In this document: positions 1 through 64,000 of the stretch, piece by piece
Layout: each line of letters begins with the position of its first letter
Numbering within the stretch: the first letter of the stretch is position 1
DNA from: an uncultured Clostridia bacterium
Lineage (GTDB): Bacteria; Bacillota; Clostridia; Christensenellales; UBA1242
Direction: 5' to 3'
Assembly: GCA_944376905.1 (NCBI GenBank)
Contig: CALWEA010000001.1
Coordinates: 214,676 to 278,675 of the forward strand
Length of the DNA: 64,000 nucleotides
The notes under the pieces: generated by a model
Databases searched by the model: none
What the model saw: the letters and a program-made list of their open reading frames with translations, nothing else
What the model was told of the DNA's origin: nothing
Position numbers and translations under genes: made by a program

Positions 1-7929: not shown

Positions 7930-9222
7930 CTATTTTTTTATAAACTTTGCAACTTGGCGAGCTAGAACTATGGAAAGCAACGGAGGTACAGCGTTTCCTA
8001 TTTCTAAATTTTTCATACTAGTTGAACCATAGAATTTATAACTATCTGGAAAACTCTGCAATCTGGCTCCTTCTCTAGTAGATAAAGCTCTTGAATCCCT
8101 TGGATGAATGCATCTTGAAGAAGAAGGACAAGCAAAATTTCTAGTAATAGTTGGAGCTGGCTTTTTCCACCACATTTTTGCATATGTATTTCCAAAACCG
8201 CTTTTAGGTCTTAGTTCTTCAGGTAAATCATTTTTTGAACCGCCATCTGGTAAAGCTTTCATTAATTTTATTAAGTGAGGCCCGTTTTTAGGTGAAATAT
8301 TATCTTTTAATTTTTCACAATCATGTACAAATTTCTGAAAATCATTTTTAGGATCTGAAGCATATTCGGTTTTCTCTTCGCCACTTTCCATAATTGGTAA
8401 ATCACTTAAAGCATCTTCTAAAGTAACATATGGCTTTAATCCTTTTGCTGTGCCATGTGTTGGAGAAGGATACTCAAAAGTATTTACACCTTTCGTTCCA
8501 ACCAAAATCACTCTTTCTCTTATTTCTGGCACTCCATAATCTGCAGCGTTTAAAATCTTATATTTCAAATCATATCCAATGTCTTCAAAACATTTTTGCA
8601 CTTCTTTAAATAAAGTCCCTTTGTTCATACTAAGAATTCCTGTTACATTTTCAAACAAAAATATTTTAGGTTGAATTATTTTAAGAATTCTGCAATATTC
8701 TTCAAATAAATGAGCTCTATCGTCATCTTGCCTTTTCCCTAATGTTGAGTATGATTGACATGGTGGTCCTCCGACAACAACATCAACTTTATTGGGTAAC
8801 TCTTGCTTTAATAAATCTTCTGTCAAATCCTTTATATCACAATTAATCATTTTTACATCAGGGTGATTCAAAGAGTAAGCCTTCGCGATATCTTTATCAT
8901 ATTCATTTGCTAACAATACTTTAAAATTATTATTTTGATTAAATCCATAGCTTAACCCACCCACACCTGCGAATAAATCAACTACAGTTATTTGTTTCTT
9001 ATTAAATAAAATTGGCTCCTCTTTTTCTTCTAAATCAAGAAGCTTATTGCCATCTATTTTAAAAACCTTTCCAATCATCTGTAAGTTTTCATAACTTGGT
9101 TTACTATTGTTGTTTATCCACTCTGATACCTGTGTTTGTGTACATGAGATTTTTTTTGCAAAATCATTTTGATTTAATCCTTCATCATACATAATGTTCT
9201 TAACAAGTTCTCCAATCAACAT
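7930..9222 (-). CDS. DNA (cytosine-5)-methyltransferase with N-terminal XRE-type HTH domain
   Basis: Motif I is DLFAGVGGLSYGF, motif IV is GGPPCQSYS, motif VI is FENV, motif VIII is GVPEIRERV, motif IX is TREGARLQSFPD and motif X is GNAVPP. The N-terminal 60 aa (LNQNDFAKKISCTQTQVSEWINN) form an HTH_3-like domain. Confidence 0.9.
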   Translation of the reverse strand: MLIGELVKNIMYDEGLNQNDFAKKISCTQTQVSEWINNNSKPSYENLQMIGKVFKIDGNKLLDLEEKEEPILFNKKQITVVDLFAGVGGLSYGFNQNNNFKVLLANEYDKDIAKAYSLNHPDVKMINCDIKDLTEDLLKQELPNKVDVVVGGPPCQSYSTLGKRQDDDRAHLFEEYCRILKIIQPKIFLFENVTGILSMNKGTLFKEVQKCFEDIGYDLKYKILNAADYGVPEIRERVILVGTKGVNTFEYPSPTHGTAKGLKPYVTLEDALSDLPIMESGEEKTEYASDPKNDFQKFVHDCEKLKDNISPKNGPHLIKLMKALPDGGSKNDLPEELRPKSGFGNTYAKMWWKKPAPTITRNFACPSSSRCIHPRDSRALSTREGARLQSFPDSYKFYGSTSMKNLEIGNAVPPLLSIVLARQVAKFIKK

Positions 9223-9236
9223 TTTAGTTCCTCCAA

Positions 9237-9291
9237 AGGTATTATTTTATAGCAATACCTATAATTTAACACATTTACTATAAAAAGTCAA
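9237..9291 (-). promoter_or_regulatory. Candidate promoter plus palindromic operator of the HTH-methyltransferase gene
   Basis: On the minus strand TTGACT (9286-9291), a 17-nt spacer and TAAATT are followed by the palindrome AGGTATT-N10-AATACCT (9237-9260), which sits just upstream of SD GGAGGA. Confidence 0.35.
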
Positions 9292-9343
9292 TTTAATAAG
9301 AAGCTAAAATATTTAAATTTATTACATAGTATAAGTAACTATT

Positions 9344-9829
9344 TTATTCGTTATAAAGATTATTTATTGTCAATCCTTTTCTTTTGGCATAATTCATAGC
9401 GATTTTTGCACCGCTTGGATTATGCTTTTTGTTTACATAACAAATTAAAGTGTCGCAGTTATCTATCATTTGCTGATTGCTTACAACAATTTTTCTTTTG
9501 TAATGTTCTTCTTCTATATCATACATGGTTGTTTTAACATCGGAGTATGGGATGTATTTTTCATCACCAAAGATTGGGTCATGGTCAATAATTGGTTCTA
9601 TTTCTTTAAAACTTGTAATCACTACTTCTATTTCAATATCTTTATAAATATTTCTTAATTCTCTACAAACACTTAAAGCAAGTTTATCAAATTCGCCATG
9701 TGTTCCCATTGTGAAAAACTTACAACCTTTTTTAATTTCTTGCTCAACTACACTATATAGGCTTTCTCTTATTTCATTGTATTTAAAAACATTTCTATGT
9801 CCTATAAAACAAATTTTCCTTTTTTGCAT
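9344..9829 (-). CDS. SLOG-superfamily protein (DUF1273/YpsA-like)
   Basis: N-terminal KICFIGHRN motif and the overall length and layout (GTHGEFDKLA...; C-terminal ...NQQMIDNCDTLICYVN) resemble YpsA/DUF1273-type SLOG proteins often carried on mobile elements. Confidence 0.5.
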   Translation of the reverse strand: MQKRKICFIGHRNVFKYNEIRESLYSVVEQEIKKGCKFFTMGTHGEFDKLALSVCRELRNIYKDIEIEVVITSFKEIEPIIDHDPIFGDEKYIPYSDVKTTMYDIEEEHYKRKIVVSNQQMIDNCDTLICYVNKKHNPSGAKIAMNYAKRKGLTINNLYNE

Positions 9830-9940
9830 AAAAACTCCTTACAATATATTATGCGTCATCATATTAGGCAGTTGCAAGTGTTTTGTCATCAAAATAGGCA
9901 ATAATATCAGTAAAGTAGTAAACTTTATGGAGATATTATT

Positions 9941-10354
9941 ATGATTGACTTTATAAAATTGGTTGAAAATATATTGGAAGAACAAGGCAAAACTAAGCAA
10001 GACTTATTCAAAAACAATGTTATATCTGAAAACACTTTTTTCAAATACAGACAACGCTGTCCAAGTCTTAAAACTGTAATTAATGTTGCAAACTATTTAA
10101 AAGTTTCATTAGATTATTTATTTGATTTTACAAGTGAAAATCATTTTAAAGAGTATAAAGAAGATAAATTTCATTTTTATGAAAATTTAATCTCTTATAT
10201 TGATAGTAAGAAAATTTCCGCTAGACAATTTTGTAAAGATTTAGGTTATTCAAAAGATAATATTATTCGTTGGAAAAATGGAGTTCAACCAACAATTCAA
10301 AGATTATTAGAAATGGCAGAGTATTTTGGATGTTCTATTGATGATTTGATTTAA
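9941..10354 (+). CDS. Transcriptional regulator with two XRE-type HTH domains
   Basis: There are two HTH_3-like halves (KTKQDLFKNNVISENTFFKYRQ... and ISARQFCKDLGYSKDNIIRWKNG...). It is divergent from the SLOG gene. Confidence 0.6.
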   Translation: MIDFIKLVENILEEQGKTKQDLFKNNVISENTFFKYRQRCPSLKTVINVANYLKVSLDYLFDFTSENHFKEYKEDKFHFYENLISYIDSKKISARQFCKDLGYSKDNIIRWKNGVQPTIQRLLEMAEYFGCSIDDLI

Positions 10355-10370
10355 TAACTAGCATAAAAAT

Positions 10371-10393
10371 AGCCGAGAGTTTTGCTCCCGGCT
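10371..10393. terminator. Bidirectional rho-independent terminator
   Basis: AGCCGAGAG-TTTTG-CTCCCGGCT (9 bp, 1 mismatch) is flanked by an A-run and a T-rich run, between convergent genes. Confidence 0.6.
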
Positions 10394-10399
10394 GTTTAT

Positions 10400-10714
10400 T
10401 TAATTATTGTTTGAAATGTATAATTTATCTGCAACTTTTATTGCTTTATGAGTGCTACCGTTTATTATTTGGTCCATGTATTCAGGTTTACCATCAGCAG
10501 TTGCTCGTAAGAAAATATGGTTGTTATCTTCCTCTGCTGGTTCTATGTTTATGTCTATAATGTTTTCAAGTTTATTTACTTCTAGCACTTTTAATCCTTT
10601 TTGTATTAGGTATGAACTAAATTGCCATAGTTTTTCAAACATTCCGTTTGAGTCTATGATAAAGCAAAAGTCGTGTTCTGGATAGTAACCTGTAATTCTA
10701 AAATAATTTGTCAT
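10400..10714 (-). CDS. Hypothetical protein (104 aa); intact paralogue of the pseudogene at 21727..22038
   Basis: SD AGGAGG is upstream and the gene is last in the minus-strand operon. A near-identical second copy exists at 21.7-22.0 kb. The plus-strand ORF 10452..10685 is its antisense shadow. Confidence 0.6.
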   Translation of the reverse strand: MTNYFRITGYYPEHDFCFIIDSNGMFEKLWQFSSYLIQKGLKVLEVNKLENIIDINIEPAEEDNNHIFLRATADGKPEYMDQIINGSTHKAIKVADKLYISNNN

Positions 10715-10726
10715 AATAATTTCCTC

Positions 10727-12040
10727 CTATATGGCAAGTTGCCTTAATTGTTTATTTGCGTATGGTAACCATACTTTGTTTATAAAGTTCATAACTTTGC
10801 TATCTGGTTTTGAATTGTGGTCAGCATAGCATTGTAATATTTTGTGATTTTTTAGTGAATATTCAAGTGTAACAAATGGTTTGTTAGGTTTGTTTTTATT
10901 TCTTATAAAGAATATTAAACTTTCTTCTCTTACAAATTTTTGGTCATAGTTCATACTACCAACGCAGTGATGAAGTTTTTTGCCTTCATACACTAAATCT
11001 TCTGGACTTGTTGGAATTATTGAAATATACATATCTTTTAGGTTGTGTTGCAAAGACAAATATTTGTTAGCAATGTTTAAAAACTTTAAGTTAAACGCTT
11101 TTCTTTCTTCTTCGTCTGCCTTTTGTTTTGCAGTTGTGTATTCATCAATTCGTATATCGTGCCAACGCTTAAAGTTGTGTGGTATTTTGTTCTTGTTTTC
11201 TTGCATATTTAGTTTTAAATATTTGCAAGCATTTAAGTAATCAATATACAAACTAGCGCCAATTTGCTGAGAAGTGATATAATTAAAAAATTGCTCAATG
11301 TTGCCATTAAACAATTCTTTTATTTCTCTATAATGTTCATTTTTTGAAAATGATTTAATAAATAGTTCTAGTTGTTGTGTTTTATCTAAATCTTTATTTT
11401 GTTTATATGCTGTAATAATGGTTGATACATAGTAACTTTTAAGATATATTTCAAGCCTATTTTTAATAAGCCATTTTCTAAACTGTTTATCTTTTTCAAT
11501 TAGTTTTAGTATTGTTTTACTTGTAGCGTAATATTTTAAATTTAGCTTCATTAAATATTCTGCTTGTGGATATTTCTCATAAGTTCGCAAGTATTTTATG
11601 TAGTCTTGATATGTATATTCATTTGCTAAACTATATTTATATTTTTCAAATTTTAAAGCATATTCACGATTAACAATAGGGGCAAATGGGTCAAAGTATT
11701 TGTCTTCGGCATAACCCCAATTTCCGTATTCATAATATTTTGGTTGCTTTTGTAGTCCTTGTTCATACCAACCAACACTATATCCTGCAATCCAAGTATA
11801 TTCTATATCTTTTATAAAGCAATCTTTTGAATTTACTCCGTGAATTGCAACTTGTTTACAATACCAATTTTTGCCTTTGTTTTTAACTGCAACTGTTACT
11901 TTAACAAGTTCTTTATCGTTGGTTGTAAGGTAAGCATAAAATCGTTTTTGACTGTTTTGATTTAATCTATCTTGTTTATCTGCTTTTTTAATCAAGTTTA
12001 GTATATATTTGGGAATAGGTTTAATCTTTTCAATTTTCAT
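10727..12040 (-). CDS. PcfJ-like protein (conjugative-plasmid family)
   Basis: The C-terminal region EGKKLHHCVGSMNYDQKFVREESLIFFIRNK..PFVTLEY matches my recollection of the PcfJ-like domain (HCVG motif). It lies directly downstream of a PcfK-like gene, as on pCF10-type elements. Confidence 0.55.
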   Translation of the reverse strand: MKIEKIKPIPKYILNLIKKADKQDRLNQNSQKRFYAYLTTNDKELVKVTVAVKNKGKNWYCKQVAIHGVNSKDCFIKDIEYTWIAGYSVGWYEQGLQKQPKYYEYGNWGYAEDKYFDPFAPIVNREYALKFEKYKYSLANEYTYQDYIKYLRTYEKYPQAEYLMKLNLKYYATSKTILKLIEKDKQFRKWLIKNRLEIYLKSYYVSTIITAYKQNKDLDKTQQLELFIKSFSKNEHYREIKELFNGNIEQFFNYITSQQIGASLYIDYLNACKYLKLNMQENKNKIPHNFKRWHDIRIDEYTTAKQKADEEERKAFNLKFLNIANKYLSLQHNLKDMYISIIPTSPEDLVYEGKKLHHCVGSMNYDQKFVREESLIFFIRNKNKPNKPFVTLEYSLKNHKILQCYADHNSKPDSKVMNFINKVWLPYANKQLRQLAI

Positions 12041-12043
12041 TTT

Positions 12044-12652
12044 TTACTCCTTTAAGGTTAGTTTATTTTCAAGTAATGATGCTAAAAATTTAGCGTTTTC
12101 TTTATCAAAATTATTTACAGGTGATTTACTTAAAATTTCACCCGTTTCTTTTGATATAATCTTTCCATTAAATTCAATAACACTTTCATTGTTTTGCGTT
12201 TGTTTTTCTTTTATATTTTCAACATTGTCATCTTTATTTGTGGATAAGTCCATAAGTTCAAAAAGCGTTGGTTGTTTATTTTCTTGTTTAGGTTTTGTTG
12301 TTGGTTTAGAAGGTGTTATAACTTTTATTTCAGGTTTATATTCAGTTCCATCTTCGTTATAAAGTTTGCCTTCAAGTTCATTTTCTTCAAAATAGTGAAT
12401 AGCCCAACCAAAAACTGTTTTATCTTCAATACAAGCATAATTTGCTCCTTGCTGTGCTAGTTTTCTTGCTTCTTCGTTTGCATATTGCATAAAAGTATCA
12501 AGCGTTTTTTTATTGATTAAAGTCTTATTATCTTTAACAATTTTCACGCCATTATTTATTTTGTCAGCAAGTTTTTCACTAACATTATTTTCTAAATATT
12601 CTTTGATTATTTCGTATTCCTTCTTGTTAGTTTCAAGATTTAGTTTAATCAT
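12044..12652 (-). CDS. PcfK-like / AcrIIA9-family protein
   Basis: The N-terminal domain FMQYANEEARKLAQQGANYACIEDKTVFGWAIHYFEE resembles the PcfK-like fold that NCBI annotates as the Cas9 inhibitor AcrIIA9 family. The C-terminal part is an acidic/Lys-rich linker. Confidence 0.55.
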   Translation of the reverse strand: MIKLNLETNKKEYEIIKEYLENNVSEKLADKINNGVKIVKDNKTLINKKTLDTFMQYANEEARKLAQQGANYACIEDKTVFGWAIHYFEENELEGKLYNEDGTEYKPEIKVITPSKPTTKPKQENKQPTLFELMDLSTNKDDNVENIKEKQTQNNESVIEFNGKIISKETGEILSKSPVNNFDKENAKFLASLLENKLTLKE

Positions 12653-12661
12653 AATTTCCTC

Positions 12662-13039
12662 CTAAAATGGTAGTTCTTTAAGTAATTCACAAATTTTACC
12701 TTCTAGTCTTTCTAATGTGGTAAAGTGATTAAAACCACCTTTGTAATCAACTTCATTTTTTGCTGTTCTAATAAGTATGTGGTTATACCAATCGTTGTTA
12801 AAATACCTAACATCACTAATTGAAATATATATACATCTATTTTCCATTCCACCTTTAATAAAGGCAGAAAAGCAATAGTGATTTTTGTTTACTTTTATCA
12901 AACGCCAATTATTGTTTTTACAAATAGTTTTAAGAAAGTTTATATACTTCGTTTGAAAAGATATGTAGTCGTTACCTGTGTAGCAACCAGATGAAAATTC
13001 ATAATTTATATATGATTTTAAAGCGTTTATATTTGCCAT
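12662..13039 (-). CDS. Hypothetical protein (125 aa) in the anti-defence operon
   Basis: ATG 13039 is preceded by AAAGGAG and is preferred over the track start at 13060, which overlaps the upstream gene. No recognisable motif. Confidence 0.5.
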   Translation of the reverse strand: MANINALKSYINYEFSSGCYTGNDYISFQTKYINFLKTICKNNNWRLIKVNKNHYCFSAFIKGGMENRCIYISISDVRYFNNDWYNHILIRTAKNEVDYKGGFNHFTTLERLEGKICELLKELPF

Positions 13040-13053
13040 TGTATTATTCTCCT

Positions 13054-13461
13054 TTAACATGTTCTAATAACACCACCATATTGTGGTTTAATTCCTATTG
13101 AGCCAAATTCACTAAAATTTTCTTCATCTTTGTTTACGACATAACATAAAGCAATATCGTGTTTAATATCGTCTTTGTCATAGTCCCATTCTTGTTCATG
13201 TTGAGATACATAAAGCAGTGAATATAACTCACCAAATTCTGTGTAATTGTGGATAACATGATAAACAACTGCATTGTATTTTTCTTCAAATCTTTTAACC
13301 ATTTCTTGTTGCTCATTATCTAGCCAAAATAAAATGCCACCATGTTCGCTAACATTGATGACATTTTCTTTTTCAAATTCTTTAATTGCTTGTGAATATA
13401 TTTTTAACATTTTCATTCTTTCAATAGCTTCTTGTTTTTGTTTGATTTTTAATTCTTCCAT
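13054..13461 (-). CDS. Hypothetical protein (135 aa) in the anti-defence operon
   Basis: Tightly packed behind ardA with SD AAGGAG upstream. The protein is acidic and I recognised no motif. Confidence 0.5.
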   Translation of the reverse strand: MEELKIKQKQEAIERMKMLKIYSQAIKEFEKENVINVSEHGGILFWLDNEQQEMVKRFEEKYNAVVYHVIHNYTEFGELYSLLYVSQHEQEWDYDKDDIKHDIALCYVVNKDEENFSEFGSIGIKPQYGGVIRTC

Positions 13462-13472
13462 AATTTAACTCC

Positions 13473-14024
13473 TTATATAATTTCAATTATTCCATTTTCA
13501 TATTCTTCTGCTGTACCTGAACCTATGTATTGTCCATAAGCCTCAAAATCTATAAAATCAATTAAATTTTCTGGTATGTTATAACAACAGTTTTCAAAGT
13601 ATTCTTTTCCATAGTCAGCCCAATCGTATCCTTTCCAAATGGTGATATCATCGTCCCAATGATTGCCACGAGAGTTTACTAAGTCTTTCCATTCTTCAAA
13701 ATTTCTAACTTCAAGATATGCTTGCATAACTTCGTATTTATAACTGTTTTCAAGCACTCCTGACTCTTGTAAAATTTCAAATAAATGTTTAGGGTGTTCA
13801 TAGTCCCAATTGTTGTAAACATCAATTCCTTCAATGTCTTGTATAAATAGTTCTTCATCAATGCCATTTAGTTCAAAGCCTTCTTTTTGGAGTTCTTCTT
13901 CAATTTCTTCCCAACTTGAATAGTCGGAAAGAGTTAACCATTTTGAACCTAATGCTTTTTCGTTACAAGCGTTGTATGAGCCCCAAGAACCAATAACAAT
14001 TTTAATTTCATCTAATGTGTTCAT
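13473..14024 (-). CDS. ardA: Antirestriction protein ArdA
   Basis: The N-terminus IKIVIGSWGSYNACNEKALGSKWLTLSD and the DEELFIQDIEG motif, plus the C-terminus NLIDFIDFEAYGQYIG...YENGIIEI, parallel Tn916 Orf18/ArdA (YIANLGKYNEG..., AIHDYE, NYIDYQAYGRDL...GIFEI). The protein is strongly acidic. Confidence 0.75.
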   Translation of the reverse strand: MNTLDEIKIVIGSWGSYNACNEKALGSKWLTLSDYSSWEEIEEELQKEGFELNGIDEELFIQDIEGIDVYNNWDYEHPKHLFEILQESGVLENSYKYEVMQAYLEVRNFEEWKDLVNSRGNHWDDDITIWKGYDWADYGKEYFENCCYNIPENLIDFIDFEAYGQYIGSGTAEEYENGIIEII

Positions 14025-14036
14025 AGTTTTTACTCC

Positions 14037-14300
14037 TTAATCATTAATTTTTTCAAAGTTGTCAATATCTATTTTTGAAAATTGACAACCATATTCAAAG
14101 TATAAATTGTTGTTTTTATCTTTTTTCAAATCGTATTCAATAACACTGATTTTTCCAAGATTAGTAACTGCAAGTTTAATAATCATTTTGTCAGTGTTAA
14201 TGTCAACAATGTTAAAAGTGATATCGTATTCACCATTGAAAAACTGAAATTCTTTTAAATACAATTTTTCTATTGAATACTTTTCATTTTCTTTTTTCAT
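14037..14300 (-). CDS. Hypothetical small protein (87 aa), first gene of the anti-defence operon
   Basis: SD AAGGAGG is upstream of ATG 14300. The gene is followed 12 nt later by ardA. Confidence 0.5.
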   Translation of the reverse strand: MKKENEKYSIEKLYLKEFQFFNGEYDITFNIVDINTDKMIIKLAVTNLGKISVIEYDLKKDKNNNLYFEYGCQFSKIDIDNFEKIND

Positions 14301-14311
14301 ATGTTAAACCT

Positions 14312-14581
14312 CCTTATATAAATTTGCCTTTTGGCGAAAGTGGCGAAGTAGCATTGTTTGGTAAGAAGGTTGTTTTATTTTTAATTTTTAAGTAGGAGTC
14401 AACGAAAAAGAAGAAAATATTGTATTAAAATTTATTGATTGCAACAAAAAAGACCAGGTTAAAAACCTAGTCTTATTAAATACATTTATTATGTTATTAA
14501 ATTGTTTAAGCAATATTTACTTCCGTTTACTCCTACGAAAACTATGCTACAAAAGACACTCAAAAGGCAAAGAGATATAAG
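14312..14581. repeat. ~270-nt interrupted palindrome (long imperfect hairpin) between gajB and the anti-defence operon
   Basis: Collinear complementary blocks are: 14313-19/14575-81 (7), 14323-33/14561-71 (11), 14339-42/14557-60 (4), 14348-54/14544-50 (7), 14392-404/14524-36 (13, 1 mismatch), about 14409-14435/14495-14520 (about 25, several mismatches), and the apex 14450-60/14465-74. Confidence 0.7.
14450..14480 (-). terminator. Rho-independent terminator of the Gabija operon (apex of the long palindrome)
   Basis: On the minus strand AAGACTAGGT-TTTT-AACCTGGTCTT is followed by TTTTT. It lies 140 nt downstream of the gajB stop. Confidence 0.5.
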
Positions 14582-14613
14582 GGAGAATTATATTTTGTTT
14601 AATTTATATTTGT

Positions 14614-15738
14614 TTAAGGAAGTTTATAAACACATAAATCATTTATTTTAATTTTTTTTAATTTATGTACATATTTTTGATCTTCGATAACTATAAAACA
14701 AGCATATTTTGCACGAGTTAACGCAATATATGTATTTGACCTTGTTTTATTTTTTAGTTCTAATGGTTTAAAAAACCAACTTATCATGTCTTTTGTTAAA
14801 AATAATAAAGTATAGTCAAACTCTAACCCTTTAGATTTTCCAACATTTATTGATTTTAAATTACCATTATAATAATTTTTATTATATCTGATTACTATCG
14901 GGTTTATTAATTTGGTTAATTTATCCATTTCTTCTGGAAAAATAAAATAAATACCATTGAATTCCCCTGTTTCGTTTAAATCAGATAATGATGGTTGTAA
15001 ATCAGGATATAAATTGTTTGCTTTTTCAATTATTTCTTGATTGCATCTATGAGTTGTATTTAAGGTATTTTCATCAATTTGACATAAATCTTTACAATGA
15101 GTTGAGAAAAATTTTTTTATTTCAAATCCAGAGTATTGTTTATATTTACTATCATAATGAGTAGTAAAAGTGCTTTGTCTAGGATCACCAACCATTATCA
15201 CTTTAATACCACTTTCCATTATATTTTTAATTAATTGAAAATCATAGCCAGCCATATCTTGAATTTCATCTATAAAAATATAATCATATAATGTTTTAAG
15301 TCTATTTAAAACAAGATTATTATTAATAACATTACATTTAATTGCAAATTTTGATATTTTATCAGAAAAAATGTACATTTCTTTTGAAAAATAATGATGC
15401 TTTAAATCTGATTCTGGCCAGCAGACAGGCACCCCATTCAAATAACATCTTACAGCAGATTTCCCTGAAATTAATATCAAACCATTAATTTCTTCTTTTA
15501 GTATTTTCCCTTGAAATGGTCGCACGCAATGCTCTAAAAGAAAGGAAAACCAAGGTTGCACTTTTATAAAAGATGGAATAGATTTATTTTTTTTAATAAT
15601 TTTATTTTTAATCGATTCTGTATTTTCATCAGTAAAAGTAGTTATTAAAATTCTTTTATTATTCATCTCTAATGCTTTATTAACTAGAAATGTTGTTTTA
15701 CCTGCGCCAGCACATGCGATTAATAATTTACTATCCAT
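14614..15738 (-). CDS. gajB: Gabija GajB, compact UvrD/PcrA-like superfamily 1 helicase (374 aa)
   Basis: Walker A is ACAGAGKTT, motif II is IFIDEIQDM, motif III is VGDPRQS, with GKSKGLEFD and YIALTRAK also present. ATG 15738 (MDSKLL) follows GAGGGG and overlaps the gajA stop by 8 nt (ATGGATAG). It is preferred over the track start at 15759. Confidence 0.7.
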   Translation of the reverse strand: MDSKLLIACAGAGKTTFLVNKALEMNNKRILITTFTDENTESIKNKIIKKNKSIPSFIKVQPWFSFLLEHCVRPFQGKILKEEINGLILISGKSAVRCYLNGVPVCWPESDLKHHYFSKEMYIFSDKISKFAIKCNVINNNLVLNRLKTLYDYIFIDEIQDMAGYDFQLIKNIMESGIKVIMVGDPRQSTFTTHYDSKYKQYSGFEIKKFFSTHCKDLCQIDENTLNTTHRCNQEIIEKANNLYPDLQPSLSDLNETGEFNGIYFIFPEEMDKLTKLINPIVIRYNKNYYNGNLKSINVGKSKGLEFDYTLLFLTKDMISWFFKPLELKNKTRSNTYIALTRAKYACFIVIEDQKYVHKLKKIKINDLCVYKLP

Positions 15739-17389
15739 TATCTTGCCCCTCAAATGCATTCATAATATAATTAGGATATTTAATTTTTTCTTTAGAATTA
15801 AATATTTTTAATGCGCAATCTGTTTTATTGGCATGCATATGTATTAAAAGTTCTTTTTCTGTTGCAAAATTTTTGTTTAAAATTCTATTAAAAATCTCTA
15901 AAGTGTTTGATTTAAGCAATTTCGGTTCAAGTGTATTAAAATTAAATTTTTCTCCATCATCTAGTATGAAACCATCACTATCAACTACATCATCATAGGA
16001 AATATAAATATTTTCTTTTTTGTTTTTTCCTAAATAATTTTCATATTTTTTTTGCAAGTTTTCAATATTTCCGTCATTATCAGTTACTACGCTTACTTTA
16101 ATATTTAATTTTTCTGCAATCTCTAAAAATCTTAAAAAAGATAAACCAACAGACATAACATCAATATTATCCTGAATAGGTAACTTATTGTGTTTATCTA
16201 AATATGCTCTTTGAACTATTAATTCATCAGAGTCACCTTCGACTAAAATTATTTTTTTTGCAAGAATTAGTCTTAGTGTATCATAACCTGAAATTCTATT
16301 AAAAAACATATATGTATCTTCTGTTAAATCATTTAATGATAAAATTTTTTTATCATTTAAAAGTCTTAAAGATTTTAAGCCTAATTTATTAGCAACAAAA
16401 CTACTATGAGTAGTTAGTATTATTTGTTTCTCTTGATTGTTAGTTTCTAATGTGCTTATTAGTTCATTTAATTTAGCATATGTTAAATGGTTTTCTGGTT
16501 CTTCAATTAATATCACAGATGCTTTTTGTGTTTGTTCTGACACCAATGCTAAATTAGTTTTTATTATCGCCTGTTCTCCTTTACCTATAAAAGTATACGG
16601 TATTCCATCCATTAAAGTTGTTAATGTGTTTTCCCATGCATTTTTAGTTTGCAACTCTACTGAAATGGAAATCTTTTTATTTGAAATTTTTGTTTGATCT
16701 TGAATTTTTAAATTAATGTTTTGAACATCAGAATTATTCCTGAATTCATCTACTAATTTTCTGTGAGATTGAGAAATTTTTACTTTATCTTCATCCGATA
16801 AAGCATCCCTTAAAATTTTAGTAAAATGTACATCACAACCACTAAATGATTTTATGGAAGATGAATCTATAAAAGATGATTTAAATTTTAAATCTCTTGG
16901 TGTAAATTTTTTACGAGCAAAAGTTGTCCATGTTACATCATAATATTCTACAGGTAAACTTGTTATTTCTGTAGCGGAGTGTGTAAATTCATCATAAATT
17001 TTATTAAATTCTTCATTGTATTTTATCTCAAATATAAATCCTGAGTATTCGCTATTATCATAAAAATTTGCATCTCCTTTATAAAATTCATCATCAATTT
17101 GATTGAAAAAAATTTCAATCTCAATACTTGGTAATTTTATAGGTGAATCAGATTTTAATCTCTTTAGGTATTCTTTTACACATTCTGCATTAAATAAATT
17201 TTGAGATATTTCATTTTTAATTAATTTCCCATCGTAAGTACCTGAACAGGCTAAATGAATTGCTTCTAATATTGTTGATTTTCCAGCTTCATTCATTCCT
17301 ACTAAAATATTTAATTTAGAATCTAAGTCTATGAAAAAATTATCTTTAAAAGATTTAAAATTTTTTATTCTTACTTTTGATATTACCAT
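15731..17389 (-). CDS. gajA: Gabija GajA, OLD-family ABC-type ATPase fused to a TOPRIM nuclease
   Basis: The N-terminus is VRIKNFKSFKD...LVGMNEAGKSTILEAI (Walker A), Walker B is VILIEEPENHL, and the C-terminal TOPRIM is ILVEGDSDELIV...VVTDNDG. ATG 17389 follows GAGGTG, and the track's GTG at 17395 lies inside the SD. The OLD-plus-UvrD pairing marks Gabija, i.e. class 2 OLD nucleases. Confidence 0.8.
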   Translation of the reverse strand: MVISKVRIKNFKSFKDNFFIDLDSKLNILVGMNEAGKSTILEAIHLACSGTYDGKLIKNEISQNLFNAECVKEYLKRLKSDSPIKLPSIEIEIFFNQIDDEFYKGDANFYDNSEYSGFIFEIKYNEEFNKIYDEFTHSATEITSLPVEYYDVTWTTFARKKFTPRDLKFKSSFIDSSSIKSFSGCDVHFTKILRDALSDEDKVKISQSHRKLVDEFRNNSDVQNINLKIQDQTKISNKKISISVELQTKNAWENTLTTLMDGIPYTFIGKGEQAIIKTNLALVSEQTQKASVILIEEPENHLTYAKLNELISTLETNNQEKQIILTTHSSFVANKLGLKSLRLLNDKKILSLNDLTEDTYMFFNRISGYDTLRLILAKKIILVEGDSDELIVQRAYLDKHNKLPIQDNIDVMSVGLSFLRFLEIAEKLNIKVSVVTDNDGNIENLQKKYENYLGKNKKENIYISYDDVVDSDGFILDDGEKFNFNTLEPKLLKSNTLEIFNRILNKNFATEKELLIHMHANKTDCALKIFNSKEKIKYPNYIMNAFEGQDNG

Positions 17390-17404
17390 ACGCACCTCGT
17401 TTTA

Positions 17405-17433
17405 ATTATACCACATTAGTCTTAAATAAACAA
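17405..17433 (-). promoter_or_regulatory. Candidate promoter of the Gabija operon
   Basis: On the minus strand TTGTTT (17428-33), a 17-nt spacer and an extended -10 TGGTATAAT (17405-13) lie about 16 nt upstream of the gajA start. Confidence 0.4.
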
Positions 17434-17508
17434 TAATTAAAACATATTGTCAGGAAATAAATAATTGAACATTGATATACATATGATATTGTATTTAATA
17501 AATTTGCA

Positions 17509-17537
17509 GTACGGTTCTAAAGTTAAGCACTCCGCCA
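17509..17537. repeat. 29-nt exact direct repeat, copy 1 (GTACGGTTCTAAAGTTAAGCACTCCGCCA)
   Basis: Identical to 22099-22127. Similarity extends about 6 nt further upstream (TTTGCA/TTTGTGCG). It is immediately followed by a strong terminator hairpin. Confidence 0.85.
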
Positions 17538-17546
17538 TGGACCTGT

Positions 17547-17580
17547 CCACCCGTACCATATAGTATGGGTGGATTTTTTT
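17547..17580 (+). terminator. Rho-independent terminator-like hairpin following repeat copy 1
   Basis: CCACCCGTAC-CATATA-GTATGGGTGG (10 bp including one G-T pair) is followed by ATTTTTTT. Confidence 0.6.
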
Positions 17581-18011
17581 ATAAAAAAGCGGTAATTAAT
17601 TGTAACACTTCGTTTTTTTATTGTTTTCTTTTTTTTAATACTGCTTTAGTTAATAATTTTTGTTTTTCTTGTTCTAAATCAAAGTTGTCTATTAAGTTAT
17701 GGAGTGATGAATGTAAAAAATATATCATAAACTTTTAAGCAAAGCAGATACAATAAGGTATATAGCTGAAGAATACACAAAAACTTGCATGTCAGAAACA
17801 AATGACTATATGTTTAAAAATTCTTCAAAGGTTATTGCCTTATTTAATGCTTACAAGATGGAACAAAATCAACTATTTAAAGAGCTAAATAATTGGGTGT
17901 GATGATTGATATTATAGGAATATAATATGACTTATTATAAACTTTTATAATTTTATATAAAATAGAGACAAAATATTTATTATATGTTATAATATTTTCA
18001 TGGAGGTGTAT

Positions 18012-21000
18012 ATGAAGAAGTTTTTAAAATTGTTCATATTATTAATATTTATTAGTCCGTGCATTTTTGTATTTTCGGCGTGCGACTCTGGGAAAGACAA
18101 TAGACAAGCACCAGTATATCAAGGAATGGTTGTTTCTGCAGTAAATGAGCCAATGATGATGTCGGCAATGCATTTTAATCCCGATAATCCATTTGGTGAT
18201 AATGCCGCAAATATTGAAGACCACGCAAGTTCTTTGTTTGTCTTGGATTCAACAGAAAAAATGTATTATGCAGATTCTAATGAAGATGTGTTTATTACAA
18301 TAAAATTATCAAATCCGGATAGTTTTGAAATAATGTCATTTACTTTAAACGGAGTTAAGTATAGCTCATATATGTTTGAAGATGGTTCAGATTTGGAGAA
18401 TTTAATCCTTAAAGTAAATGTTGGCAATATTGTAGGAGTAAAAGATTATACGATAGATGCTATAAAATATGTTGATAAAACAGAAATTAAAGATGTTGTT
18501 ATGGATGGAGATAAAACCATAAAAATTGGACTTGGAGCAAGCAACTCCACTTATTCTGAAGTAACAAACTCAAGAGTTTATCTTAACAAAATTAATTTAT
18601 CTATTAATTTGATAGACATTTACAATCTTATAGAAAAAACAAATGGTAACACTAAAGTTGTTATCTATGATGGTGTAAGCATTATTGATTATAAAGATTT
18701 AGCAGTTGGTCGAAATGATATAGTTTTTGATAAACTTAACCCTAACACAGTTTATCAATTTGCTATAATTTCTGCCTATGACGATTTAAGTGGAAATGGA
18801 ACAAAAATGCATACATTATACAAAAATGCTTTTTGTACAAATGCAATTCTATCATTTAATGTAGAATCGATAAATCAAACTTCAATAAATTTCAATTATA
18901 TTTGGGATAATGAAGTTGAAAATAAAACAATTGTATCTCAAGAATTATATTTAGATGAAACAAAAATTTCAAACATTGACATTTCTCAAACTTTTATACA
19001 AGATTTATTAAGCAATAGAGAATATACAATTGTTACTACCTATAAAAACTTAAATAATATTAGTGAAACAATACAATACACATTTACAACTTTTGCAAAA
19101 GAAACTCCAAATATAAATTTAACACAAAAATCATTAACACAAACTGATTTTGAATTTGTAGTTGATATTGAAGATTTAGATAATGTTGGCTCAATTGAAA
19201 AAATTGAATTATTACACGATGATGATGGTGCGATTATTTTAAATAATGAAGTAAGAACAATTTCTGATTTGTTAAGTGATAATGATTATACGATTAAAGT
19301 TTCTTATTCTTATGATGTAAATGATGGTTCTGGAGAACAGACAATAATTAAAGAATTATCATTTCATACATTATCAAAAAGCGCTCCAGTTGTAGTATTT
19401 AAAGATATTTCTTCATTACAAAGTGAGATTACTTTTAATTATGAATTAACTGATAATGATAACATTTGCACTGTAACAAAAGCGGAAATTTACGAAGAAA
19501 CAAATAAAATAAAAACGATAACAGATTTAACAAATAAAACTTTTAATGAATTAAATTCAAATACAGAATATACAATAAAACTTTGGTATAGTTACGATTT
19601 AAACGATGGTATGGGAATTAAAGAAACTTTCATAATGACTTCATACTATACAATGGCAAGCGAAATAACAGTTACAGCTATTTCTACCTTAAATGAAACC
19701 AACCCAAAAGTTGGCGAAGAAATTCATGTAAGCATAGCATTTAACAATCCATCTAACATTGAAATTAATTCTTTCTATATAAATGGAATTAATTCAGAAG
19801 TTGTTGGAGGCAATAAAATATCTTCAGCAATTGTAAAATTTATACCTGATTTTGAAGGTGGAGAATATCAAATATCATTAACCAAAATTTCATATTTAAG
19901 AAATGGTAATTTACTTACACAAAATATTAGTTCTGATTATTCAACCTCTATATTAGTATTAGGAAGTTTAAAGGTTAAATCTTTTGAAAGAGAAAGTCAA
20001 AAAGATTATTTTACAACAAATGATGATAATATTGTTATAGAATTAGACAACCCAACAAATTACAATATATTTGATATTCATATAAAATATAATTCAACAG
20101 AAAAAATTATCACTTCAGACAATTTTGAAATAAGTAACAATGTTTTAACTTTTAAAGCATCAACATTTAATTTGGGTTTAGCAAGTACATTGACACTTGA
20201 ATTAACTGCTATTACTTATGGAATTGAGGGAGTAACAGCAAAGGCAGACTATAATTTAACTCCTATTATAATAACATATTTATCTGACAGTACAGTAAAT
20301 GAAATTACAACAATTGAACAATTTAAAAATATGCAAAATAACAAATCATATAAACTAATGAACGATTTAGATTTTGCAAATGAATCTTGGACTCCTATTG
20401 TATTTGAAGGAGTTTTAGATGGCAATAATCATAAAATCAAAAATTTGTCTTATGTTACTGAAGTATTAGTATCCACTAATTACAATTTTGCATTATTTAG
20501 TCAATTTGCTGGTGTTATTAAAAATTTAGAAATTGATTCAATGTATATTAGTGTTTATGGCTCTATGAATATTAATATTGCTGGCATTGCTATTACTACA
20601 GGAAATAATATATTTGCAAACACAGCAATTATAAAAGATTGTATTGTAACTGGAGATATATATATAAAAAGCAATAATCAATCACAATCAATGGTTGCTA
20701 ATATTGGTGGTTTAATATCAAAATCAGATGCCATCTGTAAAGCAATCAACTGTTCAACCAATGTTAATATCAATATAGAAGATTGTGAGGGTTATGAAAT
20801 TAATGCTGGTGGTATTATTGGTAAAGCTTGGACAACAGATAAAAGAATAGAAATTAACAAATGTTCTGCGTTTGGAAATATAACTATAAACAAAGCATCT
20901 ACTGTTTATGCTGGTGGAATTGCCGGTTATGCTTATAAGAGCATTGAAATAAATAACTGTTATACAACGGGAGATATGACTGTTACTACAAATGAGGGAG

Positions 21001-21419
21001 ATATTGATATTGGTGGTTTGGTAGGACATGTTCACATTATATCTATTTCTAATTGTTATACAACAGGTAATTTATATGCTTACTCATATTATTCAACAGT
21101 TAGTGTAGGAGGTTTAATGGGAGACTTAAATCTATCTTCTGTTGTTAATGTTAATAGTTGCTACACTGTGGGAAATTTAACAGCTATTTGCGAGACAGAT
21201 CAATGGAATTATGCATCTGCAGGTAGTATGATTTCAATAGGACTGTCCTCTTTGCAAGCACAAAATTTTTATAAGTATGAAAACCAAGTAATAAATACAA
21301 AAGGTTATAGTGCAAATCAAATAGAAGCAAATATGCAAACAATATGGGAATTTATTCAAAGCAACTGGGATTCTTCTATTTGGAATTTACACGCAGATAA
21401 AAATCCTACATTAAAATAA
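18012..21419 (+). CDS. Large surface lipoprotein with tandem Ig/FN3-like repeats and C-terminal GLUG-motif repeats
   Basis: ATG 18012 is preceded by GGAGGTG. The signal peptide ends in the lipobox FVFSAC. The centre has about 90-aa repeats (..EYTI(K/V)..YSYD(V/L)NDG.G..). The C-terminus has repeated GGIIGKA / AGGIAGYA / IGGLVGHV / VGGLMGDL followed by ..NCYTTG.., as in GLUG-motif domains. Confidence 0.65.
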   Translation: MKKFLKLFILLIFISPCIFVFSACDSGKDNRQAPVYQGMVVSAVNEPMMMSAMHFNPDNPFGDNAANIEDHASSLFVLDSTEKMYYADSNEDVFITIKLSNPDSFEIMSFTLNGVKYSSYMFEDGSDLENLILKVNVGNIVGVKDYTIDAIKYVDKTEIKDVVMDGDKTIKIGLGASNSTYSEVTNSRVYLNKINLSINLIDIYNLIEKTNGNTKVVIYDGVSIIDYKDLAVGRNDIVFDKLNPNTVYQFAIISAYDDLSGNGTKMHTLYKNAFCTNAILSFNVESINQTSINFNYIWDNEVENKTIVSQELYLDETKISNIDISQTFIQDLLSNREYTIVTTYKNLNNISETIQYTFTTFAKETPNINLTQKSLTQTDFEFVVDIEDLDNVGSIEKIELLHDDDGAIILNNEVRTISDLLSDNDYTIKVSYSYDVNDGSGEQTIIKELSFHTLSKSAPVVVFKDISSLQSEITFNYELTDNDNICTVTKAEIYEETNKIKTITDLTNKTFNELNSNTEYTIKLWYSYDLNDGMGIKETFIMTSYYTMASEITVTAISTLNETNPKVGEEIHVSIAFNNPSNIEINSFYINGINSEVVGGNKISSAIVKFIPDFEGGEYQISLTKISYLRNGNLLTQNISSDYSTSILVLGSLKVKSFERESQKDYFTTNDDNIVIELDNPTNYNIFDIHIKYNSTEKIITSDNFEISNNVLTFKASTFNLGLASTLTLELTAITYGIEGVTAKADYNLTPIIITYLSDSTVNEITTIEQFKNMQNNKSYKLMNDLDFANESWTPIVFEGVLDGNNHKIKNLSYVTEVLVSTNYNFALFSQFAGVIKNLEIDSMYISVYGSMNINIAGIAITTGNNIFANTAIIKDCIVTGDIYIKSNNQSQSMVANIGGLISKSDAICKAINCSTNVNINIEDCEGYEINAGGIIGKAWTTDKRIEINKCSAFGNITINKASTVYAGGIAGYAYKSIEINNCYTTGDMTVTTNEGDIDIGGLVGHVHIISISNCYTTGNLYAYSYYSTVSVGGLMGDLNLSSVVNVNSCYTVGNLTAICETDQWNYASAGSMISIGLSSLQAQNFYKYENQVINTKGYSANQIEANMQTIWEFIQSNWDSSIWNLHADKNPTLK

Positions 21420-21427
21420 AATTGGCA

Positions 21428-21466
21428 AAATAAGCCAAGAGATTTAAACTCCTGGCTTATTTTTTA
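21428..21466 (+). terminator. Rho-independent terminator of the GLUG lipoprotein gene
   Basis: TAAGCCAAG...CCTGGCTTA stem followed by TTTTTT, 10 nt after the stop codon. Confidence 0.55.
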
Positions 21467-21726
21467 TATTCATTATAAATTTATATCTTTTTGTAAATTT
21501 ATGCTAAAATAAAAATATGGAAAACAATGATATTGTTAATAATGTAAAGAAGTGCAAACGCAAAAGTAATAAGGAAAGAAAAGCTAAAATGGAAAGCATT
21601 ACAATTTAATGGTCAATTTTAGGATTGTGCTTTATCTTTTTAATTTTATTCAATATCGCAGTTGTTTAAAATTGGAATATTATGAAAGTGGCGAAAGGTT
21701 ATTAAACACAGTTAAATCTGTGTTTT

Positions 21727-22038
21727 TCAATTTTTATTTCTATCTGGTATGTCAATCTTATCATCAGCCTTAATTGATTTATGTATAGTTTGGTCTATGT
21801 ATTCAGGTTTGCCATCAGCAGTTGCTTGTAAGAAAATGTGGTTGTTATCTTCCTCTGCTGGTTATATGTTTATGTCTATAGTGTTTCCTAGTTTATTGAC
21901 TTCTAGTACCTTTAGTCCTTTTTGTATTAGGTATGAACTAAATTGCCATAGTTTTTCAAACATTCCGTTTGAGTCTATAATAAAACAAAAGTCTTGTTCT
22001 GGATAGTAAACTGTAATTCTAAAATAATATGCTTGCAT
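21727..22038 (-). pseudogene. Paralogue of 10400..10714 carrying a single in-frame TAA (21862-21864)
   Basis: The minus-strand translation is MQAYYFRITVYYPEQDFCFIIDSNGMFEKLWQFSSYLIQKGLKVLEVNKLGNTIDINI*PAEEDNNHIFLQATADGKPEYIDQTIHKSIKADDK... It aligns with copy A throughout. The TAA replaces the GAA (Glu) of copy A. Plus-strand ORF 21749..22006 is its antisense shadow. Confidence 0.75.
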
Positions 22039-22098
22039 AAATGTTATTTATAATATATAATAGATGTATATTTAATTATATTTTGTTGCATTTGTGCG

Positions 22099-22127
22099 GT
22101 ACGGTTCTAAAGTTAAGCACTCCGCCA
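22099..22127. repeat. 29-nt exact direct repeat, copy 2
   Basis: Identical to 17509-17537. It is followed by the hairpin at 22132-22166 and then the mrr SD and start. Confidence 0.85.
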
Positions 22128-22131
22128 AGTG

Positions 22132-22175
22132 AAACTGATAAGAACACATTTTGTTTTTATCAGTTTTGTGTTTTT
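22132..22175 (+). terminator. Terminator-like hairpin between repeat copy 2 and mrr
   Basis: AAACTGATAA (22132-41) pairs with TTATCAGTTT (22157-66) around a 15-nt loop, followed by TGTGTTTTT. It ends 16 nt before ATG 22191. Confidence 0.5.
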
Positions 22176-22190
22176 ACTAAGGAGGAAATT

Positions 22191-23027
22191 ATGGCTGTTC
22201 CTGGTTATCAAGAATTTATGTTCCCTATTTTGAAATTTTTATATGATAAAAATGTTGTCTCAAAAGCAAATATTGTTAGTGGTATGGTAAAAGTTTTTAA
22301 CCTTAATCAACAAGATCTTTCTGAAATTTTACCTTCACAAACTCAGCCAACTTATAAAAATAGAATTGGTTGGGCTTTAACTTATTTGAAAAAAGCTGGT
22401 TTAATAGACAGTTCAACAAGAGCAAACTTTCAAATAACACATGAAGGGTTAAAAATAGTTGATAAAAATGTAATAGATTTGGATTCAAAATATTTGGAAA
22501 AATACGAATCTTTTTTAGAATTTCAAAATTTATCTCATAAAGATAGCAGTAAAAAAACTGATATAAATTCTCAATGTGAAGCGACGCCTCTTGAAAACAT
22601 AATTAATAGTTTTGAACTATTAAAGAAAAACACTTGTGATGATTTATTAAACAAAATATTAGAACAATCTTCTGATTTTTTTGAACAATTAGTTGTTAAT
22701 TTAGTTGTGTCTATGGGGTATGGTGGAAGTATAGAAGATGCAGGAAAAGCCACTAAAAAAACAAATGATGAGGGAATTGATGGGGTAATAAAAGAAGATA
22801 AATTAGGTTTAGATAATATTTATTTACAAGCAAAACGTTGGCAAAAAAACAATGTAGTAGGAAGACCAGAAATTCAAAAATTTGTAGGGGTGTTAGCGGG
22901 GCAAGGTGCAAGAAAAGGTATTTTTATCACTACATCAAATTTTTCAAAAGAAGCATTGGAATACAAGCCTAGAAATGATACATCAATTATTTTGATAGAT
23001 GGCAAAAAACTTGTAGAATTAATGTAA
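22191..23027 (+). CDS. mrr: Mrr-family type IV (modification-dependent) restriction endonuclease, ending at a premature TAA
   Basis: ATG 22191 follows AAGGAGG, and the track start at 22041 has no support. The N-terminal Mrr_N-like winged helix is MAVPGYQEFMFPILKFL. The catalytic core is GIDGVI...LYLQAKRW...VGRPEIQKFVG...GIFITTSNFS. After the TAA at 23025-27 the frame stays open for 25 more codons (EYNVGVTIEKEFKIKRLDNDFFDTF) up to 23105. Confidence 0.75.
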   Translation: MAVPGYQEFMFPILKFLYDKNVVSKANIVSGMVKVFNLNQQDLSEILPSQTQPTYKNRIGWALTYLKKAGLIDSSTRANFQITHEGLKIVDKNVIDLDSKYLEKYESFLEFQNLSHKDSSKKTDINSQCEATPLENIINSFELLKKNTCDDLLNKILEQSSDFFEQLVVNLVVSMGYGGSIEDAGKATKKTNDEGIDGVIKEDKLGLDNIYLQAKRWQKNNVVGRPEIQKFVGVLAGQGARKGIFITTSNFSKEALEYKPRNDTSIILIDGKKLVELM

Positions 23028-23261
23028 GAATATAACGTTGGTGTAACTATTGAAAAAGAATTTAAAATTAAGCGTTTAGATAATGATTTTTTTGATACAT
23101 TTTAAAAAATAATAAAAATACAAACACTTATATTTAAAACAAATGCTTTTTAATCTTGGAAAGTGTTTGTTTTTTTATTTATTAAAAAGCCATAAATCTA
23201 CTTGTGGGTTTTATTAAAAATATTGTTAATCTATTTAATATAATTAGATGCATTATTGTAA

Positions 23262-25691
23262 TCAATTTTCAAGTTCTTCATAGTTTATTTTATGATTTTG
23301 TGAATTTGAATTATATTTATCAACAAATATTTTGACAGACATATTCCCATATAGTGTTATATTGTTAGCGTTGCTCGAAAAAATATTAGAAATGTTTGCT
23401 GTTTCGCTGATATTACCTTTTATAATTATTTGTTGTAAGTTTGCATTAGCATAAAATAAATTATTTTCTAATGAATTAATGTTTTTGCCTATAATAACCT
23501 TTTCTAAATAATAATTACCTGCCAACGCCCAAGCGGATAAAGATATTAGTGAATCGGGCAAAGATATAAATTTTAAAGTAGGAGAATTGCTGATTGATAG
23601 TGGTCCCAAAGAAATTACCCCTTCAGGAATTTCTATGCTATTACAAAAATTTCCTGAAAATGCATGGTTTCCTATTTCATAAATTTTATTGCCTTTAAAA
23701 TTTATTTGGGTTATGTTTGGAGATTCGTTATATGTTGCATAAGGCCAAAACAAAAAACTTGGAACTCTTATAACATTTTCACCAAATTCCGCTGTTATAC
23801 CATACCATTGTTTTCCTGTTTTATAAAAAGTAAAATTATTACCGTTGTTAAAGTTTATTTTATCATAACTTAAATCTTGAAGATTAATGCTATTAATTGT
23901 TATATTTTCGACATATTCTAAATTATAAAAAGAGTAGTTGCCTAATTTTGTAACATTTTCACCTATTGTTATTTCATTAATAAAATTAGAATATTGGTGC
24001 CATTCTGGTAAACTTTCTAACGTATAATCTTGCATTTCTCCGTTACCATATATATCCAGTTTTCCAGTTTTTATATCTAATTTCCAGTTGACATCTTTAC
24101 TTGTTCCATCAATTAATTCTTCAATAAAATCGGTTGTGTAAATAAATTCATTATCTGGAAATAATTTGGACATTTTTGAATTAACAAACGGTATAGTTTT
24201 TTTTGATAATTCTTTTGAATAAACATAACCAAGTGGGATTGATTCATCATTATAAAACTTATTATTTTTTATTTGGGGCATAGATTCTTTATTACATGCG
24301 TAAATAGCAAGCATTTGTTCAGAAGAAGCAAAAAATATATTATTATTTATATTAAATTCTCCTATAACATTATTTTCGTAATCGGCATCATGAACCCAAG
24401 TTTTTATGTGTGCTGATTGACTTTTATCTGGGCGAGTTTGAGAAACTCCATATCCAGAATAGCGTAAAATATTATTTTGAATTTGATATGATTTAATATA
24501 TGAATTTTGTTTGTCTTGTGTTGTTGATTTTGAAACATTCCAATATTCAATACTATAATTACATTTTTCAACAACATTATTTATAAATTTTACATTCTCT
24601 ACAATGGTATTTGAAGTGTTTGCAGTGTATTGAAATGTTATTCCCGCATCATAAACTTCATAAATATAATTATTATCAACAACAAATCCAGATTGAACTT
24701 TATATCCGTTGGTTTCTGTAACTTGACCATATATTTCAATCGCATTTCCAAATCTTACGTTATCTTGATTTTGTCTAGATCCGCCTATGTAGCCGAACTC
24801 ACAATTTGTTACAGTTAAATTAGCAACACTCCCTGTTCCTATTCCATGGTTGCCGGCAAATACAATTTTAAGGTTATCAACAACAAGATTTGTTCTACCA
24901 TATATTCCATTAACACCGAAAGAAAATTCTATTTTATCAAATCGAGATTGGGGATTAATTGAAGAATAAACATAAATGTATTCTCCAGTATTAACTCCGC
25001 TACTTGCTTTTCCAGTATGATAAAATTCCAAATCATTTTTAAGAATAGTAGATAACTGTAAACTACTTTCATCAAAACTAGAATCAAATGAAACTTTTTG
25101 TCCTATTTCGTATGAAAAATCACTCCAATCGTGTTTGTTAGAAAGTGAGTTGTCATCTTTAAAAAACCATATAGCGCCAACGTCAGAATTTATTTTTTCG
25201 CTATATTTCCATATATTGTTTTCTGTTTCAATCCAAGTTCCTTCAATAGAAGCATCAAAAGGTGAAACATTAATTTCTGGCTTTGGCTTTGATTCATCTC
25301 CATAGGAACCAATTAATATATTGTCTTTAACAACATGAATATTTCCTCTAAAAACATCGCCTCGGTTAAATAAAATATAATCTCCGCTTTGAATCGTGTC
25401 AATGAATGCTGATTGTAGTTTAGAAAGTGTTTTCCATGCGGTTTGCGGAGTTTTGCCATCATCTAAATCATTTCCATTGTTGGAAATATAATAAATGTTC
25501 CCAGTTATATTTTGAATATTTGTATTGGTTGTTTGTCTAATCTCATTTATTCGTGAAAGTGATAATTCTTTAACAGATAATTGTTTTGTCGTATTTGGTA
25601 TTGGCAAACAAAAATAAATAATGAGTCCAATAAAAATTATACTAAAAAAAATAATAAAAATGATAAATAATTTATTGTTTAATTTCTTCAT
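23262..25691 (-). CDS. Membrane-anchored surface protein: right-handed beta-helix region plus C-terminal BspA-type leucine-rich repeats
   Basis: The N-terminal TM is LFIIFIIFFSIIFIGLIIYF. The central region has repeated short turns (NLKIVFAGNHGIGTGSVANLTVTNCEFGYIGG...). The C-terminus has ..IGENVTKLGNYSFYN.., ..IPEGVISLGPLSISN.., ..LPDSLISLSAWALAG.., typical of LRR_5/BspA repeats. Confidence 0.6.
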   Translation of the reverse strand: MKKLNNKLFIIFIIFFSIIFIGLIIYFCLPIPNTTKQLSVKELSLSRINEIRQTTNTNIQNITGNIYYISNNGNDLDDGKTPQTAWKTLSKLQSAFIDTIQSGDYILFNRGDVFRGNIHVVKDNILIGSYGDESKPKPEINVSPFDASIEGTWIETENNIWKYSEKINSDVGAIWFFKDDNSLSNKHDWSDFSYEIGQKVSFDSSFDESSLQLSTILKNDLEFYHTGKASSGVNTGEYIYVYSSINPQSRFDKIEFSFGVNGIYGRTNLVVDNLKIVFAGNHGIGTGSVANLTVTNCEFGYIGGSRQNQDNVRFGNAIEIYGQVTETNGYKVQSGFVVDNNYIYEVYDAGITFQYTANTSNTIVENVKFINNVVEKCNYSIEYWNVSKSTTQDKQNSYIKSYQIQNNILRYSGYGVSQTRPDKSQSAHIKTWVHDADYENNVIGEFNINNNIFFASSEQMLAIYACNKESMPQIKNNKFYNDESIPLGYVYSKELSKKTIPFVNSKMSKLFPDNEFIYTTDFIEELIDGTSKDVNWKLDIKTGKLDIYGNGEMQDYTLESLPEWHQYSNFINEITIGENVTKLGNYSFYNLEYVENITINSINLQDLSYDKINFNNGNNFTFYKTGKQWYGITAEFGENVIRVPSFLFWPYATYNESPNITQINFKGNKIYEIGNHAFSGNFCNSIEIPEGVISLGPLSISNSPTLKFISLPDSLISLSAWALAGNYYLEKVIIGKNINSLENNLFYANANLQQIIIKGNISETANISNIFSSNANNITLYGNMSVKIFVDKYNSNSQNHKINYEELEN

Positions 25692-25814
25692 GATAACCTC
25701 TAAAAAATATTATTTGTATTGTAACATAAAATTTATAAAAAATATAATAATAAACAATAAAAAAAATATTTTTATTTATAAATTATAACTTTAAAATATG
25801 TTAACATTATTGTG

Positions 25815-25892
25815 TGATGATTATAGTAAGACTAAATTTATGATGATTATAGTAAAACTAAATTTATGATAATTATAGTAAAACTAAATTTA
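25815..25892. repeat. Tandem repeat, 3 x 26 nt (TGATGATTATAGTAARACTAAATTTA)
   Basis: Three contiguous units at 25815-40, 25841-66 and 25867-92 with 1-2 substitutions, in the divergent intergenic region. Confidence 0.85.
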
Positions 25893-26146
25893 ATTGTATT
25901 ATATTAATTTTTAATATTGTTTTTTTATTAATTTAATGGTATAATACTAAAAATATTTTGAATATCAAGCATAAAAATATAAATATAAGTAAAATATTTT
26001 TTAAAAATGGTAAATAATGAAAAACTCTAGAATATTTAAATTAAGTTGGTGAAAAATTTATAACCTTATTTAAAATAGAAAATTGGAGAAATACATTACA
26101 TTAAATACTAAAAACAAAAATATTGAATAAAAGGTAAAAGTATGAA

Positions 26147-27271
26147 ATGATTGATTTAAATAAATATAAACAAACAAAAAAAGAATTTGATTTTGGATTA
26201 GAAAAAAAATATACTTTTGTTATTAATGGTGATAAATATTTTTTTAAACTTAATACAAAACATAATAAATTAAATGATGAAGTAGATGGCGAAATAGATG
26301 ATGAGATAGGCGAAATTTTAGATTTTGATGATTATTGGGAAGATGAAGAAAATAGCGTTTCTTATAATCAAGCACTTATAGAAGTTATTGTTTCAAATTT
26401 ATTTGAAAAGGTTGGTCTTAAAAATTTTGTTAAATATAAATTAGCGGAATGTGATGGCGAAATTGGTTGTTTATGTAAATCTTATTTCGAAAAAGAAACT
26501 TCAACCGAAATTCAAATGTCTGATATAATTGTTTTAAATTATCTTAATCAACGTGATGGATTTTTGCATCCAATTGACACTAATTATAGTGATGAGGTAT
26601 GTGATGAATCTTATGAATTTTATTCTGTAAGCAAAAAATGTTGTGTACCTTTTATTGATATACATGGACAGTACACATTTAGCGTTGATGATATTTTAGA
26701 AGAAATTATTAAGTTTGCAAAAAATTATAATTTTGACTTTGATGAAAAACAAATAAAAAAAGGTTTGGAACAAATAGTTGTGTGTGATTTTTTTACATGC
26801 AATAATGACCGAAACTTAACAAATATTGGATTTATATTAAATGACAAAGAAAAACCTTTTTTAAAATTAACTCCTATTTTTGATAATGGTTATTCCTTTG
26901 GAAAATCCTATGTTGGAAAATTGAGACCTCATCATGATTTGCCAATGTTTTATATGTCTTTGGGGTTTTCAGATATTGGAAAATATAAATTATTAGAAAA
27001 TAGTTTACTTGAAAAAGGTGGAATTGTTGCTGTTGATATTTATGAACTTGCTCATAAGGATGCCGATATAGCAAAACTTGTAAATGGTTTTTTAAAGGCA
27101 GATATAGAAGAAATAATTGATGAAATAGAAAAAGAGAATGGAATTACAATTAATTCTAACCATAGAGATTTTCCTAACAGATTTTTTTCAAACAGAGTAA
27201 ATATTTATAAAAAAGTTTCTCATAAATTAGATAAAATTTTTCTAAAAGACAAAGAGATTTGTAAAATTTAG
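26147..27271 (+). CDS. HipA-like kinase-domain protein (orphan, no adjacent HipB)
   Basis: The catalytic-loop-like DFFTCNNDRNLTNIGF and the downstream LTPIFDNGYSFG resemble HipA_C (D.H..N...PaYD). An upstream CLCKSYF block resembles the HipA ..KRFDR block. Confidence 0.45.
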   Translation: MIDLNKYKQTKKEFDFGLEKKYTFVINGDKYFFKLNTKHNKLNDEVDGEIDDEIGEILDFDDYWEDEENSVSYNQALIEVIVSNLFEKVGLKNFVKYKLAECDGEIGCLCKSYFEKETSTEIQMSDIIVLNYLNQRDGFLHPIDTNYSDEVCDESYEFYSVSKKCCVPFIDIHGQYTFSVDDILEEIIKFAKNYNFDFDEKQIKKGLEQIVVCDFFTCNNDRNLTNIGFILNDKEKPFLKLTPIFDNGYSFGKSYVGKLRPHHDLPMFYMSLGFSDIGKYKLLENSLLEKGGIVAVDIYELAHKDADIAKLVNGFLKADIEEIIDEIEKENGITINSNHRDFPNRFFSNRVNIYKKVSHKLDKIFLKDKEICKI

Positions 27272-27557
27272 AAAAATTTTTTATTTATAAAAAATTGTAA
27301 CTTTAATTTTATAATAAAAGCGATATAGGTTATTTGTATAAAAAATATATTGATTTTCACAAATTTTTATGATAAAATTCCTACGTTTTGTCAGGTTTTT
27401 TTTATTTACATATAATAGATAATGTTGTGCTAAAATTTTTCTTACTAATATAATGTTTGTAATAATAATTAATTTTTAATTTCAATTATGTTTTGTTAAA
27501 TAAATTGATATAAAAAAGTTTTGAGAAGTTTAATTTTTATTCAACATGTAATGAATT

Positions 27558-27616
27558 ATAGAAAATAGATATTATAAAATAGAAAATAGATATTATAAAA
27601 TAGAAAATAGATATTT
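27558..27616. repeat. Tandem repeat, about 2.8 x 21 nt (ATAGAAAATAGATATTATAAA)
   Basis: Units at 27558-78 and 27579-99, with a partial unit at 27600-16. It ends 60 nt upstream of ATG 27677. Confidence 0.85.
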
Positions 27617-27676
27617 TAAAAATGATAAAATAAAAAAATGAAAAAATATAATATATAGGATTATTAGAGGTGAAAA

Positions 27677-28711
27677 ATGAAGGCTTATAATTTTGTTTTT
27701 GATATGGATGGAACTCTTATAGACCATGAACAAAAACTAAAAGAAGGTGTTGTTGAAATGTTTCAAACTATTGCAGACAATTCTCCTAATGCAACTTTTA
27801 CAATTGCTTCTGGTGCTAGATTTAATCAAATTTTAAAAACAGTTAACAATATTAATGCTGGATTAAAGGATAGACAAATAAATTTTAATATCATATCAAA
27901 TACAGGAGCGATTATTTATCAAAATGATAAAATAGAAAAAAATCATTTAGATTCATCTCTTATAGAACAAATTTTTAATATAATAAAAAAATATGACGAA
28001 AATTTTATTGTTTTATTTAGAGGAACAGAAGAAGATTATTATTTAAAACAAGAAAATCCAGAGTTTGATAAAATTGTGAAAAAACATGCCAATATGGCCA
28101 AAAATTTTGGAATAATTGCAATAGAGAAAACCTTAAACGAACTTTCAACATTAATAAAAAATCAAGATGTTTTAAGTCTTGAAATTGTTCCTTCAAAAAA
28201 TAAAAACAAAGTATTTGAAGCAATTTATGAGTTTTGTATTAATAATAAACTTAATTCATCTAATGCTCCTTTTGCTATTGAAATAAGTAAATTAGGAAAA
28301 ATTAATGCAATGGCAAAAATTTTTAACAAAAAAAATGAACAAGGTGAGATTGTTGCTGATTTTGATAATGTTGTTTATATGGGCGATGGGGCCAATGATG
28401 TAGAGGCCTTTAAGGTTGTTGGTATTTCGTTTGGAATTGGTGATGACTTAGAAGTTGTTAAACATGCAACTTTTGCTATAGAAAATTACAAGCAAGCAAC
28501 AGATTTTCTTTTTCAACCAACAACGCTTGACCTTTATTCTATTTCTAGTAAACGAATAAGTTTATTAGAAAGATATAAATTGGCGGAGACATATTCTAAT
28601 GTGCCTAATAAGACATATAAACTTTTTAAACAAATAAAATATAAACTAAAAATGAAAAGTGGTTATATAATAAGCAATGTTAAATGTTTTAAACTAAGTC
28701 AAGAAAAATAA
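27677..28711 (+). CDS. HAD-superfamily hydrolase, Cof-type, with C-terminal extension
   Basis: Motif I is FVFDMDGTLID and motif IV is YMGDGANDVEAF. SD AGAGGTG is upstream. Confidence 0.7.
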   Translation: MKAYNFVFDMDGTLIDHEQKLKEGVVEMFQTIADNSPNATFTIASGARFNQILKTVNNINAGLKDRQINFNIISNTGAIIYQNDKIEKNHLDSSLIEQIFNIIKKYDENFIVLFRGTEEDYYLKQENPEFDKIVKKHANMAKNFGIIAIEKTLNELSTLIKNQDVLSLEIVPSKNKNKVFEAIYEFCINNKLNSSNAPFAIEISKLGKINAMAKIFNKKNEQGEIVADFDNVVYMGDGANDVEAFKVVGISFGIGDDLEVVKHATFAIENYKQATDFLFQPTTLDLYSISSKRISLLERYKLAETYSNVPNKTYKLFKQIKYKLKMKSGYIISNVKCFKLSQEK

Positions 28712-28776
28712 TTAATATATAAAAAATTAATAAAAAAACATAAATAAAGGATAGGCTGTTTTGAAACTAGCAAAAG

Positions 28777-28815
28777 AAAAGGAACTATACATATAAGTAA
28801 AGTTCCTTTTTCTAT
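28777..28815 (+). terminator. Rho-independent terminator
   Basis: AAAAGGAACT (28777-86) pairs with AGTTCCTTTT (28801-10) around a 14-nt loop, followed by a T-rich tail. Confidence 0.55.
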
Positions 28816-29050
28816 TAGTTAAAAAAACAATAAACTAATTTTATGTTTTTTTAACAAATAATAGAGATATTTTTAATGGTGTTAAGAATTTCTCCGTCCA
28901 TAATTCCTCCTAAATAAATTTCGACTTTTACTTTGTTCCAAGATTAACTTGTATAACTACATATTTCCTACCTCCTTTAATTAAATTATAAAAGGAAAAA
29001 ATTCTAATTTTTTCTAACTTTTGCTAATTAGAGGTAATGATTTGGCAATA

Positions 29051-29134
29051 AAAAAAATAACCCTAAGATTGAACTGCAACTCCAAAAGTGTCTAACTTTT
29101 GTGGTTTCCTCAGATAAAGGGTTGTTTTTTATTT
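29051..29134. repeat. Hairpin-bounded ~80-nt element, copy A (related to 36271-36351)
   Basis: An A-run plus AACCCT (29059-64) pairs with AGGGTT (29118-23) plus a T-run, enclosing 53 nt. The interior shares GATTG..TGCA.C.C.AAAAGT....AACTT..G.GGTT.C.CT.CA.GA.TA with copy B. Confidence 0.5.
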
Positions 29135-29143
29135 TGAAAGACT

Positions 29144-29449
29144 TTATTTCTTGTAATATTTCTTGAAAATATCCATTATTTTTAAAATGTCGTTGTAGTG
29201 TGATAATGTATACTCATCGAATGCATCAACTTTTACTTGCTTTAGGAATCTTTCATATGATTTAATTATATCATCATACATTTCTTTATTCATAGGTTTT
29301 CCTTTTAAGAGATGGGTGCATACATCAAAATCTACTGATTCTACAAATAAAATATTGTCTGTGTTATCAGTTTTATAAATTGATGGATATGATAAATTTT
29401 TAAATCTTTTCAATATCTCTTTTTCGTAATCAGAAATTTTGATTTTCAT
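29144..29449 (-). CDS. Hypothetical protein (101 aa)
   Basis: ORF with SD AAAGGAG upstream. No recognisable motif. Confidence 0.45.
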   Translation of the reverse strand: MKIKISDYEKEILKRFKNLSYPSIYKTDNTDNILFVESVDFDVCTHLLKGKPMNKEMYDDIIKSYERFLKQVKVDAFDEYTLSHYNDILKIMDIFKKYYKK

Positions 29450-29511
29450 TTTATATTCTCCTTTAACAATTTTATGGTTTCAAGATATACCAAATTGTTC
29501 AATGTAGAAAA

Positions 29512-30276
29512 CTAATCAATTTTATCTTCTAAACGAATACCTTTTTTATCTTTAATTTTCTTTTCTTTTATGACTTTATTTTTGTTTTCTTTATTTATTG
29601 GTTGTGTTATGCGTTTTGCGTAAACATAGCGTCTTTCTTTTTTAGGAAGAATTTCTTTGCAATATTTTTCTAATAATTGGCAAAAAGTTTCAAATTCTGG
29701 AATAAAATTGCCGGGTGCATCAAATGTAACAACAAGTTCTTTATTAAAATTTTTTCTTTTTGTTTCAAAATTTTTATACTTACAATCTTCAAATGCCAAA
29801 TTACATTTAAATCCAGTTCCACTAAATGCCTTGTATAAAGTTGATTCAATTTCAATAGTTATTTTAGGAACAACTGCTTTAATAACATGTTCTAAATCTA
29901 TTGAAAATTGAGTTGAAAATAAGTTTGAAATACCATTTATTAAATAAAAACTATGAACGATGGGGGTATCTTTAGGGTCAATTTTTAATGTAAAAACTTC
30001 GTTTTTATTCATAAAATTAGAGGCAACAATACTTATTCTGTCTATTTTAATATAATAGGAACCGTTTTCCCAAGTTTTATACATTAAAATTCCAGCTTTA
30101 GTTAAAAGATTTTCTGGTGTGTCATAATAAGTTGTTGTGTATCTATGTTTACCTTCATAACTAAAACTATCAATGTTTAAACTGTGAAAAGAAGCAAGAA
30201 TTTTTCTTTCTGCTGTTTTAAGTAGAATGTCATAGTGTTTAATAAGTTGTGTCTGTTTATTATTTAATAAAGACAT
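29512..30276 (-). CDS. CYTH-like domain protein with degenerate catalytic signature (tentative)
   Basis: TAERKIL replaces the ExExK strand. YYDTPENLLTKAGILMYKT resembles the YFDTPD..L......LRIR strand. The C-terminus is a Lys-rich tail. Confidence 0.35.
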   Translation of the reverse strand: MSLLNNKQTQLIKHYDILLKTAERKILASFHSLNIDSFSYEGKHRYTTTYYDTPENLLTKAGILMYKTWENGSYYIKIDRISIVASNFMNKNEVFTLKIDPKDTPIVHSFYLINGISNLFSTQFSIDLEHVIKAVVPKITIEIESTLYKAFSGTGFKCNLAFEDCKYKNFETKRKNFNKELVVTFDAPGNFIPEFETFCQLLEKYCKEILPKKERRYVYAKRITQPINKENKNKVIKEKKIKDKKGIRLEDKID

Positions 30277-30530
30277 AAATCACCTCTGTTTTTATGTTAA
30301 AAATTATTTCATTTATTTAACCAATTAATCATTTTTTTTTAATGTAAAATTTTTAGTAATAGTAATAATTGTAATAGTAATTTAAATTAAATTAAATTGT
30401 TATAGTTTAAAATTTAAAAAAATTTATGAGAGCGAACATCATTAATAATTTGAATATTATTAATCATTTATTTTTTTAACTAAAATGAAGTCTTCAAAAA
30501 AGTTTTAAAAATTTAATGCAAAATATGAAT

Positions 30531-31223
30531 TTAAGATTTGTTAGAGTTGTGTTTCAATGTGAGTTTGTATTTATGTCGGCCTATAAACCAAAGCCAGCAT
30601 AAAATTAAAAGCGGAACAAGAATAATAAATATTAACCAAATTTTATCAAGATTTATATACAAATAAAGTGTTAAGTAAACAGATAAAACAACGGAAATGA
30701 TTAATAACGACACCATGAAAAAATTATAATACATGTTTTTCCACATAAATTGTAAAGAAACCAAAACAATAGAATTAATGGTTAGGGCATAGATAAAAGT
30801 CATCCATATATTTGGCAGGTTAGTTAATAAACTTAATAAAATAAAAACTCCTGTTGCAATAAGCCAAACTAAAATTGACGCACAAGATGTTGCGAGCATC
30901 TTGCTACTATAAATTTTTTGAAAAAATTTGCAACCTGTTTTTATTTTTTCTTCTTTATTAGAAACTAAACTATCCAATGTTACATTAAAAATTTTTGCTA
31001 TATCGTTTAGTACAATAATATCTGGTAAAGCATCACCTCTTTCCCACTTAGAAACTGCTTTATCTGAATAATTTAATTTTTGAGCCAATTCTGCTTGTGT
31101 TAGTTTTGCTTTCTTACGAAATTTTATTATATTATCGGCAATAATTATTCTCATATTGTTATTGTCAACATTATCTGTTCCCGTTGTTTGATTATTCAAA
31201 TTTTTTAAATTTAAATTTTCCAT
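30531..31223 (-). CDS. XRE-family HTH protein fused to a 4-TM membrane domain
   Basis: HTH_3 is LTQAELAQKLNYSDKAVSKWERGDALPD. It is followed by four hydrophobic helices. Confidence 0.65.
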   Translation of the reverse strand: MENLNLKNLNNQTTGTDNVDNNNMRIIIADNIIKFRKKAKLTQAELAQKLNYSDKAVSKWERGDALPDIIVLNDIAKIFNVTLDSLVSNKEEKIKTGCKFFQKIYSSKMLATSCASILVWLIATGVFILLSLLTNLPNIWMTFIYALTINSIVLVSLQFMWKNMYYNFFMVSLLIISVVLSVYLTLYLYINLDKIWLIFIILVPLLILCWLWFIGRHKYKLTLKHNSNKS

Positions 31224-31680
31224 ATAACAAATATGTCATTTAATAATAATATTGTCAAGTGATTTTATAAATTCTACTAATAAAATAATTAATTCTACCA
31301 ATAAGAGAGTTGAAGTTTTTCTCTCTACAATTACAATTTTTTTCAGTATACAAAAATTTTTTGGGGTAGGTAGACTTTTTTTAAAAAAAATCATAATATT
31401 TGGTAGTCAAAAAGACGAATTTATTGTTTGGTGATTTATATTTTTTATCATTAAGGATATAATTTTATAGTTTGCTTAAATGATGATATTAAGATAAAAA
31501 ACTTAAAAGAAAATAAAGAAAATATTAATTTTAATTATGTTGATTTTGTTTGTGTTAAATTTAAAAAACAAAATATTAATTATACATTCGTTTCTTATTG
31601 ACATTTATTAGTTTGAAAAATTTTTAAATTATACATCTTAACATCTTAGAAAAATAATTTAAAAAAAATAATTTTATTTA

Positions 31681-31734
31681 CAGAATATGAACTTTTTTAC
31701 AGAATATGAACTTTTTTACAGAATATGAACTTTC
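31681..31734. repeat. Tandem repeat, about 2.8 x 19 nt (CAGAATATGAACTTTTTTA)
   Basis: Units at 31681-99 and 31700-18, with a partial unit at 31719-34, about 130 nt upstream of the SGNH hydrolase gene. Confidence 0.85.
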
Positions 31735-31862
31735 AATTTATTTATTTTTTATTTAATAACTTGCAAAAGATAAATTTTAAATAGAAAAATTTTTTTATAA
31801 AAATAAACAATTAAAAATTTTATTTGAAATTTATTTAAAACAATTATACAAGGAGAATGGTT

Positions 31863-32591
31863 ATGAAAAAATTAAATATTACATTAATTGGTGATTCTAT
31901 TGCAAAAGGTATTACAACAGAAAATATGAAATTAACCCGTCTTGAAAATTGTGCTTCCGTTTTAGTTGGGCAATATTTGAACACAGAGATTAATAATTTG
32001 TCTGTTTATGGGCAAACAATAAAAAGGGTTGATGAAAAAGGCATTGTTGATAAATATATAGCAAATTTAGATAAAAGCCAAAATAATAAACTTGTTTTTT
32101 CTATTGGTGGAAATGATGCTGATTATGATTGGGTTGATGTTGCAAAATCTCCTAGTGAAAATCATGAACCCAAAACTCCCGAAGCAGAATTTTCATATAT
32201 TTTATGTAAATTAATAAAGAAATTGCAAGATAATGGGGTTGAGGTTTGGTTAACAGGTCTACCCCCTGTTCTTTCAAAACTTTATTTTAAAAATGTTATT
32301 TGTAAAATTGCCGATGGTGATAAAATTTTGGAGTTTTATGGGGGAGATATAACAAACATTCAAAGACATCAAGAACTTTATAATTTAAATTTAATGAAAA
32401 TTGCCAATAAAATGAATTGTGGTTTTTTTGATATACGTTCCGTTTTTCTTCGAGAAAGAAATATTGAAAAGTTATATAGTTTAGATGGGGCACATCCTAA
32501 TAGAGAAGGACATAGAGCAATAGCAAATGAGATAATAAGACAAATAATAGATTATAAAAAAAAGAGTTTTATATTACACCATGAAAAATAG
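31863..32591 (+). CDS. SGNH/GDSL-family hydrolase
   Basis: Block I is TLIGDSIAKG, block III is IGGNDAD and block V is DGAHPN. ATG 31863 lies 7 nt after AAGGAG and is preferred over 31857. Confidence 0.7.
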   Translation: MKKLNITLIGDSIAKGITTENMKLTRLENCASVLVGQYLNTEINNLSVYGQTIKRVDEKGIVDKYIANLDKSQNNKLVFSIGGNDADYDWVDVAKSPSENHEPKTPEAEFSYILCKLIKKLQDNGVEVWLTGLPPVLSKLYFKNVICKIADGDKILEFYGGDITNIQRHQELYNLNLMKIANKMNCGFFDIRSVFLRERNIEKLYSLDGAHPNREGHRAIANEIIRQIIDYKKKSFILHHEK

Positions 32592-32626
32592 TACTAGTTT
32601 ATTGCAATAAAAATAAAAATACTTTT

Positions 32627-32698
32627 AAATTGTTTGATTGTTATAAATTGTTTAATTGTTATAAATTGTTTGATGGTTATAAATTGTTTAATGCTGTT
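32627..32698. repeat. Tandem repeat, 4 x 18 nt (AAATTGTTTRATKGTTAT)
   Basis: Units at 32627-44, 32645-62, 32663-80 and 32681-98, with the last unit degenerate. Confidence 0.8.
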
Positions 32699-32894
32699 GA
32701 TACTTTAATATTGCTCCATTATTCCATTGTTGGTTAATTTTAAATGTATTGGTCAATTTTGATAATATTATTTAAAATTATGCTATTTTTTTGTTGTTTT
32801 TATGGAATTTTGTCGTTATTTTATTTGATTATTTAGAAAAATATAAAAAAATTGTTGACATATTATTTTTTTTATGATATCTTATCAAAGATTT

Positions 32895-32971
32895 GGCGGC
32901 GTAGCTCAGTTGGTTAGAGCGTACGGCTCATACCCGTAAGGTCACTGGTTCGAATCTAGTCGCCGCTACCA
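32895..32971 (+). tRNA. tRNA-Met (anticodon CAT), elongator-type; a lysidine-modified tRNA-Ile2 cannot be excluded
   Basis: Cloverleaf by hand: acceptor GGCGGCG/CGCCGCT (G1-U72), D-arm GCTC-AGTTGGTTA-GAGC, anticodon arm TACGG-CTCATAC-CCGTA, T-arm ACTGG-TTCGAAT-CTAGT, and an encoded CCA. Confidence 0.85.
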
Positions 32972-33073
32972 ACAACAAAATTTATTTTTGTAAAATCTTT
33001 AATCATAGAAACAAACTTAGTTTAGTTGTTTGGTTATTGAAACAATTTTTGTTTCCTAATTAAAGATTTTTTT

Positions 33074-33148
33074 GGTCCCGTGGTCAAGAGGTCAAGACGT
33101 CGCCCTTTCACGGCGGAATCAGGGGTTCAATTCCCCTCGGGATCACCA
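33074..33148 (+). tRNA. tRNA-Glu (anticodon TTC)
   Basis: Acceptor GGTCCCG/CGGGATC, anticodon arm TCGCC-CTTTCAC-GGCGG, T-arm AGGGG-TTCAATT-CCCCT, and an encoded CCA. Confidence 0.85.
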
Positions 33149-33151
33149 ATT

Positions 33152-33173
33152 AACACCTTGGAGGTGTTTTTTT
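33152..33173 (+). terminator. Rho-independent terminator after the tRNA pair
   Basis: AACACCT-TGG-AGGTGTT followed by TTTTT. Confidence 0.6.
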
Positions 33174-33468
33174 ATTTTTAATTTATTTTATTGTTAATGA
33201 GATTAAGGTTATTTACAAAATTTTTTTTGATATATCAATCTTGACTTTTAATCTTGATGTTATATTCTTTATAATCTTTAATAATTACTTTAACGATTAC
33301 TTTAATGATTACTTTTTTAATTATTTTTAACGTTTTTTTGCTTAACTTATAAGTTTAATTTTAAATAAAAGAAATATAAGTTTTAATCTTGTTTTATTAC
33401 TAACTCTTATATACTTTATATTAGCAAACACATATAGACAAATGTATGTTGACAAATATATAGACAAT

Positions 33469-33590
33469 AAGAACTTTATATTAGAAACTTTATATTAAAA
33501 ACTTTATATTAAAAACTTATAGTAAAAACTTATAGTAAAAACTTTTTATAAAAACTTTATGATAAGAACTTTATGGTAAAAACTTTATAT
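33469..33590. repeat. Degenerate tandem repeat array, about 8 units of 14-17 nt (AAAACTTTATATTA-like)
   Basis: AAGAACTTTATATTAG / AAACTTTATATTAA / AAACTTTATATTAA / AAACTTATAGTAA x2 / AAACTTTTTATAA / AAACTTTATGATAAG / AACTTTATGGTAA / AAACTTTATATAAC. Confidence 0.7.
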
Positions 33591-34107
33591 AACTATAATA
33601 AAAAATTTTATATAATATATAATTATGATAAAAAAATTTATATAATATACAATAAAAATTATATATAACCTATATATAATTATTTATTAAAATAATATTA
33701 CTTTTATTTTGCAAAAGTATGTTGAACATTGAATTATAAATATATTTAATGATAGTGAATATAATAAAATATGAATTTAGACATTTCAATTTTACACTTT
33801 AAAAATTTTTATAAACTAAAAATTGGATACTTTATTGCTGGTTGATTTTTATTTTTTATTTTTTTATTTGTTTTATTAAAAATTTAAGTATTTAAAATTT
33901 ATAAAATAACAAAAAAATAAGAAATTTTTAAAATTTACACAAAATTTTAACTAATTTTTATTGTTTTTGCATGTTTTTTTTAACTTTTTTTAATTTTTTA
34001 AAAGTTGGGTATTGATTATTTAATTATTTTGTGATAAAATAGAGAACAAGTGAAATTACGCTTACAAATTTTTAAAATTTATACATAGTAGATAGGAGTA
34101 CATAATT

Positions 34108-36234
34108 ATGGATTTTTTGGAAGCACTTTTAAATGTTTTAGCTATTATTGGTATCATCGTTGCCGCTGCTTTTATAATATTTTTTCTTGGTGATTTGTTG
34201 CTCTCTGTTTTAGAACCTCGTAGACAAAAACAAAATGAAGAACATTATAAACAGTTAACTAATACAGATGATAGTGATAACAAGGAAATTAATTATTCTT
34301 CTTATGAAGAGTATTCAAAAACTAAAAACAATTCTAACGATATGGGAACTGTTACAGCTTTTGTTCCTGAACCAGAAACTGAAAATATTAATCAACAATC
34401 TGAACCAACTGCTGTTAATTATGAAGAGGCTATAAATGAAAGACGTCATTTAGGGTTTGATGATGATTCAACTAATTTTATAAGCAATAATAATGAAGTT
34501 GTTGTTTCTAATGAAAAAAGTAATGAAAACGATAGCGACCCTGATTTAGATAATTTGTTTAATGAACAAGATTTTAATTTTAGTGATGATTTCGATTTTA
34601 ATTTTGGTGATGAGGAAACTCAAAAAGAAATTACAGAAATTAATGAACATATTGAAGAAACAGACAAATTAGCTGAACCTCTTGTTGTTGCTGAAAAGAC
34701 AACTAAAAATGATATTCAAACTGCAACTAATTATGATTATGTTCAAATTTCTCAAGATGAAAACCCTGTTAATATGATTAACGTTGTTAGTGATGATAAT
34801 GCAGTTAAACAAGCAGAATTGAACGCTAAAATGCAAGAAGAAATTGAAAAACTTCGTCAAGAACTTGCAAATCAAAAAAATGAATACGAACGCTTACGTC
34901 TTGAAGCAGAAAATAATAAAGAAAAATTAGAAAATGAAAAAGAACAATTAGAACAACTTTATAAATCTGCAGAAGAGGAAATTCAAAAGGAAAAAGAAAT
35001 TGCTAAAACTCCTTTGTTAAGTTTAGAAGAGTATGAGGCTCGTCTTGAAGTTTTAAAAGCTAGACTTAAAGCAAATGAAAAAGAACTTAAAGCAAATAAA
35101 CGAGAATTTTTACCTCTTCGTAAGGTTAGAAAAACTTTGGATAATGATAAAAAGAAACTTCGTAGAAGAGAAGCGTTAGTTGCTAAACAAAAGGTTATTC
35201 TTTATGGTGTTAACAACATAATGGAAATCGACGAAGCAAAAGCCAAAAAATTGGCAGAAGATTTAGACTTGTTAGATGGTCTTAAAGTTTCTGTTCAACA
35301 TTGTGAAGAGGTTATGGAGGCTAATAAAGAAAGATATCCTATCCTTGAAACAACTTACAGAATTTTAACTTCTGTTAATCAAGATTTGAAAGATGATATC
35401 GCTGAATGTGAAGAAAATATCGCTAAACTTAAAGCAGAAGCGAATGGTGATGAAGGCGCTATTTTAGAAGCAAAAAATATTGTTAATGGTAGAAATCTTG
35501 AAAATAAAAATATTGCAAATGATAACTTTGTTGAAAAAGATGCAAATTTACAAAATGACAATTTAACAAATGTTAAAGAAGATAATAATATTAATTTAGT
35601 ATCTAATATTGAAAGTCAAAATGAAAAAAATAATGACAATTTAAAGGAAGAATTGGTTGAAGTTGCAGTTTCTAAACCAAATAAAAAGAATGAAAAAAAT
35701 AAATCTAATAATACAATTATAAGTCCTGTTGCGGCTGAATTAATTGAAGTAACTCAAAATGCAAACAACGAAGAGCAAGGGTTAGAAACAAATTTGATTG
35801 ATGATGAAAAAAAGGCAGAAAATTTATCTTCAAATGATGATTATTCAGTAGTAGATAATAGTAACAATGATTTTGATAAAGAATTTTTGAATAGTGTAAA
35901 TGATGAAAAAAATGCTGAGAATCAAGACAAATCTGTTTCAAGTGAAGATGACAAAGATTTAATAAATGATTTCAATTTAGATGAAAATAGTGATACAAAT
36001 GATAATCCTTTTAATTTTGAAGAAGAATTTGCAACTTTTGAACAATATCAAAATCAATTAAAAAACAAAAAAGATGAAAATAATTTAACAGAAACCAAAG
36101 ACGAGAATAGTGGGGAAGACAAGACGAAAAAGGACAAGAAAAAAAGTTCATCAAATACCGATAAAAAAGAACAACGAAGAAAAGGTGGACGTCCTCGCAA
36201 AGAAGATATTGGTGATATAGATGATATTTTGTAA
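34108..36234 (+). CDS. N-terminally membrane-anchored acidic coiled-coil protein with C-terminal AT-hook-like GRP motif
   Basis: The TM is VLAIIGIIVAAAFIIFFLGDLLL. A long E/K/N-rich heptad region (EIEKLRQELANQKNEYERLRLEAENNKEKLENEKEQLEQL) follows. The C-terminus is RRKGGRPRKED. Confidence 0.55.
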   Translation: MDFLEALLNVLAIIGIIVAAAFIIFFLGDLLLSVLEPRRQKQNEEHYKQLTNTDDSDNKEINYSSYEEYSKTKNNSNDMGTVTAFVPEPETENINQQSEPTAVNYEEAINERRHLGFDDDSTNFISNNNEVVVSNEKSNENDSDPDLDNLFNEQDFNFSDDFDFNFGDEETQKEITEINEHIEETDKLAEPLVVAEKTTKNDIQTATNYDYVQISQDENPVNMINVVSDDNAVKQAELNAKMQEEIEKLRQELANQKNEYERLRLEAENNKEKLENEKEQLEQLYKSAEEEIQKEKEIAKTPLLSLEEYEARLEVLKARLKANEKELKANKREFLPLRKVRKTLDNDKKKLRRREALVAKQKVILYGVNNIMEIDEAKAKKLAEDLDLLDGLKVSVQHCEEVMEANKERYPILETTYRILTSVNQDLKDDIAECEENIAKLKAEANGDEGAILEAKNIVNGRNLENKNIANDNFVEKDANLQNDNLTNVKEDNNINLVSNIESQNEKNNDNLKEELVEVAVSKPNKKNEKNKSNNTIISPVAAELIEVTQNANNEEQGLETNLIDDEKKAENLSSNDDYSVVDNSNNDFDKEFLNSVNDEKNAENQDKSVSSEDDKDLINDFNLDENSDTNDNPFNFEEEFATFEQYQNQLKNKKDENNLTETKDENSGEDKTKKDKKKSSSNTDKKEQRRKGGRPRKEDIGDIDDIL

Positions 36235-36270
36235 TTGAAAAAATTTTACATTTTAATTATTAAAAACAAT

Positions 36271-36351
36271 AAAAAACCACCAGTGGATTGGGGTGCACCC
36301 TAAAAGTTGGACAACTTAAGGAGGTTCACTTCATGAATATGGTGGTTTTTT
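36271..36351. repeat. Hairpin-bounded ~80-nt element, copy B (related to 29051-29134); probable bidirectional terminator
   Basis: AAAAAACCACCA (36271-82) is the exact complement of TGGTGGTTTTTT (36340-51), enclosing 57 nt. The interior contains the palindrome GGGTGCACCC and AAGGAGG + 8 nt + ATG. Confidence 0.55.
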
Positions 36352-36535
36352 ATTATATCTATTTTTTTAAGTTAATTTAATATTATCTTTACTAATCAAT
36401 AAAAATTGATATATAAATTATTGAATAAGCATTACTACGTTTTTAATTTTAAACATTTAATATAATTTTTATAAATAATAGTTGTTAAATTTTATTTAAA
36501 TTTTATTTACGTTTTATTAAATATATGAAAATATT

Positions 36536-37261
36536 TTACAAAGTTAAAGTGTTGTTATTTAATTTAGTTCTTTTTAAATTTTTTTTATTTTTGTTTAAAA
36601 TAAGTAGAGAACATATTGTATTTAAAACTTCTTCTTGTGTTAAATTAGATGTATCTATATAAATTGCATCTGGTGCTTGTTTAAGTGGTGAAATTTTTCG
36701 GGTTTTATCCATCTCATCTCTAATTTTCATTTGATTTTCTAAATCTTCAATTTCTGATTTTGTCATCTTTTTATTTGTTTGTTCCATTATTTGTTTTGCT
36801 CTTCTAATTGCTCTTATATGTGGGCTTGCGTCTAAATAAAATTTATTTAATGAATTTGGTAAGATTTCAGTTCCAATATCTCTGCCTTCAATAATAATAT
36901 TATTTTGACTTGCTATATCTCTTTGAAGTTTTTTTATTATTTCTCTTATTTGTGGAATTTGTGAAACTTTTGCTACATTATCTGATACAAACGATTTACG
37001 CAACAAATCTGTTACATCTTCATTATTTAAAAACGTATGTTGTAAACCATCAACATAACTAATTGTTATTTTCATATTTTTAGATTTTTCTATAACTTCA
37101 TTTATATTGTTTAAATCAACATTTTGTTTTAGTAAATATATAGTTGATGCTCTATATAGTGCACCTGTATCTAAATATCCCCAACCCAATTTTTTTGACA
37201 ACATAGTTGTTATATTACTTTTTCCAACACCTGCTGGACCGTCAATTGCAATGCTTAGCAT
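36536..37261 (-). CDS. cmk: Cytidylate kinase
   Basis: P-loop IAIDGPAGVGKS, then LDTGALYRA and the (I)IEGRDIGT blocks typical of Cmk. Confidence 0.85.
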   Translation of the reverse strand: MLSIAIDGPAGVGKSNITTMLSKKLGWGYLDTGALYRASTIYLLKQNVDLNNINEVIEKSKNMKITISYVDGLQHTFLNNEDVTDLLRKSFVSDNVAKVSQIPQIREIIKKLQRDIASQNNIIIEGRDIGTEILPNSLNKFYLDASPHIRAIRRAKQIMEQTNKKMTKSEIEDLENQMKIRDEMDKTRKISPLKQAPDAIYIDTSNLTQEEVLNTICSLLILNKNKKNLKRTKLNNNTLTL

Positions 37262-37335
37262 TTTTATCTCCTTTTAGTTTTAATTATTACATTATTATAA
37301 CCAAAAAAAAGCGATAAATTGATATCGCTTTAAAA

Positions 37336-38142
37336 TTATTTATTTAAATCTTTATTTTGTTGTAAGGACTGTTGAGTTGTTTCTTTTTTTGTTTTTGAAA
37401 TATTGGTTTTTACTTGTGGTTTTTTAGTTAAATTTTTAGTTTTTAAAGAAACTTTATCAAATTTGTGTAATTCTTCTTTTGCTACTTGCATTTCCGCATG
37501 TTGAGCCATTCTTAAAGCACGTTCACTAATAAAATGAACTAACCAAAGTCTGTTTTTTCTAATTTTATTCTTTTTTGCAAGACGTTTTATACCATCAGGT
37601 CCTAAAAAATATTCACTTTCTTTATCGGCAAAGTCAAAATAATATTCATTATATCCTTGAATATTAAAAGGTATATTATTACATTCACCAGCATATAAAA
37701 TCTTTTTATTGTTTAAAAATAATTCTACAGGACAAGACATACTTTTGTCTTTATGTGGAACTGCTAAGAAATTAATCCAATTAAAACCACTTTTTATAGG
37801 ATCTAAAATTTGACAGTCTATGTCTGGCTTTATTCCTCTTTTTTTCAAGATATCTTTATCAAAACTTATACTATCTATTAAAATAGGAGTGTTTCCAGTT
37901 TCTCCTTTTGCGAAAGCAAAAAATTCTTTAAGATCGTGGATATGATCAGGACTATCATGGGTTAAAATTTGATAAACTTGTTTAACATTTTTTAAAACGC
38001 CACTTGTTTTAACTGCGTCTAAAACACCAACACCACAATTTATCATAATCATTATACCATCTTTTTTGTAATAGCAACTTTTATCATTAACTGCTTTTTT
38101 GCCATTTATTTTAGATTCCAAAAATTTTAATGTTTGACTCAT
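37336..38142 (-). CDS. Metallo-beta-lactamase-fold-like protein with atypical metal motif (tentative)
   Basis: IMINCGVGVL...QILTHDSPDHIHDL resembles the MBL beta-strand plus HxHxDH region, but reads HDSPDH. The C-terminus is a Lys-rich tail. Confidence 0.35.
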   Translation of the reverse strand: MSQTLKFLESKINGKKAVNDKSCYYKKDGIMIMINCGVGVLDAVKTSGVLKNVKQVYQILTHDSPDHIHDLKEFFAFAKGETGNTPILIDSISFDKDILKKRGIKPDIDCQILDPIKSGFNWINFLAVPHKDKSMSCPVELFLNNKKILYAGECNNIPFNIQGYNEYYFDFADKESEYFLGPDGIKRLAKKNKIRKNRLWLVHFISERALRMAQHAEMQVAKEELHKFDKVSLKTKNLTKKPQVKTNISKTKKETTQQSLQQNKDLNK

Positions 38143-38448
38143 TTATTTCTCCTTACAATAAGTGGTAAATGTTTCAAGTAGTTGTATAACATCAAAGATA
38201 TTATACACAATTTTTAAAAAAAGTCAATGCAAAAAATTTAAATGTTTTATAAATTTTTATAAAATGATTTGATATTAAAGTATTTTGTGATAATATAACT
38301 TTATCTCTGGTTATGTTAACATGATTTCACATCATTTGCTATTAGATGAAATATAATTTAATCAGTAAATTGAAAAGTTTAAAGATAAAACATTAATGTT
38401 TTTAGTTTTGTTATTTTTTATTTTCTTTTTATAAATAATAAGGAGTTT

Positions 38449-39192
38449 ATGATTTTTATGAAAAAAATTGCTTTAATAACTGGCGCTTCAAGGGGCATTG
38501 GCGCTCAAATTGCTAAAACTTTTGCGCAAAATAACTACACAGTTATTATTAATTATAATTCTTCTCAAAAATTAGCGGAAAATGTTGTCGCTGAAATAAT
38601 TGGTTTTGGTGGCGAAGCATTGGCTATCAAGGCGGATGTTGCAAATAAAAATGAAGTTGAAAAGATGTTTCAAACAATTATAAAAATTTTTGGACATCTT
38701 GATGTTCTGGTAAATAACGCTGGTATTTCTTTAAATAAATTATTAATTGATTGTGAAGAAGAGGATTTTGATAAAATCATTTCTATTAATCTTAAAGGTA
38801 CATTTTTAGCAAGTAAGTATGCTCTTAAATCTATGATTTCTCAACAAAGTGGTTGTATTGTTAATATATCTTCTTTTTGGGGGCAAACTGGTGGGGCAAA
38901 TGAGGCGTTATATTCGGCAAGTAAAGCAGGTGTTATAGGTTTAACAAAGGCAATGGCAAAAGAATATGCTTTATGTAATATTCGTGTTAATGCAGTTAGT
39001 GCGGGAGTTATTAAAACTCAAATGAATGACGAATACGGTGAAAATTTTTATGAGGAGATAAAACAACAAATTCCAACTGAAAAAATTGGTTGTCCTCAAG
39101 ATGTTGCTGATGCTGTTTTATTTTTAGTTTCTAAACAAGCAAATTATATAACTGGTCAAATTCTTAATGTTAATGGCGGAATTTTAATTTAA
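38449..39192 (+). CDS. Short-chain dehydrogenase/reductase, FabG-like (3-oxoacyl-ACP reductase family)
   Basis: TGASRGIG, NNAG and the catalytic YSASK are present. The start could instead be ATG 38458 (MKKIAL). Confidence 0.75.
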   Translation: MIFMKKIALITGASRGIGAQIAKTFAQNNYTVIINYNSSQKLAENVVAEIIGFGGEALAIKADVANKNEVEKMFQTIIKIFGHLDVLVNNAGISLNKLLIDCEEEDFDKIISINLKGTFLASKYALKSMISQQSGCIVNISSFWGQTGGANEALYSASKAGVIGLTKAMAKEYALCNIRVNAVSAGVIKTQMNDEYGENFYEEIKQQIPTEKIGCPQDVADAVLFLVSKQANYITGQILNVNGGILI

Positions 39193-39915
39193 TTTTTAAT
39201 TTTATTTTAATTTTTTTTGGTTTTTAATGTTTTTAATATTTATAATATTTTTATAAATAAAAAATTTATAGAACAAAAACAATTTTGTCAAATCTAAATA
39301 AAGTATATTTGTTACAAATTTAAATTTAAAATAAGTTAATTGGATTGTTAAAAATAAAATAGTTTAAAATAAAATAGTTAAAAATAATATTGTTAAAAAT
39401 AAATAAAAATAAAATAGAAAGAATATAAATAATGAATATAAATAATGAAAAGTATAAAAAACTGAGTGTAAGTGATAAAAGTAATAAATAGATATATATA
39501 ATTTAGTACACATACTATAACAAAACAAATATAACAAAACAAACTTGAAAAAAATTATTTATTGAAAAATTAAAATTTATATCAACAACTGAATTATTGG
39601 TTATATTTTTTATATAACATAATAACAAATTTAAGAAGATAATGTGTTAATCTTGATAAAATTTAATGAATTGATATTAAAAAAATTTGATAATAATTAA
39701 TACTTCTAGTGTTAAAAAAGCACGAAAAAAATAAAATTGTTGGTTTTTTTTTAAAACAGTTGATTTTTTTTATGAAATTGTATAAACTACTTTAACGGTT
39801 TTCGTTATTTTATTTTATAATTCTATAAAACTAGACTAATTTATTAATTAGTTTTTAACATAAAATAAATTATTGAAAAATTTTTATGATAACTAAAATT
39901 TAAAAGAGGTATAAA

Positions 39916-42414
39916 TTGAATAATAAAGGTAAGTCTGGAACTAGATTTTTTTATTGGATACTGGTTGCCATTTTGGTTTTTTTGATTATTTTTTCATTTA
40001 CTGGAACTTCTTCGTATGGCAAGAGAACTTATTTTAATGAAGTTGTTGAACATTTTGAAAATAATGAAATAGAATCATGGTATGTTGTTGGTAATTCGAA
40101 AATTATTTTTAAATTGACTGATGTTGCTGGCTCTAAAGTTGGTGAAAATGAATTTCCTAAAAAAGCAGATTTTTATATTGCTTTTAACTCACAAGAATAT
40201 AGTGTTTTGTTAGAAAATGAAAATTACAAAGTTCTTTATTATGGTTCTGAACAACCAACTGGTTCTATCATTGATTATATTTATCCAATTCTTATGATTG
40301 GATTGGGTATTGCTATCATTTACTTTATGTATAGAATGTTTTCAGGTAAAGGTAATGGTGCTTTAAGTTTTGGCAAAAGCAGGGCAAGAGCTGTTGGGGG
40401 TATTAAAGTTAGATTTGCTGATATTGCTGGGGCTGAAGAAGAAAAAGAAGAACTTCGTGAAATTGTTGAATTCTTAAAACAACCTTCTAAATTCACTGAA
40501 TTAGGTGCTAGAATTCCAAAAGGTGTTTTATTAGTTGGCCCTCCTGGAACTGGTAAAACATTATTAGCAAGAGCAGTTGCTGGGGAAAGTGATGTTCCTT
40601 TTTTATCCATAAGTGGTTCTGATTTTGTTGAAATGTATGTCGGTGTTGGCGCTGCAAGAGTTCGTGATTTATTTGAACAAGCAAAAAGAAATAGTCCTTG
40701 TATTATCTTTATTGATGAAATTGATGCCGTTGGGCGTCAAAGAGGAGCGGGGCTTGGTGGAAGTAATGATGAAAGAGAGCAGACTTTAAACCAAATGCTA
40801 GTTGAACTCGATGGTTTTGAAGCAAACACAGGTATAATTGTTCTTGCTGCAACAAATCGTGCGGATGTTCTAGACCCTGCGCTTTTAAGACCTGGGCGTT
40901 TTGATAGACAAGTTTATGTTCATCCACCAGATGTTAAAGGGCGTGAGGGTATTATTAGAATTCATGCCAAAAATAAACCTATTGACGATGAAGTTGACTT
41001 TCAAACTCTTGCAAGAATTACTAGTGGTTTCACTGGTGCGGATTTGGAAAATATGCTTAATGAAGCCGCAATCTTGGCGGCCCGTGGCAATAGACCAAAA
41101 ATTTTAATGCAAGACATAACCGAAGGTATTAACAAGGTTATCATGGGACCACAAAAGAAAAGCAGTCTAGTTACAGAACGTGATAGAAAAATAACTGCTT
41201 ATCATGAAAGTGGACATGCAATTTTGGCAAAAAAACTTAAACACACAGAAGAAGTTCAAGAAGTTTCTATTATCCCTAGAGGTATGGCAGGGGGCTATAC
41301 TATGAGTCGCCCTATAAATGACGATAAATATCTAACTTATAACAAATTAAATGATACAATTGCCGAATTAATGGGTGGTAGAATTGCAGAAGAATTGATT
41401 TTTAAAGATGTAACAACAGGTGCTTCTAATGATATTCAGCGTGCTAGTGAAATTGCTCGTAAAATGATTACAGAGTGGGGTATGAGTAAACATCTTGGAT
41501 TTGTTAGTTTTGGAACAGATAATGAAGTTTTTATAGGTAGAGATTATCAACATAGGGCTTTATATAGTGAAAAAATGGCGGCGGATATTGATGCTGAAAT
41601 TCAAGATATTTTGGACAAAAACTATCAAAGAGCAAAGAAAATTTTAACAGAAAATAAATCCTTACTTGATGAAATGGCTAGTTTGTTGCTTGAAAAAGAA
41701 ACCATTTACAAAGAAGAAGTTGATATGCTTTTAGACGGAAAAAAGGTTAAAGATATCATTTCTCAAATGGAAGAAAAAGAAAAGGTTCGCAAGGAAAAAG
41801 CTGAAAAAAGTCGTCGAGAAAAAGAAGTTCAAGGTAAACTTAGAGAACTTGAAATGAAAGTTAAAACGAGTGAGGTTTTCTTAAAACATGGTATCCTCTC
41901 ACAAGAGGAACATGATGCGTTGGTTAAGCAATTAAATGATTTTAAGTCTAATATAAATAATTTTTCTGAGGTTGTTGAAAATGATATAAATTCCGAAAAT
42001 GCAACATCACAAAAATCAAATAATTTAGAAAAAAAATCAAAAACAACCAACAAAGGTAAAAGTAAAGAAAAATTAAGTAATGTTAAAGAAGAAAATGTTG
42101 AAGAACATCAAAAAGACCATCAAGAAAATAACAATGCTGATGTTTTAGATAAAAATATTAATTTGTTAAAAGATAATATTAAATCAACAGATGAAAAATT
42201 TATTGATAACTCTATTAAATCTAATAAGAGTGATGTTAACAACATACAAAATAATCATTCACCAAATAATAAATCTAAAAAAAGTGTTGATGATGTTAAG
42301 GTAAGGAAATCTAATAATCAAAAATCTAATAATCAAAAATCTAAAACGTTAAATGAAACTACTAAAACAAAAGTAAATTCTAAAAATTCAACTGACGAAG
42401 GAGTTAATGAATGA
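39916..42414 (+). CDS. ftsH: ATP-dependent zinc metalloprotease FtsH with ~200-aa Lys/Asn/Glu-rich C-terminal extension
   Basis: TTG start follows AGAGG. There are two TM segments. Walker A is GPPGTGKT, Walker B is IIFIDEID, the SRH is [19 protein letters not shown], and the zinc motif is HESGHA. Confidence 0.9.
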
Positions 42415-42965
42415 AAAAGAAAATAGGTATTGCAATTGCTTTTACTTTAATTTTTGTTATTGCTGTTGCTGTTATTGTTATGGTTTGTGTTAAGGTTAAC
42501 TACAAGCCGGAAATAATTAATCCAACAACTATAACCGTTTTGAATAGTGAAAAAAAATCAATAACTTTGACTGAGGATAATGAAAATTTATATAATCAAC
42601 TTATAGATGAATTTGAAAAAAGTTTTACAAGAACTTATTTATCTGCCTTATTTGCAGGTCAAACCTTTAATAATTCAAAAGTAATATTAATTGATGGTAA
42701 TAAAATTGAAAATTTTGAACAATATAAAATAACTTTCAATTATTCAAATAATCCTCAATCTTTAATAGTTGATGGAATTGAACAACCTCAACAATATAGT
42801 CAAATTGTTTTTGGAGTTAGTGAATTTGATGGCTATCAACAAATTAACATATATTTTAAACATTCAATTCAAACAGGACAAGTTGATAAGTATTATTCTT
42901 TAACAACTTATTCTTCTCAAAAGAATTTTTACGATTTTTTAAATAGTATTGAAGATTATAAATAA
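42411..42965 (+). CDS. Membrane-anchored hypothetical protein
   Basis: ATGA overlap with the ftsH stop. The N-terminal TM is [23 protein letters not shown]. Confidence 0.5.
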
Positions 42966-43262
42966 AAAGAAGATAAATTTTAATTTTTAATAAATTTGAA
43001 GTTGAGTTTTTGCTTTATTTATATTAATTTTAGCGAAGTTAAGATTTTTATTTGATTATTATCTAGTTTAAAAAACATAAATTACTTAATTTATGTTTTT
43101 TTTATTAAATTTATTAATATTTAAGAAATACTTTTATTTTTCTTTATTTTTTTTAAAGTATGTGATATACTAACCATAGTTACATATTTATTAAATAATT
43201 TTTTTAAAAGGTAACCTTTTTTGTTTGTAATTTATATAAATAAGAGGGATCAAGGAGGATTT

Positions 43263-46200
43263 ATGAAAAAAAGAAAATTTTTAATTTTTTTGTTCGCAAT
43301 TTTTATGTTTGTTCCTTGCACATTTTTAATAACAGCATGCGGAGAAGAAAATTCAACTCCAAAAAATGTTGTTGTTACTCTTGAATTAAATGGTGGAACA
43401 ATTAACATGGAAACTTCTTTTAATTTAAAAGAAGGTGAAAAAGTAAACAATATATTAGATAATGTTTATCCTGAAAAAGTTGGATATGAATTTCATGGTT
43501 GGTATAGTTCTTCCAATTTTGATGAAAATTCTTTAATTACATCAGAAACAATTATTAATGCAAATTCTACTTTTTATGCAAAGTGGATTGAGAAAACATA
43601 TCAAGTATCTTTATTTCAAGTTACCCAAAGTAATTCTGTTATTGGTGAATCTATAACCTTTGATGTTTCATATTCTCAATTTGATGTTTCTCAAATTAAT
43701 ACAAGTATTCCAGGGTATATTTTTGATTGTGTTGTTTTAGATATATTTGATTTGGGAAATACAACCTTATTGGATAACAATAAAGAGTTTTTGCCAAATG
43801 TTGTTTATGATAATAAAACTTATACAAATGGTGATGCGAATTGGCTTTTCGATGGAAATTCAAATCAAGAAATATGTTTATGGTCTGTTTTTATTCCTAA
43901 AGAAACAAATTTGATTTTTGTAAATAATAATTTTTATAATTTAGATTTATTATATAATATTTCATATAATCCATCTTATTTAAATATTGGTATTGAAGAT
44001 AAAAAAGGTTACGATTTTGTTGGTTTATATTTTGATGAAGAGTACACTCAACAAATTATGGACAAAGATTATAATATAGTTGAAGAAACTCAAGAAACTT
44101 CAAAATATTATAATAAATTAGAAAATGGCTCTTTTCTTTGGAAGTATTTTGACGATGCGGGCGAGAGTGTTGAGTTGAATATTTATTCTATGTTCACGCC
44201 TAAAACTTTATCAACTTATAATTTAAATGATGCGTATAATATTTTAAATGATTCTTACTACTTATCTTTTACATTTGATAGTAATGAAATAGAAATATTT
44301 AAAAATCAAAACAAAGTTAATAATTTTGAAACTTCACAAGGTAAATTTTTAGAAGGAATTTATCTTGATGAGCAGTGTACGATAAAATTAATAGATTCAC
44401 AAGGTAATTTTGTTAAAAATGTTTTTTATGATTCCGTTCAATACACAAATGAAAATGGTGAATGGGTTAACGATGTTAACAGTTTATCATTATATGTAAA
44501 AGGTGATTCCTATTCTTCAAAATTAATATTACCAGATGATGATTTAATTGATGATAACAATGAATATATAACAATTAAATATGGTTACGTTAATTATATT
44601 GAATTGCCAACAGATTATGTTTTGCCAACTTTAAATGGTTATGATTTAATTGGTTTTAAAATTAAAGGAACAGAAAATAAATTAATTCAAATTCGTGACA
44701 TAAGTTCTAGAAGTATTTCTCTTGTCAGTTTAGAAGGCTACTATCAATATTCAGAATGGATTCATAGTGTTAATACTAATACAGAAATTATTCTTGAACC
44801 ATTATGGCAACCTCAAACTTATACATTAGCGTTATATAAAGATAAAGATTTATCTTCTTTCTTCGCAACAATTAATGTTGTTTATAATAGTTCAAAAATT
44901 ACACCTCAAAATATTTCTGGATTACTTAATTCTGGCAATATAAAAGGTTACAATTTTATTGGATTGCAGGTAAGATTAGAAAATGGTAATTATGAAACAA
45001 TAATTAATATAAACAATAACGGAGATATGGTTTATGTTTACAATTTGACTGATTTTATTGAAGATGGTGTTTGGATTAAAGATTTGTCTGCTATTGAAAA
45101 TTCTTATAAATTGCAATTAGTAGCACTCTATGAACCTAAAACAACTATTATATCTTTTCAAACAAATGATTCGAATGTTTCTTTAAATACACAACAAATT
45201 TCAATTGAATATAATAATTCTTCTTTCAATGAAACAAATTTTGCTCTTGCTTCTAAACCAAATTATCAATTGGTTGGTTATGCACTCAACCCTGACGCAG
45301 AAATTGATGAAGTTTTATTAAACGCAGATTATACATTTAATAATGATTATATATTTTATCAATATTATAGTAATGGGGCTTGGGTTTATGAAAATGAAAG
45401 TTTAATTCTTTATCCTATATTTACTCCAAATTTAACTAATTTGTCTTTGCATATAATTTATTCATCAAATAATGAAGTTGAAACTATTTGGAATCAAAAT
45501 ATTGAGTATGGTGTTAATAGTAAAATAACTATTACAACAACTAATACTGGCTATAATTTTATGGGCTACTTTACAGAAAATAATGGAAATGGAATTAAGG
45601 TTACGGATGAGGAAGGTAATTTACTTCCAAATGTTGCAAACTTGACTGATAAAGATTCAAATTGGATTTATAGCGTTGAAAATGGTGTTGGAAATAATGA
45701 TTTTGACTTATATGCTTACTATACTCCAAAAGATTTCTCTTTGAATATTGATTACACTTATGGTGGAAGTGGTCCGGAATCAATATCAATAACATTTAAA
45801 ACATCAACATTTAAAAATTTTGAAAAACCAACTAGAACAGGATATACTTTTAATGGTTTTAGAGATTTTGGTGGAAATAAGGTTGTAGATGCAAATGGTG
45901 AACTTTTGAATTATAACAATGGTGGATTATATACACAATTAGATGAAACAACTGGCAAATATATTTGGATTGGAACTTACAATTTGCCTAAATTGTATCC
46001 ACATTGGGAAGTTCATTCAACAGAGATAACTTTTGATTATAACTATGAAAATGTTGAAACAGTTAAAATTATTATTGATTATGGTGAAACTAAATTTTTG
46101 ACCAACACTTTAATAACCAATAGAGTGGGATATGTTTTTGCTGGTTTTACTTATATAAAAGATAATCCTTATACTGTTCTTGTTGACGAAAATTTAAGTC

Positions 46201-46913
46201 TTGTTAAAGATGTTGCAGGTTACACTTCAAGCGAAGGTGAATGGATTTATAGTATTGATGAAAGTAATGATTTAACTCTTTACGCTTATTGGATAATATT
46301 GGATACTAATGGAAGTTATAAATTAGTAAACATTGATGAAGATGCTAATTTAATACCTAATCCTGAGTATTTGCGTTATTTGAATTCTTGGAGAAATACT
46401 AAAATAAAAGAAATTGCAGAAAATTATACAGCAACTATACAATTAAATTACAAAGATTCAACAAGAGACTTGTCTTTGACAGGTACGATTGAAAATACTT
46501 ATGATGATACAGTTAATTTTTCTTCTTTTACAACTAACACTATTCTTACCGATGGTTTATATAATTATGAAATAAGTGGTGGCGTTGATGTTTCAGATTT
46601 GAATAATACCTACAAAATAAAGCGAGACCAACAAGAAATACCTTATTTAGTTGATGAAAAGATAACTTCTTTAATTATAGATATGTTGAGTATTAATATT
46701 GCTGAAAAATCTCTTTTTGATGATTTGAAATATTATGTTGCTCTCGATGAAATTGCTTTTGTTAAAGTTAAAGTTGTAAGTACAAATGCTGACAATACTA
46801 TAAGTGAAATTTATTATATATTTGACGCCAATAATACTAATGATTTAATAGGATTTAGTGTTTTTGTAACAGAGGCCGATGGAACTAATTATAGTGGATT
46901 GATTAGATTTTAA
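43263..46913 (+). CDS. Large surface lipoprotein with Listeria-Bacteroides-type repeats
   Basis: ATG 43263 follows AAGGAGGA. The signal peptide ends in the lipobox FLITAC. There are multiple (G)Y.F.G(W/L/F)...(FYA/LYAYW) modules, e.g. GYEFHGWYSS...STFYAKW. Confidence 0.65.
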   Translation: MKKRKFLIFLFAIFMFVPCTFLITACGEENSTPKNVVVTLELNGGTINMETSFNLKEGEKVNNILDNVYPEKVGYEFHGWYSSSNFDENSLITSETIINANSTFYAKWIEKTYQVSLFQVTQSNSVIGESITFDVSYSQFDVSQINTSIPGYIFDCVVLDIFDLGNTTLLDNNKEFLPNVVYDNKTYTNGDANWLFDGNSNQEICLWSVFIPKETNLIFVNNNFYNLDLLYNISYNPSYLNIGIEDKKGYDFVGLYFDEEYTQQIMDKDYNIVEETQETSKYYNKLENGSFLWKYFDDAGESVELNIYSMFTPKTLSTYNLNDAYNILNDSYYLSFTFDSNEIEIFKNQNKVNNFETSQGKFLEGIYLDEQCTIKLIDSQGNFVKNVFYDSVQYTNENGEWVNDVNSLSLYVKGDSYSSKLILPDDDLIDDNNEYITIKYGYVNYIELPTDYVLPTLNGYDLIGFKIKGTENKLIQIRDISSRSISLVSLEGYYQYSEWIHSVNTNTEIILEPLWQPQTYTLALYKDKDLSSFFATINVVYNSSKITPQNISGLLNSGNIKGYNFIGLQVRLENGNYETIININNNGDMVYVYNLTDFIEDGVWIKDLSAIENSYKLQLVALYEPKTTIISFQTNDSNVSLNTQQISIEYNNSSFNETNFALASKPNYQLVGYALNPDAEIDEVLLNADYTFNNDYIFYQYYSNGAWVYENESLILYPIFTPNLTNLSLHIIYSSNNEVETIWNQNIEYGVNSKITITTTNTGYNFMGYFTENNGNGIKVTDEEGNLLPNVANLTDKDSNWIYSVENGVGNNDFDLYAYYTPKDFSLNIDYTYGGSGPESISITFKTSTFKNFEKPTRTGYTFNGFRDFGGNKVVDANGELLNYNNGGLYTQLDETTGKYIWIGTYNLPKLYPHWEVHSTEITFDYNYENVETVKIIIDYGETKFLTNTLITNRVGYVFAGFTYIKDNPYTVLVDENLSLVKDVAGYTSSEGEWIYSIDESNDLTLYAYWIILDTNGSYKLVNIDEDANLIPNPEYLRYLNSWRNTKIKEIAENYTATIQLNYKDSTRDLSLTGTIENTYDDTVNFSSFTTNTILTDGLYNYEISGGVDVSDLNNTYKIKRDQQEIPYLVDEKITSLIIDMLSINIAEKSLFDDLKYYVALDEIAFVKVKVVSTNADNTISEIYYIFDANNTNDLIGFSVFVTEADGTNYSGLIRF

Positions 46914-46929
46914 TAGAATAATTTAAAAT

Positions 46930-46959
46930 AAAAAATTGTGCAATATTGCACAATTTTTT
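46930..46959. terminator. Perfect 30-nt palindrome, bidirectional terminator
   Basis: AAAAAATTGTGCAAT|ATTGCACAATTTTTT between convergent genes. Confidence 0.7.
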
Positions 46960-47136
46960 ATTTTATCATAATATCTTATTTTCTTATTCATTATTTTCTT
47001 ATTTTTATTATTCATTATTTTCTTATTTTCTTATTTTATTTTATTTTATTTTATTTTATTTTATGTTTTGATAAATGTTGTTTATTCATTAATGAAAAGC
47101 ATAAATTTTTTAATTTATACTTTAAATTTAACTTTT

Positions 47137-48375
47137 TTATATTTCCAAATTTAATTCATTATTAAATGATTTTTTATTTATTTTTTTCTTTTTTTTATAT
47201 TTTTTTGTTATGGCTGATTTGTTGTTTACATCAAAAATATTTATCATTTTTGTTATCATATTATATTCGTCAATTATTAATTTTTTTAAATATTTTTGGT
47301 CTATATTAGGAGCATATTTACAAAGTTCAAATAAGTCACCTTCAGTATGAGAGTCTATATAATATTCAATAACCTCTTGTAGTTGATGTGGTTGAGTGTT
47401 GTAATTTTTGTTGTTTAAAATATTTATAGCAATTCTATAAGAACCAATTTTGTTGGCTTCATGTAAAATAAAATTTGCATATTTTTCATTATATAATTCT
47501 TTTATATTTAATAACTCGGCTAAAACAAACATCGTTTCTTCTGTTGGTGCGCTTGGAATTAGACTGTTAAGACAAAAACCATCATTAAAAACAACGCTTA
47601 AAATATTTTCAAACATACATTTAGTTGTGTAACACGCTTCATCAAATTCTTTTTTATTAAAATCAAAAAAGTACTCGTTACAATTTTTTTGTTGTAATTC
47701 TAAAATTTTAATCAAATTATCATAATTTTTTTCATTTTGTAAGTCAATTATCCCTTTTTCATTTTTTAACAAATGATGATGTGTTGTTAAATATTGATAA
47801 AGTAGTTTTAATTGATTTTTTGCATAGTGAATTTCTTCTATTTCAGAATTATTATAATTTTTCTTGTATTCAAAAAATTTGGAAATATCTTTATGGAATT
47901 CTTGGAAAGAATAGTCAAATAGTAGAAAATCATAATTACTATAATCTTTCTCAATAAAATAGCCATTAGGATTTGTTAATTTTTCATATAAACCAATTGT
48001 TTCTATTTGTTTTAGTTTATATATAATTTTTTCTAATTTAAATAATATTATTATAAGTTCATTCAAACTTTTTGGTTTTTCAAATAGTGAACTATTTAAA
48101 ACAAAAGATATTTCATCATTATAAAATATTGCGTTATTATATGTATTGTCAAATTTAAATTTGAAAATTTTTAAATTTAATTCTTGAAATTTTAATTTTA
48201 TATAAGTGTTTAAAAAGTTTTTATATCTCTTTTGTCCGTATTGAGAAGAAATAGTTGAAAAAGTTAACAAATATTTTAAAATTTCAGGGTTTATTATTGT
48301 TTCCAATTCCCTATTTATTTTTGTTTTAATATTTGTTTGTTGAATTTCAGATTTTTGTTTATTGTTATATTCCAT
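47137..48375 (-). CDS. Hypothetical protein (412 aa), Asn/Lys-rich orphan
   Basis: Long ORF. No recognisable motif. Confidence 0.45.
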   Translation of the reverse strand: MEYNNKQKSEIQQTNIKTKINRELETIINPEILKYLLTFSTISSQYGQKRYKNFLNTYIKLKFQELNLKIFKFKFDNTYNNAIFYNDEISFVLNSSLFEKPKSLNELIIILFKLEKIIYKLKQIETIGLYEKLTNPNGYFIEKDYSNYDFLLFDYSFQEFHKDISKFFEYKKNYNNSEIEEIHYAKNQLKLLYQYLTTHHHLLKNEKGIIDLQNEKNYDNLIKILELQQKNCNEYFFDFNKKEFDEACYTTKCMFENILSVVFNDGFCLNSLIPSAPTEETMFVLAELLNIKELYNEKYANFILHEANKIGSYRIAINILNNKNYNTQPHQLQEVIEYYIDSHTEGDLFELCKYAPNIDQKYLKKLIIDEYNMITKMINIFDVNNKSAITKKYKKKKKINKKSFNNELNLEI

Positions 48376-48571
48376 TCTAATACCTATTTAATCTTTTATT
48401 TTTTTATTTTTAATTTTTTCTAACTTTAAACTTGAAGTTTAATAAATAGTATTATAATTTTCTATGATTAATTCTTTAAAATTTTTATTCGCTTATAATT
48501 TATTAAATATTTTATGGTTAATGTAAGTTTAATTTAATAAGTATTGTTTTATTTCAAAATTACCAAATTTT

Positions 48572-49498
48572 TTAAAAAGTTAATTCTTGTTCTTTATTAT
48601 TAATTTTTTCAGAAGTTGATGTTTTTTTGATTTGTGAAGAATTGGAGTTGTTGGAATTGATTGGTTGCATAGTTTTAGAAGAATTTTTTGTCAATAAATT
48701 AGAATTATTACTAGATTTTTGAGAAAATTTTATTAAATCATCTTTTGCTTTATCATCTGTTGGTGTGTTATCGTTACTTAATTTTTTGTCTTGATAATTA
48801 TTTGCCACATTTAATTCTTTATTTTTCTTTTTTCTTGGTTCAAATAAAAAAATTTTAGATAAAATTTCTTCTTCTATTTGTTGTGCCAAAGTTTTTTTCT
48901 TTTTCCCTAAGTTGTAATATTCTAAAAAATTCATTATTATTAAATCACGATTAAATCTATCATAAAAAGTATCTTTTATTAAATTGCTGTATTCTAAATC
49001 TATTGATACTAAATCTTGATAAAGTTTAAAAGAATCTTGGTTTTCGTTTTTCAATAAAATTATATTTTGTTCCAACAATTCTGCACGATTTTTTAAAAAA
49101 ATTAAAAAATCTTGAAAACGTGCATTATCCTCTTTATTTGGTTTCATCATTTGTATGCTAGCAATTAAAGATTTTGTGTTATTTAATGCCATAAAAAATA
49201 AATCCGCAACTTCTTTATTTCCTCGTTCTAAAAATTTTTCTGCGACAACAACATTTTTGTTTTTAGAAATTCTAAGCATTCGTTCAACATATTCTGGACA
49301 AAAATTAAAATGGTTATTAAAAGGATTAAAACCTCTGGTTTGGTAAGCAAGTCCAAGAGCAGGATTACATAAATTAAGAGCATTAAAAATATTATAATCT
49401 ATTTCTTTTTCTTCAAAAGATTCTTGTTTATTATTTTTTATATGATTATTTATACTATTATTTGAAGTTGAAATGACAGTTTGTAAATTCATATTCAT
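48572..49498 (-). CDS. Hypothetical protein (308 aa), Asn/Lys-rich orphan
   Basis: Long ORF. No recognisable motif. Confidence 0.45.
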   Translation of the reverse strand: MNMNLQTVISTSNNSINNHIKNNKQESFEEKEIDYNIFNALNLCNPALGLAYQTRGFNPFNNHFNFCPEYVERMLRISKNKNVVVAEKFLERGNKEVADLFFMALNNTKSLIASIQMMKPNKEDNARFQDFLIFLKNRAELLEQNIILLKNENQDSFKLYQDLVSIDLEYSNLIKDTFYDRFNRDLIIMNFLEYYNLGKKKKTLAQQIEEEILSKIFLFEPRKKKNKELNVANNYQDKKLSNDNTPTDDKAKDDLIKFSQKSSNNSNLLTKNSSKTMQPINSNNSNSSQIKKTSTSEKINNKEQELTF

Positions 49499-49796
49499 TT
49501 TTTCCTCACACGTAATATATTAAATAAATGGAAAGAAACTGTTTATTTAAAAAAATATTGTTGCTAAAATTTTTGTTTGAAAATTTTTTAAAAAATCTTT
49601 ATATATTACTTTTACTAAATTATTTTTTAATAAGTTAAAATCAATTTATTAACATTTAAAAACTAAAAATATTATATCATACAAAACTTTAATTGTCAAA
49701 AAATTATAAAAATCTTATATATTTAATTGATTTTTTTTTGTTTTTAATGTATTATTCACTTGTAACATTTTGTTTATTATTAAAAGGAGAATTAAT

Positions 49797-50327
49797 ATGG
49801 AACTTAAAGGCTCTAAAACAGAAAAAAATTTATGGGAAGCTTTTGCAGGTGAAAGTCAGGCAAGAAATAAATATTCCTACTATGCATCAAAAGCAAAAAA
49901 AGATGGGTTTGAGCAAATTGCTTCTATTTTTGAAGAAACTGCAAATAACGAAAAAGAACATGCAAAAATGTGGTTCAAGATTTTAAAGGGTGGCGCAGTT
50001 CCTGCAACTTATGATAATCTTTTAGATGCCGCAGATGGAGAGAATTCAGAATGGACTGATATGTATAAAAGAATGGCAAAAGAAGCTCGTGAAGAGGGTT
50101 TTGATGATATTGCAGAAAAATTTGAAGGTGTCGCAAAAATAGAAGAAGAACATGAAAAAAGATATCGTATGCTTGCGAAGAATTTGAATGAAGGCAAAGT
50201 TTTTGTTGCTGATGATGTTGTTGTTTGGAAATGTCGTAATTGTGGGCATATTCATGTTGGGAAAAATGCACCAGAAGTTTGTCCAGTGTGTGACCATCCG
50301 CAAGCTTATTTTGAAATTGTTAAATAA
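49797..50327 (+). CDS. rbr: Rubrerythrin
   Basis: ATG 49797 follows AAGGAGA. The ferritin-like di-iron domain is TEKNLWEAFAGESQARNKY...EKEHAKMW...EEEHEKRY. The C-terminal rubredoxin-like part is CRNCG...CPVC. Confidence 0.85.
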   Translation: MELKGSKTEKNLWEAFAGESQARNKYSYYASKAKKDGFEQIASIFEETANNEKEHAKMWFKILKGGAVPATYDNLLDAADGENSEWTDMYKRMAKEAREEGFDDIAEKFEGVAKIEEEHEKRYRMLAKNLNEGKVFVADDVVVWKCRNCGHIHVGKNAPEVCPVCDHPQAYFEIVK

Positions 50328-50702
50328 TTTATTATAAAATGAACAGTTAATTTTATGTATCTAATATGATAATTAAAATTAATTGTTTTTTTTAACAATT
50401 TTTAATTAAAATTTGATATATCGATAATTTAGGGTAAATTTTTTTTAAGTAAATATTTTTTTTAACTTTACTTTTTTTTATTAATTATTTTATGTATAAA
50501 TTTTTATTATAATATTTTTAAACCTCTAAACCTTTTTTGGAAAAAATTTTTTATTTTTTTGTTTTTTTATGTTTTTATGTTGATTGATATATAATAATTT
50601 TAATACATAAATAAATTCATTTTTTAATTTTTTTAATTACACTATTTTTCTTATAATTTCATAAAATGAAATGAAGTTAAAACTTCAAAAAGGAGAAAAA
50701 TT

Positions 50703-51254
50703 ATGTCTTGTAATTATATTTGCGCGGGAAATTGCGTTAATATGTGTAGTAGTTGCCGAAATGTTGTTGCACAAGGTCCTCGTGGTTTTCAAGGCTTTCA
50801 AGGTCCAACTGGTCCAACTGGTGCAACGGGGGCAACTGGGGCAACAGGAGCAAGTGGAATAACATTAGCCAATGCTTATGGCAGTTTTGTTTCAAATACT
50901 CAACAAACTGTTGCTAATGGTTCTGAAATTGCGCTTGCTGTTAACAATGCATCATCAAATGTAACACCAAATGCTGGCAACACAGGTTTCACGGTTAATA
51001 TAACAGCACCTTATAAAATTTCTTATGGTGTTATTTCTAGCAGTGCAACAGGTAATTTTGCGTTAGCAGTTGATGGAGCGGAAGTTCCTAATAGTGAATT
51101 GGCTATAACACAAGCAAATCAGGAAAGAAGTAATGATATAATTTTAAATCTAACGTCTGGAAATGTTGTTGGAATAACAAATACAGGAGTTGGTTCATTT
51201 ACTTTGCCGGCTGATTCGGTTAACGCTTTTTTAACTTTAAATAGATTAATTTAA
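50703..51254 (+). CDS. Collagen-like (GXY)n protein with BclA/C1q-like C-terminal domain and Cys-rich N-terminus
   Basis: SD AAAGGAGAAA is upstream. GPRGFQGFQGPTGPTGATGATGATGASG gives about 9 G-X-Y triplets. A ~125-aa Ser/Thr/Asn/Gly/Val-rich beta-type domain follows. The N-terminus is MSCNYICAGNCVNMCSSC. Confidence 0.65.
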   Translation: MSCNYICAGNCVNMCSSCRNVVAQGPRGFQGFQGPTGPTGATGATGATGASGITLANAYGSFVSNTQQTVANGSEIALAVNNASSNVTPNAGNTGFTVNITAPYKISYGVISSSATGNFALAVDGAEVPNSELAITQANQERSNDIILNLTSGNVVGITNTGVGSFTLPADSVNAFLTLNRLI

Positions 51255-51639
51255 AAAAAGGGCATTTTGCCCTACATATTAAAAACAATAAATTTTATTG
51301 TTTTTTATTTTTTTTGCTTTTTACTTTATTTTATTTTATTTTATTTTATTTATTTTATTTTGTTTCATTATATTTCATTATATTTTATTATATTTTATTA
51401 TATTTGTTATTTAGATATTTATCTAATAACTTTATAAATATAAAATAATGTTTTTATTTTTTACCAATTTTAAGTATATTTATAATAAAAAATAAAAATT
51501 TTTATAATTATTTAATTTTTATTTTATTTAAAGATATGTTGGTGTTTAATACAAATAATATTATGTTATATTTTATTTTTGATTAATTATTTGATTATTT
51601 ATAAATATTTTAATTTAATTAAATTATAATTTTTTTATT

Positions 51640-52713
51640 TTATATTTTCAAATTTTCAAAAAGTTTTTTGTTGTGAATAACAGAAGGGTGATTAGGAGAA
51701 GATTTTTCTGCTAATAAATTATAATTTTTTGCAGAAATTAAATCGCCGTTTTGATATGAACAAACGCAAAGTTGTAAATAGGGAATTAATGTTTCAAAAT
51801 CTTTATCTATAAAAATATGAGATGATGAATTAGCGTTGCTTATTGCCAGTTTATACCAATAAATTGCTTGTTGTAGTAGATTTTGGTAAAAAAACACATC
51901 ACCTATTTTGCAAAATAATTTAGATGAAGGTATAAAATTTTTTAAATTTTCAAAATAAAAATATAAGGCTTTGGGGTAGTTTTTTTGAAAAGTATAGCAT
52001 TCACCAATAATTAAATTTGCTTCAAAAACATCAGCCATATTATTTTTTTCTTCATTAACAAATTTTTTTAAGATTGATATAGATTTTTTATAAAATTTAT
52101 GATAATAAAGTTCTCTGCCATAATAATAGTAATCTCTGTTTGTAAAAATTCTTCCTTCTTTTAATGCCAATCTATATATATTTAAATTTCGCTTTGTGTA
52201 GGGTTTATTTTTATCCTTATTATGATTGATAGTAATGTCTTTAAAAATAAAATTTCCTTGAATTGGTATAACTTCATGAAGAAAACCTATCCATCTAAGA
52301 TTTGGTGAATTTTTGATTAATCGTTCTCTGTAAAAAAAAGATGTTGCCTCACCATTTTCATTAATTGCGTTAACATATTTCATTAAAACCATATCTGTTT
52401 TTGTTGTTAAGGTTGATTTTAATTCTATTATTTTTTTTTGATTATCTTCTGTTATTATGTCATCGGCATCTAACCATAAAATAAAATCTTTTTTTGCTTT
52501 ATTAAATGTGTAGTTTCTTGCTTTTGAAAAATCATTTTGCCACCAAATTTTATAAACTTTGTTAGTGTAGTTTTTTGCAATTTCAATTGTTTTATCTGTT
52601 GAACCTGTGTCGGCAATGATAATTTCGTCGGCAAAACTTAAAACACTATTTAAACAATTTGATAAATTTTTTTCTTCATTTTTAACAATCAAACAAACAC
52701 TTATTTCTATCAT
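51640..52713 (-). CDS. Family 2 glycosyltransferase fused to TPR-like repeats
   Basis: The GT-A N-terminus is SVCLIVKNEEKNL...IIIADTGSTDKT...LWLDADD. The C-terminal half has Tyr/Ala-rich TPR-like helices (ALYFYFENLK.., AIYWYKLAI..). Confidence 0.7.
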   Translation of the reverse strand: MIEISVCLIVKNEEKNLSNCLNSVLSFADEIIIADTGSTDKTIEIAKNYTNKVYKIWWQNDFSKARNYTFNKAKKDFILWLDADDIITEDNQKKIIELKSTLTTKTDMVLMKYVNAINENGEATSFFYRERLIKNSPNLRWIGFLHEVIPIQGNFIFKDITINHNKDKNKPYTKRNLNIYRLALKEGRIFTNRDYYYYGRELYYHKFYKKSISILKKFVNEEKNNMADVFEANLIIGECYTFQKNYPKALYFYFENLKNFIPSSKLFCKIGDVFFYQNLLQQAIYWYKLAISNANSSSHIFIDKDFETLIPYLQLCVCSYQNGDLISAKNYNLLAEKSSPNHPSVIHNKKLFENLKI

Positions 52714-52929
52714 ATTATTTTAATATGAAAAAATTTTTTCTATTGTTAAACTGATTTTAATAAAATTTTTTAATGATATTTATAATAAATATTTAAGTAA
52801 TAAAACAAAAAAATATAAAAAAATAAATTTTTATTAAAAATATATGATTTATAAAGTTGTTTTCAAATTTGTATTATGCTATAATATTTTATAAATTATT
52901 ATAATTTTTGATAAAAGGCTTTTATTATT

Positions 52930-54021
52930 ATGAATGAGAACAATTATTGTTTTTTAAGCAAAAAAAAATTAGAGCAAATTCAAAATAAAATTAAAAATAA
53001 TGAAGATGTTTTGATTTTGGGTGTTGAATCAAGTTGCGATGAAACAAGTGTAAGTATTGTTAAAAATGGTCGTCAAATTCTAAGTAATATTATTGCAACT
53101 CAAATTCCCATACATAAAAAATTTGGCGGAGTTGTTCCTGAGGTCGCTTCAAGAAATCATATTTTAGTTATAGATAAAGTTTTGAAAGAGGCTCTTGATG
53201 TTGCAAAATGTGATTTGTCATCTATTGATGCAGTTGCTGTTACTTATGGGGCGGGTTTGATTGGGGCTCTTTTGGTTGGTATTAATTTCGCTAAATCTTT
53301 GGCTTATGCTCTTCAAGTTCCTTTAATAGCAGTTAGTCATGTTGAAGGACATATTTGTGCAAATTATCTTTCTCATCAAAAATTAAAACCTCCTTTTTTA
53401 TGTTTAATGGTTAGTGGGGGACATACCGCTATTTTAAAAATTGATTCCTACACTTCTCATAAATTAATTGGAACAACAATTGATGATGCAACAGGAGAGG
53501 CTTTTGACAAAGTTGCTAGAGTTTTAGGGCTCGGTTATCCTGGAGGGGTTGAAGTTGATAAATTGGCAAGGCAAGGTGAGGCTAATATTCAATTTATAAA
53601 AAACAATTCTTTAAAATCATCATTTGATTTTTCATTTAGTGGCATAAAAACTGCAGTTATAAATTATGTTCACAAATTAAAACAAAGTTTAAAACAAGAT
53701 TTAAATGAAAAACAAAAAAAAGATATATGTGCTAGTTTTCAAAAATTTGTTATTGATGAATTAACTTCTAAATCTTTACGGGCATGTAAAACTTTTAATT
53801 TGAATAAACTTGTTATTGCTGGGGGAGTTGGTGCTAATAGTGGTTTAAGAAAAAAATTTGATGAAATACAAAAACAAGAAAATATTGAAATTTTTTATCC
53901 AAATCTTGATTTATGTACTGATAATGCTGGAATGATTGCAAGTGCGGGATACTTTCAAATAAAAGATAATATTGGTATAGCAAATCTCAATTTAACAGCA
54001 AAGCCAACAATAAATTTATAA
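52930..54021 (+). CDS. tsaD: tRNA N6-adenosine threonylcarbamoyltransferase TsaD
   Basis: LGVESSCDETSVSIV, the metal site SHVEGHI, LMVSGGHT and AGGVGAN are present. The ATG at 52930 adds a ~27-aa extension, and an in-frame TTG at 53011 (M-ILGVESSCDET) is an alternative start. Confidence 0.85.
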   Translation: MNENNYCFLSKKKLEQIQNKIKNNEDVLILGVESSCDETSVSIVKNGRQILSNIIATQIPIHKKFGGVVPEVASRNHILVIDKVLKEALDVAKCDLSSIDAVAVTYGAGLIGALLVGINFAKSLAYALQVPLIAVSHVEGHICANYLSHQKLKPPFLCLMVSGGHTAILKIDSYTSHKLIGTTIDDATGEAFDKVARVLGLGYPGGVEVDKLARQGEANIQFIKNNSLKSSFDFSFSGIKTAVINYVHKLKQSLKQDLNEKQKKDICASFQKFVIDELTSKSLRACKTFNLNKLVIAGGVGANSGLRKKFDEIQKQENIEIFYPNLDLCTDNAGMIASAGYFQIKDNIGIANLNLTAKPTINL

Positions 54022-54211
54022 CTTAGAAAATATTTTTTGATTAAAATAATTTTATTATATAAGTTAATTTTTTATAAAAAAAGAACATTAAATAATAAAA
54101 GTTTATGTATTAGTAAATTTTTTATAAAAATTTAAGTTAAATACTATCAAATCTTTGTAATATAATCTTAATATTTTTTAAATGTTTCTCAATTTTAAAA
54201 GGTGGTGTAGA

Positions 54212-64000: not shown

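Follow-up and report, generated by a model that had tools for sequence, protein, structure and literature searches.

Organization and conservation of the operon

Within the window, which is the whole 64,000-nucleotide stretch of DNA analyzed here, seven minus-strand genes follow each other from position 14300 to 10400 (Table 1). The gaps between them measure, in order, 12, 11, 14, 9, 3, and 12 nt, and all seven starts have an AAGGAG, AGGAGG, or GGAG Shine-Dalgarno (SD) motif just upstream. The tight packing and strong SDs described in the initial annotation are therefore borne out, except that one gap (14 nt) is longer than the 12 nt given there as the upper limit. For u125 we used the 125-aa version, whose start has an SD and whose length agrees with the 124 to 125 aa of its homologues.

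The order u87, ArdA, a variable portion, PcfK, PcfJ, and u104 was found in 13 genome loci, in the record MT835493, and in approximately 40 metagenome loci, and the loci that carry the seven-gene module belong to uncultured gut Clostridia. This recurrence of gene order is far beyond chance. The seven genes form a single operon that is conserved across an element family.

Table 1. Positions of the operon, its hairpins, and neighboring features in the window
Feature	Position	Strand	Details
Membrane-anchored coiled-coil protein	1..2745	+	Listeria-Bacteroides repeats; C-terminal 896 of 1008 aa; runs off left edge
Zot-like P-loop NTPase	2758..3603	+	phrog_197 "Zot-like toxin", 2.3e−8
HUH rolling-circle Rep, ORF2/G2P family	4076..5110	+	PF23343, 5e−11
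rep-proximal hairpin	5240..5297	+	sequence-conserved, just after rep; ACTTGTTCA (5274-5282) unpaired
YpsA/SLOG-like protein (borderline)	9344..9829	−	PF06908, 24 bits (cutoff, 27.7)
Dual-HTH regulator	9941..10354	+	N-terminal half RstR-like; PF01381, 1.7e−13
Intrinsic terminator closing the operon	10371..10393	−	after u104; 9-bp stem with 6 G-C pairs, then T-run
u104	10400-10714	−	ORF, seventh operon gene
PcfJ-domain protein	10727-12040	−	ORF, sixth operon gene
PcfK-like	12044-12652	−	ORF, fifth operon gene
u125	12662-13039	−	ORF, fourth operon gene
u135	13054-13461	−	ORF, third operon gene
ArdA	13473-14024	−	ORF, second operon gene
u87	14037-14300	−	ORF, first operon gene
Imperfect hairpin, ~280 nt	14301..14600	−	directly upstream of u87
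Hairpin 5′ arm			operon sense: GCCTTTTG..GTAGCATAG..GTAAACG
Hairpin apex	14474-14450	−	terminator-like hairpin
Hairpin asymmetric bulge			~40 nt
Hairpin −35-like TTGACT	14402-14397	−	3′ strand of stem
Hairpin 3′ arm			operon sense: ..ATGCTAC..CAAAAGGC
Hairpin SD AAGGAGG	14315-14309	−	pairs with 5′ flank
Gabija	14614..17395	−	GajA 15731-17395, GajB 14614-15759; just upstream of hairpin

Proteins encoded by the operon and its neighbors

The product of the second gene matches the ArdA family above the cutoff (PF07275, 6.3e−14) over positions 3 to 153 of the 155 in the profile, and a profile built from its homologues matches the ORF18 ArdA (PDB 2w82, 1.9e−5). The protein has a pI of 4.05 and a net charge of −31, and these sequence features make its assignment to the DNA-mimic anti-restriction family ArdA, already proposed in the initial annotation, a solid one. 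The PcfJ call is equally solid (PF14284, 1.5e−29), and its distant relatives are spread over 577 plasmids and 263 phage records. Its neighbor was annotated as PcfK/AcrIIA9-like, and the first half of this name is a borderline call, a partial match just over the cutoff (PF14058, 27.9 bits against 27; 53 of 139 profile positions), together with a match to phrog_7445 (2.8e−9) and none in the NCBIfam profile search. Membership in the AcrIIA9 superfamily is borderline and weakly suggested by a 23-aa motif, the sole part shared with a Listeria AcrIIA9-family protein. AcrIIA9 homologues are often neighbored by ArdA (PMC6739104).

The remaining four small ORFs had been put forward as uncharacterized candidates for anti-defense proteins. 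None of the four matched a characterized non-defense family, so their candidacy survives the family searches, but two of them are not orphans. The u135 protein falls within the PcfR family, which is found on Enterococcus pCF10-like plasmids, as tblastn matches were found in 328 plasmids, some of them annotated as PcfR and adjoining ssb; homologues occur in Listeria pLIS40 and Finegoldia pFMC. Its AF2 model (pLDDT, 93.6) has no PDB fold match, and its fold matches are uncharacterized virome proteins only. With a family of 631 representatives at 50% identity (E ≤ 1e−3), u125 is a widespread small domain; it also occurs within proteins of 756 to 980 aa, joined to MutS_I and ArdC-N, and has a homologue in the Finegoldia pFMC array. 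The other two, u87 and u104, are element-specific families; neither had a Pfam family or a match in the plasmid search. The u87 family comprises 194 clusters at 90% identity, unnamed throughout, and in most loci u87 lies 245 to 305 nt after the upstream hairpin, alone or behind a 99-aa "C5" gene. The u104 gene (803 clusters) stands directly behind PcfJ in every locus that reaches past PcfJ, and its AF2 model (pLDDT, 74.5) has no PDB fold match.

Beyond the terminator, the dual-HTH regulator is confirmed as such and also matches NCBIfam phage_RstR below the cutoff (7.9e−10). The DUF1273/SLOG assignment is borderline, its score falling beneath the cutoff; distant homologues are located behind u104 in four other loci (L012, L083, L102, and L125). 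The Gabija (PADLOC: GajA, 4.7e−199; GajB, 2.3e−106), Mrr, and Dcm neighbors are confirmed. However, Gabija, Mrr, and restriction-modification genes adjoin the operon only in the window strain and in one close relative (L003), whose collinearity with the window stops at 17537, and the neighbors differ elsewhere. The suggestion that one of the four small ORFs acts against these adjacent systems is left without comparative support. A distant GajA/GajB-like pair (27 to 35% identity) is found upstream of the hairpin in L043, and Gabija here is either strain-specific cargo or flanking DNA.

The carrier element

No canonical relaxase, T4SS, or integrase family was found among window ORFs of at least 90 aa. 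To this extent the initial annotation, which reported none of the three, was correct, but it missed the HUH Rep and the Zot-like NTPase. The latter scores below the cutoff for PF05707 (19 bits) and matches PDB 2r2a (1.7e−3). Another locus (L018) continues the window leftwards and has, in order, a 53-aa hydrophobic ORF and proteins of 404, 171, and 1008 aa, each of the three with an N-terminal hydrophobic (transmembrane-like) segment, followed by Zot. The Zot-like ATPase and N-terminally anchored proteins are a feature of the window's lineage; in the larger lineage typified by MT835493, we found no recognizable ATPase and no Pfam-recognizable transfer or packaging gene.

Rep and the operon occur together in the window, MT835493, and loci L003, L009, L011, L012, L014, L056, L060, L096, and L101. 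In every locus carrying both, Rep is on the strand opposite to the operon, and in the last four of these the two are convergent, with Rep at +5.4 to +7.6 kb. MT835493 contains an element of ~35 kb between 32-nt direct repeats of a tRNA-Arg fragment (10895-10926 and 46157-46188), with a tyrosine integrase (43961-45385) at one end and the hairpin ~300 nt inside the opposite end. In L012 the operon begins ~2 kb from chromosomal ychF. The operon is located at the element end. The copy in the window is at least 16.5 kb long and continues past the left window edge. By its gene content, the carrier is not a relaxase/T4SS element but an integrative one that encodes a G2P-type HUH Rep. Because it carries a Rep of the filamentous-phage G2P family, accompanied in the window's lineage by a Zot-like ATPase and membrane-anchored proteins, it almost certainly has a single-stranded DNA stage.

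Two conserved hairpins

Two new non-coding elements, both conserved, accompany rep and the operon. The rep-proximal hairpin was found in 12 of 16 distinct sequences with Rep identities of ~50 to 100% (window, MT835493, L009, L011, L012, L014, L056, L060, L096, L101, L102, and L125) and is missing downstream of rep in L003, L048/L072, L094, and L103. It is single copy in the window, is kept in two loci lacking rep (L004 and L005), and folds jointly with a hairpin at 5110-5192 with z = −9.4. We regard it as a candidate double-strand origin or nick site.

The second element, the hairpin upstream of the operon, always precedes it. It folds as single-stranded DNA with −48.5 kcal/mol in the window (z = −7.45), and the median z of 61 unique full-length copies is −7.0 (z < −4 in 58 of 61). 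In nine divergent loci, 16 of its 42 pairs are compensatory and 93.6% of cells are paired, versus 40 to 48% with a slid partner; none of 500 shuffles of the nine loci was as good. The stems covary over 64 unique copies at positions outside the fixed search pattern. Since TTGAC(T/A) is near-invariant in the stem but the −10 region is poor, with no good hexamer, the sequence should promote transcription only weakly in duplex form. In 49 to 54 of 61 copies the hairpin base pairs include the SD, and the anti-SD/SD pair covaries. Such SD pairing is expected of an RNA switch and is not required of a DNA promoter.

The hairpin matched no Rfam family, and searches of plasmid and phage collections detected no match to it; each conserved hairpin pattern matched one IMG/VR contig, and a scan of IMG/VR for the Zot protein found none.

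Proposed expression from incoming single-stranded DNA and alternative explanations

The operon is best explained, given its gene content and surroundings, as an anti-defense/establishment module carried by integrative elements of ~35 kb in uncultured gut Clostridia. We further propose, with a probability of about 0.5, that it is the analogue of a leading region, with early expression from DNA that arrives single-stranded. In this model, Rep would nick its own coding strand at a putative site in the rep-proximal hairpin, and the strand presumed to be displaced 5′ to 3′ would serve as template for the operon, whose start in compact relatives is only ~0.3 kb away from the putative nick. In the new cell, the ~280-nt hairpin would fold in the single strand and present a duplex TTGAC −35 box beside a pre-opened bulge, from which RNA polymerase could transcribe the operon while the DNA is not yet a double-stranded target. 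The same transcription may prime complementary-strand synthesis. ArdA would then block type I restriction, and the co-expressed PcfK-like, PcfJ, PcfR-like u135, u125, u87, and u104 proteins are best read as anti-defense or establishment factors. Apart from the ArdA family assignment, we infer these protein functions throughout. The mixed orientation of the cargo between rep and the operon, the absence of ssb, a usual leading-region marker, the SD pairing, the lack of a good −10 hexamer, and the lack of recognizable transfer genes in the MT835493 lineage count against this model.

A serious, though less probable, alternative is that the hairpin works in RNA: transcripts from outside would stop at the central terminator, the 5′ arm of read-through RNA would hide the SD of the first gene, and the operon would be expressed only from an ordinary promoter of its own, the TTGAC box, once the element is duplex. 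The apex is indeed a terminator-like hairpin with a T-run in the operon sense, and folding with RNA parameters pairs the SD to the 5′ flank in 54 of 61 copies. Covariation fits RNA and DNA alike, and the wobble counts, a test of the folding strand, are neutral (78 A-C versus 72 G-T cells). Moreover, the authors of the pLS20 EGeRS1 study rejected a single-stranded DNA promoter for long structured regions before establishment genes (PMC8708921). On the other hand, conservation and covariation are just as strong in the stems with the −35 box, at a distance of over 100 nt from the SD, as in the SD stem itself. A good duplex promoter would need a stronger −10, no Rfam match was found, and an HUH-Rep element needs a single-strand priming site, for which we saw no other candidate. 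Because the terminator-like hairpin and the TTGAC box separate the two arms, a transcript from the box cannot contain the 5′ arm. If the hairpin did act in RNA, the module would still be an anti-defense/establishment operon, without single-strand transcription.

It is improbable that the hairpin is solely a single-strand origin (sso), at which RNA polymerase primes the complementary strand, and that its place before the operon is incidental. The Rep family does imply single-stranded intermediates, and one locus (L025) keeps the hairpin beside a truncated rep with the operon deleted. In L094 and L103, a shorter relative of the hairpin directly follows rep, co-directional with it and before a serine-recombinase-like ORF, a placement that fits poorly with a promoter acting from the template strand only and hints at an origin role. 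However, in ~40 loci the 3′ arm continues directly, with constant spacing, into the SD and start codon of the operon's first gene, and the SD belongs to the conserved structure. Priming and transcription are also compatible, since Frpo is described as having both activities (Masai and Arai 1997, cited in PMC11541004).

Least probable of all is that these are early genes of a tailed prophage or ordinary conjugative element with structural or transfer genes beyond the window. In favor of this reading, MT835493 was deposited as "Bacteriophage sp.," many tailed phages have homologues of PcfJ and PcfK, and the element runs on past the left window end. Against it, no capsid, terminase, portal, relaxase, VirB4, or coupling-protein match came from the large ORFs of the repeat-bounded 35-kb element in MT835493, that record is flanked by chromosomal genes (nrdD and trxB), and the IMG/VR searches were nearly empty.

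Comparison with known systems

The initial annotation read the block as the leading region of a Gram-positive conjugative element. Gene families, local synteny, end position, strand, and hairpin agree with this; the carrier, which is not a relaxase/T4SS element, does not. Leading-region anti-defense genes are oriented with the T-strand as template, behind Frpo-type single-stranded DNA promoters (PMC11541004). Like the leading regions of F and ColIb-P9 (Samuel et al. 2024, PMC11541004), the module consists of co-directional small genes including ArdA and an Acr-family protein, and it lies beside a presumed single-strand displacement origin, where the operon would be read from the displaced strand. 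In architecture, the hairpin is similar to the single-strand promoters (Frpo/ssi) of conjugative plasmids: it is imperfect, measures ~300 nt, lies directly upstream, and has a stem that contains a −35 box. Unlike F and ColIb-P9, these elements have a Gram-positive host, a G2P HUH Rep instead of relaxase, oriT, and T4SS, no ssb or psiB, a hairpin without plasmid or phage match, and a poor −10.

By description, the hairpin is also similar to EGeRS1 of the pLS20 family (PMC8708921), long conserved inverted-repeat regions before establishment and anti-restriction operons of Firmicutes. In contrast, EGeRS1 regions are 400 to 600 bp long with no recognizable promoter, and the transferred strand of pLS20 is the non-template strand (PMC8708921).

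With inoviruses, including those of gut Clostridia (PMC10061712), the elements share a G2P-type Rep, a Zot-like ATPase, an RstR-like repressor, chromosomal integration, and, ahead of Zot, a short hydrophobic ORF together with proteins anchored at their N termini. They differ in size (6.5 to 16 kb for the gut Clostridia inoviruses [PMC10061712] versus ~35 kb for MT835493 and at least 16.5 kb for the window copy), in having a Zot-like protein without a transmembrane segment and a larger sister lineage without Zot, and in being scarcely present in IMG/VR. Our literature search turned up no inovirus reported to carry ArdA.

Finally, the pcf set of pCF10-type plasmids (Enterococcus and Listeria) has the same PcfK-PcfJ adjacency with a PcfR homologue nearby, although at only ~25 to 35% identity. 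In pCF10-type plasmids, PcfR-ssb and PcfK-PcfJ are divergent units by a MOB relaxase, which they adjoin in Enterococcus, whereas here they are united in one operon with ArdA, u87, u125, and u104. Listeria pLIS40 has the synteny u135 homologue-AcrIIA9-PcfJ, and the Finegoldia array combines u125 and u135 homologues with ssb, a zincin, and a JAB protein.

An operon rich in anti-defense gene families

All seven minus-strand genes reported in the initial annotation are present, each with a start preceded by AAGGAG, AGGAGG or GGAG, and they form one operon (see the table; u followed by a number denotes a protein by its length in amino acids). The gaps between them are, from 5′ to 3′, 12, 11, 14, 9, 3 and 12 nt; the limit of 12 nt claimed for them holds for five gaps and is exceeded by one. 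The ArdA assignment was confirmed (6e-14, 53.3 bits versus a cutoff of 27, profile positions 3 to 153 of 155), as was that of PcfJ (103 bits, 1.5e-29) and the presence of a dual-HTH regulator, in which profile searches found two HTH domains. ArdA is strongly acidic (pI 4.05, net charge -31), and a profile built from 7 of its homologs matches the solved ArdA structure (PDB 2w82, 1.9e-5) in the C-terminal domain only. PDB sequence searches with single ArdA, PcfJ and PcfK sequences gave no match. The PcfK/AcrIIA9 call is borderline. The PcfK profile is matched just above its threshold (27.9 bits versus a cutoff of 27) and only over positions 27 to 79 of 139, about one-third of its length, and the protein also matches phrog_7445 (2.8e-9). 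It has no NCBIfam match at E ≤ 0.01, including the AcrIIA9 model, and its alignment with the AcrIIA9-family protein WP_121686731 of Listeria is limited to a 23-aa motif. The SLOG protein scores 24 bits against PF06908 (YpsA/SLOG), under the curated cutoff of 27.7.

Positions of the operon, the Zot-like and Rep genes and the hairpins in the window
Feature	Position	Strand	Family or remark
Zot-like P-loop NTPase	2758-3603	+	phrog_197, 2.3e-8
Rep	4076-5110	+	HUH rolling-circle, ORF2/G2P family; PF23343, 5e-11
First rep-proximal hairpin	5110-5192		directly after rep stop
Second rep-proximal hairpin	5240-5297	+	candidate nick site
Terminator-like hairpin	10393-10371		G+C-rich, with T-run; after u104
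u104	10400-10714	-	
PcfJ	10727-12040	-	PF14284
PcfK-like	12044-12652	-	PF14058, borderline
u125	12662-13039	-	
u135	13054-13461	-	PcfR homolog
ArdA	13473-14024	-	PF07275
u87	14037-14300	-	
Upstream hairpin	14301-14600	-	imperfect, ~280 nt

Among the four uncharacterized proteins, u135 has homologs that align over its full length at 31-48% identity in 328 plasmids, the majority of them pheromone plasmids of Enterococcus. Some of these homologs are labeled PcfR and adjoin ssb, near PcfK-PcfJ and the relaxase. Against the Enterococcus proteins annotated as PcfR (321 Enterococcus plasmids), u135 aligns with 94% coverage and 31-33% identity (E ~1e-11), and the motifs WxxD, SEFG and GG are conserved. 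One homolog directly precedes AcrIIA9-PcfJ in Listeria pLIS40, and another is found in Finegoldia pFMC. The AlphaFold model of u135 (pLDDT 93.6, pTM 0.89) resembled no solved structure in the PDB (best E 0.077), and its only two matches in BFVD were uncharacterized virome proteins. The u125 family numbers 631 representatives when clustered at 50%. It is also found as a domain inside proteins of 756-980 aa, together with MutS domain I and the N-terminal domain of ArdC (ArdC-N). Because the domain shares proteins with ArdC-N, u125 may be linked to anti-restriction through guilt by association. Two of these large proteins, P0390 (756 aa) and P0376 (980 aa), carry the u125 domain with an N-terminal MutS domain I, accompanied by ArdC-N in P0390; they look like polyproteins assembled from leading-region modules.

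The remaining two families comprise 194 clusters (u87) and 803 clusters (u104), all unnamed and without a Pfam domain. The u87 gene is the one closest to the upstream hairpin, and u104 invariably lies directly after PcfJ. Neither had a tblastn match in plasmids, and the u104 model (pLDDT 74.5) retrieved nothing from the PDB below E = 2.4. Searches of PHROGs and NCBIfam gave nothing useful for any of the four proteins. Matches to characterized non-defense families were looked for, and none of the four has one. Judged from sequence, u87, u135, u125 and u104 are legitimate candidates for anti-defense or establishment proteins. The operon is enriched in anti-defense genes (ArdA, PcfK-family, PcfJ and PcfR, with u125 fused elsewhere to ArdC-N), and we consider it likely to be the establishment or anti-defense module of this element family.

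The operon is carried by an integrative element with a rolling-circle Rep

A scan of one genome per species yielded 13 uncultured Clostridia loci whose PcfJ is 50-97% identical, and local tblastn of the related loci (designated L plus a number) revealed a conserved order of u87, ArdA, variable genes, PcfK, PcfJ and u104. The window has a G+C content of ~25%, and housekeeping genes (FtsH, UvrC and ABC transporters among them) lie to the right of ~26 kb. In five of the related loci (L003, L009, L011, L012 and L014), Rep is encoded on the opposite strand a few kilobases downstream of the operon. The scanned ORFs of the window, L012, L011 and GenBank record MT835493.1 (loci L016 and L017) matched no MOB or T4SS family but include an HUH Rep. 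The statement that relaxase, T4SS and integrase are missing is accurate for the scanned ORFs of the window; the block is still part of an element that integrates and that encodes a single-strand replication protein.

The integrated form is seen in MT835493, an unverified 57-kb “Bacteriophage sp.” scaffold and the sole phage-collection record with close PcfJ and Rep. It contains homologs of all seven operon genes in the same order, plus Rep. A tyrosine integrase gene (43961-45385) adjoins tRNA-Arg(CCT), a 32-nt piece of which is directly repeated at 10895-10926 and 46157-46188. Because it is bounded by this repeat, the element measures ~35.3 kb. The integrase is located at one end, while the operon starts ~300 nt inside the other end and reads inwards; chromosomal nrdD and trxB flank the element on the outside. 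The large ORFs of the element match no relaxase, T4SS, capsid or terminase family. MT835493 is a chromosomal fragment holding an integrated ~35-kb element, though deposited as “Bacteriophage sp.” A “P-loop” in its 474-aa protein was a regular-expression artifact, and that protein has no Zot similarity and no Pfam match. The L012 operon begins ~2 kb away from ychF, a chromosomal gene. The att site of the window copy was not found, and collinearity of the window with L003 ends at 17537.

The Zot-like NTPase has a Pfam Zot match under the cutoff, lacks a TM segment, and is missing from the MT835493 lineage; a protein search of IMG/VR retrieved no relative. A large coiled-coil repeat protein is encoded at the left edge of the window, its gene running off the end. 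L018, a contig with an identical Rep that extends the window leftwards, encodes a 53-aa hydrophobic ORF followed by proteins of 404, 171 and 1008 aa, each with a hydrophobic (TM-like) start, and then Zot, two small basic ORFs and Rep. In the larger lineage, a ~710-aa multi-pass membrane protein is always encoded beside rep (L017 1813-3957, corresponding to MT835493 31813-33957, with homologs in L009, L011, L014, L025, L056, L060, L096 and L139). Neither Pfam nor PHROG gave a match for this protein, which may belong to an export or transfer apparatus. Very large surface proteins with Listeria-Bacteroides repeats or GLUG motifs were also observed (window 18000-21419 and 43221-46913; L018 1960-4986), and BspA-type LRR proteins recur near these elements (window 23262-25691; L012 2142-3341; L005; L013).

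What is known of anti-defense islands and single-strand promoters comes mainly from relaxase-based conjugative elements of Proteobacteria. The comparison with a conjugative leading region, made in the initial annotation, is borne out by the enrichment in anti-defense genes and fails in other respects: conjugative leading regions are accompanied by a relaxase with oriT and a T4SS, or can be mobilized by one, whereas these elements have an HUH Rep and none of those families in the scanned ORFs, and ssb is missing. The elements also differ from Inoviridae, which have small genomes (~5-16 kb) with small hydrophobic coat proteins, whereas the MT835493 element is ~35 kb and a single 53-aa hydrophobic ORF was seen upstream in L018. 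The candidate counterpart of the inoviral pI/Zot-type morphogenesis ATPase is the Zot-like protein, with a PHROG match, a subthreshold Pfam match and no TM segment. Known inoviruses of gut Clostridia are 6.5-16 kb (PMC10061712), and the elements described here are far larger. Anti-defense islands and the ArdA, PcfK, PcfJ and PcfR families are already known. The type of carrier, an integrative element with a G2P Rep and, in one lineage, Zot, is new, as are the two conserved hairpins and the co-conserved u87 and u104 families.

A covarying hairpin precedes the first operon gene

Between gajB and u87 lies a 313-nt spacer that, as single-stranded DNA, folds into a single long imperfect hairpin (-48.5 kcal/mol, z = -7.45). 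In every related locus, this upstream hairpin lies directly before the first gene of the operon, despite protein identities of ~50% and G+C contents of 27-50%. Read in operon sense, its 5′ half consists of an anti-SD stretch, GCCTTTCG, GTAGCAYAG and GTMAACG; the middle comprises an apical terminator-like hairpin with a T-run, CGTTGAC(T/A) and an asymmetric bulge of ~40 nt; and the 3′ half consists of CTATGCT, CGAAAGGC, the SD and the start codon. RNAalifold of nine sequences gave 42 pairs, of which 16 show compensatory changes. Paired cells amount to 93.6%, versus 85% in shuffles (none of 500 as high) and 40-48% with slid partners.

An exact pattern taken from the 5′ arm was found in 115 metagenome stretches and one IMG/VR contig. 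In the loci that could be oriented, u87, or a 99-aa gene and then u87, begins 245 to 305 nt after the motif and is followed by ArdA or u135, optional genes, PcfK, PcfJ and u104; in compact loci, Rep is convergent at 5.4 to 7.6 kb downstream of the motif. Because the search pattern fixed TAGCAYAG and GTMAACG and the filter fixed CGTTKAC, conservation at these positions is by construction, and the covariation cited here comes from other columns. Those columns show strong covariation in the 64 unique copies, with alternations such as G-C (37) and A-T (25), C-G (47) and T-A (12), and A-T (48) and T-A (12). The z score is below -4 in 58 of the 61 unique full-length copies. A TTGAC(T/A) box within a stem is almost invariant, and the best -10 match, usually just 3/6, lies in a bulge. 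A wobble comparison of G-T versus A-C cells favored neither folding strand, in part because stem A can slip register. At the Rfam gathering threshold, just two tRNAs were detected in the window and the hairpin was unmatched; blastn of the hairpin against plasmids and phages also gave no match.

Several loci depart from the common arrangement. Directly downstream of rep, L094 and L103 carry a relative of the upstream hairpin that is shorter, at ~165 nt (GTCTTTCG ... CGAAAGAC, then an SD), co-directional with rep and without the TTGAC box; in L094, it stands ahead of an ORF that starts like a serine recombinase. L025 (5454-6160) is a deletion derivative that has lost the entire operon; its hairpin directly adjoins a truncated rep, and the first start codon is mutated from ATG to AGG. 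In L080 (274-611), a window-type hairpin is cut just short of the last stem, and the other side joins mrr-5′-like sequence at a junction different from that in the window. In L131, L133, L033 and L094, the genes after the hairpin have no similarity to u87, ArdA or PcfJ and may be alternative early operons.

The operon may be read from the first DNA displaced by Rep

Two strong hairpins follow the rep stop directly (z = -9.4), and they occur in 12 of the 16 distinct rep-downstream sequences that we examined. The second is conserved in sequence, with GGCGTGTGCTTGTC, an inner hairpin and CTTGT(T/A)TCAAGACAAGCACACGCC, and its CTTGTNTCA stretch is predicted to be unpaired; L003, L048/L072, L094 and L103 have a different sequence at this position. 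It is present as a single copy in the window, is kept in L004 and L005, where rep is lost, and marks a point at which short-read contigs break. Because a conserved unpaired motif lies in a hairpin beside an HUH gene, we regard the second hairpin as a candidate nick site; on the rep-sense strand, Rep would cut at or close to ACTTGTTCA.

The leading regions of F and ColIb-P9 are the first DNA to arrive and are then single-stranded; their anti-defense genes are oriented with the transferred strand as template, and Frpo/ssi hairpin promoters drive their transcription ahead of complementary-strand synthesis (PMC11541004 and papers cited in it and in PMC8708921). The upstream hairpin is like Frpo/ssi in being an imperfect hairpin of ~300 nt directly upstream of early genes, and here its structure is conserved. 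In Frpo/ssi, both -35 and -10 form within the folded stem; here the TTGAC(T/A) box is in a stem and the best -10, a poor match, is in a bulge. Since the operon is opposite to rep in every locus that holds both and a conserved hairpin follows rep, we infer from sequence that the operon would be the first to enter, with the transferred strand as template. We hypothesize that Rep nicks its own coding strand at the second rep-proximal hairpin and that the nicked strand is displaced 5′ to 3′. The displaced strand would then be the template of the operon, which would itself be the earliest, or almost the earliest, DNA to be displaced. The upstream hairpin would provide a duplex -35 box beside an open bulge; with its poor -10, it would make a weak promoter in double-stranded form, and expression would therefore be transient. 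We give this model as a whole a probability of about 0.5.

The main alternative is that the same hairpin acts at the RNA level. Its base pairs with the SD in 49 to 54 of the 61 copies, with covariation, and its apex is terminator-like; the two features together suggest a device that silences read-through from outside the element, a reading that we hold to be possible though rather unlikely. That the hairpin is purely a single-strand origin, as its shorter relative directly after rep in L094 and L103 and its contact with the truncated rep in L025 could indicate, seems improbable.

We also offer, tentatively and with considerable doubt, a wider proposal. The loci would represent a previously undescribed class of tRNA-integrating, ~35-kb ssDNA mobile elements in gut Clostridia with a G2P-type Rep and sometimes Zot, which adopted the “leading-region” strategy known from conjugative plasmids independently. 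Their anti-defense operon would be the first part of the displaced strand and be read from it, driven by a Gram-positive counterpart of Frpo, and u87 and u104, found only in this module, would be new early anti-defense or establishment proteins.

The locus provides a well-conserved, covariation-supported candidate for leading-region logic in a rolling-circle-Rep element without a T4SS from abundant gut Firmicutes, and strand, nick site and promoter activity thereby become directly testable with a few oligonucleotides. The four co-conserved small proteins (u87, PcfR-like u135, u125 and u104) form a defined set for anti-defense screening. The analysis also flags a ~280-nt structured DNA or RNA element that is not in Rfam and at least one “bacteriophage” deposit that is in fact a member of this element family, integrated and flanked by chromosomal sequence.

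Neighboring defense systems are variable

The window encodes adjacent GajA (ATPase-TOPRIM) and GajB (UvrD-like helicase) of a Gabija system (PADLOC, 4.7e-199 and 2.3e-106), a type IV Mrr enzyme and a Dcm-type methylase. The suggestion that one of the uncharacterized ORFs acts against these Gabija, Mrr or R-M neighbors found no backing: nothing ties the ORFs to those systems, and the neighbors differ among loci. Only the window and the near-identical L003 have Gabija upstream of the hairpin, and collinearity between the two stops 142 nt beyond gajA; in L043, the opposite strand upstream of the hairpin encodes a distant pair resembling GajA/GajB (27-35% identity). The R-M, SLOG and HTH genes are within a zone of variable cargo between u104 and rep.

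A second, truncated copy of u104, comprising its first ~250 nt, lies at 21781-22031 (minus strand) beside the start of Mrr at 22041. It is 90-93% identical to u104 of L003, L004 and L005, is now a 58-aa ORF (21862-22038) with stops behind it, and is probably a remnant left by a related element or by a rearrangement. The Dcm-type methylase (7930-9222, minus strand) has an N-terminal HTH and lies beside two family-less plus-strand ORFs (6526-7245 and 7163-7909), the first of which has C-x2-C ... H ... C-x2-C motifs and is HNH-nuclease-like; the region 6526-9222 is probably type II R-M cargo.
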